A stretch of DNA of 63,811 nt, counting the filler, from Ministeria vibrans ATCC 50519 (Eukaryota > Protista > Filasterea): NCBI GenBank assembly GCA_943704425.1. It is 5 parts of 5 records of this genome, joined end to end, with 100 filler letters (N's around TTAATTAATTAA, not from the genome) between each part and the next. Parts side by side here need not be neighbours in the genome. Positions count along the whole stretch, not along the records: positions 1 to 28,833 come from CALSCP010000159.1; 4 more parts are not named here. One strand, written 5' to 3'. The notes beneath the pieces were generated by a model that worked only from the letters and a program-made list of their open reading frames with translations, made no database searches and was not told the origin of the DNA. Position numbers and translations under genes: made by a program. Of this stretch, positions 1 through 63,811 are shown piece after piece. Numbering within the stretch: position 1 is the stretch's first letter; every line of letters begins with the position of its first letter.

Positions 1-1
1 A

Positions 2-3000
2 CAGCTGGTTGTCGCGTCGACGGCGCAGGCGCGCTGTGAGAAACAGACGGAACTGGACGAGTTGGAACGCAAATTCCACCGCACTTTGGACGAGGCAAAG
101 GCGGCGGCGGACGCCGAGATCAAGCGTCGGTACGACGAGGCGCATGCAAGCGTTGAGGCGGAGAACGATGCGTTGGTGCGCACGCGCGAGCGTATCGTGC
201 AGGAGCGCGCCGACTTTGACGCGGAGCTATCGACGCGACGCGCAGCGTTCGACTCGGAGCTCGCGAGCGAGCGTGAGCAGCTGCAGATGGGACAGCGGGA
301 TCTGGAGGAGCGTGCGGTGGCGTTTCAGCTCGCGCGCGACAAGGTTGAGGATGCAGCGCGTCAACAGCAGACGCGTTTCACAGTTGTCGTTGGCGAACGC
401 GCCTTCAAAATAACCCGCCGCACTGCCACGGAGCGCGAGCCCGCCTCTCTGCTTGCCGCCATCGCCGAGGGACGGGTTCCGCCTGCGGCCTCCCGCGACA
501 ACGACACTGACGACGACGACGGCAGTGTCTTCTTTGACCGCGACGGCGACCTCTTTGCCCGCCTGGTCTTCTACCTGCGCACGGGCGTTGCCACCAAGGC
601 GTCGTCCAACGAGGAGCTCGAGTGCCTCATTAGCGAGTGCGACTTTTACGAGATGCACAACCTTGCCAAGGTGCTGCGTGAGCGAAGTCATCTCATGCAA
701 CTCTCCGACGATTGCATGGCGCTCTCGCTCACCGTCCTGCCAACACGTCTGCCCTGCTGCGATCTGCGCGCGCTCAAGCTGACCTACTTCAACTTTGGAG
801 CCGGTGCGCAACTTCCACGCTGTATCATGAGCAAGATGGACTTGCGGGGCGTGTCGATGCCGAGGGCAACGCTGCGCGAGGCACGACTGGACGGTGCGCA
901 AATGACCAAGGCAGACCTGTCCGGCGCAGTGGCCGTGGACGCAGACCTGAGTAGCGCTGATCTGACGTGCGCTGTGTTGGTGGACTGCGATCTGACGGGA
1001 GCCAAGATGGCCGGGGCGAATCTGCGCAAGGCGAAACTGGACCGGGCCGTGCTGGCCAAAGTTGACCTTTCAAGCGTTTGCTTGCATGGCGCGTCGCTTC
1101 TGAACTGTGACTTGAGCGGCCGCGACCTCAGTGGATGCGACTTGTCGTATGCGAACCTATCACGTGCGAACCTGTCGGAGGCGAATTTGTCGCGAGCCAA
1201 TCTCACCAAGGCCGTTGTCAAAGGAGCGAACTTGACTGGTGCGAATTTCACTTGTGCAGATCTGACGCATGCGGATCTGTCGGGCTCGAACCTGACCAAA
1301 GCAACGCTCACCTCGGCGACACTGGTGCAAGCCAATCTCAGCAAGACAAAGTGGACGGGGGCCAAGGCTGCGAAAGCAACACTCACACGGTCGAATCTGA
1401 CGGACGCTGACCTCACGAACGTCGACCTGACCTCGGCCAACTTGCATCAAGCAAACTGCCCAGGTGCCAACCTCACCAACGCGCGCCTCACAAAGGCAAC
1501 ACTCACGCAGGCAAAGCTTGCCAAGGCGAAATTGCTCAAGGCTGAAGCAGGCGGTGCGTCGTTTGCGTCAGCTGATCTTTCGGGCGCAAACCTTGCCAGG
1601 ATCAATCTGGCGTCTGCCAACCTCACTCAAGCGAACTGCACGGGCGCCTCCTTGACCTTTGCGACGCTCACCCAGGCAACTCTCACCAAGGCGAAACTTA
1701 CCAAGGCGAATCTATCCAAGGCTGACGCAACGGGCGCATTTTTTCCGTCGTCTGTGCTGTCGAACGCTGACCTGACCAGCGCCACCTTGTCGTTGGCCGA
1801 TTTCTCTGGAGCAAACTGTTCGAGCGCCAAATTTATTGGCGCGGTGTTGACCAAAGCAACACTCGCCAAGTCGAAACTCATCAGTGCGGATCTGTCCAAA
1901 TGCAACGCATCGGGTGCATCGTTTGAGCAGGCGAACTGTGCGGATGCAAACATGTGTCGGGGAAATTTCAGCGGCGTCAACTTTGACACCGCCGTGTTGG
2001 ACGGCGCAACTCTTGACAACGCAGACCTGACCGACGCCACGCTCACCAAAGCGCAGTGCGGCAAGGTGATCATGGACTCGGCGACCTTGACTCGCGCAAA
2101 CCTCTCAGACGCGTTTTTCCCCCAAGCCTCTCTCACGGCAGCGATCCTCACAGGGGCGACGATGCATTGTGCTGTGTTCACAGGCGCTTCATTTATGGAG
2201 GCAACCGTTACCAACGCGGATCTGACAGGCTCGGAGTTTGTTTCCTCGAATTTTCAGGGTGCTACTTTGTCGTCAACGGATCTGACTCGTGCCAACTTTA
2301 CTGATGCGAATTTAGCCAAGGCGAGGATGACGGGCGCAACCCTGACCGGGACTGTGTGCGAAAAGACTGTCTTGGTGGGTGCCAATTTGAGCGGATTGGT
2401 GTTCTCTGGCGTGGATTTGCGCGGTGCAGACTTGTCTGAGGCAAACGTCACTGGTGCGTCGTTAAAAGCGGCCCGTCTGGAAGGCGTGCTTCTGAAGAAG
2501 ACTGACCTGCGCGCCACGGCGCTGTCCAACTGCGACCTGTCCACCGCCATCTTGTTGGGTGCCAACATGAGTGACATGGATTTGTCGAGTGTGACTTTGG
2601 TTGGGGCAGATTTGACAGGTTGTGTGTTGCGTGGGGCCAAGCTGCCGCGGGGAATTTCTCCTGCAGGTGCCGATATTAGCGGCCATGCATTCTCGTCTCT
2701 CAACCTTTCTCGCGTCAATTTTGCAAAGTGCAAGCTTGTTGGCTGCAACTTTGCCGGTGCGACCCTTACTGGCGCCCGCTTTAAAGAAGCTGATCTGAGC
2801 AAGGTAGATATGACGGAAGCTGATCTGACGGGAGCAAAACTGACGGGAGCCGATCTGACGGGAGCTGGTCTGATGGGAGCGAATCTGACGAGAGCCGATC
2901 TGTCGGGAGCGAATCTGACGGGAGCGAATCCGCTGGGAGCGAACTTTTCGATAGCCGATCTGTCGGGAGCGAATCTGACGAGAGCCGATCTGTCGGGAGC

Positions 3001-3412
3001 GAATCTGACGGGAGCGAATCTGACGAGAGCCGATCTGTCGGGAGCGAATCTGTCGGGAACGAATCTGACGAGAGCCGATCTGTCGGGCGCCGATCTGTCG
3101 GGAGCGAATATATCGGGAGCCGATCTGACGAGAGCCGATCTGCCGGGAGTCAATCTGTCGGGAGCGAATCTGACAGAGGCGAATTTGACGGAAGCTGACC
3201 TGTCTAAAGCGACCCTTTGCAAAGTTATATTGGTGAACGCGACGATCTCGAAAACGGTCGTCAACGGTGCTGTTGTCAGAGACTTGCCTGATTGCTATTC
3301 TTCTCTCTCCTGCCCCTTCCGCCTCGCCCCCTCTGGATGCAGTGATACTCTCTACATCAGGACGAGGCATGGAGAAATCATCTTTGTGTGTTCCCGCCAT
3401 GGTCAAGAATGA
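2..3412 (+). CDS. Coiled-coil + BTB/POZ (KCTD-type) + very long pentapeptide-repeat protein (KCTD9-like), 5'-partial
   Basis: Frame is open from the window start. The BTB_2 signature 'FFDRDGDLFARLVFYLRTG...LISECDFYEM' is followed by ~880 aa of A(N/D)LxX pentapeptide repeats. Ends at TGA 3410-3412. Confidence 0.9.
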   Translation, partial: QLVVASTAQARCEKQTELDELERKFHRTLDEAKAAADAEIKRRYDEAHASVEAENDALVRTRERIVQERADFDAELSTRRAAFDSELASEREQLQMGQRDLEERAVAFQLARDKVEDAARQQQTRFTVVVGERAFKITRRTATEREPASLLAAIAEGRVPPAASRDNDTDDDDGSVFFDRDGDLFARLVFYLRTGVATKASSNEELECLISECDFYEMHNLAKVLRERSHLMQLSDDCMALSLTVLPTRLPCCDLRALKLTYFNFGAGAQLPRCIMSKMDLRGVSMPRATLREARLDGAQMTKADLSGAVAVDADLSSADLTCAVLVDCDLTGAKMAGANLRKAKLDRAVLAKVDLSSVCLHGASLLNCDLSGRDLSGCDLSYANLSRANLSEANLSRANLTKAVVKGANLTGANFTCADLTHADLSGSNLTKATLTSATLVQANLSKTKWTGAKAAKATLTRSNLTDADLTNVDLTSANLHQANCPGANLTNARLTKATLTQAKLAKAKLLKAEAGGASFASADLSGANLARINLASANLTQANCTGASLTFATLTQATLTKAKLTKANLSKADATGAFFPSSVLSNADLTSATLSLADFSGANCSSAKFIGAVLTKATLAKSKLISADLSKCNASGASFEQANCADANMCRGNFSGVNFDTAVLDGATLDNADLTDATLTKAQCGKVIMDSATLTRANLSDAFFPQASLTAAILTGATMHCAVFTGASFMEATVTNADLTGSEFVSSNFQGATLSSTDLTRANFTDANLAKARMTGATLTGTVCEKTVLVGANLSGLVFSGVDLRGADLSEANVTGASLKAARLEGVLLKKTDLRATALSNCDLSTAILLGANMSDMDLSSVTLVGADLTGCVLRGAKLPRGISPAGADISGHAFSSLNLSRVNFAKCKLVGCNFAGATLTGARFKEADLSKVDMTEADLTGAKLTGADLTGAGLMGANLTRADLSGANLTGANPLGANFSIADLSGANLTRADLSGANLTGANLTRADLSGANLSGTNLTRADLSGADLSGANISGADLTRADLPGVNLSGANLTEANLTEADLSKATLCKVILVNATISKTVVNGAVVRDLPDCYSSLSCPFRLAPSGCSDTLYIRTRHGEIIFVCSRHGQE
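2810..3190 (+). repeat. Coding 15-bp tandem repeat (GC(C/G)(G/A)ATCTG(A/T)CG(G/A)GA) encoding ADLSG/ANLTG/ANLTR pentapeptides
   Basis: Near-identical 15-nt units such as gccgatctgtcggga and gcgaatctgacgaga occur in tandem. Confidence 0.9.
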
Positions 3413-3568
3413 TCCATGGGTGCTTTTTGAGTGCACATCTGGTTGTAGTTGTAATAAATAATTCCTTTTCGTAATTTTGTTTTTGTTCTTGTTTTGGAAT
3501 CGCAACACTCTATAGCCCATTCTACATTTCTACGAAGTACTACTAAGTACATTGGTCTTTTACATTAA

Positions 3569-3601
<33 letters not shown>

Positions 3602-3684
3602 TATTATTATTATTAATTAATTTATTATTATTATTACGAAAAACCATTTCTCTCCTGAATCCTGATCATCTTTAATTTCTCTTC

Positions 3685-5163
3685 ATGCGCGCCCTGATCA
3701 TCGGATTCTTTGGTGCACAACCCAAGCACCTCCGTCGCTATGCAGAGATGTACAAAACGCTGGGCTTTACGGAGACTCGCACGTTCCACTACCCCATCCT
3801 CGATGCGACGACTTGGGCCGGCTGGAGCAAGCTACGGACGCTAGAGATGGGCAAATACGACGTGGTGCACACCCTGTCTGGGGGTTGTCTTGTGGCATTC
3901 AACATGTGGATGGCGCAGAACAGTGGTCGTCTCGAGTACGTGATCACTGCGCCTCTGTGGGTTGTTCTGTTGTGTCTCTCGATGTCACCCAACCCGTCCT
4001 TTATCCTGCCTCCAATTCACTCCCTCCCGCGCGCATGATCAAGATATGCATGCACTGCACACTGTCGCACTGCCGCGCTGCGCCGATAGTGCTTCTGTGG
4101 TGTTCGTTGATGTTTGCAACGTTTATTTTTTATTTTTGGAAAGTCATCCATCTCTCTCTAGCGAAAATCCCGACCTCTCCTTGTCAATGTTGCACTTGAA
4201 TCACATGATAACGTGCGATAGTATGTTATTCTATGCATTTACACAACGAATTGTTCTCTCAATCTTTCGGGTTACATTATTTTTTGTTATCTGTTGTGAC
4301 TTCGTTGTGACTTATAAGCAAACGCGATCGAACGAATGCCACGGCCATGCCGAGCCAAGGGCCTGGCGGCACGGCATAGCTTTGTCGCACGTCCAACGAC
4401 GGCCGCTTTTGATTTGGATTTGTGTCTCGTGCGTTTTGCATTTTTATTATGATTATCGACAATTTGAATTTGAATTGTCACTCTTTTTTTCATTGCGATG
4501 CAGATACAATCGACTGATTTGTGACTCTGGGCCGATGTTTCCGACTCCCGAGAACACCTCGCACTACGTCGTTCAGCGGTTCCCCTTGGCGAAGCCCTTT
4601 GAGTCGCTTGTTGGCAGTGCGATCGGATCATACTGGAGACAAGAAGGTACGATTGATTTTGGATCTGTTTTGGATCTGCTTTGCATTGTGTCTCGGGTCT
4701 TTTGTGTTGTGAGTTCCGCACTCTGTATGGCCTATGTTTCTGTTGCTGCGACTGTCTGATTGAATGGCTGCTTCCAACGACGACGCGTAGGATACGAATG
4801 GTCCACAGAGCTGAGCAAATACGAAGAGCGAATTGTGGGCGAAAACTCACCTCCCAGACTGTTCCTCAACTCACAGGCCGATCCCATTATCCTCCTCAGC
4901 GAGATTTCAAAGCACACTGAAAAAGACGTAAGACACGGGTTACACCTTGGAACCCGAGTGACATCTTGGACGAGAATAACTTTCTCTTCGTCTTCCGTCC
5001 AATCTTACCGCAATGCCAAACACCCTAACCCCCAACTCTTCTTCTTTAGGGCGCTCGTTCCGTGACCTTTGAGTCGGGTGAGCACGTCCGTCTCCTCCAG
5101 ACACATCCTGAGCAGTATCGTCAGGAAATTGCTGATTTTTTACGTCTCACCAACACTGCCTGA
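3685..5163 (+). CDS. TMEM53/DUF829-like alpha/beta-hydrolase-fold protein (4 exons)
   Basis: Motifs 'IIGFFGAQPKHLRRYAEMY', 'VHTLSGG', 'ICDSGP', 'LFLNSQADPII' and 'FESGEHVRLLQTHPEQY'. Exons ~3685-3935, 4504-4647, 4791-4927 and 5050-5163 join in frame via GT-AG introns. Confidence 0.75.
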
Positions 5164-5388
5164 TTTTTTATATTGATTATTCTGTCCATTTATCCTCAAC
5201 ATTGTACCCGCTTTTCAATTGTCCGTCTTTGTCTTTTTGAAATAAACGAATTGATCTGAAATGCGCATTTTCTTTTTTGGATGGAAGGAAATCAAAAGTC
5301 AGTTGAGTCGACAGTTAGATTTACTCGTGTTGGAACCAGTGCCGCTGTACCGTCTTTTGAGGAGTGGCGTGCTCTGCGNNNNNNNNNN

Positions 5389-5431
<43 letters not shown>

Positions 5432-5534
5432 CGCTCTTGTAGCTCAGAAAGTAAAATCTGAGCTGATTGTGATGTCGGTTTTCGTTTGGGTTCGATAATA
5501 AATTGGAAATGTGTTTTCTTCTATAACATAATAC

Positions 5535-5574
<40 letters not shown>

Positions 5575-5591
5575 AGAGGAGCATCGCTACG

Positions 5592-6125
5592 TTACAAGTA
5601 CCGCCCACGGTGATTAAAAGTCGCAAATCCCGGTCGGTTCTCGTAAGACTCCTTTTGGATGCTGTGGCAATAGAAAGAGAGAGAGACACACACAATTTGA
5701 TCAAATCTTAGTACGGTGATACGAATCAACTAATCAAAGTCGGTTTCTTCTGCTTACGTCTCTTCTGACGGCTTTGAGGCGTCGACAAACGACGCACCAA
5801 AGTGTACAGCGCCCACAACGCATATTACTGCGGCCACGAGTGTTTGCAGCTGAATCTGCACGACAGAAAAAAGAGAAAAAAGAAAGTGAAAAAAAGGATA
5901 TTCTGTGGTTCAGTCACTTACGTCGAGTGGCAGGGGCCGTTCTGTCTCGTCAACAATCTTCAAGTATGACCTGACTGTCGTCGGGCAGAGACGGGCGCAT
6001 GCAAGCAAGGCAGGAGCTGTCAGTGAGCAAAACGAGTTGTGTGTGCGACTGTGCTTACACTGGATTGCTGAATACACGGCATGGAGAAGGACCCCGAAGC
6101 CGGTGATCAGCAAGAACTTTCCCAT
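5592..6125 (-). CDS. EMC5: ER membrane protein complex subunit 5 / membrane magnesium transporter (4 exons)
   Basis: Spliced product 'MGKFLLITGFGVLLHAVYSAIQ...PLPLDIQLQTLVAAVICVVGAVHFGASF...ENRPGFATFNHRGRYL*' matches MMGT1/EMC5 motifs. Confidence 0.9.
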
Positions 6126-6226
6126 GCTATTGACGTAAAAGCGACAACGAAAGAAGCTAAGAAAGTGAATATGAAAGTGTGACGATTTAGTCACACCGAT
6201 CAGTCATTCATTTCTTCACTCACTTT

Positions 6227-7407
6227 ATGGTTGTTCTTGTGCAAGTGGCGCTTCTCATTGTCGCTGCGGCGCTGGCGAGTGCCAAGCCTTCATTTGGGCT
6301 GCACCATACCCATCCTCATTTGTTTGCGCCGCCGCACCATCGGGCGCGGTTTGGGGCCGTCATGGCAACCCGCCGCGCGCGTCCCCTTGCCCCCGCTCCC
6401 CCGCTGATCGTGCCCACCGAATTCGGCGCGGATCCCACTGGCGTGCAAGACTCAACACATGCCCTGCAGACTGCGATCATAACGGCCCTCTCACGGCACG
6501 CTGCGAACCACAGTCTCGCGGACGGCATTGTCGACTGCGGCGGAGCGACGGTGGACTTGGAGGGCGGAGACTACCTCGTGAGCGCACCCTTGGTTGTGCC
6601 GCCGGGCTATGGAAACCTGCGCATTCAGCGGGGCACGCTGCGTGCGTCGACGCGCTTCCAAGGAGGCGACTTTCTCCTGCGGATTGGATCGGAGGTGTGC
6701 ACGACGAACAAGCAGCAGTCGTGCAACGAGAACATTGGTCTGTCGGAGCTGTTCATTGATGGTGCACAGCGCACGGGCGGGGTGTTCATCGGAACAACAA
6801 TGGGCGCTAATGTCGGGCCCCAAATGTTCTTTCTGGGCTTTGTGGGTGCGGGACTGCGCGTAAAAGGAGGCCATGAAGTGATGGTGCACGAAGCGTGGCT
6901 TGGCGAGTACCTGTACTCCGACCCTCGCAAGGCCAACACAACTCTGGTGACCGCGACAGGAGTGGACATTCTTGGGAACGATCATGTTGTGAGCAACGTG
7001 ATCGTGTTCAGTGCGCGCATTGGCCTCTCTGTCGTGGGGGGCGCCAACTTCTTTGTGGGCGTGCACACCTGGAACCTGGCGACAGCGTACAATGGCACGG
7101 GGATCTACCTCAATGCGCCGTCGGCAACCGCCAACCGTTTTGTCGGCTGTTACCTTGATTACAATGACTTTGTGCTGGCGAGTGCGTCTCATCTCATTTT
7201 TGTCGATGGGTTCTTTCTCGGCGGAGCAAAATTGGTCATGCGCGCAAATGGCCCTCACGACACCGTGCGAGGCGTCACAGTGACCGGCTGCCAGTTTACC
7301 AATGGTACGATTGTATTGTTAAGGAAAAGGAAATGCGGTGGGGTTGTTTGTGGGTGGAACGTGACTGAATGAGATCAGAGTGGAACCCGTAATAATTAAT
7401 GAGACTG

Positions 7408-7482
<75 letters not shown>

Positions 7483-7871
7483 CTGTGGTAGGCAATCACC
7501 CGGCGGGCGAACCAGGATTTGTGGTGGACGAGAGCGAAGGGACGTTTATTGCGGTGGAGGAGACTGTGATTAGCCAAAACCAATTCAAGGGAGTGCATCC
7601 GCAGTCGACGCGCGTCACTGCACAGCTGACGCAGACTAACGCGGTGCGATGGCACTTTGACCTGGCCGATCAATTGGTGTTTAAGCGCATTCAGATTGTG
7701 CAGTACTCACTGCAGCGCAATGACTTTGCAGGCGTCTTTGTCATGCATGCGAGTGAACCGCCTGAGGGAGCACACGTCAGTGTTGTGACGTCGGGCGAGG
7801 CTCATGCGACCGTCACCGTCACGGTTGATGAGTCGGTTGTAGGCCAAGGGAACATGAAGCTCTCGCTCTGA
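6227..7871 (+). CDS. Secreted pectate-lyase-superfamily beta-helix protein, QRT3 polygalacturonase-like (2 exons)
   Basis: Signal peptide, then 'EFGADPTGVQDS', 'VDLEGGDYLVSAPL', 'GGHEVMVHEAWLG' and 'CYLDYND'. C-terminal 'WHFDLADQLVF...VQYSL...ATVTVTVDES' resembles QRT3. Intron ~7305-7491 contains (GT)n. Confidence 0.75.
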
Positions 7872-8035
7872 GCGCACACACATATACATAATCATCATTA
7901 TTATTATTATTATGCACAAAGAGAGCGCGTTTAAGAGGACACTCTGAATGAATGGGATTGAGTTGATTAGACTGAGATTATGGTACATACACACACGCAA
8001 TACAACATATACATACACATACACTTGGTAAAAGT

Positions 8036-9685
8036 TCAGACGCCGTAGAGTGCACTGCGGACGGACAGCGGATCAACATTGGGCAGACCGACTGTCTGAG
8101 TGCGCACTGAGTGCAGAGTTATGTCATAGAACAAGTGAATTGTGTCGTGGAATGTCACATACGCCAGACACGGCTGGTTCAGCCCACCCTGGACTGCAAA
8201 CTGCCCTCCGCCGAATGCACATACCTAATTGCAATATCATAAAGATATATAATCTTAAAATTTACATCATGTTTTTTTTGTTTTTTTTTTCCTTTGCTGT
8301 TTACCTCTTGTCCAAAAGTGAACTTTACTACGTTTCGAGAACGATCCACAATAAAGGTAGTTCCATCCCAAGCACACGACACGACCTACCAAAAGGACAC
8401 GACGATTTGATTCCGTTTTTTTTTTTTTGGCTGTGGGTTGTGTTTCTCGTACAGTGTCTGATCCGTTGCGCATCAAGTCCAGTTTAGTAATGGCAAACAA
8501 CTGATAATCAACCTAGGAATACAAATACAAAAAAAAGAAATTCTCCATCAGCAACTGCAACATAAACGTGATAGTGTATGTATACTTCAAGCGCCCAAAT
8601 CGGAACATGGAGCGATGAAAGTTTGAGAGAGCCGTCGAGCGTTGCCACAGCAACGTATTCTCGATCGGGTTGGGAGGGGTCGCGCAGGCCCCCAATGAGC
8701 TCAGTCGAGCCTACGGTGGCTGTAGACCGACTTGGACTAAGGAGGGAAAGAGAGACGCGAAGCAGCAATAATAATTAATACCATGTCGCACTCTAAAGCT
8801 TTTTGGAGTACGCGGCAGAGTAGCACAGGCGCGAGTGGTTCTCTTTGGTGTAAGTGACAAATGCCCCTGCCGGCTGTGCAACACAAACAACAGTATCGCC
8901 CGAGTCATCGCGCATCACCGACAGCGATCCGATTTGTCCTTTGAGGTTCCACATGCGTGTCTGGCGCAGTTGTGTTAGGCTGCCCTCGCGTTCGAAGCGA
9001 AATGCATGCACAATGCGGTCTGTGCGCCCCACAAACAGCTCGTTTCCAATGGTTGGGTCAAGACACGCGATAATAGCCGTCTACGATGCGATTGATCGTG
9101 AACAAGTCTGATCGAACCGCTGGCTCTGTGTACCTTGATGTTCACCGGAATACTCAGTGTGTGTGCCAGAACCATTCGAGACTCGACACTCGTCGTCTCG
9201 CCAAAACTACCGTCGGTACTTGCGTCCACACTGGGGCTTGCACTTGGAAGGGCGCTCGCACTCGGAGTGTTGTCGCTCAGGCGCCGCCGTCGAGCCGTCG
9301 ACTCCTCAAAGACGTGACAGGCGCCTTCGGCACTGATGCCGACAGTCGCGTTGAGCCCCGTGTGCATCAGATCGCCCACGACCACCACGGCAATGGAGCC
9401 GAGGCCGCGGCAGGTCCACCAGGGACGCTGCGAGCGCGACGGAAGTGTGTCGTCCGCGACCGTTTGCGCCGCCGTGCCCTTAAACACCGCAATTTGTCCG
9501 TCTACATTGCCCACAACCAGTTCTCCACCCTACACATGCCACAAGGAGAGCCGTTGATCAGACTCACAGGATGCGGTTGAGCCGCGTACGCCGTCATTGT
9601 CGACGTCGCCAAACGCCAATGCTCCCGTGTGGATATTGCCAGGAAAATCAAGCTCGATTCGTCGACTGAACTGGACCGATCGCAT
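8036..9685 (-). CDS. ITFG2: KICSTOR complex protein ITFG2 (multi-exon)
   Basis: N-terminus 'MRSVQFSRRIELDFPGNIHTGALAFGDVDNDG', plus 'VATLDGSLKL', 'CAWDGTTFIVD' and C-terminal 'PCLAYVTFHDTIHLFY'. Confidence 0.85.
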
Positions 9686-9808
9686 AATACAGCTGTTGAA
9701 AAGCCACCGTATGTGCAATGTAACCTAATCAATTGAAATGTTCTAATCATAAATATCAATCATTCTTCATTACGAAATAATCAATATTCATTTCTATTTT
9801 CTTTTTTT

Positions 9809-10569
9809 ATGTCTGGCCATTTTTTGAGAAATCTTAAGCAACTGCCGTTGACAGAGACGTTGCTGTCGGGGCAATCACTGCGCTGGATCAAAGAAGGCGC
9901 GTCTTTTGTGGGTGTGATTGGCAACCATGTTGTGCGACTTAGTCAGTCGATGACTCAGATCAACTACGAGGTGTTGCACTCCAAGTGCAGCGCTGAGGAC
10001 ATGAAGACAGTTCGAAACGACATCTACGAGTACCTTCAGCTTGGCAAAAACATGCAATATATCCACAGAGACGTTTACAGACGCGAAGTTCCCGTTGTTT
10101 TGCTTTCGCCCGACGCCAAACCATTCCAAATACTGCGTCTTGACCCAGCCGAGGCGCTTGTGATGCAGCTGCTTGGGACGCACCTTTCGGGCCGCAACGT
10201 CGCGCACCTGCTGCGGCAGATAGTCGACGAGTTTGGCGAACCGCTCAGCGACCTCCCGCCCTACGTCAAGATGAAGCGTTTCCCGCGTTTCGAAGACCTT
10301 GCGACGCCGACGGCCCACGAGTACATGCGTCACATCAACATGGGCTACTGCGCTGGCTTTGTGCATCGGGCGGCGGCGTTTGCCGTTGCGCAGGGGGGCA
10401 ACGAATGGTTTGACGAACTCAGGTAGGGGACGGCACACAGACCTTGGGCGGTCAAGCGCACGTAGCTAAACTGACTTTGTTGTTGTCCCTTGTGCAATAG
10501 GAACAAAAAGGCATTGAAACGGGCGCGAATCAGCATTCGACAAATGCCAGGCGTATGTCAAAATTTCTC

Positions 10570-10603
<34 letters not shown>

Positions 10604-11067
10604 AGGTTAGGGTTGCTCATTTTTTTTTCTTGCCAGGTTGGGGTCAAGACCGCGGACATTCTGTGTCTAACGTCACTGGGGCACGATGATTGTGTGCCTA
10701 TCACATCACGAAAGGTGCGTCCGAAGAAGAAATTTTTTGACAAAACGAGAAATTTCGTGGTGTGTGTGTGCATGTGTTTGTCTCACTTCACTCTCTCTCT
10801 CTCTTTCTTTCTTTTCTGCGTCTCTCTATCTCTGTCTTTGTCTTTATATTGTCTGTACATGTTACTCAGGGAATGGTTGTGGATCGGCCGAGCGAGTACC
10901 GGCGGATGTCGCGTGAGTACACCATCCTGGCAGGCAGGTACGCAGGCTGGGCTTACGCATGGGCACAGCGCCATCGCATGCCCTATGCTCCGGTTCTCTT
11001 TATGTCCGAGAAGGCAGCGCACGAGGCTAACAGCGTCGCAGCGACACAGAGCCAACCAGACCACTGA
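9809..11067 (+). CDS. OGG1-like HhH-GPD DNA glycosylase-family protein with altered active site (4 exons)
   Basis: OGG_N motif 'LLSGQSLRW', 'ILRLDPAEAL', 'FPRFEDL', 'MGY', HhH 'MPGVGVKTADILCLTSLG' and C-terminal 'GRYAGWAYA'. Exons ~9809-10422, 10501-10552, 10637-10714 and 10870-11067. Confidence 0.8.
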
Positions 11068-11356
11068 CGACCAGTGCCCAGTTCGAGTGTGAAGTGCTTT
11101 TTGTTTTATTGATTTGTAGTAATAGAAGTAACGAAAACTGTGACTCTACTGTCACATTATAATTATTATAATTATTTCTCCGCTTCACAATTAGTTGCAA
11201 AAACAAAATAAGATTGAACAGCAAAGATGAGGGTGCGTGGCGGATGTTTATTCAATTATTTTATTATTGAGAGCGAGTGAGCGAATGAATTGACATTCAT
11301 GTTTAAATTTTTATAATAATTATTTTGTACTATACAAAAGTGTACTGAGAGTCGTG

Positions 11357-11616
11357 TTATAGCGACAAATGACCGGTTGCATTGAGAACGGTGAGGGTGA
11401 CAAAGAGAACGTAGAGAGCAATGAGGACAAAGCCGTAGGCTCGCGGTGGAGTCATTTTGAAGGCGGGAAAGACGATGAGAGTGGCGATGAGCGAGACGCC
11501 CAGAAAGATCCAAGCCAGCTTGACTTTGGCAAAGTTGGAGGAGTTGACGTCAAATGTGAATGATTGCGGGTAGTGGCGAGAGCACTGCAAGAATAAGAGA
11601 AAGAAAGAAAGAAAGA

Positions 11617-11704
<88 letters not shown>

Positions 11705-12245
11705 NNNNNNNNNNAAAACAAAGTGATAGAGAGAGAGAGAGAGAGAGAGAGAGGAGGAGGAGGAGGGAGAAAGAAACAAAGTGATAGAGAGAGAGAGAAA
11801 CAAAGTGATAGAGAGAGAGAGTAGAGAAATAGAAAGAGAAAAAGGAGGGAGAAAGAAAGTAATAAGAAAGAAGAGACAACGTGATAGAGAGAGGAAAAAG
11901 AAACAAGGTGAAAGAGAGAGAAATGAGGGAGAAAGAAACACCGCAATAGAGAGGAGGAAAGAAACAAAGCGATAGAGAGGGAGAAAGTAACAAAGTGCGA
12001 GAAAGGAGAAGAAAAGAGAAAGAACGAAAGAAATAAAATAGAGAGGGGCAAGTTGGAGTGAGTAAGTGTGATATGTGTCATCATACACACTCTTTCGAGT
12101 GCGTAAGTGGGATTCAAATAAAAATAATGATACCCAAGCGGTGAGGGAGATGCCAAGGCCAAGGACATCATTGAGAAGGGGACTACCAAGGCACGAGGCA
12201 ACGCCCATTGCAGGGAACCCAGCGCGAGCCACGGCCGTGTCCTAC

Positions 12246-12303
<58 letters not shown>

Positions 12304-14167
12304 ACAAATATATAGATATAGAGTGTCAAAGTCTACTAAAGACGGTATGCGTGAACTATCCTTACTGCAACCCAGTCGCCAACAGAGTTTCCCGCTGCAA
12401 GCACAGTCAGCCCAAGAATGGCCGTATCAATGCTGAAGAGCACTCCAAAGGTTTCAAGGACCGACACGAGCTCGTTGGCCTCGACATTGAGCCAGGCAAT
12501 GGCGCTGACAAAGCCCAAGAGGGCAATAAGAGGGTAGAAGCGTGGCAGAGAATGGTCGTTGGTCGTCGCATAGAGCACAAGCGAGAGCGGAACGCACACC
12601 ATCAGACACGCGGCGTAGACTGGCACTGCTCCCGCACTCGTTCCAAGCACATCAAAGCTCTATCCTCCAACAGACACAACACGCAGACACACAGACATAT
12701 ATTCTTCAGGTTTCGAACACCATAAAAACCCATCTTTTCGACGTCTTACACCCAGATTGAGACATATGAGCATGGCAAAGGGAAGCGGAGTGAGCACAGT
12801 GAAAATGCGTCTTTGGCGGTTCCACAGCCCGTCAGCAGAAGGAATGCTGAGCCAACGCATCAGGGAGAAAGGATATTCGACAACAAACTGCACTTTGGCG
12901 GGCAGTCCTTCGTCCGCGTCCCACTGCAGTCCTACGAGGCGCACTTCCTTGGTCTCCAATACACTCTCGTGCACATCAGTATCATTTGTTCTGAACAAAA
13001 TGAAGAGAAAAAAAACAAACACGGCGAAGAGAGAAAGAGAATCAAATCGACACAATCCTATACATATAGTACATATGACACATATGAGGAGAGTGAAACA
13101 GAGAGAAAGAGCACATTTAAAGACATATGAGAAAAAGGAAGACAGACGAAAAAAAAAACGCATTTAAAGTGGAAACACAATTACACATTACACAATGAAT
13201 AATACAGGATCGTACAGGAGAGGTTCAGTGTCAGTTGCATCTGCAAGCGCAACCAATTGGTCTTGCTTGAATCGCTGGTAGCGTGTGATAGTCACTACTA
13301 TCCCAATGTAGATTATGTACAGCAGAAGGAACGCGACCGATTCGTAGATGGAAATCTGCAAGAACGCATAACAATTTTTTTTCATACTCGATAGGAAGAC
13401 CATTAATTATGCTTTTGTACCTTTCCGTCGTACGAAGCGCCAATGACAAGCGCTACAACAATCATGTAGGCGATTTGATCGCGAAAAAAGTCACTGCGTT
13501 TAATGGTGCCCGCATTGACAGTGCTCAGCAAGATCACCGAGCCCAACACGACGGTTGAGATGAACATGGATGCGCCCAGAAGAGCGCCTAATTCCAAAGG
13601 GAAGTCGTCGGCCTTTTGTAGTGCCGAGTATGCTGCAAAAACGTCGGGTGCGCCGTTCCCCAGTGCAAGCAGCGTGATTCCAGCGACACTATGTACAAGC
13701 CGCAATGTTGACATGGGACTTTTTCTTTTGGCTGACGCTTACGCTGGCGAGAGCTTGAGCTGTTCGCTTAGTAACTGGAGTGGCGGGACAAAGTAGGTGT
13801 CGGCTGTGCTGGCGAGAAGCGAGATGAGCAGGAGAAGCCAGAGGAGGAGGACGATGTAGGCGAAGGGTTTGGCGTCGCTGAGGTCGCAGTACACCAGCGC
13901 AAGGTAGTTGAACAGCTGCATTGGGACCTCGTCGCAGAAGTGCGTGACAAAGTAGCACTTGTCGACGACCTGCTTGTCGTGCACCGACGAGCAGTTTCCC
14001 GAAGCGCTATCGAGAAGGTGGCGCGTTGGAAGGCGCGCCACATCGCTTGTGAACAGTTCATCGCGCCATTCGTCTTGTCTTGTCGGAGACCCTCGAAATA
14101 AGGCAACAAGGCCCGCCGCGACAAGGACACATGTCAAGCGAGCTCCCAATCGACCACGGGCGGTCAT
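11357..14167 (-). CDS. Cation/Ca2+ exchanger of the CCX/NCLX (SLC8B1-like) family (multi-exon)
   Basis: Alpha-1 repeat 'VAGITLLALGNGAPDVF' and alpha-2 repeat 'LGLTVLAAGNSVGDWVA', plus 'ARAGFPAMGVASCLGSPLLN'. N-terminal Cys-rich 'CYFVTHFC...FNYLALVYC' segment. Confidence 0.92.
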
Positions 14168-14441
14168 TAACGGGAAATGGTGTAAGGACTAAGACTGTCT
14201 TTTCTAGTCAATACAGACAGTCGTCATTGATGACAGACACATTCAGTCGAGTGTGGTGTGAAACTTGATCAAACTTCAATCCGAGAGCAATCGCTACCCA
14301 GTCAAGTGAGTCATACCAGTCAATAGTCAGACGCCAGCCAGTGATTCAGCGAGGGTTGGCGTCTTCGCAATGGCTAATGGTACGATACCTGACAAAGTGA
14401 GTTTTTGTCTTTTTCAGATTTATTTTAGACACTCACCTTCA

Positions 14442-14912
14442 ATGTTGAGCAGAGCACGCTGCCTCGTCCGGCCGGTTGTCGTGCAGTCGTTGAGGCTGCG
14501 ACAACCGCCTCCCCAACTGCCTCGCACCAATCGCCACGCGTCGTCCTCCGCCTCAACGCCTCCCTCCGACTCGTCCTCTTCCGACTCGTCCTCCTCCGCC
14601 TCCTCCGCCTCCTCCGCCTCCTTCGCCTCGGCGCCGCCCAGCAAGCTGTTCATCTCTCTCACGTGCAACGTGTGCAACGCGACCATCTCCAAGCTGATCA
14701 ACAAACGCACATACGAGACGGGCTCCGTGTTGGTGCGCTGCGACGGGTGCGCCAAGCTGCATGTGCTCGCCGACAACCACAATCTCTTTGACTACGGCGG
14801 CAAAAACATTGAGCAGATCATGGAGGAGAAGAACGAGTCGGTTCGGCGTGAGGCGACTCCAGACGAGCTACAAGCACTCACACGCGCGTTGGACAACTCG
14901 AAGAAATCCTGA
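14442..14912 (+). CDS. DNLZ: Mitochondrial DNL-type zinc finger protein (Hep1/Zim17)
   Basis: Arg-rich presequence, then 'TCNVC...YETGSVLVRCDGCAKLHVLADNHNLF...NIEQIM'. Confidence 0.9.
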   Translation: MLSRARCLVRPVVVQSLRLRQPPPQLPRTNRHASSSASTPPSDSSSSDSSSSASSASSASFASAPPSKLFISLTCNVCNATISKLINKRTYETGSVLVRCDGCAKLHVLADNHNLFDYGGKNIEQIMEEKNESVRREATPDELQALTRALDNSKKS

Positions 14913-15640
14913 CACGCCCAAGAAAAGTGCCAACGACGCGTCCTCGGCTTAGGATCCGTCGAGTGTAAGACATGGGTGAAAAGTGGACGGATGGACTCGG
15001 GACCAGCCTGTGTTGGTGTCAGTGTCACTCTTGTACAAAATGAAACGGAATTTGTGTTGACGAAAGCAAAACTCAGCTCATTGTTGCAGTGATTTGCGGC
15101 TTGCTCAGCCCTGGGTACTTCATTTTGGTGCAATGGTGGCTTCATACTTTCGTGCGTGGTGAGTGGTGACAGAATTTCTCACCTACGTCTGACGTCACGA
15201 ATCAAACCAATCTCCAAATTTCCTTTTCCGATGATCGATCGGCACAACCACGCTAATACCGCGCACTATGCAATTCGCTGCAGTCCTGTGGTCACAATAA
15301 GTCACCACTCACCACTCTCTCCTGATTCGTGATCCCAATCCCACGTTCTTCTCAACTCTTTTGTCGATGGATGAGCCACAAACCTCGCTCGATCGGACGT
15401 TCTGCCGAACAATGTGAGACTCCGGGCCATTAACAACACACATGATACTATGGCGTTACAACTCACAGGGCGGTCACTCAGTCACTCACCATTTTACCAA
15501 TAGCCAAAAGTTCGCACACGACTCACGTTCGATCGATAATCGGAATTCAAAAATCAAAACACTTCAGACTTTTTTTTCTTTTCTTTTTTTCATTGAACTT
15601 TTTTTTTCTTTCAATTCTTCGCTTATCTTCAATCTCTTCA

Positions 15641-18600
15641 ATGAAGCTTGTTTTGCTGGCTTCTCTCGCGCTTGTGTGCGTCTGTCTCGCTGAGCAGATG
15701 CCCGAGCCCGAACGCGAGCCTGCAAACGCCCTGGACCTTCTCAGCGACGGTCCGCTTGCCCATTATACTGACGTCACGCGACCCGCTCGCTCACCCCAAA
15801 ACCTCTCTTGCAGACGAACTCTTCGGCCTGGACGAGGTCCATTTCGCCAGGGACAACGTCCAGCTTGACATTGATACACGTAGCCACGGCGTGTGCTCCA
15901 GGTACGCTTGGTGTTCGCTTGAGTATGCAATTGACGTATGTCGTTAGACTTTTTTTTTTTTTTTGAATTTGCATCGTTTCCCCGCGCACCCTCATGCGGC
16001 TTTGCATCACTCCTGCCATTGCTCGCTAGCCCATTGTTGGTCCATTAGACACCTTCTAGCCTGCTTAGATTCGCAATTGGCGCGTTGTTTTGCGACAGAA
16101 TTCCATTTTTGATTCAGTGACGACAGCTTGATCGGAACTAAAACGAGAGACGACAAACATCTGAAAAGAGTCACATTCCTCAGTCAACGCCATCCCATTC
16201 TATCGACACACACTCTCTCATATTACTCCCTACCGCCGTATGCCGTTTCGCCTACCGCTCGTGACACACCAACGTTGACCGTTTTTTCTTTGTCTTCTTC
16301 TAATTGTTCGTCTCATCTCGCCACTTATTTTTTTTTCTTTTTTTTTCCTCCTTTTTTTATAGTAACCCATGTCAGCAAGGAGGCACATGTAACAGCTACA
16401 CGGCGAGCTCGCGTCGTCGTCGCCGCACCTCGTACAACTACTTTGCTTGCTCATGTCTCTCCGGCACGTACGGAACACGCTGTCAGAGTGGCTCCACCGG
16501 CGCCTGCTCCTCCAACCCTTGTCAACACAACTCCAACTGTATTGACGCCGTCAACAACGGCTTCTCCTGTCAGTGTAGCTCTGTGTACGCCGGAAAGACG
16601 TGCAACGTTGTCAAAGCATGCGTCTCCAATCCGTGTCGCAACGGTGGCGATTGTGTCGACTCCGTCTCCACCGCCTCCAATCCCGTCGACATTGTCCTTG
16701 TCCTCGACAACAGTGGTAGCATGTCTTCGTCGTCCATCTCGTCGCTCAAAACGGCTGTCAAATCTTTGGTACATCAGAAACACGATTAATGTAATATTCT
16801 AACACGTCTTTCTTTGATTAGGTGAATTCGCTGAGCTCAAATGATCGCGTCGCCATCTATGCGTTTGGCAGCTCGAGTGGCTCAACCGGAGGCCAGACGA
16901 CGACGATTCCCAAGCGATTCCTTGCTTTTACTACCATTGGCGCCTACGACAGCTACTACTCGACGGGTCGTGGCCGTGTGCTCCATTACCTGGACAACGT
17001 TGTCTTCTCCACCCTACACTGGACTCCTCTTTACGACACCATCTTCTCTGCGATTGAGTACGGTGTGTCGTCGTCGCGCGACACTGCCAGTCCCATTGTC
17101 ATTGCCATGACAGACGGTTCTGACACCTCTTCGTCGGTGAACCATTACGCAAACAATGACGCCAATGAGTTTCCCGACGGTGACTCGGCCGGCCGCATTG
17201 GTAACAACGACTATAACAATCGCGACGACTACGGCTCCGCCTACCGCGGAAGCGACAATATCGATGGTGGTATTTGTAACTCACCCATCCCCGTGTACAC
17301 CGTCGGCCTGGGCATTGGCTCGTCCGATGCCAACAAGCTGCGCGAGGTCGCCCTCACCTCGCCCGGCGGTCAGTACTACGGTGCCGCCAGCAGTAGCGAT
17401 CTCATTGGTGTCTACTCGTCCATTTCCGACTCGGTTGCCGTCTCTTTCACATGTAACTGTCGCTCCGGCTACACCGGCGTCAACTGCGAGACAGCCGTCA
17501 ACCACTGTGACTCGAACCCATGCCGCAATGGTGGTACCTGCCACAACACTGCCTCCGGCTACGCCTGCACCTGCCCCTTCGGCTTTGGTGGCACCCTCTG
17601 CCAGACTGTCACCAACCCTTGCTACTCGAACCCGTGTCAAAACGGTGGCACTTGCATCACCTATGGTACCAGCTTCTACTGCAACTGTCCCACCGGTCGC
17701 ACCGGCAACCTTTGCCAGACCATCATCAACAACTGCGCTTCGAACCCGTGCGCCAACCAGGGCACGTGCGTCTCCACTGCAAACGGCTACACCTGCTCGT
17801 GCCGCACCTTCTACACTGGCGAACGCTGCACCGTCACCAAAGCTTGCCTTTCCAACCCGTGTCGCAACGGTGGCACCTGTGCTGACGTCGTGTCGACCAC
17901 GCCCGGTAGTAGCTCGCTTATCGACCTTGTTTTCATGCTGGACAACAGCGGTAGCATGACCAATACGGACGTGAGCGCCCTCAAGAGTGCTGTCATTGCA
18001 ACCGTCAACGGCCTGAAGGACACCGACCGCGTTGCCATTTTCAGCTTCTATGGCCTCCAGGGACAAATCAATGGCAACGCCAACGAGTGGGGTCCCAAGC
18101 TCTTCTTGGGTTTCACCACCCTGGGTGCGTACGACTCGTCGTATGGCACTGGCCGTGGCCGTGTTATCCACTACGTCAACAATATCATCTTCCAGTACGA
18201 CCACTGGACGCCGCTGTGGGACACGCTCTTCGACTCGATCAAGTATGCTATCACATACAGGCGCTCCGACGCGCGCGCCGTCGTTGTCGGTATGACCGAT
18301 GGCGAGGACACCTCAAGCGGTACCAACAACTACGGCAACGATGACTCCATCGAGTTCCCCGATGGCGACTCCAACGGACGCCTTGGCAACAACGACTACA
18401 ACACCTTGGATGACTACGGCTCCGCCTACCGCGGTTCCGATCAGATCGACGGTGGCCTCTGCAACGCTCCCATTGCCGTGTACACCGTCGGCCTGGACGT
18501 TAGCTCGTCGAACGCCAACAAGCTCCGCGAGGTCGCCCTCACATCCGACGGCGGTCAGTACTTTAGCGCTGTCTCCAACAACCAACTCTCGGCCGTGTAC

Positions 18601-21600
18601 CAAAGCATCGCCGACAGTGTCTCGGTCACGTACGAGTGCTCATGTCCCGCCGGCTACACCGGGGACGACTGCCAGACGCTCATCAACCCGTGTGGTTCGA
18701 ACCCCTGTCGCAACGGCGGTGTCTGCTCCCAGAGCGGCACCGGCTACACCTGCACCTGCACCTGCGGCTACGACGGCGTCACCTGCGCTTCGGTCAAGAA
18801 CGAGTGCTCCTCCAACCCGTGCGAGAACGGCGGCACCTGCTCTGACGGCACATGCTCTTTTTCTTGTGCTTGCCGTGCCGGTTATACCGGCGCGCGCTGC
18901 CAAACCAACATCAACGAGTGCGCGTCGAACCCTTGCCAGAATGGTGGTACCTGCACCGATTATGTCAACGCATACGCGTGTTCGTGCCGTTGCGGCTACT
19001 CCGGCCCGCAATGCCAGTGGAACAACAACGAGTGCTCGTCAAACCCTTGCAAGAATGGCGGTACATGCAACGACGGTATTTGCAGCTACACCTGCAGCTG
19101 CCGACCCGGCTACTATGGCGACCGTTGCGAGACCAACATCAACGAGTGCGCCTCGAATCCGTGCAAGAACGGCGGCACTTGTCACGACGGCGTTAACGGT
19201 TACACTTGCTCCTGCAAGTGTGGCTACGAGGGAGCGACGTGCGCCACCAACACGAACGAGTGTGCCTCGAACCCGTGTCTCAACGGTGGCACCTGCTCCG
19301 ACAACGTCTGTGGCTACACCTGCGGCTGCAAGACGGGCTACTCGGGCGATCAATGTCAGTTGAACAACAACGAGTGCGCGTCGAACCCCTGCAAGAATGG
19401 TGGCACTTGTGTCGATGGCATTGCCAGCTACATCTGCAAATGCCGATGTGGTTGGGCCGGAAGCCTGTGTGAATCAGCTGTCAACGAGTGCGCGTCGAAT
19501 CCGTGCCAGAATGGCGCAACTTGCAACGACGGTGTCTGCGGCTACACCTGCACTTGTCCGCCCGGCTTCTACGGCACCTACTGCCAAGCAAACACAAACG
19601 AGTGCGCATCAAACCCCTGCCGCAACGGTGGCACCTGTACCGACCTCGTCAATGGCTACACCTGCTCATGCCCCTGCGGTTACGAGGGTGTCACGTGTGC
19701 CACGAACACAAACGAATGTGCTTCGAACCCCTGCCTCAATGGTGGCACCTGTAACGACCGCGTGTGCGGCCACACGTGTACGTGCATGCCCGGGTACACC
19801 GGCAACCGTTGCGAGACCAATGTGAACGAGTGCTCCTCGAACCCGTGCCGCAACGGCGGAGTCTGTATCGACAGTGTCAATGGCTTCTCCTGCTCGTGTC
19901 CGTGCGGCTGGACCGGCTCGCTGTGCCACTCGCAAATCGACGAGTGTGCCTCTAACCCGTGCCGCAACGGCGCTACCTGCCTTGATCGCACCTGTGGGTT
20001 CAGCTGCAAATGCGCCCCCGGCTACTACGGCTCGCGCTGCCAGGCTGACATCAACGAGTGTGCCTCGAATCCGTGCCAGAACAGCGGTACGTGCCACAAC
20101 CTTGTCAATAGCTTTGCGTGCTCGTGTCGATGCGGCTACGAGGGTGTCACTTGCGGCACCAACGTGAACGAGTGTTCGTCTAACCCGTGCGCTAACGGTG
20201 GCACTTGCAACGACGCCATCTGCGGCTACTCGTGCACCTGCCCCCCCGGCTTCACGGGCCCTGAGTGCAAGACCAATGTGAACGAGTGCGCCTCCAACCC
20301 GTGTGCCAACGGCGGAACTTGCCACGACGGTGTCAACGGCTACACGTGCTCGTGCAAGTGCGGCTGGATGGGCACGCGCTGCACCGTCAACGTCAACGAG
20401 TGTGCTTCGAACCCGTGCCAAAACGGTGCAACCTGCAACGACGCCACTTGTGGCTACACTTGCACCTGTGCTCCTGGCTACTTTGGTACACACTGTCAGA
20501 CTAATGTGAACGAGTGTGCGTCGAATCCGTGCCGGAACGGCGGTACTTGCACCGATCATATCAATGGCTACACCTGTGCCTGCAAGTGCGGCTACGAGGG
20601 CGCTAACTGCGCCACGGAGACGAACGAGTGCGCTTCCGGCCCGTGCCACAACGGTGGTACTTGCTCCGACAGTGTGTGTGGCTACTCTTGCGGCTGCAAG
20701 GCCGGCTACACCGGCACTCATTGCGAGACCAACATCAACGAGTGCGCCTCGAACCCGTGCCAGAATGGCGGTGTGTGCGACGACCGTGTCAACGGCTACT
20801 CTTGCTCGTGTGCCTGCGGCTGGACCGGCACCCAATGTACTTCCAACATCAACGAGTGCGCGAGCAACCCGTGCCAGAACGGTGCCACCTGTAATGATGC
20901 CACTTGCGGTTACACTTGCACTTGTGCGCCTGGCTACTTTGGCACCAAGTGTGACTCGGATGTGAACGAGTGTCTCTCGAACCCATGCCAGAACGGTGGT
21001 ACCTGTACGGACCGTGTCAACGGCTACACATGCGCCTGCAAGTGCGGCTACGAAGGCGCCACGTGCGCGACCAACACCAACGAGTGCGCGTCGGCTCCTT
21101 GCCAGAATGGCGGCACTTGCAGTGACTCGGTCTGCGGCTACTCGTGTGGTTGCAAGGCCGGCTACACCGGCACCCACTGTGAGACTAACATCAACGAGTG
21201 CGCCAGTAACCCGTGCCGCAACCAGGCGACTTGTGTCGATGGAATCAACAGATACACATGCCTGTGCAAGTGTGGTTGGACCGGAACCCATTGCGACAGT
21301 AACATCAACGAGTGCGCCTCGAACCCGTGTCGCAACGGCGCTACTTGTGTCGACAGCACCTGCGGTTACTCTTGCCAGTGCGCGCCCGGTTACTTTGGCA
21401 CACACTGCGACTCCAATGTGAACGAATGCAGCTCAAACCCCTGCCAGAATGGCGGTACCTGTACCGACGGCATCAACGGCTACACCTGCTCGTGCGCTTG
21501 CGGATGGGAGGGCACTCACTGTGCGTCGAACACCAACGAGTGCGGATCGAACCCATGCCAGAACGGCGGCACTTGCTCGGATGGCGTGTGTGGCTACGCT

Positions 21601-24600
21601 TGCTCGTGCAAGGCGGGCTACACTGGCACCCACTGCGAGACGAACGTCAATGAGTGTGCGTCAAACCCGTGTCGCAACGGCGCTACCTGCGTCGACGGTG
21701 TCAACGGTTACTCCTGCTCATGTGCCTGCGGATGGAATGGTGTTCACTGCCAGACGAACATCAACGAGTGCTCGTCGAACCCGTGCAAGAACGGCGCCAC
21801 TTGCAACGACGCCACTTGTGGCTACACTTGCACTTGTGCACCGGGCTACTTTGGCACACATTGTGACTCGAACGTCAACGAGTGCGCCTCCAACCCTTGT
21901 CTCAACCAAGGCACCTGCCACGATGGCATTAACGGTTTCACCTGCTCTTGCAAGTGCGGCTGGGAAGGTGCTACGTGCGCCACCAACACCAACGAGTGTG
22001 CGTCGAACCCGTGCCAGAACGGCGGAGCTTGCAGCGACTCGGTCTGCGGCTACTCTTGCTCGTGTGACGCCGGCTACACCGGCACGCACTGCGAGACGAA
22101 CGTCAACGAGTGCGCCTCAAACCCGTGTGTCAACGGCGACTGTGTTGATGGCGTGAATGGCTACACTTGCAACTGCGAGTGCGGCTGGAACGGCGTGCAT
22201 TGCCAGACGAACATCAACGAGTGCTCGTCGAACCCGTGCAAGAACGGCGCCACCTGTAATGATGCCACGTGCGGTTACACGTGCACCTGTGCGCCGGGCT
22301 ACTTTGGCACGCATTGCGACTCGAACATCAACGAATGCGATTCGAGTCCCTGCAAGTTTGGCGGTACCTGTCACGACGGCATTGACAGCTTCACGTGTAC
22401 CTGTGCTTGCGGTTATGAAGGTGCCACGTGCGCCACCAACACCAACGAGTGTGCGTCGAACCCGTGCCAGAATGGTGCTACATGCAGCGATGAGGTGTGC
22501 GGCTACTCGTGCGTCTGCAAGAGTGGTTTTGTGGGTACCCATTGTCAGACGAACGTCAACGAGTGTTCTTCAAACCCTTGCCGCAATGGCGCCACTTGTG
22601 TTGATGGTGTCAATGGCTACACATGTACCTGTGCTTGCGGCTGGTACGGCGCTTTGTGCCAGTACAACACCAACGAATGTGCGAGCAACCCTTGCAATAA
22701 TGGTGCGACATGTAACGATCAGACATGTGGCTACACGTGCACTTGTGCACCTGGCTACTTTGGCACCCACTGCGACTCGAACACCAACGAGTGCGCGTCG
22801 AATCCTTGCCAGAATGACGGCACTTGTCACGATGGTATTAACATGTACACTTGCTCATGCAAGTGCGGCTTCGAAGGCGTCAACTGCGCCACCAACACTA
22901 ACGAGTGCGGATCGAACCCGTGCCAGAACGGTGGCACTTGCGCAGATGGTGTGTGCGGCTACGCTTGCTCGTGCAAGCCTGGCTACACTGGCACCCACTG
23001 TGAGACAAACGTGAATGAGTGCGCGTCGAACCCGTGCCGCAACGGGGCTACCTGCGTCGACGGTGTTAACAGTTACTCCTGCTCTTGCGCCTGCGGCTGG
23101 TACGGTGCTCTTTGTCAGCACAACACCAACGAGTGCGCCTCGAACCCGTGCCAGAACGGTGCCACCTGCAATGATGGAACGTGTGGTTACACTTGCACTT
23201 GTGCTCCTGGCTATTTTGGCGCTCTGTGCGACTCGAACACGAACGAGTGTGACTCGAACCCGTGCCAGAACGGCGGTACATGTCACGACGGAATCAACGG
23301 CTACACTTGCAGCTGTGCTTGCGGCTATGAAGGTGCAAACTGTGCCACCAACACCAACGAGTGCGGTAGCAACCCGTGCCAGAACGGCGGGTCTTGCTCT
23401 GATGGCGTGTGTGGTTACACATGTGGCTGCAAGGCAGGTTACACCGGAACCCACTGCGAGACGAACGTGAACGAGTGCGCCTCAAACCCGTGTCAGCATG
23501 GCGCCACCTGTGTTGATGCTGTTAATAGCTACTCGTGCACCTGCGCCTGTGGCTGGACTGGTGTTTACTGCCAGACGAACATCAACGAGTGCGCCAGCAA
23601 TCCTTGCCAGAACGGCGCTCGTTGTGACGATGCCACGTGTGGCTTCACTTGCAAGTGTGCCCCGGGATACTTTGGCACACTGTGTGACTCGGAGACGGAC
23701 GAGTGTGCCAGCAACCCTTGTCAGAATGGTGGCACTTGCCACGATTCGGTCAACGGTTACTCTTGTGAGTGCGCTTGTGGCTGGGAGGGCACGCATTGTG
23801 CGTCCAACACCAACGAATGCGCTTCGAACCCGTGCCAGAACAACGGCGTGTGCAGCGACAGCGTCTGCGGCTACACTTGCAGCTGTGCCAACGGTTACGC
23901 AGGAGACGACTGTGAGACCAACATCAACGAGTGCGCGAGCAACCCGTGCCAGAACGGCGCGACGTGTAACGATCAGGTCAACGGCTACGAGTGCGCCTGC
24001 ACCTGTGGCTGGTCTGGCACTCACTGTTCGGTCAACATCAACGAGTGCGGCTCGAATCCTTGCCAGAACGGCGCCACATGCCACGACGCGACGTGTGGCT
24101 ACACTTGCACGTGCGCTCCGGGTTTCTTCGGCACCTTGTGCGATTCGGATGTAAACGAGTGTCTCTCAAACCCGTGTCAGAACGGCGGTACTTGCAGTGA
24201 TCTTGTCAACGGCTACACCTGTTCGTGCGCCTGCGGATGGGAGGGCACTCACTGTGCGTCGAACACCAACGAGTGCGGATCGAACCCATGCCAGAACGGC
24301 GGCACTTGCTCGGATGGCGTGTGTGGCTACGCTTGCTCGTGCAAGGCGGGCTACACTGGCACCCACTGCGAGACGAACGTCAATGAGTGTGCGTCAAACC
24401 CGTGTCGCAACGGCGCTACCTGCGTCGACGGTGTCAACGGTTACTCCTGCTCATGTGCCTGCGGATGGAATGGTGTTCACTGTCAGACGAACATCAACGA
24501 GTGCTCGTCGAACCCGTGCCAGAACGGCGCCACTTGCAACGACGCCACTTGTGGCTACACTTGCACTTGTGCTCCTGGTTACTTTGGTACCCACTGCGAC

Positions 24601-27600
24601 TCGAACATCGATGAATGCGACTCCAACCCATGTGCCAACGGAGGTACTTGCACTGACGGCATCAACGGCTTTACCTGCTCGTGTGCTTGCGGATGGGAAG
24701 GCACAACCTGCGCTACCAACACCAACGAGTGTGCGTCGAACCCGTGCCAGAACGGCGGAGCTTGCAGCGACTCGGTCTGCGGCTACTCATGCTCGTGTGA
24801 CGCCGGCTACACCGGCACGCACTGCGAGACGAACGTCAACGAGTGCGCGAGCAACCCGTGTCGCAACGGCGCGACGTGCGTTGATGGCGTCAACAGCTAC
24901 GTGTGTGACTGTGCGTGCGGATGGAATGGTGTTCACTGCCAGACGAACATCAACGAGTGCTCGTCGAACCCGTGCCAGAACGGCGCCACTTGCAACGACG
25001 CCACTTGTGGCTACACGTGCACTTGTGCACCGGGCTACTTTGGCACACATTGCGACTCGAACGTCAACGAGTGTGACTCCAACCCTTGCCAGAACGATGG
25101 AACATGCACTGATGGCATCAATGGATACACATGTGCTTGTACCTGTGGATGGGAAGGTGCTAATTGCGCTTCGAACACCAACGAGTGCGGATCAAACCCA
25201 TGCAAGAATGGCGGAAGTTGTACCGACAACACGTGCGGCTACATCTGCTCGTGTTCGCCCGGCTATACCGGAACACACTGCGAGACAAACATCAACGAGT
25301 GCGCCTCGAACCCCTGCCAGAACGGGGCGACGTGCTCCGACTTGGTCAATGGCTTCGAGTGTTCTTGCGCTTGCGGATGGGCCGGCACTCTGTGCTCTTC
25401 AAACATCAACGAATGTGGCTCGAACCCTTGCCAGAACGGTGCTACTTGCAACGACGCGACCTGCGGTTACACTTGCACTTGTGCTCCGGGTTACTTTGGC
25501 ACCCATTGCGACTCGGATGTGAACGAGTGTCTCTCGAACCCGTGTCAGAACGGCGGTACTTGCAGTGATCTTGTCAACGGCTACTCCTGTTCGTGCGCCT
25601 GCGGATGGGAGGGCACTCACTGTGCGTCGAACACCAACGAGTGTGGATCGAACCCCTGCCAGAACGGCGGTACTTGCTCGGATGGCGTGTGTGGCTACGC
25701 TTGCTCGTGCAAGGCGGGCTACACTGGCACCCACTGCGAGACGAACGTCAATGAGTGTGCGTCAAACCCGTGCGTCAACGGTGACTGTGTTGATGGCGTT
25801 AACGGCTACACTTGCTCGTGCGAGTGCGGTTGGTACGGCGCGCATTGTCAGCACAACACGAACGAGTGTGCTTCGAACCCGTGTCAGAACGGTGCCACTT
25901 GCAACGACGCCACTTGTGGCTACACTTGCACTTGTGCTCCTGGTTACTTTGGTACCCACTGCGACTCGAATATCGATGAATGCTTCTCGAATCCGTGTGC
26001 AAACGGAGGCACTTGTACTGACGGCGTCAACGGCTTTACCTGCTCGTGCGCTTGCGGATGGGAAGGCACAACCTGCGCTACCAACACCAACGAGTGTGCG
26101 TCGAACCCGTGCCAAAACGGCGGAGCTTGCAGCGACTCGGTCTGCGGCTACTCATGCTCGTGTGACGCCGGCTACACCGGCACGCACTGCGAGACGAACG
26201 TCAACGAGTGCGCGAGCAACCCGTGTCGCAACGGCGCGACGTGCGTTGATGGCGTCAACAGCTACGTGTGTGACTGTGCGTGCGGATGGAATGGTGTTCA
26301 CTGCCAGACGAACATCAACGAGTGCTCGTCGAACCCGTGCCAGAACGGCGCCACTTGCAACGACGCCACTTGTGGCTACACGTGCACTTGTGCACCGGGC
26401 TACTTTGGCACACATTGCGACTCGAACGTCAACGAGTGCGCCTCCAACCCTTGTCTCAACCAAGGCACCTGCCACGATGGCATTAACGGTTTCACCTGCT
26501 CTTGCAAGTGCGGCTGGGAAGGTGCTACGTGCGCCACCAACACCAACGAGTGTGCGTCGAACCCGTGCCAGAACGGCGGAGCTTGCAGCGACTCGGTGTG
26601 CGGCTACTCATGCTCATGCAATGCCGGCTACACCGGCACGCACTGCGAGACGAATGTCAACGAGTGTGCTTCAAACCCGTGTGTCAACGGTGACTGTGTT
26701 GATGGCGTGAATGGCTACACTTGCAACTGCGAGTGCGGCTGGAACGGCGTGCATTGCCAGACGAACATCAACGAGTGCTCGTCGAACCCGTGCAAGAACG
26801 GCGCCACCTGTAATGATGCGACGTGCGGCTACACGTGCACCTGTGCGCCTGGCTACTTTGGCACACATTGCGACTCGAACGTCAACGAGTGCGCCTCCAA
26901 CCCTTGTCTCAACCAAGGCACCTGCCACGATGGCATTAACGGTTTCACCTGCTCATGCAAGTGCGGCTGGGAAGGCGCTACGTGCGCCACCAACACCAAC
27001 GAGTGTGCGTCGAACCCATGCCAGAATGGCGGCGCTTGCAGCGACTCGGTGTGCGGCTACTCATGCTCATGCAATGCCGGCTACACCGGCACGCACTGCG
27101 AGACGAACGTCAACGAGTGTGCGTCAAACCCGTGTGTCAACGGCGCTTGTGTCGATGGCGTCAACGGCTACACATGTAACTGTGAGTGCGGCTGGGCCGG
27201 TGTCCACTGCACCACAAACATTGATGAGTGCGCTAGCAACCCGTGCCAGAATCTTGGCACGTGTGTGGATGGTACCTGCGGTTTTACTTGTACTTGCCGA
27301 CCGGGCTACTACGGCACCGTATGTGACTCGGATGTCAACGAGTGTGTCTCTAACCCCTGTCAGAATGATGGAACTTGCAACGATCTCGTCAATGGCTACA
27401 CGTGCAATTGTGCATGCGGCTGGGAGGGAACTAACTGTGCCACCAACACCAACGAGTGTGCGTCGAACCCGTGCCAGAACGGCGGAGCTTGCAGCGACTC
27501 GGTCTGCGGCTACTCATGCTCGTGTGACGCCGGCTACACCGGCACGCACTGCGAGACGAACGTCAACGAGTGTGCCTCAAACCCGTGTGTCAACGGTGAC

Positions 27601-28833
27601 TGTGTTGATGGCGTGAATGGCTACACTTGCAACTGCGAGTGCGGCTGGAACGGCGTGCATTGCCAGACGAACATCAACGAGTGCTCGTCGAACCCGTGCA
27701 AGAACGGCGCCACCTGTAATGATGCCACGTGCGGCTACACGTGCACCTGTGCGCCGGGCTACTTTGGCACGCATTGTGACTCGAACGTCAACGAGTGCGC
27801 CTCGAACCCTTGCCAAAATGCTGGAACCTGCACTGATGGCGTTAACGGTTACAGTTGCTCTTGCGCCTGTGGCTGGGAGGGAACACACTGCGCTACGAAC
27901 ACCAACGAGTGTGCTTCAAACCCGTGCCAGAACGGCGGCGCTTGCAGCGACTCGGTCTGCGGCTACTCTTGCTCATGCAATGCCGGCTACACCGGCACGC
28001 ACTGCGAGACGAACGTCAACGAGTGTGCCTCAAACCCGTGTGTCAACGGTGACTGTGTTGATGGCGTGAATGGCTACACTTGCAACTGCGAGTGCGGCTG
28101 GAACGGCGTGCATTGCCAGACGAACATCAACGAGTGCTCGTCAAACCCGTGCCAGAACGGCGCCACCTGCCACGATGCCACGTGCGGCTACACTTGCGCT
28201 TGCGCTCCTGGCTACTTTGGCACTCATTGTGACTCGGACACGAATGAGTGTGAGTCGAACCCGTGCCAGAACAGCGGAACTTGCACCGACTTGGTCAACG
28301 GATACGAGTGTGCTTGTGCCTGTGGATGGGAGGGTGCCACGTGCTCCACCAACACCAACGAGTGTGCTTCGAACCCGTGCCAGAATGGCGGTGCTTGCAG
28401 CGACTCGGTCTGCGGCTACACTTGCTCATGCAACGCCGGATACACCGGCACACACTGTGAGACGAACGTCAACGAGTGTGCGTCAAACCCGTGTGTCAAC
28501 GGCGCTTGTGTCGATGGCGTCAACGGTTACACATGTAACTGTGAGTGCGGCTGGGCCGGTGTTCACTGCGCGACGAACGTTGATGAGTGCGCTAGCAACC
28601 CTTGCAAGAACGGCGCAACCTGTGTCGACGCTACTTGCGGCTACTCGTGCACCTGTGCCAATGGCTACTTTGGCACCGACTGTGGCTCTGACTACAACGA
28701 GTGCGACTCAAACCCGTGCCAGAACGCAGGAACGTGCACTGATATGGTCAATGGGTACTCTTGCGCGTGCGCGTGCGGCTGGGAAGGAACCAACTGTGCC
28801 TCGAACACCAACGAGTGTGCTTCGGCTCCTTGC
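15641..28833 (+). CDS. Giant secreted EGF-repeat protein (>4200 aa, roughly 95-100 EGF domains) with two inserted VWA domains; 3'-truncated by gap
   Basis: Signal peptide 'MKLVLLASLALVCVCLA'. Exons 15641-15749, 15814-15901, 16363-16768 and 16822 onward splice in frame. Two VWA domains carry MIDAS 'DNSGSM', 'TPL' and 'MTDG'. Long array of Notch-like 38-aa 'NINECxSNPCxNGxTC' repeats. Confidence 0.95.
18684..28833 (+). repeat. Coding tandem array: 114-bp EGF units grouped into 456-bp (or 453-bp) four-EGF higher-order repeats
   Basis: Matching DNA blocks recur at offsets of 453, 1365, 2733 and 4554 bp, for example 21508/24241 and 21868/26422/26875. Confidence 0.9.
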
Positions 28834-28933
28834 NNNNNNNNNNNNNNNNNNNNNNNNNNNNNNNNNNNNNNNNNNNNTTAATTAATTAANNNNNNNNNNN
28901 NNNNNNNNNNNNNNNNNNNNNNNNNNNNNNNNN
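28834..28933. other. Artificial contig-join linker (N-run with TTAATTAATTAA)
   Basis: The same 100-nt linker with all-frame stops also occurs at 38466-38565, 52799-52898 and 61957-62056. Confidence 0.95.
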
Positions 28934-29304
28934 AAGGAGACTACAGTCGTGCTCTTGAGTACTATGAGCGTGCTCTGACCATCTGTGAAAAGTCTGTTGG
29001 TCCCGACCACCCATCCACAGGCGACACATTGAACAACATGGCTGTTGTGTTCCATTCACAAGGAGACTACAGTCGTGCTCTTGAGTATTATGAGCGTGCT
29101 CTGACCATTAAGAAGAAGTCTGTTGGTCCCGACCACCCGTCCACAGCCGAAACATATGAAAATATTGGGTATCTTCACCGATCACAAGGCGACACCCTTA
29201 AGGCTCGTACGTTCTTTGAACGAGCAAAGCGCACATACGAATCAAAACTCCCTGCTTCACACCCACGGAACAAAGCTATCACACGTGCACTTTTGTCACT
29301 TTAG
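28934..29304 (+). CDS. C-terminal fragment of a 42-aa TPR-repeat protein (kinesin-light-chain-like TPR)
   Basis: 'GDYSRALEYYERALTI..KSVGPDHPST' occurs twice, with a 126-bp DNA period (28934 and 29060). The 5' part is lost in the gap. Confidence 0.85.
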
Positions 29305-29474
29305 TCGTCACCTTCAACCGACACATCAACTTGTATTATTCTTTAAAAATATCACATAATATATTTGAAACCCCTGTTTACGTTGAAACCTCAGTGGTAC
29401 AAAACGAAGTAAAAGTATGAACTGTGCGGTTCCCGTCACTCTGTGGCACACATCACGCAATTATTATTTCATTT

Positions 29475-32229
29475 TCATTTTGTGTTCTGGAAGAACGTCC
29501 TCACGGAACTTGCCACAGCGGGATGCTCTCTGAACAGCGCCTGAACGACATAGTGCAACTGATTGTAAATGAAACACAACATGTATAAGAGTTGCGCGCT
29601 ATGTGCTCCAGACATATATATACTTACCTCCAGTTTGGCGTGTAGATCACGTAGAATGTGCTCTGCATTTGCATAGTCAAACTCGTCGTGCAGCTTCTTA
29701 GCCAGATCAAATGCGCCAATCACTTTCTCCATTTTCTCCTCACCCACCTAATCACACAATCGCAATTATTCATACTCCGTACAAGATACGATGTTCACAA
29801 CAATAACACATCGATGAGCACTATAGAGAGTCCTTGTTACCGCAGCTTCAATGTGACATCGCAGCACGTGAATCTGCTGTGAACGGGAACTTGCTTCACA
29901 ATGGACGTGGGCCACATGCGGATCACCCGCCAGCAGAAGCTTCAACGTTTTGCCAACGAGTCCACTGACATCGCCACTGTGTGTACGCACTGCGACGTCG
30001 GCGTCCTCTGTGTCATCGGCGTCGTCCTCCTCGCTCTCCGTATCCGCATGCTCTTCTTCCTCTTCCCCGTCCCAGTGATCTATATCAGCACTCTCTTCCG
30101 TGTACGTGGGAAATATAGGACAGGGGGACTGAGCACTGCGATTGCTAGACTCGGACACGTGGTTTCTGGGTGCGGGGTGACGACGCGCATCCTCGTAGTA
30201 TGGCGTGCTGGCTGGTGTGTTGGGTGTGGGAACGTGCTCACGCATGTGCGGTTCGTGCACCGGAGCCCTGACGACCAAAGGGGCTGTAGGAAGTACCTTG
30301 GGGTGATGTGAACGTTCTCGGGTTGACGTCACCTCAACGCGCAGCGAGTCGCGAATGCGTCCTGGCGACGGTGCGCCGCTCAACACAGGCTGCGATACGA
30401 ATAATTTCAAAGATTCAACTATTCATTTCGTCTTCACTCTTTTTTTCTTACGACTCTGGAAGGTGGCGGCAAATGAAGGTTGGACGAAGGGACACGATAA
30501 GGACGTGCTGCCGCGGCGGCTGGTGTGTGCTCGGGAAGTGCAGAGGAAGGACCTTGAGGAGCTGCACGGACGTAATTGGTTGGGGTGGCGGGCCGTGCTG
30601 ACTCCCCGGCACGTCTGGATGAGACAGTTGGACTGCATCCCGCAGGGGAAATGCGCGACGGCAAACGAGCAGGTGGTAGTGCGGCGGCTGCGGATGCCGG
30701 GGAAGGGATAGCTTTGTCAGCCTTTCCTTTGGTCTATAAAAAGCCATTCAAATTACCCTCCAATTTACTACGTCGTCCTTTTTTTCTTACCGCGTAGTGC
30801 GAAAAGGGCCATTGAAGAAGAAGAAGCGAAAGCTGAAGACGATCCGAGGCCTTTTCCATCAACATACGCGAGACAAACTCATCAAAGATCCTTGCAAATG
30901 GGGTTCGTCGGGAGCTGAAAAAATACAACAATGAGTAAATACATAAGAATGAATCACTTAAAATTATTATTTTCGTTCTTTTACCTTGCTATCTTGGGAT
31001 AGAGACCTCGCATAATGTTCATCATGAGTTGGTCCATATTTCCTGCGGTAAAAGGGTGTCGTCCTGTGCACATTTCGTAGAGAACACAGCCGAGAGCCCA
31101 CACATCCGACTCTGCTCCGTACCTAAAAAGTATAATGATGAACTATTTTTCTCTTGTTATTCTTGTTGAATCGTACGGGCGTTGAAAGACAATCTCAGGG
31201 GAAATGTAATAGGGAGTGCCGATCATGGTACGGGCATGAGCGGTGTTCATGAGCTCCTTGGCGATGCCAAAGTCCCCAAGCTTGAGCGAGTCGTCCTCGG
31301 CCATCACAAAAATATTGGAGGTTTTCACATCGCGATGGAGTACGCCGCGCGAATGAATGAACTGCAGAGCCATGGCGAGCTCGGCCGTCCAACGGCACAC
31401 GAGCTCATCTGCGATTGTGCCGTCGCGCTTGAGCCGCTTTTCAAGATCACCGCCCGTTGCGTACTCCATGAAAATCTTGATGGACGAGTCGTGCAGCTCG
31501 TGGCTGAGGTACGCAATGATGTGCTCGTGTCGGAGTCGCATGAGCAAGCGGATTTCATTCTTCGCCTACAATTTTTGTAAACAGCGCTGTTATTCAATGC
31601 GAGGGCAAACACAACGACACATTACACAGCAAAACGGAAAGAAAAGGTTCTCGTGCGACAGTAGAGAAGAGCAAAAGCAAAAGGGAAACACTCAAGGAAA
31701 TCAATTTGTGTTTGCGCACGCATGAACATTCATCTAGGAATATGCTCCGCACCTGCTTGTAGTCTTTGGACCCCGGTGTCAGTTTGAGGATTTTGACGAC
31801 GACTTGTCGTCCTGTCGTGACATGTTGGATTAAGTCAACCTACACAACACAAGCGTAAGATGGGAGGGGGAGAGCGGGGCGGCGGAGGAGGGAGGTTGAC
31901 AGAAGTTTGACATGGTGTGATTTTGACAGGAGGAGAATTTCAGTCTGAACTGGCCTCTTGTGAAAGAGGACAGCATGCTGGTACAGTCTATAAGTAAGTG
32001 GGTAGTTGAGCACCTTTCCAAAGCTTCCTTCGCCAATGCGTCGCTCATGGCGGTAGGAGAGTGGCGAGAATTCGTCGTGACGTGATTTGCCGCTTGTTTT
32101 GACAGCGGACGAAGTAGACGACGACGACGAGGCTTCCTTGCGACGGGGCTCGCGTGCTGGTCCTCGTGACACAGGGTGGCGATACGAGCTGTCGTGCGCA
32201 GGGGAATACGCTGAGTGTTGGCGGTCCAT
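29475..32229 (-). CDS. NIMA-related (NEK-family) Ser/Thr kinase (multi-exon)
   Basis: 'IGEGSFGK', 'IFMEYATGGDL', 'VLHRDVKTSNIF', 'LKLGDFGIAKEL...TMIGTPYYISPE' and 'SDVWALGCVLYEMCT'. Acidic tail and a NEK1-like C-terminal helix 'MGEEKMEKV'. Confidence 0.88.
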
Positions 32230-32474
32230 GGAGAAGAAATAATTATTGTGAACAATTCTAATGGTAAAATAATAATAATTAATAATTGCTGAGCACTTCT
32301 GCAACTGAGTAGGTAGTCTACTCTAAAGGGTTCATTGGCTATCTTCATTTGTCAACTCACTCAATCAACTGTCAAGTGCCAGTTGGACGGGAGTTGGACG
32401 ATTTGACGGAGTTACAATCGGGTCACAACCGAAGATCAGATTACTCATTGATCGTTCAGAAACAATAAATTTTA

Positions 32475-33955
32475 ATGTCTGGCTTCAAGAAGAAAGGCCG
32501 CCGTGCCGCCTTACTGCCGAGTGGCACGCGTCCTTCCGTCCACAATGCCCAGCTTCTGTGCAGTACCGGCGTGCCATCACTCGACGGTAAAGCGTTGAAG
32601 TGAATAAAAGATATTCTGAACCTTTGGCTTCGTTTAGCGCTCCTTGGCGGCGGCCTCGCCGTCGGGTCCATCCTACTGGTTGAGCAGGACCGGTGCACAT
32701 CGTATGGGCGTATGCTCCAGCGCTATTTTGTCGCGGAAGGCGTGCAACACGGCCATGCTGTAGCGGTCGTCGATGCAGACATTGGCGCAGACGCCCTGCT
32801 CGCCGGAATGCCCTCGCTCGACGCTCTGGACGCTGCAGGTGCCGTGACACCGTCGTCTGTGGCGGCTTCGGCGGCGGCAGCGTCGCATGCAACAGCAGCA
32901 GCGGCGCAGGAGGACGAGATGAAGATTGCATGGAGGTATCGCGATGTGCCGGTGATCAAAGACGAGCTTGGCGCAAGTGCAGCACAGCAAACGAAGAACG
33001 CAGCGGCCGCCGCCGACGCTGACGATGGTAAGAGCATGCTACAAGAGAAAGCAGCAGCCGCTCACTTTGTTGTATACTCATGGGTTTATATGCGCAGTGT
33101 TTTGTCACTCGTTCGATCGGTCCAAATCTGTTGACAGTGCCACTCTTCAACGCGCAAAGTCGCTCACCACCGAAATACATGTGGACTGTTCCGCTGAACA
33201 TCCCTACAATCAGATTGCAGAGCAGCTGAGCGAGCAAATTAAAAAATATGCGTAAGAGCGAGAGAGAGTGTGTGTGTGTGGTGAAGCAGACGCACTAAAT
33301 TGAAACGTTTTTTACGACACAGTCTGACTGTTCCTGTGACGGAAGGAACCAAACGACCACTGTTGCGCATTGCATTGTCGGGATTTGGATCACCTCTCAT
33401 GGGCGAGGCGGGAAAAGACGGAGTAAGAAACATACACGCTCTATCCCTCAACTAATTTTTTTTTTTTTTTTTTTTTGCTTTTGCTTTTTGAAGGTTGAAA
33501 TGATTCGGTGTGTGCGGAAACTACGACGGATGCTGCGCACCGCATGTGCAGTGTGCGTGATGACCTCGCCAGTTTACATATGGCGTGACAGTAGTAGTAG
33601 TAGTAGTAATAGTAGGAGTAGCAGTAGTGCGCCTACTGTGTCTGCGGTGCCTGTGCGGCTCATTCATGCGTGTGACGCGGCGGTGGAGCTAACATCGTTT
33701 GCTGGGCGACGAGAGTGCGAGGGGGAGACGGGCGCAGAGTACAAGGACTACCATGGGATCATTGCGGTGCACAAGCAGGCTCGGCTGAATGCGCTGTCGG
33801 TGCCTGAGCTCGACACACGCGACTTGGCCTTCAAGGTGCGTCGTCGTCGCTTTGCCATCGAGCGGTTTCATTTGCCACCCGAGGGGGCCGACACTCAGCA
33901 GAGAGGCGCCGAGTCTAAGCGCATCAAGCCGGCCGATGTTGCAAAGCTCTTTTGA
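32475..33955 (+). CDS. ELP4: Elongator complex protein 4 (multi-exon)
   Basis: 'SGTRPSVHNAQLLCSTGVPSLD', 'LLGGGLAVGSILLVEQD', 'RYFVAEG', 'EDEMKIAWRY' and 'DLAFKVRRRRFAIERFHLPPE'. Confidence 0.93.
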
Positions 33956-34811
33956 GACACCGACGAGAAGAGTGCTTGTTTTGTATATACAACCGATTTC
34001 GTTTTCCAAATTGATGCACATTCGAGCGAGATCTTCCGCAATCGTGTTGGGAACGTGATTGAAGTTGCCGAGAACGATGGTTTGAACTTTAAAGGGCAAA
34101 GCTCAGTCTGCATGGTACGCAGAGAGTCGAGTTGGAAGTTTTTTGAGCTTGTGGTTGCGCAAAACTCCTAATGAGGGCAGAATCGACTCTCCGGTAAATT
34201 CCCGTTCCTGTCCACACATCTTTTTGAGTTATTTCCTGGAGCTAATAAAGAACAATAATAATAATAATAATATTATTATTATTGTGTTGCTTTTGATCGT
34301 GTTTAGTCATTGACATTAGTCGATAATATTACGAGTAAATCGTGTTTCTTTATCCCTTGGAGTGAGGTATATAATTGCAATTGGAATTTATTTGTACCCA
34401 TTGCTTGAGTATACGTCGTTGAATTGTAACTTGTGAGCCACTTGAGGAAAATTCCGGATCAAAGGGCTATTTCGGGGCTATTCAGTATTACAGTTTTTAT
34501 CTCAATTTTTCATTGCAATTCTGGAAAGGTAAGCTCTTTTTCTCTCTAACTGACCGAGTGGTAGTGTAGTGGGTAGTAGAGCGTCTGGGCGTGACTCAAC
34601 AAGCCCGACGCCGACACCAATTGTCTAAATATGACTAATATTGGAATATTTTTTTGCCTTGCGGTTTTCCTCGGACGTTCCTCTCCCTTTGTCCTTCCCC
34701 TATCGCCCGCGCTGTGGCCTCACTGTGGAGCGGAGACCCTCCGTCCACCGGTCTGGGGGCTACTGCCTCCCACGCCTGTCTTTACGAGGGAACCCGTGGC
34801 CCACCAGAGTC

Positions 34812-34980
34812 TAACAACAACAACAGAAAGCGCATTCCTCAGTGTCTTCAATGGAGTTTCAATGTGTCACCTCCTCTGGAGGAAAGAAGACTCTGCTGGG
34901 CCACGGGTTCCTCCAGAGGAGGTGACACATTGAAACTCCATTGAAGACACTGAGGAATGCGCTTTCTGTTGTTGTTGTTA
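34812..34980. repeat. Perfect 73-bp inverted repeat with 23-nt spacer
   Basis: 34812-34884 is the exact reverse complement of 34908-34980. Confidence 0.95.
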
Positions 34981-35424
34981 ATTTTTTCGTTTATTGCTTC
35001 GCCTGTGAAAACCACTTTTGAATTTGTGCTTTCCTCTTCGCGCCCCGTATTCATGGGCTGTGCTCGTAAGACACGTCTGGTCAGTAATGGCCAAAACGTT
35101 GTTAAATTGGTTTTTATGAGCGTTTTCTTTTTTTGTCCTTTCCCTTTTTTTTTCCTTTCTTTGAGAAAGCTAAAGCGAAAGAAAAAAAACCACACGAGCC
35201 GCTCTAGGACTCTACCGGACACCCTCAGGAGATAATGTACCGTGTGTTTTGTCCTCGGGGTAGGGAAGCGGAGCCTGTCGTTGTCTCTATGGGTTATCTC
35301 TGGAGACTTTTGGAATATTTTTAGTTCATTTTTAGCGATGTTTTTAATTATCTGTGTGACTTCCCTTTGCGGTGTATTCTGTTGCATCTTGCGGGGTTCA
35401 TAATGAATGACAAAGGGGGTTGCG

Positions 35425-35432
35425 TATATAAA
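35425..35432 (+). promoter_or_regulatory. Putative TATA box
   Basis: TATATAAA lies ~125 bp upstream of the ATG at 35553. Confidence 0.45.
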
Positions 35433-35552
35433 GACGCAGAGATGTAGTGAGAACATTCAGCAGATTTTGAACGAATTTTGAACTCACTTTGACAAACGAT
35501 AATACTTTTATACTCTATTATTTTATTTATTTCTTCTTCTATTTATTATAGG

Positions 35553-36010
35553 ATGTCTCTTAAACTTATTCTTTGCGTTGCGGCTCTTGCTCTTGTGGCG
35601 CGTGTGGATGCCGCGTTCAACCGATGCACTGTTGAGACGTATTGCAGCGGAGGAGATGTGGCTCTGAACGCCAATGACTTCGGAGGGGCAGCGTTTTATG
35701 CCAAAGTGGGTTGCAACGCAGTACGTAACAAACACACAAAGCGGACACACCCGCTCTTCCTCCCTTGGCTTCTTGTGCCTCTTAATGCAACAACAAACAC
35801 GCAAAGCGGACACACCCGCTCTTCCTCCCTTGGCTTCTTGTGCCTCTTAATGCAACAACAAACACGCAAAGCGGACACACCCGCTCTTCCTCCCTTGGCT
35901 TCTTGTGCCTCTTAATGCAACAACAAACACGCAAAGCGGACACACCCGCTCTTCCTTCCTTGGCTTCTTGTGCCTCTTAATGCGCTGCAAGTGTAATTCC
36001 TCACTCCCAC

Positions 36011-36045
<35 letters not shown>

Positions 36046-36510
36046 GTAGCTTACGACTGGCTTTTCCTTCTGTCGTCTGGACGTCACGAGCTTCTCAGGC
36101 AATGTGGTTCGTCGTGTTGACGTGAACAGCGAGCCGGCTGTCTCTGTCCAGGCCACCAGTGGTGGAGCCTGCAACGTCGGCTCCACCAACGGCGGCTCTG
36201 ATCTCTCCGTGGGCAGCACCAGTGTGGAAGGCTCCGTCACCTGTACGGTTCTTTCCATTCGCCACACTAATATTGTCTGAGCAGACATGAAATGAATAAC
36301 AAAAGGAATAATTTTGATTCCTAATAATTAGTGACGCATTCTTTCATATAAGCTCACTTTGAGCAAGCGTCTTGTAACTTGTTAACTCACTTAGCGTTGC
36401 AGCCAAGAACTCGTCCTGACGCACGCGGGGTTGGACTTAACTTGGATATGGAGAATGGAGCGATGCAAATTCATACGACTTCAACTTACTTGCACTCGAT
36501 ATACACCTAA
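35553..36510 (+). CDS. Small secreted Cys/Gly/Ser-rich protein of unknown function (3' end uncertain)
   Basis: Signal peptide 'MSLKLILCVAALALVARVDA'. Exon 1 (to ~35720) splices in frame to exon 2 (~36050-36242, 'LTTGFSFCRLDVTSFSGNVVRRVDVNSEPAVSVQATSGGACNVG...'). The last exon is ambiguous. Confidence 0.6.
35728..35983 (+). repeat. Intronic 65-bp minisatellite, ~4 near-identical copies
   Basis: gcggacacac recurs at 35741, 35806, 35871 and 35936. Confidence 0.95.
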
Positions 36511-36741
36511 ATTATCACGCATCAGTGATCAGTGATTAGAACGATCAGTTAGTCATCAACGACAACGTGATTATGCGATCAAACAATGATTCTAACTTTT
36601 GAAGCTGTTTCACACATTATTTTTTGTTGTTGCTTTTCGTTCGAGAAAATATAATAATAATAATAATAAATTTTATTCAGACTTTTTTTTCCTTACTGCT
36701 TACATAATACATACCCTCCTCCCCATCACTACACTTCAAAT

Positions 36742-38465
36742 ATGAACACGGAACCCCGTGAGAACACCCCTCCATCGCCCAATGTGATGCGCGCTCAGAC
36801 AACAAAAGGTACAAATTTCATTCGACACTGATTCGCCTCCTCCGCACAAAACAGCCGCGGATGTTCCACTAAACCCTTGGAAGCAACACACATTGATGTT
36901 TTCTGACTCAACGAGTCTCGATCGAGAGTGGAGAAACGCTCTTCAGCGTTGGACAAACTCTTTGTTTGGCCATCTCCAAGCATCTCATCCGCGCCCTTGT
37001 TTCCTGCTCGCACGCTCCCCTCCGCCCTCCAGTTGACTTCTATGCCTTGGATACGTCGCCCTCACCCGTCTGGATGACCTGCCAACACCCACAAGGCTCT
37101 GCGTGTGTTGCTTGAAAAATGTCGCGGAATTCTATTGACCGCATCCGGGCTCTCTATTCCACTGCACCACACCTCTATCTACACGAAATGCATGCACTAC
37201 TTGCTGTGTTGTCCCCCCCCCTTTTTTTTCCCCATTCGCTTCATTTGTTCTGTTTCGCACTTTTTCGCTCAACCACAATTTGAATTTCAAATTTTATGAA
37301 TCTCACTTTCTGCACCGTTTCCTGCAGTGTCGACGCCGCCCATGAGTGCCATGTCAACAGCAACTGTCACAACGGCAACAACGACAGAAACCGCGGGCGC
37401 AGTCGCAACCACGGAGTCCAAGAAGAGCAAACTCAAATTCTCCACTGCAGACCACTGTGCCGCCACCGACATCTTCTTCTACGACCACTACTGGGACCTG
37501 TTGACGTTCCTGTCAAAGCGGCGCGAGCGAACAGCCAAGTTTGAGGCGTACATGAGCAGCGCCGAGTGCGACTTGAGCGAGGCGGAGAAGGCGTATGAGC
37601 GCGCGCGCTACTTTGGGAAGGAACGCGCGCTGATGCGACGCCGCCGTTGCCGCATGCGCTTTGCCGACTTCATTGTGTACGCGCAGATTGGTCAGGGTGG
37701 CTATGGCGAAGTGTACCTCACCAAGAAGCTGGACACAGGCGAGATTTGTGCGCTCAAGCGAATGCGCAAGAAGACGGTAAAGCGCGCTAAGTGCAACCAA
37801 TAATTAAAAAGATCGAGTCTCGTTGACACTGACTTCGCGCTCTACCACTACTACTATTACCAATTCTCCTACAGCTTGTGAAATCCAACGAAGTATACCA
37901 CATTCGCAACGAAAAAATGGTGCTGAGCACGGCGAACAGCGAGTGGCTGGTCAAACTGCTGTACGCCTTCCAAGACAACGACTCGGTCTACCTCGCGATG
38001 GAGTTTGTCGCGGGAGGAGATGTGCGAACGCTGCTGACGGACCATGGGTGTCTGCACGAAGACAAGGCCGTCTTTTACATGATGGAGATGCTCCTTGCCG
38101 TCAACGCTCTGCACCAGCTCGGCTATGCCCATCGCGATCTCAAGCCTGAAAACTTCCTGATTGACCAGCGCGGTCACATCAAGCTGACCGACTTTGGACT
38201 GGTCAAAGGAGAGCTCAGCGAAGAACGCAAAGCAGAATTCCGTGCCCGAGTCGAGCAAGCACGCAACACTGCAGTCAACGCAACCTACTCGTCCTCACAA
38301 GAGCGCCGGAACCTCATGCGCAGTGTGCGCATCAACGACCCATCGCGCGCATTGGCCTTTTCAATGGTAGGTTCTCCTGAGTATATGGCCCCTGAAATTC
38401 TCGAGAACAAAGGTATATTCATAAAACTGATACTCAGAGTGTATTCGATTATTATGACGTTGTTT
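36742..38465 (+). CDS. NDR/LATS-family AGC kinase, Dbf2/Sid2-like; 3'-truncated by gap
   Basis: Mob1-binding N-terminal region 'FFYDHYWDLLTFLSKRRER...KERALMRRRR'. Kinase motifs 'QIGQGGYGEVYL..KLDTGEICALK', 'HRDLKPENFLID' and 'DFGL', with a long activation-loop insert ending 'AFSMVGSPEYMAPE'. Confidence 0.88.
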
Positions 38466-38565
38466 NNNNNNNNNNNNNNNNNNNNNNNNNNNNNNNNNNN
38501 NNNNNNNNNTTAATTAATTAANNNNNNNNNNNNNNNNNNNNNNNNNNNNNNNNNNNNNNNNNNNN

Positions 38566-38604
38566 ATCATATCATTCGAGAAAACGAATAGAGTAGTGAG
38601 GCAG

Positions 38605-38639
<35 letters not shown>

Positions 38640-40009
38640 AAGTGATATATTATAAGAGTGAAGAAAAGAGACGTACAGTATCTGTGGTTGGGTAGGAGAA
38701 CAAAGGAATATACTGGTAGCGGGGACCCTCGTGCGAGAGCACATGTTGACGGATGGCAGAAACGCTCATTGAGCAGTTGCTAAAGGACTGTGTATGCGGA
38801 GGATGAGCAAACAACAACGAAGGAAAAATGTTACCCTAGATTGGGCAGTGAGGAACTCCTGCTCCTTTGTCTTGAGAAGGTCAACCAGCGCAGGAATGCT
38901 AAAAACAGCAGCGACTACATCGTGGAAAAGCAGCGCATCCTCGCACGAGCTCATCTGCGAATACGCCAGGGAGCGTCGCAAAAAGTCCCCTTGCAACTGA
39001 GTAAAGGCGCAAAAGTGCTCCAGAACATACCTAAGAAAGAGATTATAAAAAAGCAAGGGGAGGAAAGGATAATTATGTAAAGAGAGAGAGAGAAAGAAGG
39101 GGGAGAGAAACAAAGTCATAGAGAGAGAAAGGAGGGGGAAGAAACAAGTGATACAGAGAGAGAGAAAGGAGGGAAAAAAAAACAAAGTGATAGGGAGAGA
39201 AAGAGAAAGGAGGGGGAAGAAACAAAGTGATAGGGAGAGAGAAAGGAGGGGGGACAAACAGAAAGAGAGAGAGAGAAGGAAAAGGAGGAGGATGAGGAAG
39301 GAAGGGAGAGAGAGAGACAAAGGTATAGAGTGAGAGAGAAATAAAGAGGGAGAAAAAAAACGAAGTGATAAGGAAAGAGTCGTACGCGCTCCAGCGGGGC
39401 AGTAAGGACTTGTCTTGGGCAAGGGGAGATTCTCTGGTCTCGACAAGGTACTTCCAGGGATTGATGACAATGCGGTAGAGTGCGTTGATGCGACGGAAAG
39501 CCGAGTCGTTGGTGGGCCAGTGTTGCACAGCAAGACGAAGAAAGCGGTAGGAGGGAACATTGATGGCCTGCGCAACCGCAAGAGCCAGCGACAGCGAGTT
39601 CGCCAGTTGCGGCTTCGTCGAGCTCGGCTGACTGAAATCAAAGCCATCTACACCCAATTCACCCGGATCAGAACGATCGTCAGAAAAATGCCCAGTGCGT
39701 CGTACTGCGGATCATGGATGCGCTTGGGGGGGTCATGGGGGTCTCTGTGCCCGCTCGGAACGCATCACCGCGAGCTCCTCTGCGTTGCACAAACGAGCCG
39801 GTTCGAATCAAAAAGGCCTCCATCACATACACCTGACGCTGGCTCTGGATCGATAGCACTGCACAAACGGAAAGTGAGTGAGAGAGAGGACGAGAGAGCG
39901 AGTGAGCAAGAAAATGTAAGGGAGACACATCGACAGGAAGACGCAGGGACAGACAAACAGGAGGGAGAAAAAACCAAAGCAATAGAAAGACAGAGACATA
40001 CAGTTGATG

Positions 40010-40046
<37 letters not shown>

Positions 40047-40751
40047 TGTGTGTATCTGTGTGTGTATGTATGTGAAAGAACAGCGTGAAAAAGAGACATA
40101 TAACTTTCACTTCGTGTTGTTGATTGGAACTTACTGTTCTTGTGGCCCCTTCGTCGATCTAACAGAATCGCAAATAGTGTCACATGTTATTCTTTCTCCC
40201 TTAGTATTAGGGATAGTTCATGTGTGTCATCATTACCGGCTTTAAAGTCCAAAAGCGACTCTTCCTGACGAAACCAACACTCAACAACAGATTGAACGAA
40301 GAATATGCTCAACGACTCGTTTTCACACACAGCACTACAACAAAAACAAGAAAAACAATAATGATTAAATTTATTAGATTATCAATTTCAACCTAAATAA
40401 TGAGCTATAAAATACGTCTTGATAAAATAATAATAATAATTATTATTATTATTATTTTATTATTGTTAATAAATTATTATTATTATACCTTTTGAGGTCT
40501 GACGTCGAGTGTGTATGTGAGGCAGGCATAAGGTGCGCAAAGAGGTTTTTGATGCGACGGGGAGAGGTTTGAGTTGCGGGAGAAGGCAGAAAGAAGGCCA
40601 AATAGTCATTCAGAAGAGTCTCGTACAGAGACGGGTCCGTAGGGAGGGTATCACAACGGTGGTCCTTGGCAATCTGGCCGTCTGGTAGTTGCCATATAGA
40701 AAAAGAAGAGATCGAGCGAAAGAGAAAGGAGAGGGAAAGAGAGAAAAATAA

Positions 40752-40830
<79 letters not shown>

Positions 40831-41563
40831 TACAGAGTAGAAGAATGGAAAGGTGTAGTGTACCGGGTGTGGCTGTGAGCGCAGACACAAAGCAGAAGTA
40901 GTAGTACTATAATGCAAAGTAAAAGAAAAATAAGACGTAGTATGACTGAGAGTCAGCTTCTCCTCGTCATATCGTTCTTCTTCTTCTGTTTGTGGGTTCG
41001 TACCTCGACAACATTGAAGGTGATGGCGTCAATGGCGTCGTGTGAGAATGCGTCGGACGAGCGCAGACGGCCCTGAAGCAACGGATTTGTGGGGTTGCTC
41101 ACGCTCGAAAAGAGTTCTCTCTACGGCGATAGTTGTCGTCACACAACAACGTCCTTTCCTTCTTTTCAGTTCTACCTGGGTGGCGGCTGGCAGTTGCTTG
41201 ATGGGAAATTCGACTTCCTTGTCCGCAAACCAAGTGAGTATTTGCAAAAAATAGCCTATGATCAACGAGTGGTGAGCGAACGGCCCACAAGCAACGCAGG
41301 CCTACCGTTGGGCGAGAGGAACTGGCGGAGAGCCTGGAGGACGTCGAGGGAGGTGACCTCGGCGAACCAGCCGCCGGTGGAGCGGACGCCGTCGTGGAAG
41401 CCAAAGATGGAGCTGACAAGCTGAGGGAGGAAATCGTGGAAGGCGCGGAAGTCTCCCTTGTTCTGGATCGTCTGGAGGTACGCTTGGAACTCGCGGCATC
41501 GTTTCGGGAGCGGCGTGGTGTTGAGATAGGTTCTGAGCATCTGTGAGACGGAAAGCGCCAATG

Positions 41564-41650
<87 letters not shown>

Positions 41651-41785
41651 TGAATGAGATGAGTGAAAAATTTGAAAAGGGCACTGCAACTCATCAAACC
41701 TGCTCGGGCGGAGTTCTCGCCTGGGCCAGGGGATGGGCCGACGGGGACGAGGACGGGCGCGTGCTGGGTCGCTGCACCGTGTCAT
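38566..41785 (-). CDS. SMPD4: Sphingomyelin phosphodiesterase 4 (nSMase3)-like, multi-exon; 3' end likely truncated
   Basis: 'FLPQLVSSIFG...GGW', 'FLSPNG', 'EFPIKQLP' and 'YRFLRLAVQHWP..SAFRRI..LY...INPWKY' parallel SMPD4 conserved blocks. The start codon is uncertain. Confidence 0.75.
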
Positions 41786-42007
41786 AGCTTGACGAGACGG
41801 TTCTCTTCTGCGTTCGTTGCATTGTGTGGACCGGGTGACTGCAGACGCCCCCGCGCACTCTCAAGAGTCAAGACTGAAGGATGGGTGCAGAACAAACAAA
41901 AAAAATTCACAGACTCAGACGTCAAACAGTGTGAAACGAAACAGTCAGACACTAAAAATTAAAATGATCGACGATTCATCAGACCATATTTTTAATTTTC
42001 ATTTGAA

Positions 42008-43105
42008 ATGGGCGCTGTGATCTCGGCCATTATGGCAGTTGTGGCATGGGTGCGGAAGTGGATACGTCACATGGTGCGACGTCGGCGTGTGCTGCGCACG
42101 TACGAGGAAGCCGAAGGGGTTGCGGGAGCGGCTGCGCCCGGCGCGCCCTTCACGACGACCGTCACGGATGCGCGTGCGGACCAGCTCGAGCGGGCGCTGG
42201 AAATGAAGCGCGGCATCGTCGAGGGGCTGCAGACGGCAGGGGAGCGCGACGAGGATCCCGAACTGTGGGCGTTTGCCAATGTGTGGCTTGGCCTGGCGCT
42301 GTGGCTGAGGGCCAAGGGCGACCGTGCGCTGAACCTGCGCGAGGCAGCCGCCTGCTTTGAAGCAGGCCTCACTGTGTTCACCCAGTCACGCGATGCTGTC
42401 CACTGGGCGGCGTCCTACAGCAACCTGGGGATGGTATGGCGAGAGCTGGGCGAGTCGCGCAAGGCGCTTGAGTGCTGCAATAAGGCGCTCGAGGTGAACA
42501 CGCGCAGTGCAAACGAAGAGGACTGGGCGTCGGGCCACAGCAACGCTGGTCTGGCACTGTGCGACTTGGACGACGAGGACCGATCGGAACACCTCGAAGA
42601 GGCGATTCGACGCTTCAATTTGGCCCTCGAAGTGCGCACTCGCGACGACTATCCCGAGCTGTGGGCACTCACAGCGTCGCATCTGGGCACTGCGTACATG
42701 TTGCGCATCGAGGGAGACCGACGAGAGAATGCGGACGAGGCCATTGCATTGCTCAACTCGGTACTTGCGACCCGCTCGTACGAGTCGCAACCATTGCTCT
42801 GGGCCGACGTGCAGTTCCACCTTGCGACGGCACATGTAATGCGCGCCAGTGCAGTCGATGCTCAGGGCAGTGCCGACGACCGCCAAGTGCGCGCCGACGA
42901 CCTAGACGCCGCCATTCGTCACTACGAGGGTTCTTTGCGCGTCTACTCACTCGAACGCTTCCCTCTGCAGTGCATTGCGGCACACGAGAACCTCGCCAGT
43001 GCCTACGAGAACCGTCTCAATGGCGATAGAGCGCACAACATCCAATCGTGCACTGAACACCGCGACTTTGTGGCCGCTGCACGTCGCACCGCAGATCTTG
43101 ACTAG
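42008..43105 (+). CDS. Intronless TPR-repeat protein (type usually associated with CHAT-domain proteins)
   Basis: Repeats of 'NLxEAIxxFxxALEVxTRxxxPxxWAxxxxNLG...GDRxxN'. N-terminal MGAVIS followed by an amphipathic/basic segment. Confidence 0.8.
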   Translation: MGAVISAIMAVVAWVRKWIRHMVRRRRVLRTYEEAEGVAGAAAPGAPFTTTVTDARADQLERALEMKRGIVEGLQTAGERDEDPELWAFANVWLGLALWLRAKGDRALNLREAAACFEAGLTVFTQSRDAVHWAASYSNLGMVWRELGESRKALECCNKALEVNTRSANEEDWASGHSNAGLALCDLDDEDRSEHLEEAIRRFNLALEVRTRDDYPELWALTASHLGTAYMLRIEGDRRENADEAIALLNSVLATRSYESQPLLWADVQFHLATAHVMRASAVDAQGSADDRQVRADDLDAAIRHYEGSLRVYSLERFPLQCIAAHENLASAYENRLNGDRAHNIQSCTEHRDFVAAARRTADLD

Positions 43106-43233
43106 GAGAAGCAGTTTCCCACACAACACACACACACACACCACCACCACCACCACCATCCCCAACCAATAAAGTTTAATAATTGATACTGTGTTTGTAT
43201 AATATTTTTTTCTTGGTGGTTACAAATTGTTTG

Positions 43234-44833
43234 TTATTGGAATAGAGGCCTGGCAATGGGAAGCCATCGGTGGTCCCAACGGACCCGGGCGACGGCACGA
43301 GCGCCGGCACGCAGACGGGCGAGAGCAGCGGGAGTGGTGAGGAGGCGCGTGAGGGCAGTGTGGAGAGCGGGGGCAGTCGTGAAGGGGACGCCATTATCGT
43401 CAGCGCGTACCAGCTCAGGGAGCGCCTCAAAGGCAACAGCACACACTGGCAGGTGGGCGCCAAACATGTCGACGACCTTCATGGGCAGATCAACGCCCGA
43501 CGAGGAGCGGTGCAGTGACACGCCCACGTCGGCCGAGCCCAGCAGCAGCGGATAGTCGCCCGGTGCGAGCCAGAGCGTCACAATGCGGACGTGGTGCAGT
43601 TCAAGACGTGCAATGAGTGCCTCGTAGTGCGCCCGTTGCGGTCCACGGCCCGTGATGGCACATACAATGCGCGGCAGTTTCGATGTGCGCGCCGCCTCCT
43701 TGTCGTACAGCACAAGCGCATCCAGCAGCAGAGAAAAGTCTTCGTCTTCCGTCCAACTTGTGCTGCTCACAATGAGCGCTTCGCGAGCGGGAACTCCCAT
43801 CGCATCAATCAACGGCCACACTGCCACGTCCTCGTCATCTGCGTCGTTGCGTCGAATCTCCTTATGGTCGTCGTCGTCGGCGGCGGTGACATTGGCAACA
43901 CCATATGCTTGCGCCTTGACGGCTGCTGCTTTGGCCAGACCTGCCAGACGCGAGAAAACCTTGTCGGACTGAGCGAGGCGAGCAAGAAGAGCAGCACGTT
44001 CGGCGGCGCTGGCGCGATGGAACATGGGTGGCGGTGAGTCGTGCAGTGCCACCGCATCAATGCCGCCCCAATTGTCTTTGAGATCGCGTCGCATCGCCTC
44101 CGTCACACATAGATGTGCGTCACCGAGTCGACCCCACATACGTTCATAGAGGCGCGCGAGGCGCGTCGACCAATGCCGCTGGCCTGTCTTCATGGCGAGA
44201 ATGGTGTAGCCGTAGTTGTGCCAGTCGATCACGAGACGCGCGCCCATAAGCCAGGCTGCAAGACGTGCTACAACCAGCGTGGGAATCGATGGAGGATTCT
44301 GCACAAGGATGGCACGCGCAGGGCCGGCGCGGATCAACAGCGCCCAGAGCAGCTCGCACACCTGCAGGACAATGCGCCGTGGCGCATGAAACAGCAGAAA
44401 CCTCCACCGTGGGACATCTACACAGCGTTGCCAGGCGGCCAACGAGGGGAGAGAGGAGAGACGGGGGTCAGCGGGGCGGCTGGGGAGTGCGTTGGCGTAC
44501 TGTCGGGGCGGTGGGGCGCGTGCAGTTGGACGTGGCGGAATGCTCGGTGGTCCGCCAGCTGCGCATGGACGCGCGAGCCGCCATACGCGACGGCAACCAC
44601 GTCGTCGACGCCCTCCATCGCCGACAGCGACATGCAGTGGTACTACGAGCGGCCGTTGAGCGGCGTGTCGGCCCACGGCAACCCCTCCTCACCTGCATGC
44701 GCGGCGATCGCCCCAAGTCGCCCAGCACAACCACAGCAACGCGTTGGCTTCGCCGTCGACACCGCAGTACCATAGAACATAGTGCGGTACACGCTAAAAG
44801 GCCGGCAAACGCCACACAGATTGTGTCTAGCAT
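43234..44833 (-). CDS. ALG1: Chitobiosyldiphosphodolichol beta-mannosyltransferase
   Basis: 'VVVLGDLGRSPRMQYH', 'LVQNPPSIPT', 'IDWHNYGYTIL', 'VSSTSWTEDEDF' and 'SSSGVDLPMKVVDMFG'. Two short introns near the 5' end. Confidence 0.95.
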
Positions 44834-44966
44834 TGAGTTAATGTGTGTTTTGTCAAATCACTCAATACTTTGACAAGTCAAAAGTTCATAATAATTATTA
44901 TTATGATTATGATAATGATCAAAAGACAAAAATGGTTACTTCTTTTTTGTTTGTCAGCGACGGAAC

Positions 44967-47427
<2,461 letters not shown>

Positions 47428-47631
47428 TATAAATTATAACCAAAATGATTGTTACATCTTCGTGTCATGCGTATTGTTTGTTGAAAGTTCTTCTTTTCAT
47501 TATCAGGCTTTCATTCAGTTGCAAACAATAGAGAGAAAAAAAAAGAGAAAAGAAAGAAAGAGGAGAGAAGCAAAGAAAAAAAAGTAAAACAAAAGGGAGG
47601 ATAGTGACATAGAAATACAACGAAAGGTGAG

Positions 47632-49695
47632 TTAGGTGGTGGCGGCGCCATACTGCCAGAGGGTGAGAGTAGCCACGACCCCTACGGCTGCCGCTGCCAA
47701 AGCCACGTCGCGCACAAAGCTTGTACTCTCCGTTGGTGACAGTCCTGAACGCGCCAGTTTTTCGTCGCTCTCCGACTCCTTTCCGTTGCGTGTACTAGGC
47801 AATTATTATAACGATGAGTTTTAAGCAATGTGAGTGAGTGAGTGAGTGAGTACGTGCGTGCGTGCGTGCGTGTGTGTGAGTGAGTGAGTGCGCGCGCGCG
47901 CGTGTGTGTGTGTGTGTGTATGTGAGTGTGTGTGTGAGTGTGTGTGAGTGAGTGTGAGTGTGCGTACATGTGCATTTCTGATGTATACATATTATATATA
48001 TGATGCGTGTGTGTGCTTGTGGTGTATGTATGATCTGTGTGTGCTTGGGGGTTTGGGGGGCAAGTGTGACTGTGTGGGTTCAAAATAAAAATGTGTACCT
48101 GCGATGCACAATGTAAGCGACAGAGACAGACACAAAGACAACGAGGTCCGTAAGCATGCGCAGCGCAGTGTACACAAAGCGGTGAGTAGCGCCCGATACC
48201 GCATCGCCGATAGGCACCCCGCGCCCGCCCCGCTCGACAACAAATGCACGGTTGCGCCACGCAATGGTGTTGCCGAGCATTGCACACACAAAAAGCGGCA
48301 GCTCAACCAGCTCACACACGACCCACAGTGCAAGCGCGTAGGGTGCTCCCGAGCTCGAGAAGACATAACGTGAAAACGAGTCTAATCGCCAGATAAGAAT
48401 CATATCGAGTGCGCACCAGAGCGCAATAAAGGACGCAACGCAGCTTAGGGGCGAAACGGCCGAGACGCCCAAAAACCAGACGGCCCATGCAAAAAGCAGA
48501 GACAGAGGAAAGCACTGCAGCAGTGGCTCAAGCGGCGTTTGGAATGGCATCATCGTCTTGCGCAGTCGCGTCCATCGGATTTGTCGAAAGAAGAAGGTGT
48601 CCAGTGGTCTCTCGCCAAAGTTCTACAAAGAAAAAAAAGTAATGTTGATTGCAACCGTATACACTTTGTTTTGTGCTCAAGCTGCGTCGATTGTACTTGA
48701 AAGGCAGGTTCGTGGGAGAGGCGAATGGTGTGTCCCGAGGCGACAATGGCTTCACCAATGAAAAAATCCTCAGCAATGTACTGGGCAAAGTGGCGGAGAC
48801 CGCCAAGAGAGTCTAGAAGGGAACGGCGCAGGAGAAAGCTCATGCCGTTGGCACAGTTGACGCCGAACAGATTGACAAAAAGATAGACACGTGCGTGCAT
48901 GGTTGCAAAGTAGATTGCCTCTAACAGACCCCCAATACCGGTCGCGTGTGCAATGGTGGGCAGCTGATGGACGAGTCCGACTTTCGGAGACGCCTGGTGT
49001 GCAGCGACGTTGACGGCCAGCGTGCCTGGACGTGCCTTGAGACCTGCGTCCGAGATCCATACAAGATCGTACTTGGCCTCGGTGTAGGCGCGATAGATGT
49101 TGCACAGCTTGGGGTTGTTCCCAATGTGCGTCTCTCGCGTAAACAGACGAATGTCGACACGGGGATAGCGAGTTGCCAGCTGCTCCACGACCTGCAGGGC
49201 TGCGTCGTCTTCGTCGCCCACACAAAACAGCACTTCGTACGTAGGGTAGTCCAGCACAAAGAACGACTCGAGGTTCTCGTACAGCAGTCCGTCAGCGCCC
49301 TACTCAAAAAAATTTCATTTTTTTTTTTGGAAAAGTTCACTTTCCACACAAGAGCGGCGGGAAAGACGCTACAGCGGACGCATTGGGAGAGAGACGCGGG
49401 TGGGATCGAAGCGGGGGCGGCAGCGTGGGAGACGCGGGAGGCGTGGTTTACCTTGAGCGGCTTGACAATGCTGACGGGCGGAAGTTGTGCGCGTCGGTCG
49501 GCAGCCAGCAGCGTCTTCGGGAGGGCCGCCGTGTCCTTGTAGTACGCAAAGCTAGAACGAGAACATGCAACACAGTCAATGGGGGCGCAGGCGCAGGCAG
49601 ACGCGGCACCTGGCGAGCACGGCGACAATGTGTATGGTGAATGCAACGCCCGCGATGCCGCACACCACAAGTGCCAGCACCGTCGCCGCGTCCAT
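47632..49695 (-). CDS. UGCG: Ceramide glucosyltransferase (GT21), multi-exon
   Basis: 'LPPVSIVKPLKG', 'YEVLFCV..EDD', 'NPKLCN', 'LVWISD', 'VGLVHQLP', 'IAEDFFIG', 'RQIRW' and 'TIAWRNRAF'. Confidence 0.92.
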
Positions 49696-49949
49696 GCTAT
49701 TCGCTTGCTATTTTTGCCGGTATTAATTGAGACTTGAGAGCGAATGAATAAATTTGAATCAAGATCTGGTTATTCTGGCCTGATAGTTGATACAATTACG
49801 TGATTCGAGCCAAATACATAGTATGAAATTATGAACCGTAATACTCAATTGTCAATACTCACATCTCAATAGAGTCAAATGTACATTACTTTTAACGGTA
49901 TGAGGTAAAAAAAAAAGTCTTATGGTACAATACGTTACAATTATTACTA

Positions 49950-50372
49950 TTATGACACAGATGCACTTGCAAAATCATTCGGGACATCGACCAGATCAGG
50001 TAGAAACGACGAGGCCTTGTCGACACGCACAGCACACAGCCGATCGCCTTGTCTCGTGATCACAACAAGGGCGCTTCGTACGCGCACCATGCTGTCACGG
50101 TGAGAGCGCAAAATGAACGAGGCTTGGCGTGGACGCCACCGCAGCAAATCGACTCCCAATGCGGCGCCAGTCTCGCCATGCAGCGATTTCAACGCAGTCA
50201 CTATCAGAAACTTGACTTGGCTGTCTGTCATGTCGTCGCCGCAGCCTCGGCCGTCAGCGTATTCCCTATTGAGAGCAGGTCAGCGAATGGCAATTTTCAT
50301 TTGCCATTTTCCGAACAGGTGGCAAAGTAAATAACGGTATTGTGGATCAACAGTGGTCATCAGCGACGCCAT
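49950..50372 (-). CDS. RPP14: RNase P/MRP subunit Rpp14/Pop5 family (2 exons)
   Basis: 'YRYLLCHL|EY...VKFLIVTALKSLHGETGAALGVDLL...FILR...VRSAL...CAVRVDKASSFL' aligns by eye to RPP14. Confidence 0.8.
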
Positions 50373-50762
50373 AAGTGGGAAGCATCCGTGAGTGTGGAAA
50401 AGAAGGTAAAAGTGATGAATACTGATGATGACTAATAATTAATATTATCATGAATTGATGAATGATGAGACATTGAGACTACTTTCTTTATTATACACAC
50501 ACATTTTCTACAATAGAATTTCAGCCTAACCAATAACCATGTTCGCTAGACGCTACATGCATCTTCGTAGGTCTGACGAAAGAATTATTCGATGGTACGA
50601 ATCGTTCTCGCCTGACGCTTCTCAAAGAATCAACTCATCACTCTCGTGTCATTTTTCAAAATAATTATATCTTTTATGTCACACTCTTTCTTTCCTTTCT
50701 GCCTTCTTGACACATTCATCGTCGCTTTGTTTGAATAAAACAACTCCTGGTCAGAGAATGTG

Positions 50763-50860
<98 letters not shown>

Positions 50861-50883
50861 TTTTGACTGCTCTAGACAGTCAC

Positions 50884-52798
50884 TCAACACATAAACTCAG
50901 TGTCGGGATCCTCAACCATTGAGGTCATGGGCTGCAGAGCGCGGTCCGTCAGCATGTTCGCGCTCGCCAGCGATGCGACAATGCTTTGACGGCGCGCAGC
51001 AGCACTCGCCGTGGACGAGAAGCCGCCGGCCGACGAGTCGTCAAGAATCATGGCGCTGTCGGCAGTCGACTCCTCGGTGGTTGCACCCTCGAGCAGAAGC
51101 ATGGGGTTGATCCAGAAGGACGACTGCGATGTCATGCTGGGCTGCTTGGTCATGCCGTGCGACACGCTGTCCTCAATCGACCCGTACATCTCGTCCTCGG
51201 CAGACTTGTCATTGTCCCACATACCGGCAGTGTCGTCGCTCTCCGTCGTCGGCACCTCCAGACCGTGCTCCTGCAGGATGTACATGTTGAACCCCTTCTT
51301 CTTCTCCGTGTCGTTCTCCGTCTTGCTCATCACATTGAAGATTGCGCCGCGGTTGTACTTCTCGCTGTTGCGATGCACAAACAGCGCAATGAGAGCAATG
51401 ATGACCACGGCAAATATGGCAACACCGGCAATGGCGCCATACAGAACCATCGACGACGACGACGACGAACTGCCCGCGCCGGAGCCCTGAGAACCGCTGT
51501 CAACGCCGTAGGTGGTGACCATCTGGAAGGCAGTCAAGTGCGAAGTCTCGCATGTCGTGACGCCGTTCACAACGACGCCTTGCACACCCGACTCGACCCA
51601 CGTCTTCGACGTCTCGTTGTACCACTCGCACTTGGCCGCGATGACCACGGTTGAGGCACAGTTGCTCGGGTACGGAATGACAATCTCCGCGGGCTGCGTC
51701 ATGCCCGAGATCTCAAGGGCTTCCGCCTCCATCACGGCCGCGTCAATCAGCTGCACGTCCACCGTCTGCGAGTTGCCGCACGTGGCAATGGCCGCCCACG
51801 ACTCAGCCGAGAAAGGCGCCGTCTCGTACATGTTGGCCACAATAAGGACGTTCTGGAGATCACCAATAATATCAACAAGCTCGTCACGGTCAAAGGTCAC
51901 CGACGGGCAGGTTGAGCCCGAGGCGCACATAACACCGCCCACCGTGCCGTTGTTCGAGTCGACCATAAGATTGACCTTGCTGAACGACACGCGCATGTTG
52001 CCGCTCACGTACGACAGAGGCGCGTCACCGGGCGCCATAAGAAACGACGAAATCAGCGCAATCTGGCCGGTGATCGCCGCCATGTTCTGCTCGCAGCCAA
52101 GCGACGTCTGCAGGTTCAGAATGTTCACAAGCTGCTGAGAGATCTCCGGGTCAATCTCGCTTGAGGGCAGCGCACCCGTCTGCGTGTAGTACGACGACAG
52201 CGGAAGCATGTAAGCGTTGAGCGTCAGCTGCATGCTCTTGCACCAGAAGTCCATGTTCGTCAGCTGAGCCGTATCGCAATCCTGAGCAATGGACAGTGCG
52301 AGCTCGGTCGTGTCCGCAACTTGCTGGAGCTCTTCAATGGTTCCCGCCATGGTGCTGAAGACAAGGCCAATACGCTCGCCAATCTCATTGATCACCTGCG
52401 CCCGGCACGACGTGCACGTCGTCGTCTCTTCCTTCACCGTCTGCAGCACGCCGTACATGCCCGAAACGTAACTTGCAGTCTGCGCCGGGTCAAGGGCACT
52501 GACGGCTGTCGACATCTCTTCGCACAGCTCCGCGTCAATCTCGGCAGCAGTGGGCGCCGTTGACACCCACGGCAGCAGTGTGATGGTTGTGTCCACACTC
52601 GACGAGGCTCCAAACGCATCTACGGCGGTCACGCGCAGCGTCAGCTTGTTGTCCTTGGACGAGCCCGCCGGAAGCATCGTCTCGAATGTCGCCGACGGCG
52701 ACAGCGGGCTCAGCACGTGTGCCGCGCCAGTCGAATCGACAAAGCTCATCAGGTACTGGATGGGCGAGTGCGCATCGGCAAACTGGTCGGCCGACAGC
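50884..52798 (-). CDS. C-terminal part of a REJ-like + GAIN/GPS single-pass membrane protein (PKD1-like ectodomain); 5'-truncated
   Basis: REJ-like 'MLPAG...LRVTAVDAFGAS'. GPS 'CEWYNETSKTWVESG...TTCETSHLTAF'. One TM 'LYGAIAGVAIFAVVIIALIALFV' followed by an acidic tail. Confidence 0.8.
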
Positions 52799-52967
52799 NN
52801 NNNNNNNNNNNNNNNNNNNNNNNNNNNNNNNNNNNNNNNNNNTTAATTAATTAANNNNNNNNNNNNNNNNNNNNNNNNNNNNNNNNNNNNNNNNNNNNTT
52901 TTTTTGCAATGTCTGAACATATTTTCCTCATCAAACATAAACTCTGTCTGTGTCGCTTTGCTTGCAG

Positions 52968-53182
52968 GCTACGAACAGCCCAGCCCGATCCAAGAGGAGG
53001 CGATCCCCATTGCGCTTGCTGGGCGTGACATCCTGGCGCGTGCCAAGAACGGCACAGGCAAGACAGCCGCCTATCTGATTCCGCTTCTGGAGAAGACGGA
53101 CCCTTCCAAAAACGCCGTACAAGGTCTGGTCCTTGTCCCCACCCGCGAACTCGCCCTCCAAACGTACGCATGAAGATCATTG

Positions 53183-53240
<58 letters not shown>

Positions 53241-54843
53241 GCGAAACGAAGCTGACACTCACTCTCTCTTACACACACTCTTCTCTTACACGCACACTCT
53301 CTCATGTTTCTCTCTCTTGTTTCTCTCTCTCTATCACTTTGTTTCTCTCTCCCTCCCTCCTCTCTCTCTCTCTCTCTAACGCTCCTGTAGCTCTCAATTG
53401 TGCAAAGAACTCGGAAAACACATGAATGTCCAAGTGATGGTCACGACGGGCGGCACAGCGCTCAAAGACGACATTCTTCGCCTGCAACAAACGGTGCACA
53501 TCATTGTGGCGACACCCGGTCGTCTGCTTGATCTGGCTAACAAAGGCATCGCGCGCCTTGACCAGTGCGCTATGATTGTCATGGACGAGGCCGACAAACT
53601 TCTCTCTCCCGAATTTGTTGTTGTCGCCGAACAACTCTTCCTCTTCACCAAACGCGAACGCCAATTACTCCTTTTCAGCGCTACCTTCCCCGTCACCGTC
53701 AAAGCTTTCAAGGAAAAGGTACACAAATCCCTAACCCGTAACCCTACGGACAAGTGTCGCCCTAACCCTAACCCTATCCGTAACCCTTAGCACCTCACCA
53801 AACCGTACGAGATCAATCTCATGGACGAACTCACTCTCAAGGGCGTCACTCAATTCTATGCCTTTGTCGAAGAACGCCAAAAGATCCACTGCCTCAACAC
53901 TCTCTTCTCAAAGCTTCAAATCAATCAGAGTATCATTTTCTGTAACTCTGTTTCCGTAAAAACAAAAATAGCAAATGAGAACCAAAAGAAAAGGAATGAC
54001 TCACACACACACACACACACACACTCAAATTTATAGCGCGTCGAACTTCTGGCCAAGAAAATCACTGAATTGGGCTACTCTTGTTTCTACATTCACGCAA
54101 AAATGGCACAGCAGCACCGGAACCGGTACGGCGCAGAGATGTTTTTTGATTGTTAAGAGTGTGCGTTGGTATAGTGTGTGTGTTTTGATGTTGAGAGAGA
54201 GAAACAGTGTTGACTCGTTCGTTTCACCCACTCATTTCCACTTCGTATCTAGTGTATTCCATGACTTCCGTCAGGGTGCCTGTCGCAATCTCGTCTGTTC
54301 TGATCTTGTGGCTCGTGGCATTGACATTCAAGCTGTCAACGTCGTCATCAACTTTGACTTCCCCAAAAACGCAGGTAAATTTCAACTATGTCTCTCGTTC
54401 TATCATTAGTTTCGCACTATAAAAAATTTCGTTTTATCATTTGCTTCGCCCTATCATTCGTTTTCTCTTTCCTCTTTCTCTCTCATACATCTCACTCTTC
54501 CACTTTTAACTGTCTCTTTATATATTATACTTCTCACTCGTTAACTCACTCACTTTCGATCTTTCTACTTTCAGAGACTTATCTGCACAGAATCGGTCGC
54601 TCTGGTCGTTTTGGCCATCTTGGAATTGCTATCAATCTTATCACGTACAACGACAGATTTGATCTGTACCGAATTGAGAAAGAGCTCGGAACCGAAATTG
54701 CAGGTCAGTTGGTTTAAATATAATGACCCCACGAAAATCTGACTAGCTTTTGTTTTTTGTTAGCAATTCCGAGTGAGATTGACAAAAAGCTCTATGTTGG
54801 ACCCTCAGCAGGAGACGAACAGCCCGAAGAGACTGCTCAGTAG
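52968..54843 (+). CDS. DDX6: DEAD-box RNA helicase DDX6/Dhh1, 5'-partial, multi-exon
   Basis: '[32 protein letters not shown]', 'VPTRELALQ', 'MDEADKLLS', '[21 protein letters not shown]' and '[15 protein letters not shown]'. Confidence 0.97.
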
Positions 54844-55122
54844 ACTCATTTTCACTCCATCCACACTATAGTCTCTCTTCTCTCTCTATCACTTTGTCTC
54901 TCTCTCTCTATCACTTTGTCTCTCTCTCTCTTTCACTTTCCCTCTCCTATCATTCTTCCTCTCTCTTCCTCTCTCCTCTCTCTCTCTCCCTCTCTGTCTT
55001 CTTTTCTCTATCCAACTCTTAACTCAACCCCAAACCTCAATACAATCTGCTCACACCCCAACTCAAACACAAAAAACAATCAAATCTCGTTCTCTTTCAG
55101 TTACAGTTGTGTATTGTTCTGT

Positions 55123-55992
55123 TCACTCTTTCTGCCATGGTTTCCTAAGGGGGGTCTGTGCTACCGACTGCTCTGGATACTCAGTGGCTGAAGGGCTGAG
55201 TGGCGGAATGACCTTTGCGCCCGGAATGGGCTTCCCTTGCTCGACTAGCGTCATAATATCGAAAAAGGATGCGGGATAGGGCACTTTGTTGGTCTCTGTG
55301 GTTGTTGTTGTCGTTGACGGCGCTGATGTTGTTGGTGGAGGTTCGACAAATCGGTCGTAGTAGAATTGTTTTGCGTTGGCAAGGTGTTGGTCGTACTCAG
55401 TGGGTGGCCATTGTGCGGCGAGAGCAGTCAGCCCGGCCGCAAACCGTGCATCGGTATCGTATGAGTATTCCTGTTGACGTTGCTCGCGTGTGGTGGTGGT
55501 CGAAGCGGTCGTGGCAGCTGTAGCGGTGGCGGTGGCGGTGGCAGTGGCATGGCCTGGTGGCCTACTGCGCAACACAGTCCGTGCAATGACGAACCAGGTG
55601 GCAGCAAACGCATCCCCGCCGTCGCCAATAGCCGCAGGTGCAGATGCGGCCAGCATGGCGCAGAGCGATGCGGCAGGGAGCGTCGTAGAGGCGCCCAGCG
55701 TCAACGTGCCGCCGTCAACAAAGCGCGCCACTTTGGCCAGTTCCTCACCGGCGCGCGCCTGCTCTTCGCCATGAGTCGCCGCCGTGCAGCACAGACACAG
55801 AAAGAGCGCACTCAAAGGCAGCTGGTTCGTCGCGTCTGCCCCATTCCCAACAGTGCGTTCGTAACAAGAGAGTGCTTGATCGCACTCCTCGAACGGCAGT
55901 CGTTCGCGCACTGTATCCCGATCCCAAACAACCTCGCCGCTCTCCAGCTCCACTGCATCCTCTCCAAACGGTAACTGCTCCTTATCACTCAT
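55123..55992 (-). CDS. PEX39/C6orf226-like (DUF5572, KPWE-motif) protein
   Basis: 'YSYDTDARFAAGL...AKQFYY', 'YPASFFDIMTLVEQGKPIPGAKVIP' and C-terminal 'PLRKPWQK'. Confidence 0.75.
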   Translation of the reverse strand: MSDKEQLPFGEDAVELESGEVVWDRDTVRERLPFEECDQALSCYERTVGNGADATNQLPLSALFLCLCCTAATHGEEQARAGEELAKVARFVDGGTLTLGASTTLPAASLCAMLAASAPAAIGDGGDAFAATWFVIARTVLRSRPPGHATATATATATAATTASTTTTREQRQQEYSYDTDARFAAGLTALAAQWPPTEYDQHLANAKQFYYDRFVEPPPTTSAPSTTTTTTETNKVPYPASFFDIMTLVEQGKPIPGAKVIPPLSPSATEYPEQSVAQTPLRKPWQKE

Positions 55993-56138
55993 TACAACAA
56001 AATAATAATGTAAAATTGTAAATTATTGTAAACATAAAACACTGAATGCTAATTGTCAATTGTTTTCTTTTATTATCTGGCCTCTCCGTCTCTGGTGGAC
56101 GCTGTGGTCAACCCATAACCACCAATAGTACTCCTGCT

Positions 56139-57898
56139 ATGCTACGCGAGTGCTTTTGGACCGGGTTGGCTCTGGCGCTTCTTGCCAGTGCTCTGGCTTG
56201 CCTGACACTCTATGTACGCCGCGCTCCCTCGCATAGTGTTGCTTGACTAACAGACGGTGTGTGCGCGCGTGTAGGCACCAGCGCTGCAAGGCAGTGCATT
56301 TGAATTGATCACAGAACAGTCTCAGGACAACCCAGCCTCCACTGCAGCTGCACATCCACCTGCCTCAGCCATCCCCATCCCATCCCCATCTCCACCTCCA
56401 TCCCCGCCCACTCAGCGTAAAGTCGACGGAATGCCATCGCTGAAAGGGAAAAATCTCTGTCAAATGTGCGACGAAATTGCTGCGCTGGGAACGCCCGAGT
56501 TCTTCAACAATTTCAACTTCACCCTGGCCGCCGACACGTCCACAGTGCGTCCGGCGACGATTCCTTCGTTAGAGGGCAAAAAGCGACGGTGCGAGCGCGA
56601 TCGACCGTTTGCCTTTCGCACTGATAACCAAGTGCTGCTGACCATTGCGACGTTTGGTCGCTTCGATCGACTGCGCACCACAATCCTCTCGCTTCTCTGC
56701 GTCCGCGATGAATTCAATCTAATCATTGTGGACGATGCAACGCCCAACGCCACGCTGCCCTCGGCCTACCGCGAAATGGGTATTGACGTGCGGCAGACGA
56801 GCGATCGCCACGGCCTCACGTTCCACTGGAACACCTTCTGGCAGACCTTCATCAACTCCACACAGTACACCACGCTGATCATCAGCAACAACGACGTGCT
56901 CCTCCCCGACGCTTTCGTTCACTCTCTTCACCTCGCCGCCCACATCACGACCCCTCACTCCTTCTACGCTATCACCGCGCTCAGCTCCTCCGCTGGCGCC
57001 GGTTCCTCTCCTTCCTCTCCTTTCCAGCGTCTTCCTTCATCCCCTCTCTTCCAACACTCCTCCTCCCAGCGTGACCGTGCTCGTCTTGATGAAATTGCAA
57101 ACACCCCACTCTATTTCTCGGCCCTCTCCGCCAAACTCTCAGCCAACCTCGGCTCAGCACTCACAGCTAACATTCCGGGGTTTAACGGGTTTCTCTTTGC
57201 ACTCAATCGAAACGCAGCTGCGGCTGAATCTGAACCGGGCTTCCTCTTTCCAAGAAATTCTATCAACGTAATCACACTAAGACGTAGCACCACAATTATG
57301 TGCAATGTGGTCGAAAAGTCCTTAAACCAATACGAATAACAATCCACAATGATGATACTCTCAAGTCTACTACTTTGCATTTCACACACCATAACAAAAT
57401 GATGTTCTTCTCTACCAATGAGAACTCCCATAGGTTGGCAATGAAGACAGTCTCTGTAAAGCAGCAGAAAAAAAGGGCCTGAAAGCGGGGCTCTGTCTTT
57501 CGTGCTTTGCCTACCACTACAAGTATCAACATTTCTCTTCTACGATACGAGAACTCATATGACTCTTTCTTTTGTGTCCACTTTTCTTATCACTTTTTTT
57601 TCCTTCTCTATCACTTTGTCTCTCTCTCTCTATCACTTTGTTTCTCTCTATCACTTTGTTTCTCTCTATCACTTTGTTTCTCTCTATCACTTTGTTTCTC
57701 TCTATCACTTTGTGTCTCTCTATCACTTTGTTTCTCTCTATCACTTTGTTTCTCTCTATCACTTTGTTTCTCTCTATCACTTTGTTTCTCTCTATCACTT
57801 TGTTTCTCTCCATCACTTTGTTTCTCTCTATCACTTTGTTTCTCTCTATCACTTTGTTTCTCTCTATCACTTTGTTTCTCTCCTTCACTTTGTTTCTT

Positions 57899-57980
<82 letters not shown>

Positions 57981-58085
57981 AGGGCATCAACCATTAATGG
58001 CGGATGGGAATGGCAGAATCGTGAGAATCTTACGGCCAATTGGGCTCTGAGCGCATCAGCTTATGTGGACGGTGCCTTTCCGTAA
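56139..58085 (+). CDS. Type II membrane GT-A fold (GT2-like) glycosyltransferase, multi-exon
   Basis: N-terminal TM and Pro-rich stem, then 'LLTIATFGRFD', 'LIIVDDAT', 'GLTFHWN', 'IISNNDVLL' and 'FNGFLFAL'. The 3' exons are approximate. Confidence 0.7.
57609..57900 (+). repeat. Intronic 18-bp tandem repeat (TATCACTTTGTTTCTCTC) x~15-16
   Basis: Seen directly. It is followed by (CT)n and (GT)n before the 3' splice site. Confidence 0.95.
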
Positions 58086-58391
58086 TTGTATCAGAGTATT
58101 ATTATTATTGTTATGTATTATTGTTCACCGTGACTGTAAATTTCTTGTCATTAAAATAATTAATAAAAATTTATTTTTATTAGTATTAATTATTAGAAGA
58201 AAAGAATTGTTATTAATTAGAAGAAGAATTTAGAACACAGCCCATTTATCATTATTAATGATAAGAAAAAGAAGAGAGAAGATATTTTTGTTTTACAACT
58301 ATCATTGTGTTAATATGAAAATTGAAACTCGACACTCTCAAAAACTCAAAAGTCAAAAGTCAAAAGTATTTTTTTTTCGAAACTGTTTCCC

Positions 58392-59702
58392 ATGGAGGAG
58401 GTATACTGCATCTGCCAACAGCCCGCCGGAGGCAGGGACATGATCGGCTGCGACTCATGCGAGGAGTGGTATCACTTGGACTGTGTTGGTCTGGACGCAA
58501 CCGCCTGCGCCCAGATCGAGTCGTACCAGTGTTCCGCCTGCATCAACCGCAACCCCGAGCTGCACATTGTGTACTACAGCGAAGAAAAGAGACGCGAAAT
58601 GACCGCAGAGGCGGCCACAGCGGCTGCAAAAGAGGCAGCCATTGCGGCCGTCGAGTCATTGCGAAGCGCTGCGCTCTACGCCACTCCCCAGCCCACACCC
58701 GTCCCCGCACCCCTTGGACTGCCTGAAAGCACTCCTTCCGCCCCCGTCCCGGCCGAGCCCGTCTCGAAAAACCAGCGTGGATGCGCAAACAAGGGATGCG
58801 CCAACAAAATCGTTCTTGCCAGCGACAAACGTTACCACAGCAAATACTGCTCGTTTGCCTGTGGCATGGCTGTCTCGCGCGCCACGCTGGCCGCACTAGA
58901 TGCACAAGCGGTAGCAGCTTCTGCGTCGCGTATGGACCTCAGCGAAGTGTCCCAAGCAGACAAGGACGATGCAGCCGAGGCACAGCGCATCAGCGTCCAA
59001 GAGCGTCGCGTCGAGTCCATGATTGCACAGCTGGTCGAGGCCGAACGTGCCTTTGAGGACCACGTACAAGCCGTTGTTCAAGGCACACTGCCCGCGATGG
59101 AAACCACTGCAAACGACACATCAACAGAACAACAACAGCCACAACAGTTTGTCGACTGTGTGTGCTGTCTCTCCACCGTCACCCTGAAGGCCCTTCCGCG
59201 ACACGCCGCCAGTTGTTTCACAAAACTCCATGATCGTCGAGATAGCTACATTTCGCCCGTACCCGCAGAGGGAGCCGCTGCCGAGTTCCTCTGCAACACC
59301 TTTGACAAGAAGCAACGTGGCTACTGCATCAAACTGCGCGTCATGTGCCCCGTCCACAAGAACCACCCTCGCCCATTGCTCTCCCAGCGCGCCGACAAAC
59401 TTGCCCCGTGTGCCTGTCCACTCGCAACACACCCATCGCGTGTCCATCTCACCAATACTAACCCTAACTCGAACCCTATCGACACCCCTAACCCAAACGC
59501 GTTCTGTCGCGAACCCAACGCCACTTGTCCCTTTCACGTTCAGTGGGAGCGCAATGGACGCGCTCAGTTTGCTCGCGAGCGCACTCGTCTCGAGCGTATT
59601 CTCGACTCTCTTTCAGTCGATCGTCAGCGCTTGCAAATGCGCACTCTGAAACGCTCAGCACAACCAAAACACTTTGCGCACTCACTTACTGTCACTCACT
59701 AA
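58392..59702 (+). CDS. COMPASS subunit Spp1/CFP1 (CXXC1)-like PHD-finger protein
   Basis: PHD 'VYCICQQP...MIGCDSCEEWYHLDCVGL...YQCSAC', 'SKYCSFACGM', 'RHAASCF', 'FLCNTFDKKQRGYCIKLRVMCPVH' and 'CPFHVQWE'. No CXXC domain is visible. Confidence 0.88.
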   Translation: MEEVYCICQQPAGGRDMIGCDSCEEWYHLDCVGLDATACAQIESYQCSACINRNPELHIVYYSEEKRREMTAEAATAAAKEAAIAAVESLRSAALYATPQPTPVPAPLGLPESTPSAPVPAEPVSKNQRGCANKGCANKIVLASDKRYHSKYCSFACGMAVSRATLAALDAQAVAASASRMDLSEVSQADKDDAAEAQRISVQERRVESMIAQLVEAERAFEDHVQAVVQGTLPAMETTANDTSTEQQQPQQFVDCVCCLSTVTLKALPRHAASCFTKLHDRRDSYISPVPAEGAAAEFLCNTFDKKQRGYCIKLRVMCPVHKNHPRPLLSQRADKLAPCACPLATHPSRVHLTNTNPNSNPIDTPNPNAFCREPNATCPFHVQWERNGRAQFARERTRLERILDSLSVDRQRLQMRTLKRSAQPKHFAHSLTVTH

Positions 59703-59863
59703 TCAAAACGAACCCAGAAAATAATATGACATTGTACAGAATATAATTTGGCTGCGACGAAAATAATAAACTTGTACTCAAAAAAAAAAGCACACACACA
59801 CACACACACAAAGAAGAAAAAAGAACCCGCAAATCACAAATGAGAGAAAGAAAGCGAGAGAGG

Positions 59864-61710
59864 TTAAGAGCGAGTTGAGTCGTCTTGCGAAGAGGCAGGC
59901 TTCCTTGGTCTTCCACGACGACGATTAACTTGACCCCCACCACCGCCACTGCCACTGCGACCACTCTGACCCATCTGGCCACTCTGACTGCCTGTGGTAG
60001 TGGACGAAGGAGCTGTCCCATTGGTGTTGGAGCGGTCTTTTCCAGAACAGTGAGAGCGACGGAAAGACTGAGACTGAGGTTGCGACTGGGGTTGCGACTG
60101 AGGCTGGGGCTCAGATTGAGACTGAGACTGGGCCTCGGGTTGAGCCTCAGGTTGGGGCTGAAGTTGGGACTGAGGTTGAGGTAGAGGGTCATAGTGGTGT
60201 GCAGGTGGGATGTTGGGTGACGGCTGTTGTTGCTGTTGTTGTTGTTGTTGCTGTAGTGGTGGTGGTGGTGGTTGTGACTGCTGCTTTTGCTGGTATTGGT
60301 GGAGAAGGAGGGGCTGCTGATGTTGATGTTGGAGTTGTGGATGCTGCTGCTGTTGTTGTAATGGTTGTTGAAAGGAGTTTCGCTGTTGCTGTCGATGCTG
60401 TTGTTGTTGCTGCTGTTGCTGCGGAAGCGTTTGGTGGTGTAGCATGAACTGCGATGGATGGTGCTGTTGCTGCTGCAGTGCTGGGGGAGGGACGAGATGA
60501 CCGCCACTGAAGACTGAGTCTCTGTCAATGGGCGCAGAAGAGTACTCGACATCAGAAAACGGCAAGACACCCATCGAAGAAGCGGGTGACCAGTTCATCT
60601 GCTGCTGGCGCTGGTGCAGAATGAACTGTTGTAGGCGCCCTTCCAATAAATTGCCGCGGTTCTGCATGGTCTGCAGTTGTGTCCGCGCCGCAAGCAAGCT
60701 TTCTTCAACTTCTCTCAGTCGCTGCTGCGTCTGCTTGTGACCTTCTTCTGCTTCGCTCAGCTGCAATTCAAGCGTCCCTTCTCGCTCTGCCGACGACGCC
60801 AGTTGCTCTTCAAGCAGTGCATTGCGTTCGCGCAAATCCTCCAACTCACTCTGGAGCTCGCGTGTCGCTTCCTCTTCCTGCTTTCGTCGCAGCAGCTCTT
60901 CCTCTTGCTGTTGCTCCTGTAGTTTCAGTTGTTGCTGCTCTGCGCTGATAGTGGGCGTAGAGTACGAGGGAGGGTGGGCGAGGGAGGCTGTGGGGGCGTT
61001 GCTCCATGCGCCCCTGGTCAGGCCGGGCGGTGCAGCAGCGCTATGATGCTGATGCGGATGCTGAGCGGCGTGTGTAACGAAGGGCACTTTCACTGTTGTT
61101 ACTGATGAAGTTGGTGACGGTGCTGCTGCTGCTGCTGCCGCTGGTCTTGCTGTCGATGTTGCTGTTGCTGTTGTTGTTGCTGTTGTTGAGGCGGTTGGGA
61201 TTGTTGTTGCTGCTTTTGTGGGTGTGACTGTTTGCGCGCTGTGCGCGACTGCGTTGAGGTAGTCTGAAGTCGCGACGGACGCAGTGGGATTTGTCGCCGA
61301 AGTTGGTGCTGCCTTGGCGTTGAATTTCTTGGCTGAAGGCAAACCGGGAAATGCAGCTGCATCGTCGATGATGATCGGCGGCGTCTCTGGCTCCTCTGCG
61401 CGTTGCTTCGGCAGGCGCGACCGTCCATGCGACGACGCGGGTTGCGTCTGCTGCTGCTGCTGCTGCCCTCCTTGAGGCGCCCCACCCCGCGATCGCCCAC
61501 CACCACCGCCACTGGGAGCTGGCCTGGCAGCCACTGCGGCTGCCGTGGTCGTGTCTGGGTCCGACTGATCAAACGACGCCTGAAGCATCCGTGCGATTTG
61601 CTCGTCTTCTTTCATCTGCCTCTCCACCTCCAAATCCTGGAGTTCGGATCCCATCATCTCAGCCGAAAGCATCTCTGCCTGTGCCCAGCTCGACGTCGCT
61701 GGCGCTGTTG
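59864..61710 (-). CDS. Gln/Pro/Thr-rich low-complexity protein with coiled coil and UIM-like motif; 5' exon(s) uncertain
   Basis: 602-aa ORF with 'EDEQIARMLQASF', an ~80-aa coiled coil and polyQ tracts. Confidence 0.7.
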
Positions 61711-62111
61711 TCTGCTAAGCCGCAAAAAAATAGAGAGAAGAGTTCAGAAAAAATTTCCACGCTAGAAGTGCAGACTCTACCTGAGAAGGAACCACAACCG
61801 CGGGCTTGGGCTCAGATCGGTTGTTCTAAACGATAGAGAAGCGGGCGTGGTAAGAGACGGGCTGGGCATGCGCAAATAGCGACAGACTGACAAAACAGCA
61901 AATCACACTTTCGCGTTTCGTTTCGTTCCTTTTTTTTTTTTTTTTTTCCCCCACAANNNNNNNNNNNNNNNNNNNNNNNNNNNNNNNNNNNNNNNNNNNN
62001 TTAATTAATTAANNNNNNNNNNNNNNNNNNNNNNNNNNNNNNNNNNNNNNNNNNNNTTTTGTTTTTTTTTTTTTTTTTTTTTTTTTTTTCGGCTTTGGGT
62101 GTTTTGCGTAG

Positions 62112-62293
62112 GTATGTGGGTGAGTGAACGACTGACGGGAACCACTCAGGCAGATCGAGTGGCCGCCTTTCGCGAGAAATACCCCGACCTTGTTGAGCAC
62201 TTGCCAGTCGCCGACGACGCAGCACCCGCAGGCGCGACTGCTGACGGACCTAGTGCGACGGACAAGGACGGAGAATCCAAAAAGACCAAATAA
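62112..62293 (+). CDS. Terminal exon of an unidentified gene (5' lost in gap)
   Basis: Polypyrimidine tract plus AG acceptor, then 'MWVSERLTGTTQADRVAAFREKYPDL...SKKTK*'. Confidence 0.5.
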
Positions 62294-62347
62294 TCGATCA
62301 ATTAAAATGTCTTAATTAGTTTAATCTTTTTTTGTTTTCGCTCGATC

Positions 62348-63753
62348 ATGAAACGCCTCGAGCTGCTTGTGTTCTTGTCGGTTGGGGTCGCGGTGGTCTG
62401 TGGCTTGGCATGCCGGGACGTGTCGCAGCGGGTCGACTGCGGGTACGCGGGGATCAGCGCAGAGAACTGCACGACGCGCGGCTGCTGCTACGGCCAGCAG
62501 GCGGGCCAGCCGTCGTGCTTCTTCAGTGAAGACGGCGTCACTGTTGAGACCGTCCATATCATCCAGGTCCCACATGCCCTGCGAGCGACCAAGTAAATGT
62601 ACTCAGTTGTGTTGTTTTTTTTTTTTTTTTGTGTTTGTTCTCTTTTTCACTCCAAAGTCGAACCATCTGGACGTTGGCTACGCCGATCTCAGTGTGAACA
62701 TTGTCAACGAGTACTTTACAAAGTATTTCCCTCGTGCCGCCCGAATCGGCGCTGAGCTACGCGCGCGCGGTGGGCTGGAGCGACTGCGGTGGATGACCCA
62801 CACGTACCTTGTGACGCTCTTCCTCGACTGCCCGTCGGGCCTGGGCCTCCACTGCCCCGATGCCGATGCAGTGGCAACCTTCAAGTCGGCTGTTGCTGCT
62901 GGCGACATCACGTGGCATGCCTTCCCCTACAACGCCCAGTTGGAGGTCATGGATGTGTCGATGGTCCGTTTTGGGCTCAACCTCACGCACACCATTGACG
63001 ACTTGTTTGGTCTACCGCACAAGAAAACATTGAGTCAACGCGACGTGCCGGGTATGCCACGCGCCGTCATTCCCATTCTGGTTGATAATGGCGTCAATGC
63101 CATCTCCATTGGATGTAACGGAGCAGTCGTAAGAAAGGACTTGATAATCTTTGTTTCTTTGTCACTCCATCAAATATCACTGTGTATCTGTGTAGATTCC
63201 TCCTAACATTCCGTTGGGTGGCGTGTGGCGCGACGATGCCACCAATACGAGTATTCTGACCCTCCAGCATCCCTTTGGCTATGGTCAGCTCCCCAATCCA
63301 AGTCAAAACACCCCTCTCGATGGCGATTCCCTTGTACTTCCTGGACTCGTACGTTGCCTCACGAAGAGAGTGCTCCCTCACTGCTCTCACACTTTTTCTA
63401 TCTTTTGCATCTTAATAGAGCCATGCAATGGTCTACGCCTGGCGCGGAGGTACCACACACTAAGCACACACACACACCCACAAACACAAATAATTTACAT
63501 ACTATATGCACTAATATTAATATTATTATATATATGCACACAAGATATGCTAGTCCCATACTAAAAAAATAGGTTGCTGAATCTGTAGACAATGCGGGGC
63601 CACCCGAGTCTGTGGAAGAAGTGCTTGCCAACTTTGCACAGGTGCGTGCGGCCTTTCCCACTGCTAAGAATGTTGTCGCATCGACCCTCGACAATTTCAC
63701 CTCATTGGCACAGTCTGTGCGTCACTTACTGCCAGTTATCTCTCAAGACCAAG
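62348..63753 (+). CDS. Secreted trefoil (P-type) domain + DUF5054/GH38-N-like glycoside hydrolase-family protein; runs off window
   Basis: Signal peptide and trefoil 'RVDCGYAGISAENCTTRGCCY...PSCFF'. Also 'VHIIQSNHLDVGYAD...YFPRA', 'GDITWHAFPYN', 'SQRDVPG' and 'DNAGPP'. Confidence 0.8.
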
Positions 63754-63811
63754 GGTACGGTCAATAGTACATCGATCGCTCGACTTGTCTTATCACTTTA
63801 ACCCCCCCCCC

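Follow-up and report, generated by a model that had tools for sequence, protein, structure and literature searches.

The window analysed here (the whole stretch of DNA, 63,811 nucleotides with filler included) carries part of a gene made up largely of EGF repeats, and this locus raises the question of whether a VWA domain can be housed inside an EGF domain without interrupting the EGF rod and, if so, what such a domain would do there. The initial annotation had proposed that a VWA replaces the turn of the Cys3-Cys4 hairpin of an EGF twice in this gene, and phmmer, Pfam and the two units agree with it: a VWA sits within the Cys3-Cys4 hairpin of an EGF in two composite modules, at 16619-17487 (with a 53-nt intron inside) and 17845-18672 (no intron). 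Both modules have the same order, Cys1-3 of an EGF, a VWA of about 245 aa and Cys4-6 of the same EGF, and the half-EGF strings reported to flank each VWA are present in frame. We consider it likely that the gene encodes a giant secreted EGF-rod protein with two nested MIDAS VWA heads, in each of which the EGF at the base is formed anew.

Features of the composite-module gene (positions in the window)
Feature	Position	Strand	Description
Proposed exon 1	15641..15749	+	ATG and signal-like sequence; hydrophobic core ends ...CVCLA, then acidic stretch
Proposed exon 2	15814..15901	+	acidic linker and Cys1 of first EGF; AG/GT borders
Proposed exon 3	16363..16768	+	rest of EGF 1, EGF 2, N-half of split EGF 1, 36 aa of VWA-1
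N-half (Cys1-Cys3), split EGF 1	16619..16660	+	from translation
VWA-1	16661..17445	+	holds intron; 60% identical to VWA-2
VWA-1 MIDAS	DxSxS 16706-16720; T in 17017-17037; TDG in 17107-17124	+	
Putative intron	16769..16821	+	53 nt, GT..AG, phase 0, within VWA-1 after helix alpha-1
Acidic insert, VWA-1	17125..17271	+	49 aa, Asp/Asn/Gly-rich, directly after MIDAS TDG
C-half (Cys4-Cys6), split EGF 1	17446..17487	+	from translation
Three intact EGFs between modules	17506..17829	+	ORF residues 229-336
N-half (Cys1-Cys3), split EGF 2	17845..17886	+	from translation and phmmer
VWA-2	17887..18630	+	248 aa, intron-free; Pfam VWA, fold match
VWA-2 MIDAS	DxSxS 17941-17955; T in 18202-18222; TDG in 18292-18309	+	
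Acidic insert, VWA-2	18310..18456	+	49 aa; most conserved stretch of module; low model confidence
C-half (Cys4-Cys6), split EGF 2	18631..18672	+	Pfam EGF, phmmer
89 further EGFs	18691..28833	+	38-aa period, 76- and 152-aa super-repeats; ends with contig

The two halves were compared with solved EGF structures using phmmer, in which residues 2-18 of unit 2 match residues 5-21 of the 40-aa EGF chain 5ky5_B and residues 263-277 match residues 22-36. Because the halves match adjoining residues of this chain, the EGF has been cut at one point (21|22) and about 245 aa inserted. Pfam EGF on the C-half spans profile positions 18-31 of 32, and the six Cys, the EGF spacing and the G-Y/F-x-G of PF00008 are all found, only as a domain split between Cys3 and Cys4. 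Together the halves amount to one EGF less about 4 hairpin residues, and they keep the register of the 38-aa array, with linkers of 5-6 residues to the neighbouring EGFs (elsewhere 6 residues in 90 of 91 junctions). The nested domain scores well above the cut-off of 23.8 bits for Pfam VWA PF00092 (35.7 bits for the unit alone, 40.8 in context), and both units keep the annotated MIDAS residues, seen as DNSGS, the T of HWTPL[YW]D and the D of MTDG. Units 1 and 2 share 60% identity across 223 aa (E 7e-99).

The modules belong to an open frame of more than 4004 aa that runs from 16822 to the end of the contig, with 92 intact EGFs in a strict 38-aa period; the contig (C159) stops at 28833, inside the repeat array. 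Upstream of 16822 lie three short exons, the first with a predicted signal peptide. Exons 1 and 2 are the putative start of the gene: exon 1 has its GT donor at 15750, exon 2 follows a 64-nt intron and ends ...GVCS in an EGF that exon 3 completes (exon 3 against Pfam EGF, E 3e-8), and the exon phases add to 0 at 16768. Reading through the 53 nt after exon 3 gives an in-frame stop, the frame picks up again at 16822, and paralogues on contigs C324 and C2741 have a frame break at the same position, so that the three genes have it in common; the GT..AG borders, the frame and the shared position suggest an intron in VWA-1. Introns in this gene range from 53 to 461 nt and have T-rich tracts. The VWA-1 intron, the VWA subfamily with its insert and the multi-copy family were absent from the initial annotation. 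The 89-EGF array is mostly of the calcium-binding consensus, with 84 matches to D/N-x-D/N-E/Q before Cys1 in the ORF with 92 intact EGFs, and the split EGFs are without this consensus, their Cys1 being preceded by ..TVTKA-C and ..NVVKA-C.

Structure prediction had been put forward as the check on this architecture, and two separate AlphaFold models, one of the window unit with VWA-2 (pLDDT 77) and one of a 44% identical paralogue on contig C1379, have the same layout, with DSSP placing a strand at each hairpin position beside the VWA, as in intact EGFs. In the window unit these are strands 50-54 and 301-305, on either side of a VWA at about 62-300 with its helix at 284-299, followed by two short strands; the hairpins of intact EGFs in the same model (strands 12-17/20-25 and 332-336/339-343) match this layout. 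The pLDDT is about 70-75 for the half-EGFs, 53 for the N-side linker and about 50 for the acidic insert. In these models the strands of the halves are consistent with an EGF hairpin formed anew around the VWA. Foldseek finds VWA matches with a probability of 1.00, and VIA-align of model residues ~60-301 gives Z scores of 19.5 (4fx5), 19.2 (Mfa5) and 17.2 (VWF A2). The top fold matches are VWAs of prokaryotic pilus-tip and surface adhesins (4fx5, Mfa5, PitA, PilB, SpaC, RrgA), and further matches include VWF A domains, integrin I domains, MIC2, TRAP, collagen VI and mussel byssus PTMP1.

The composite module recurs at 37-49% identity on seven further contigs and is therefore not a chance arrangement; the 29.7-Mb genome holds about ten copies on eight contigs in about eight genes. 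Both half-EGFs are kept in all five paralogous modules with uninterrupted frames. Cys2-Cys6 do not vary among modules at 41-60% identity, 41-46% in the alignment of six, and these six also retain the GY/GF-x-G motif; each of them has a Cys1, but not in one register. All six modules with a full alignment carry the DxSxS, T and D of the MIDAS, and the T and D do not change in any of 17 aligned sequences. In the window gene and the paralogues on C524, C1379 and C996 the modules lie near the N-terminus, before long EGF arrays, and on C1679 about 1,400 residues stand ahead of the first module. The C524 paralogue appears from its sequence to be membrane-anchored, since 3' of the module its last EGF exon ends with one transmembrane helix, followed by a stop-transfer stretch of basic character and a short tail, where the link from module to transmembrane exon is drawn from the same strand and from EGF frames that continue over a small gap; the window gene is read only to the contig end and represents a 5' part. 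Metagenome contigs from two studies have identical module junctions. Other VWA genes in the genome are of the VIT-VWA type, none of them nested in an EGF. The genome also holds three integrin beta genes (Pfam Integrin_beta), on contigs other than that of the composite-module gene.

Among 1.84 billion representative proteins, the VWA has 78 matches at E<=1e-3, and the acidic insert is found elsewhere in only four prokaryote-type surface proteins (archaeal pilin N-terminus, CARDB, PA14); relatives in GTDB are archaeal MAGs and two bacterial MAGs. The eukaryotic modules and the four insert-bearing proteins cluster in the tree (support 92/89), and the eukaryotic clade is nested in or sister to the archaeal-type proteins, both being compatible with the tree (71/94 for the split). 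Judged by sequence, the VWA is a member of a rare subfamily, marked by an acidic insert by the MIDAS, that otherwise occurs in archaeal-type surface proteins. A single acquisition is probable, followed by placement in an EGF and dispersal of the composite module to about eight genes. A bolder scenario, in which we infer the direction of the gene transfer, is possible though rather doubtful: a unicellular relative of animals would have captured the VWA of an archaeal surface adhesin horizontally and inserted it into the Cys3-Cys4 hairpin of an EGF, yielding, independently of integrins, an inserted, disulfide-clamped, force-responsive MIDAS head that tips giant EGF rods with a transmembrane anchor and came to occupy a whole gene family. 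The organism does appear to be a unicellular eukaryote, as had been supposed. Its genome shows a mitochondrial code with TGA as Trp, and its ATP synthase beta has its nearest counterparts in animals and in an entry under the label Colp12.

The gene product would be secreted, and probably located at the cell surface, running from a signal peptide through two EGFs, a module, three EGFs and a second module into a rod of at least 89 EGFs. We propose that the two halves pair beneath the VWA as a single EGF, in which a predicted Cys2-Cys4 disulfide would staple the VWA's N- and C-termini to each other. Because the halves would form one stapled EGF, the rod would remain unbroken and the VWA would be displayed sideways near its membrane-distal end. 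The VWA itself is a putative metal-ion-dependent ligand-binding head, with a MIDAS face that the conserved acidic insert may shape. Its last helix is modelled as entering the Cys4-bearing EGF strand with no linker between, and because the helix would run straight into this strand a pull on the ligand could reach it, perhaps by transmission like that in integrin I domains and in TRAP/MIC2. The EGF disulfide knot would bear the rod load, which would leave the VWA outside the force path of the rod, and force coupling would apply only to a pull on a VWA-bound ligand. We infer disulfide pairing in the Cys1-3, Cys2-4 and Cys5-6 pattern, surface display, ligand binding and force coupling for the module and a role as an adhesin and force sensor.

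The nesting may be real and the VWA still serve in self-assembly of a matrix or coat or in oligomerisation, as in matrilins and collagen VI, or in plain metal binding, a reading that we regard as unlikely. It would fit the VWAs of collagen VI and mussel byssus PTMP1 among the fold matches, the giant repetitive rods that are typical of matrix components, and an acidic insert that could be a structural calcium-binding element. However, the best fold matches are prokaryotic adhesins, the VWA is closest in sequence to surface proteins of archaea that have pilin, CARDB and PA14 domains, the MIDAS is complete in every module aligned in full, and one paralogue is apparently membrane-anchored, although all of these counter-points are compatible with homophilic binding.

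It is very unlikely, in our assessment, that the half-EGFs are vestigial stubs or flexible linkers left by recombination between EGF and VWA sequences, with the VWA interrupting the rod. Their pLDDT is only moderate in both models, but the invariant cysteines and the retained glycine-aromatic motif of six modules, the sum of the halves to one EGF in register with the array and the strands flanking the VWA at hairpin positions all argue against this. The N- and C-termini of a VWA adjoin each other, as is established for integrin I domains, which also speaks against stubs or linkers. In addition, laminin shows that the Cys3-Cys4 site accepts a globular insert (PMC5338690). It is hardly credible that the arrangement is an artefact of mis-assembly that fused a VWA gene with EGF repeats, a pseudogene, or a long intron-like stretch whose removal by splicing restores a plain EGF, even with a contig that stops within the repeat array and one metagenome allele of a paralogue in which a stop codon falls right on the VWA/C-half junction. 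Against it stand about ten diverged copies at eight loci, six fully aligned modules in uninterrupted frames (including frames of 4004 aa and 9064 aa) and identical junctions in two independent metagenome assemblies, and the insert of 744 nt is high in GC and coding-like, whereas the introns are shorter and T-rich. Because the MIDAS and the acidic insert are conserved at the protein level, the VWA is under purifying selection.

The nested-head reading that we prefer can be set beside several known systems. The initial annotation knew of no description of this architecture; our literature search found no published account of EGF-VWA nesting, and the databases searched held no such protein from any other organism. 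The nearest sequence relatives of the VWA, giant surface proteins of archaea (Halobacteriota and Thermoplasmata MAGs; 42-50% identity), differ in that they are without EGFs and carry the VWA free-standing among Ig-like/CARDB domains, within prokaryotic gene neighbourhoods. Matrilins, AMACO and invertebrate collagen-VI-like VWA-EGF proteins also combine the two domains extracellularly, but as complete domains in tandem. Feature neighbours in an Atlas search included VWA+EGF clusters from annelids and molluscs. Of the sequence hits to this VWA, the animal one inspected, the Lineus collagen-VI-like P0005, and the multi-VWA P0019, P0040 and P0046 have plain tandem VWAs with mucin-like linkers. Membership of the matrilin type, with tandem complete domains and a C-terminal coiled coil, was rejected, as the domains here are nested.

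The TRAP and MIC2 proteins of apicomplexans carry a MIDAS VWA head distally on a stalk, with the VWA termini tied to a beta-ribbon. They would resemble the window protein as surface adhesins of unicellular eukaryotes with a MIDAS head at the distal end of the stalk, and are among the fold matches (4f1j, 4okr, 4oku), but their stalk is of TSRs instead of EGFs, their VWA is terminal and tandem, and apart from the fold there is no sequence relationship. Should the organism be a unicellular holozoan, the gene family would bear on the build-up of adhesion machinery before animals and on a possible archaeal gene contribution to it.

For the insertion site, the laminin analogy drawn in the initial annotation is exact: in the laminin alpha and gamma short arms and in perlecan domain III, a globular L4 domain lies between Cys3 and Cys4 of an LE repeat within a long EGF-like array that remains unbroken (PMC5338690). 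Insertion into this loop is documented for laminin-type modules with L4 guests (PMC5338690). The host there is an LE domain with eight cysteines instead of a classical EGF with six, the guest is a CBM35-like beta-sandwich of unknown function instead of an alpha/beta VWA with a MIDAS, and the laminins are animal proteins without sequence kinship to the module. Membership of the laminin LE/L4 family was rejected because, although the site is shared, the host has six cysteines and the guest is a VWA. What is new relative to laminin is a classical EGF host, a VWA guest and a protist, and if this second, unrelated case is true, the Cys3-Cys4 hairpin would be a general permissive site in EGF rods. 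The module would also give protein engineering a compact template from nature for presenting a domain side-on along a rigid stalk of EGFs.

Integrin alpha-I domains (in the beta-propeller) and beta-I domains (in the hybrid domain) are likewise MIDAS VWAs in a host loop, and they match the fold (8ce9, 1aox, 7p2d, 6bxb). They differ in that the host of the composite module is an EGF hairpin, and its VWA is archaeal-type with an acidic insert, implies no heterodimer partner and is at most a candidate for allostery; membership of the alpha-I/beta-I class was rejected on the ground that the host is an EGF in an EGF array. In both systems the termini lie opposite the MIDAS face and the C-terminal helix has a direct connection to the host. 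The composite module would be a natural parallel to the insertion of I domains in integrins, with a MIDAS domain suspended from a loop of its host and its final helix tied into that host.

In the Ministeria vibrans gene carried on contig C159, the VWA domain is nested within an EGF domain, and this nesting is a real, conserved feature. The gene encodes two such composite modules (units 1 and 2), each consisting of the first half of an EGF (Cys1-3), a VWA and the second half of the EGF (Cys4-6). The strings quoted for the half-EGFs and VWAs in the initial annotation are present in the window, and its claim that a VWA had been inserted into a split EGF, twice, is borne out by the way in which the parts align. 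When unit 2 was compared with all solved chains using phmmer, its two flanks fell on the same 40-aa EGF chains: residues 2-18 on chain residues 5-21, and residues 263-277 on chain residues 22-36. Since these two stretches adjoin in the chain, the split lies at one point of the EGF, where 248 aa stand in for about four hairpin residues. The Pfam EGF profile matches the C-half at profile positions 18-31, and the Pfam VWA match exceeds its cut-off. The two units are 60% identical; searches with unit 1 were carried out exon by exon.

Features of the EGF-nested VWA gene (window positions)
Feature	Position	Remark
Proposed exon 1	15641-15749	begins with a classical signal peptide
Proposed exon 2	15814-15901	upstream of the large open frame
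Proposed exon 3	16363-16768	upstream of the large open frame
Unit 1, N-half EGF	16619-16660	
Unit 1, VWA	16661-17445	contains an intron
Putative intron	16769-16821	53 nt; connects exon 3 to the large open frame
Acidic insert, unit 1	17125-17271	
Unit 1, C-half EGF	17446-17487	
Unit 2, N-half EGF	17845-17886	
Unit 2, VWA	17887-18630	
Acidic insert, unit 2	18310-18456	
Unit 2, C-half EGF	18631-18672	

The DNA of the window is eukaryotic nuclear, with short GT..AG introns and microsatellites. The large open frame begins at 16822 and continues for 4004 aa to the end of the piece with no stop, and since the contig itself ends with the frame still running, the gene is truncated at its 3' end. The phases of the three upstream exons add to zero at 16768; the splice sites of these exons and of the short intron are predictions from the sequence. 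Adjoining genes in the window encode a BTB and pentapeptide-repeat protein, an OGG1 N-terminal domain, a DNL zinc finger and a DUF829 protein. The first of these is a 1116-aa open frame (62-3412) in which a T1-type BTB domain is joined to some 900 aa of pentapeptide repeats (Pfam E 1e-179). In or beside introns of the neighbouring genes, at about 7380-7480 and 11450-12300, there are long microsatellites of the (GT)n/(CA)n and (GA)n/(CT)n types, and a short run of N occurs inside the (GA)n/(CT)n one.

The remainder of the 4004-aa frame consists of 92 intact EGFs with a rigid period of 38 aa, made up of 32 aa and a 6-aa linker in 90 of the 91 junctions. The N-x-N-E-C calcium-binding consensus gives 84 matches across these EGFs. 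The split EGFs keep register with the array, yet are without this consensus. Within the array (18691-28833), self-identity at lags of 76 and 152 aa is nearly as high as at 38 aa, corresponding to super-repeats of two and four EGFs, and plain six-cysteine EGFs alternate with EGFs bearing two extra cysteines. As contig C159 stops within the array, the number of repeats is probably under-assembled.

To the MIDAS, the metal-binding site of the VWA, each unit adds an insert of 49 aa rich in Asp, Asn and Gly, placed straight after the TDG of the site and carrying the motifs N-x-Y, EFPDGD, DD-Y/F-G and IDGG. No stretch of the module varies less, and outside this genome the insert is common to four archaeal-type surface proteins only. 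Because it begins right after the third MIDAS loop it should be on the binding face, where it may form a calcium-binding cap; it was modelled at low confidence.

We modelled one EGF, unit 2 and one further EGF together with AlphaFold (355 aa, 17-row alignment; mean pLDDT 77, pTM 0.67). The VWA core is modelled with confidence, and model residues ~60-301 match solved VWAs with Z of 19.5 (4fx5) and 19.2 (the Mfa5 pilus tip), followed by pilus adhesins, VWF A domains, integrin I domains, TRAP and MIC2 at Z 17-18. In the split EGF, DSSP assigns a strand at 50-54 before the VWA and another at 301-305 after it, then two short strands, and the intact EGFs have the same signature (strands 12-17/20-25 and 332-336/339-343). 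The proposal that the halves flanking the VWA make up one EGF thus agrees with the model of unit 2, in which they show the strand signature of their intact neighbours. The last VWA helix (284-299) continues without a linker into strand 301-305, and the linker on the N-terminal side (55-62) is short and of low confidence. A model of the paralogue on contig C1379, which is 44% identical, has the same layout (strand 52-56, VWA 64-290, strand 292-296). The models are consistent with the 1-3, 2-4 and 5-6 disulfides expected of the split EGF. A two-chain prediction, in which the separated EGF halves were each given with the neighbouring EGF, scored 0.17 and gave no verdict either way.

The module is not confined to this gene. 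In the assembly (29.7 Mb, 2860 contigs) it is found, in addition to the copies in the window, on contigs C524, C1679, C1379, C996, C324 and C2741, and in degenerate form on C2434; C1679 carries it twice, in an open frame of 9064 aa. The invariant positions of six aligned modules, which are 41-46% identical, include Cys2 to Cys6, the MIDAS residues and a long series of Asp, Asn and Gly residues. The module is a conserved composite unit and not an accident. A break in the frame after helix alpha-1 falls at the same position in unit 1 and in the modules of C324 and C2741. Long EGF arrays follow the module, itself close to the N-terminus, in the window gene, C524, C1379 and C996, and in C1679 about 1,400 residues stand ahead of the first module. 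On C524, in the same strand (L053:5301-7082, ~73300-75081), the last EGF exon leads into one transmembrane helix, followed by a basic stop-transfer stretch and ~60 aa of cytoplasmic tail. This exon points to a family of type I membrane proteins at the surface, with the VWA at the distal end, the anchoring of the C524 protein being presumed because a small gap and introns separate its module from the transmembrane exon. Between its module and the point where the EGF array resumes, the C524 paralogue also carries a long tandem repeat rich in Pro and Arg, with units like APVARRR (L050:4774-6696).

We also considered whether other VWA genes of the genome were nested and rejected this, as they encode VIT-VWA proteins that are not flanked by EGFs. 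A query containing EGFs yielded 4542 first-look candidates in the assembly, with dozens of open frames of 2000-9000 aa, indicating a massive expansion of giant EGF-repeat proteins in a 29.7-Mb genome. Three strong matches to Integrin_beta (PF00362; C749, C376 and C2390, E 1e-53 to 1e-65) point to an integrin toolkit alongside the EGF-nested VWA family. Mitochondrial cox1 contains 13 in-frame TGA codons, with TGA coding for Trp, and shares its contig with a small-subunit rRNA (C1523:31150-32493 and C1523:23400-24891). The 18S rRNA (C1833:34-1831) scores 1750 bits to the eukaryotic model and carries unusual substitutions where the molecule is normally conserved. For an exon of ATP synthase beta the best matches, at 84-87% identity, are in animals and in an entry labelled Colp12, which we take to be the name of a Syssomonas strain; by itself this match suggests no more than Holozoa or Opisthokonta. 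Together, the 18S, cox1, integrin beta and ATP synthase beta place the organism, with moderate confidence, among unicellular opisthokonts, and probably among holozoans. The HSP90 locus is partly N.

To assess the distribution of the module, an exhaustive HMMER pass was made over 1.84 billion representative proteins, which returned only 78 proteins at E<=1e-3, four of them reaching E<=1e-30. The best match (P0001) is encoded by a metagenome contig, L011, that is 99.75% identical in DNA to C1379, and a fragment match (P0039) by a contig, L015, that is 98.3% identical to C2741. These identities show that both come from the same species or a close strain, and rule them out as carriers of the module in other species. 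At L011:1084-1086 (JGI metagenome 3300040761) there are three adjacent C-to-T differences from C1379 (CCC to TTT), which make a TAG stop precisely where the VWA meets the C-half EGF; variation between strains, a pseudogenised allele and an artefact of sequencing are all possible explanations. Apart from these two metagenome fragments, module proteins were absent from the protein collections searched. When homologues of the 4004-aa frame were sought over the module alone, none of the proteins of 2200-7000 aa carried it. Scanning metagenomes for the pattern of the module alignment turned up no relatives, and the clusters returned by an Atlas feature search were all of generic VWA or tandem VWA+EGF type and scored below 0.9. 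A match from the animal Lineus (P0005) and other multi-VWA matches of unnamed origin are ordinary tandem VWAs.

The matches ranking next are prokaryote-type surface proteins, among them P0002, which combines an archaeal pilin N-terminus with CARDB and PA14 and is encoded among densely packed genes of prokaryotic kind. In a scan of species-representative genomes, the prokaryotic relatives (23-34% identity) came from archaeal MAGs (Halobacteriota, Thermoplasmata and unclassified) and from two bacterial MAGs only. The maximum-likelihood tree places the eukaryotic modules and the four insert-bearing proteins together (92/89), inside the prokaryotic VWAs, and a single origin of the eukaryotic modules is compatible with the tree, being recovered in 88% of bootstrap trees.

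Given the full MIDAS and nearest kin, by fold and by sequence, that are surface adhesins, we read the VWA as a binding head, which would hold its ligand in a metal-dependent manner. Nesting in the Cys3-Cys4 hairpin would allow the Cys2-Cys4 bond of the EGF to clamp both ends of the VWA, so that the rod would remain continuous, with the head projecting sideways and load along the rod bypassing it. Force applied through a VWA-bound ligand would instead reach the terminal helix, which is continuous with the EGF strand. A pull on the terminal helix is what switches integrin I domains and TRAP/MIC2, and we hypothesize that the same switching geometry may apply to this module.

The initial annotation was aware of no description of the architecture, and we likewise found no account of a VWA nested in an EGF in the literature searched, of which coverage was incomplete; matches to "split EGF" concerned split EGFP. 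The feature would gain interest should the placement among holozoans and the archaeal origin be borne out. Matrilin-type proteins also combine VWA and EGF, in tandem only, and integrin I domains provide a precedent for an inserted VWA, although their hosts differ from EGF. The closest precedent is that of the laminin L4 domains, which interrupt an LE module between its Cys3 and Cys4 and leave the LE array undisturbed (PMC5338690). The insertion site is the same in both systems, but the laminin host is an eight-cysteine LE and that of the module a six-cysteine EGF, and the guest folds differ. The module works like laminin L4/LE, and is not a member of it.

What the first reader, a model, noticed from the sequence alone, without database searches (positions are those of the whole stretch)
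18684..28833. ~89-EGF rod with strictly alternating extra cysteines: candidate inter-domain disulfide staples
Seen: every EGF in the array has 7 Cys. Odd domains carry the extra Cys two residues after C5 (C-x-C-x-C-G-[WYF], e.g. 'YTCSCKCGYEG'). The next domain carries it in the C3-C4 hairpin turn ('CSDSVCGYSC', 'CNDATCGYTC'). I saw no break in the alternation over ~10 kb. Known: in Notch and fibrillin cbEGF pairs, the aromatic residue of the C5-x-x-G-Ar loop of domain n packs on the hairpin turn of domain n+1, which is where these two extra Cys lie. Inference: each EGF pair is covalently locked into a rigid bi-domain unit, giving a very long stiffened filament. Alternatively, the extra Cys cross-link neighbouring chains into an extracellular matrix, stalk or theca.
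Basis: partly seen in the sequence, partly recalled or inferred. Interest (0 to 1): 0.85.

Follow-up and report, generated by a model that had tools for sequence, protein, structure and literature searches.

The report
Disulfide-stapled EGF couples in giant stalk
A marine protist expresses a giant secreted protein whose 89 calcium-binding EGF domains each carry a seventh cysteine, placed so that every other domain junction is most likely locked by an extra disulfide; this way of stiffening an EGF rod turned up in no paper I searched.

Summary
From window 18691 to 28815 there are 89 complete EGF units of 37 or 38 aa, all with 7 Cys. They alternate strictly between type A (extra Cys two residues after C5) and type B (extra Cys five residues after C3, in the hairpin turn).

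The gene is real. RNA contigs show three GT..AG introns, a signal peptide, and two VWA domains nested inside EGF hairpins ahead of the array.

- In 12 paralogous contigs, all 57 A sites are followed by a B and all 57 B sites are preceded by an A. Isolated "oABo" couples are common, and there is no lone site and no B-first run.
- A rotifer protein has an independent A, A+B, B and A, B series that obeys the same rule.
- The AlphaFold model superposes on Notch1 EGF11-13 at 1.5 Å.
- In about 5,900 ordinary six-Cys EGF pairs, these two positions are the top co-varying inter-domain pair. Controls at other offsets are negative.

The SG-SG distance could not be measured because no coordinates are exposed.

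The couple is absent from about 12,000 other foreign EGF domains and from the papers searched. I rate it a new variant of a known kind.

The parts
15641..15748 (+). Exon 1, coding part: start codon and signal peptide (MKLVLLASLALVCVCLA). RNA contigs begin near 15600.
   Evidence: RNA contigs from X17, X13 and X8 cover 15600-15748 and join to 15813. The frame is open from the ATG at 15641.
15749..15812 (+). Intron 1 (64 nt, GT..AG)
   Evidence: joints table: skipped in three RNA-type runs, colinear in the DNA run X2.
15813..15899 (+). Exon 2 (short acidic N-terminal segment)
   Evidence: pieces table; frame check.
15900..16360 (+). Intron 2 (461 nt)
   Evidence: the same RNA contigs go from 15899 to 16361. 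One search shows GT at the 5' end and a pyrimidine tract followed by AG at the 3' end.
16361..16767 (+). Exon 3: two six-Cys EGFs (the first carries an RRRRR insert), then the N-half of a split EGF (16619-16654) and the start of VWA1 with the MIDAS motif D-N-S-G-S (16703-16723)
16768..16820 (+). Intron 3 (53 nt, GT..AG)
   Evidence: joints table: three RNA-type runs, side 255.
16821..28833 (+). Exon 4: one uninterrupted open frame of about 12 kb, cut by the contig end
16821..17487 (+). Rest of VWA1 and the C-half (C4-x-C5...C6) of the EGF that hosts it (17446-17487)
   Evidence: 59% identical to VWA2.
17506..17844 (+). Three ordinary six-Cys EGF domains
17845..18672 (+). An EGF split by a nested VWA2. 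C1-C3 lie at 17845-17889, MIDAS D-N-S-G-S at 17938-17958, and C4-C6 at 18631-18672.
   Evidence: PF00092 VWA, E 1.9e-10, 41.7 bits against a cut-off of 23.8, residues 368-592..
18691..28815 (+). 89 seven-Cys calcium-binding EGF domains in strict A/B alternation (45 A, 44 B). A = extra Cys at C5+2. B = extra Cys at C3+5.
   Evidence: Pfam EGF E 2.8e-47 and EGF_CA 34.7 bits against a cut-off of 27.
28816..28833 (+). First six residues (C1..C2) of the 90th EGF, expected to be type B, cut off by the contig end
   Evidence: One search shows that contig C159 ends here.

Best explanation
This is the large exon of an expressed, spliced gene of a marine protist (30 Mb assembly).

The product has a signal peptide, a head with two metal-site (MIDAS) VWA domains each nested in the hairpin of an EGF, and then a stalk of at least 89 Notch-type calcium-binding EGF domains, roughly 0.3 µm long if extended.

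The stalk is built from two-domain couples. In the first domain (A), a seventh Cys sits two residues after C5, next to the Gly-aromatic packing motif. In the second domain (B), a seventh Cys sits at the tip of the major hairpin, the position that packs on that aromatic residue. The two most likely form an intramolecular disulfide across the A-to-B junction, in addition to the calcium site and the aromatic packing. Every second junction would then be covalently locked, and the B-to-A junctions would remain ordinary calcium-stabilised cbEGF junctions.

Inferred consequence: a chain of rigid links about 6.5 nm long, in which the load path bypasses the C5-C6 loop, the linker and the calcium site of the stapled junction. 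This would give stiffness and integrity that do not depend on calcium occupancy.

Shown: the sequence pattern, expression and splicing, the syntax rule, and the contact propensity of the two sites. Inferred: the disulfide itself, the rigidity, and membrane anchoring through a C-terminal part that may lie on contig C324.
For: 1. Parity. Every domain has 7 Cys with all six canonical ones present, so one Cys per domain must pair outside its domain or stay free.

2. Syntax. In 12 other contigs of the same genome there are 57 A sites and 57 B sites among about 700 six-Cys EGFs. Every A is followed directly by a B and every B is preceded by an A. Counts are o->A 16 and B->o 16, with no case of o->B, A->o, AA or BB. 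Runs are AB (8), ABAB (3), ABABAB (3) and longer. The only apparent exceptions are two domains cut by an N gap. This fixes the direction as A(n) to B(n+1).

3. Independent case. The Brachionus calyciflorus protein P0031 has the series A, (A+B), B and then A, B, in non-calcium-binding EGFs. That gives six extra Cys, which the rule pairs completely.

4. Geometry. The AlphaFold2 model of an ABAB segment has pLDDT 91.4. It superposes on the Notch1 EGF11-13 crystal structures at rmsd 1.5-1.9 Å over 116-120 columns. [quoted passage not shown] By position the B site corresponds to that Gly, and the A site is two residues before the aromatic.

5. Covariation. In 5,864 unique ordinary six-Cys adjacent EGF pairs, A-site(n) with B-site(n+1) is the top body-to-body column pair. 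This holds in each of three independent subsets at the 80%-identity weighting. In the small own-genome subset it drops to rank 5 of 650 at 60% weighting. Controls at offsets +2, +3, -1 and -2 rank 76 to 311. The next pairs, (26,14), (26,17) and (26,16), recover the known interface.

6. The stapled interface is specialised. The aromatic residue is Trp in 78% of A domains here and 52% in paralogs, against 6% in six-Cys domains and 0% in B domains.

7. The gene is expressed and spliced.
Against: No coordinates are exposed by the structure tool, so the SG-SG distance was not measured, and there is no chemical evidence for the bond.

The couple could in principle travel together simply because the duplication unit is 228 or 456 nt. 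That does not explain why all 19 paralog runs (apart from the ends lost in the C324 N gap) begin with A and end with B.

The copy number rests on a repeat-rich assembly that contains identical units.

The C-terminal end of the protein is missing, so anchoring and total length are not known.
Confidence: 0.75

Rival explanations
1. The extra Cys make disulfides between chains, either between neighbouring copies or with other matrix proteins. This would weave the stalks into a covalent coat, stalk or theca, in the way teneurin EGF2 and EGF5 dimerise through odd Cys.
For: An odd Cys count per domain is how teneurins and some matrix proteins make inter-chain bonds. Pfam gives sub-threshold and marginal hits to the teneurin EGF model (PF25024: 54.7 and 79.9 bits against a cut-off of 65). 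The protein is secreted and very long.
Against: Inter-chain bonding does not require an A to be followed immediately by a B in the same chain. Yet 57 of 57 paralog A sites and 57 of 57 B sites obey this, including eight isolated single couples. Both sites lie in the known intramolecular n/n+1 interface and are the top co-varying contact pair. Teneurin-type domains lack a canonical Cys, whereas here all six are kept.
Confidence: 0.13
2. The extra Cys are unpaired or otherwise modified thiols (redox-active, metal-binding or acylated), with no structural staple.
For: Nothing measured here shows the bond directly.
Against: Ninety free thiols in a secreted, oxidatively folded protein would be unusual and prone to scrambling. 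The strict pairing syntax, and the rotifer domain that carries both sites between an A and a B, are what a pairwise bond predicts and not what independent thiols predict.
Confidence: 0.05
3. The A/B alternation is only a by-product of amplifying a two-domain or four-domain DNA cassette, or of assembly artefacts in a repeat. It would then carry no selected function.
For: TRF periods of 228 and 456 nt, several identical units, and a 323-nt exact repeat.
Against: Units of the same type are only 68-72% identical in DNA on average, yet all 89 extra Cys codons are kept. Paralogs on other contigs carry isolated couples among six-Cys EGFs, always in the same phase. RNA contigs cover the start of the array. 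An unrelated rotifer protein follows the same rule.
Confidence: 0.04

Closest known systems
Notch-type calcium-binding EGF tandems (human Notch1 EGF11-13; PDB 2VJ3, 4CUD)
   Same: The six-Cys core, the N-x-N-E-C / C-x-D-x4-[YF]-x-C calcium consensus, a six-residue C6-C1 linker, and a Gly-aromatic motif that packs on the next hairpin. The model superposes at 1.5-1.9 Å. C1-x-S-x-P-C2 and T-before-C3 glycosylation-type motifs are present in nearly every unit.
   Different: There is a seventh Cys in every domain, at the two sides of every second interface. There are 89 or more uninterrupted cbEGFs. The context is not that of a Notch receptor: there are no LNR or ankyrin parts in the window, and the head is made of VWA domains.
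Fibrillin / LTBP cbEGF arrays
   Same: Long runs of cbEGF form calcium-stiffened extracellular rods, and the interface uses the same aromatic-on-hairpin packing.
   Different: Fibrillins use a one-residue-shorter linker and intersperse TB and hybrid domains. Their extra Cys lie in hybrid and TB modules and do not alternate in EGFs. No TB or hybrid domains occur here.
Teneurin EGF repeats (EGF2 and EGF5 with odd Cys)
   Same: EGF domains with an odd number of Cys are used for an extra covalent bond outside the domain. There are weak Pfam EGF_TEN hits.
   Different: From my own knowledge of the family, teneurin domains lose a canonical Cys and bond to a second chain. Here all six canonical Cys are kept, and the syntax points to a bond to the next domain of the same chain.
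Integrin beta I-EGF and laminin-type EGF (eight-Cys EGF variants)
   Same: These are EGF folds stiffened by a fourth disulfide in tandem rods.
   Different: Their extra disulfide lies within one domain (from my own knowledge of these families). Here each domain has only one extra Cys, so the bond must leave the domain.
Giant EGF fibres: Drosophila Dumpy, octopus octovafibrin (PMC10336842)
   Same: Very long tandem EGF proteins with a mechanical or tethering role. Octovafibrin shows that EGF disulfides set stiffness and toughness.
   Different: Octovafibrin EGFs have the usual six Cys and are not calcium-binding. Dumpy alternates EGF with DPY modules (own knowledge). Neither is reported to have Cys pairs across EGF-EGF junctions.
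Brachionus calyciflorus uncharacterised EGF protein (P0031, 4265 aa)
   Same: The only foreign protein found with the same two sites in the same order: A, A+B, B and then A, B.
   Different: It has only five such domains in an array of about 50. Their linkers are not calcium-binding, one domain carries both sites (eight Cys), and the function is unknown. An independent origin is likely.

Membership tests
Calcium-binding EGF (cbEGF; Pfam EGF / EGF_CA / hEGF) | Six Cys with spacing C1-x4-C2-x4/5-C3-x8-C4-x-C5-x8-C6 | tested here: met
   All 89 units keep the six canonical Cys. PF00008 E 2.8e-47 on eight units.
Calcium-binding EGF (cbEGF; Pfam EGF / EGF_CA / hEGF) | Calcium consensus: [DN]-x-[DN]-[EQ] before C1, [DN] at C3+2, [YF] at C3+7 | tested here: met
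   Column counts: N at column 35 in 77 of 89, N/D at column 37 in 89 of 89, E at column 38 in 89 of 89, D at column 14 in 87 of 89 (N in one more), Y/F at column 19 in 88 of 89. EGF_CA scores 34.7 bits against a cut-off of 27. Calcium binding itself was not measured.
Calcium-binding EGF (cbEGF; Pfam EGF / EGF_CA / hEGF) | Rod-like tandem geometry with the aromatic at C5+4 packing on the next major hairpin | tested here: met
   The AF2 model (pLDDT 91.4) superposes on Notch1 EGF11-13 at rmsd 1.5-1.9 Å. An aromatic residue is present in 89 of 89 units. This is a prediction only.
Inter-domain stapled EGF couple (the proposal) | The extra Cys at C5+2 of domain n always co-occurs with an extra Cys at C3+5 of domain n+1 | tested here: met
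   44 of 44 complete couples here. 57 of 57 A and 57 of 57 B sites in paralogs (one of each cut by an N gap). Three couples in rotifer P0031.
Inter-domain stapled EGF couple (the proposal) | The two positions are in contact across the junction | tested here: met
   The pair is the top of 650-676 inter-domain column pairs by MI-APC in ordinary EGF tandems. It is rank 1 in each of three subsets at 80%-identity weighting, and rank 5 in the small own-genome subset at 60% weighting. Offset controls are negative. The literature interface agrees. This evidence is indirect.
Inter-domain stapled EGF couple (the proposal) | SG-SG distance about 2 Å, or Cβ-Cβ under about 5 Å, in a structure; a disulfide-linked peptide in mass spectrometry | not testable with these tools
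   Structure prediction returns no coordinates. No wet-lab data exist.
Teneurin-type inter-chain EGF | A canonical Cys is replaced so that its partner is left free for a second chain | tested here: not met
   All six canonical Cys are present in every unit. PF25024 scores 54.7 and 79.9 bits against a cut-off of 65, with partial coverage.
Laminin-type / integrin I-EGF | Eight Cys per domain forming four intradomain disulfides | tested here: not met
   There are seven Cys per domain, and no eight-Cys domain among 202 A/B domains of this genome.
VWA domain with MIDAS (head of the protein) | Pfam VWA match over its cut-off and a D-x-S-x-S motif | tested here: met
   PF00092 scores 41.7 bits against 23.8. 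D-N-S-G-S is present in both copies, and the T-D-G segment is conserved. The fold model failed (pLDDT 42).

The most novel reading that the evidence does not exclude
The A/B couple is a distinct structural module, a 'stapled bi-EGF' in which a fourth, inter-domain disulfide bridges the Gly-aromatic loop of one EGF and the hairpin tip of the next. On this reading it arose independently in a marine protist gene family and in a rotifer. It would let cells build covalently braced EGF stalks of a third of a micron, with integrity independent of calcium, and it would be a transferable design rule for stiffening any EGF tandem.
Probability: 0.55. Interest if true: 0.7.

Novelty: new variant of a known kind. 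Interest (0 to 1): 0.6.

Why it matters
EGF tandems are the rods of Notch, fibrillin and many matrix proteins. Their stiffness is thought to rest on calcium and on one aromatic contact per junction.

A natural variant that adds a covalent bond across that junction would matter in three ways:
- It would give a new, testable principle for the mechanics of EGF rods.
- It would offer a simple two-residue recipe for engineering rigid EGF pairs for structural work.
- It would show that a unicellular marine eukaryote has elaborated the "metazoan" EGF/VWA adhesion toolkit in its own way, with giant single-exon stalk proteins and domains nested in EGF hairpins.

The covariation result also gives a general sequence-only read-out of the cbEGF interface.

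Tried and rejected
**Structure**
- The AF2 model of the EGF-nested VWA2, with a three-sequence alignment, gave pLDDT 42 and is unusable. No fold search was run on it. A PDB sequence search of that segment found only EGF pieces.

**Homologue searches**
- Three homologous-protein searches (region 624-1400 of the whole protein, a 157-aa ABAB piece, and region 1-623) returned only generic animal EGF arrays at 60% identity or less. They found no A/B couples other than in rotifer P0031, and no relatives of the VWA head.
- A profile search of 1.84 billion representatives gave a top 150 that was again generic. Neither the window's own protein nor close kin were listed.
- A metagenome scan returned 80 loci with 1,247 EGF domains and no couple.
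- A blank in these capped top-hit lists does not prove the couple is absent elsewhere.

**Steps that could not be run**
- The search of earlier findings was not open.
- The organism's name is coded or withheld. I did not pursue it further.
- The joined spliced model was used only inside a script, to check the reading frame. Searches used single exons by reference.

**Rejected readings**
- B(n)-to-A(n+1) pairing: all runs start with A and end with B.
- An intradomain fourth disulfide: the Cys count per domain is odd.

**Literature**
- Searches for inter-domain disulfides between EGFs found only EGF2-protease, IB-Kazal and similar cases.
Full report
**The observation**

The + strand frame from 16822 to the end of the piece (28833) is open for 4,004 codons. 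Cutting it at the C1 motif gives 89 complete EGF units from 18691 to 28815, and six residues of a 90th unit are lost at the contig end.

Every unit has exactly seven Cys, and the types alternate without a break as (AB)x44 followed by A.
- Type A carries the extra Cys two residues after C5, directly before the Gly-aromatic motif (C-x-C-x-C*-G-W/Y/F).
- Type B carries it five residues after C3, at the tip of the major hairpin (C-x-D-x-x-C*-G-Y/F-x-C).

Both types keep the six canonical Cys and the full calcium-binding consensus. Pfam calls EGF, hEGF and EGF_CA above their cut-offs.

The DNA has nested periods of 114, 228 and 456 nt. Units of the same type are only 68-72% identical on average, so the extra Cys codons are conserved against real divergence. 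A few units are identical, and a 323-nt exact repeat exists, so the number 89 is only as good as the assembly.

**The gene**

The window is part of contig C159 of a 29.7 Mb, 2,860-contig assembly. It is eukaryotic, with GT..AG introns and BTB/pentapeptide and EGF genes.

The DNA is held by runs of one coded organism and by algal-culture, seawater and marine samples. Contigs of three RNA-type runs, one of them a poly-A library, skip 15749-15812, 15900-16360 and 16768-16820, while the DNA run is colinear.

With these joints the frame is open from an ATG at 15641 through a signal peptide. It then encodes:
- two six-Cys EGFs;
- an EGF whose C3-C4 hairpin is interrupted by a VWA domain;
- three six-Cys EGFs;
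- a second EGF-nested VWA (PF00092, 41.7 bits; D-N-S-G-S MIDAS motif in both copies);
- the seven-Cys array.

The joined model was used only for this frame check and was sent to no search tool.

The 3' end is missing. Contig C324 begins in frame inside a B-type domain. It continues with ABAB..., then six-Cys EGFs, a transmembrane helix and a tail of about 230 aa. Its first units are as similar to this array as the array's units are to each other. It is either the missing end or a very close paralog. Five paralog open frames with readable C-terminal parts (on C324, C2502, C2235, C837 and C2358) also have a hydrophobic stretch after the EGFs.

**Direction and nature of the pairing**

I built an HMM of the 38-column unit and read the two diagnostic columns in every EGF of 12 further contigs of the genome. 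Most giant arrays there are pure six-Cys.

Where extra Cys occur, the result is uniform:
- There are 57 A sites and 57 B sites among about 700 six-Cys domains.
- They always form adjacent A-then-B couples. Eight runs are single couples flanked by ordinary EGFs, and longer runs are (AB)n.
- The transitions are o->A 16, A->B 56 plus one cut by a gap, B->A 38, and B->o 16.
- o->B, A->o, AA and BB never occur. The only irregular items are two domains truncated by an N run in C324 and three partial or misaligned domains.

If run ends fell in random phase, 32 consistent ends would have a probability of about 2e-10. This excludes B(n)-A(n+1) pairing. It is hard to reconcile with independent thiols or with inter-chain bonds, which would tolerate lone sites as in teneurins.

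**Occurrence elsewhere**

Three word-indexed protein searches, one exhaustive profile search and one metagenome scan returned 438 proteins and 80 loci, together about 12,000 EGF domains.

In the 438 proteins (10,716 domains), Cys at the A site or the B site occurs in about 0.25% of domains each, and almost always alone. The 80 metagenome loci hold almost none and no couple.

The single exception is an uncharacterised Brachionus calyciflorus protein, P0031. It has five consecutive EGFs of types A, A+B, B, A, B, with non-calcium-binding linkers. Its six extra Cys are paired completely by the A(n)-B(n+1) rule. It therefore looks like an independent invention of the same staple.

**Geometry**

AlphaFold2 on an ABAB segment, with 28 in-register repeats as the alignment, gives pLDDT 91.4. 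Foldseek superposes the model on the Notch1 EGF11-13 crystal structures at 1.5-1.9 Å over three domains. The predicted junctions are therefore canonical.

The literature states that in such pairs the aromatic residue four positions after C5 of domain n packs on residues of the major beta-turn of domain n+1, a hydrophobic residue and a conserved Gly (Tyr on Ile/Gly in EGF11-12) (PMC4826273, PMC3415683). By position, the B site is that Gly and the A site lies two residues before the aromatic.

**A substitute test: covariation**

I took all ordinary six-Cys adjacent EGF pairs from the foreign proteins, the metagenome loci and this genome: 5,864 unique pairs, with an effective number of about 4,050. 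I computed MI with APC between columns of domain n and columns of domain n+1.
- A-site(n) x B-site(n+1) is the top body-to-body pair. It is followed by (26,14), (26,17) and (26,16), which recapitulate the known Gly-aromatic/hairpin interface.
- It is rank 1 in each of the three subsets taken alone at the 80%-identity weighting. At 60% weighting it stays rank 1 in the two larger subsets and drops to rank 5 of 650 in the small own-genome subset.
- Controls with domain offsets +2, +3, -1 and -2 rank it between 76 and 311.

The two positions therefore behave as contact partners across the junction in EGF tandems in general.

The stapled interface is also specialised. The packing aromatic is Trp in 78% of A domains here and 52% in paralogs, against 6% in six-Cys domains and none in B domains.

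**Mechanism, with its status**

Shown: the pattern, its conservation, its syntax, expression, and the contact propensity of the two sites.

Inferred: an intramolecular disulfide across every A-to-B junction. This would make the stalk a chain of covalently braced two-domain links joined by ordinary calcium-dependent junctions.

With about 100 Å per three EGFs, 89 domains span about 0.3 µm. The staple would shunt tensile load past the C5-C6 loop, the linker and the calcium site of the stapled junction. Why only alternate junctions are stapled here is unexplained, given that no eight-Cys domain occurs in this genome while one does in the rotifer.

The head VWA domains with MIDAS motifs suggest metal-dependent ligand binding at the distal end of a surface-anchored stalk. 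That is conjecture.

**Comparison and novelty**

The domains are bona fide Notch-type cbEGFs. The protein is not a Notch, fibrillin, teneurin, laminin-type or integrin-type EGF protein (see the membership rows). Literature searches for inter-domain disulfides between EGFs found nothing comparable. The library is limited, so this is absence of evidence only.

My verdict is a new variant of a known kind, with moderate-to-high interest for EGF structural biology and for the evolution of adhesion proteins in protists.

Noticed in passing
window 16619-17487 and 17845-18672; paralogs e.g. L015:1479-2384(-), L021:5344-6042, L021:7012-7788, L027:4262-5311: Whole domains are nested inside or between EGFs, flanked by half-EGFs (C1-C3 ... 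insert of 130-300 aa ... C4-C6). Here and on C996 the insert is VWA. In paralogs it is SPRY, ConA-like/Laminin_G_3, RCC1-like, or has no Pfam match. Nesting in the EGF hairpin seems to be a recurrent architecture in this genome.
   Followed up: partly
G000 contig C324, bases 1-4551 (L013): The open frame starts at the contig edge inside a B-type EGF. It then has ABAB..., six-Cys EGFs, a transmembrane helix and a cytoplasmic tail of about 230 aa. It is possibly the missing 3' end of this gene, which would make it a type I membrane protein of more than 5,700 aa.
   Followed up: partly
window 18691-28815, every unit; G000 C498, C372, C2228, C2085: All 89 units carry C1-x-S-x-P-C2, and 67 of 89 have Thr just before C3. 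These are the motifs known from Notch as O-glucose and O-fucose sites. The genome has matches to PF10250 (O-FucT) and PF05686 (Glyco_transf_90) above their cut-offs. Whether these enzymes act on EGFs is untested.
   Followed up: partly
window 18691-28815, column 27 of the unit: The packing aromatic residue is Trp in 35 of 45 A domains but Tyr or Phe in all B domains. Paralogs show the same bias: 52% Trp in A against 6% in six-Cys EGFs.
   Followed up: yes
P0031 (Brachionus calyciflorus), residues about 640-840: Five EGFs of types A, A+B (eight Cys), B, A, B. This is the only foreign case of the couple found. The linkers are not calcium-binding.
   Followed up: partly
G000 contigs C837, C2817, C2235, C138, C2772 and others: The 30 Mb genome holds many very long open frames made mostly of EGFs (up to 6,129 aa, and more than 100 EGFs in one frame). 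Most are six-Cys, and several end in a hydrophobic stretch. The first look gave 2,906 candidate EGF matches.
   Followed up: partly
window 16400-16430 (exon 3): The first EGF has a run of five Arg inserted in its hairpin (S-R-R-R-R-R-T). It may be a site for a proprotein-convertase-type cleavage, or just a basic loop.
   Followed up: no
window 62-3412 (+): An ORF of 1,116 aa with a BTB_2 domain followed by about 24 pentapeptide-repeat stretches (PF00805, E 1.4e-179). It is a separate upstream gene.
   Followed up: no
window 14442-14912 (+): A small gene with a DNL/Zim17-type zinc-finger motif and a presequence-like N-terminus, covered by RNA contigs. Two of the four runs carry a 15-nt insertion after 14564 in its Ser-rich stretch.
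   Followed up: no
window 11001-13000: This stretch has strongly skewed composition (GC skew 0.48, AT skew 0.40, GC 42%) and differs from its surroundings. I did not examine it.
   Followed up: no
window 24751 and 26116: There is a 323-nt exact direct repeat, and several 114-nt units are identical at distances of 12, 24 or 40 units. These are either recent segmental duplications inside the array or an assembly effect.
   Followed up: partly
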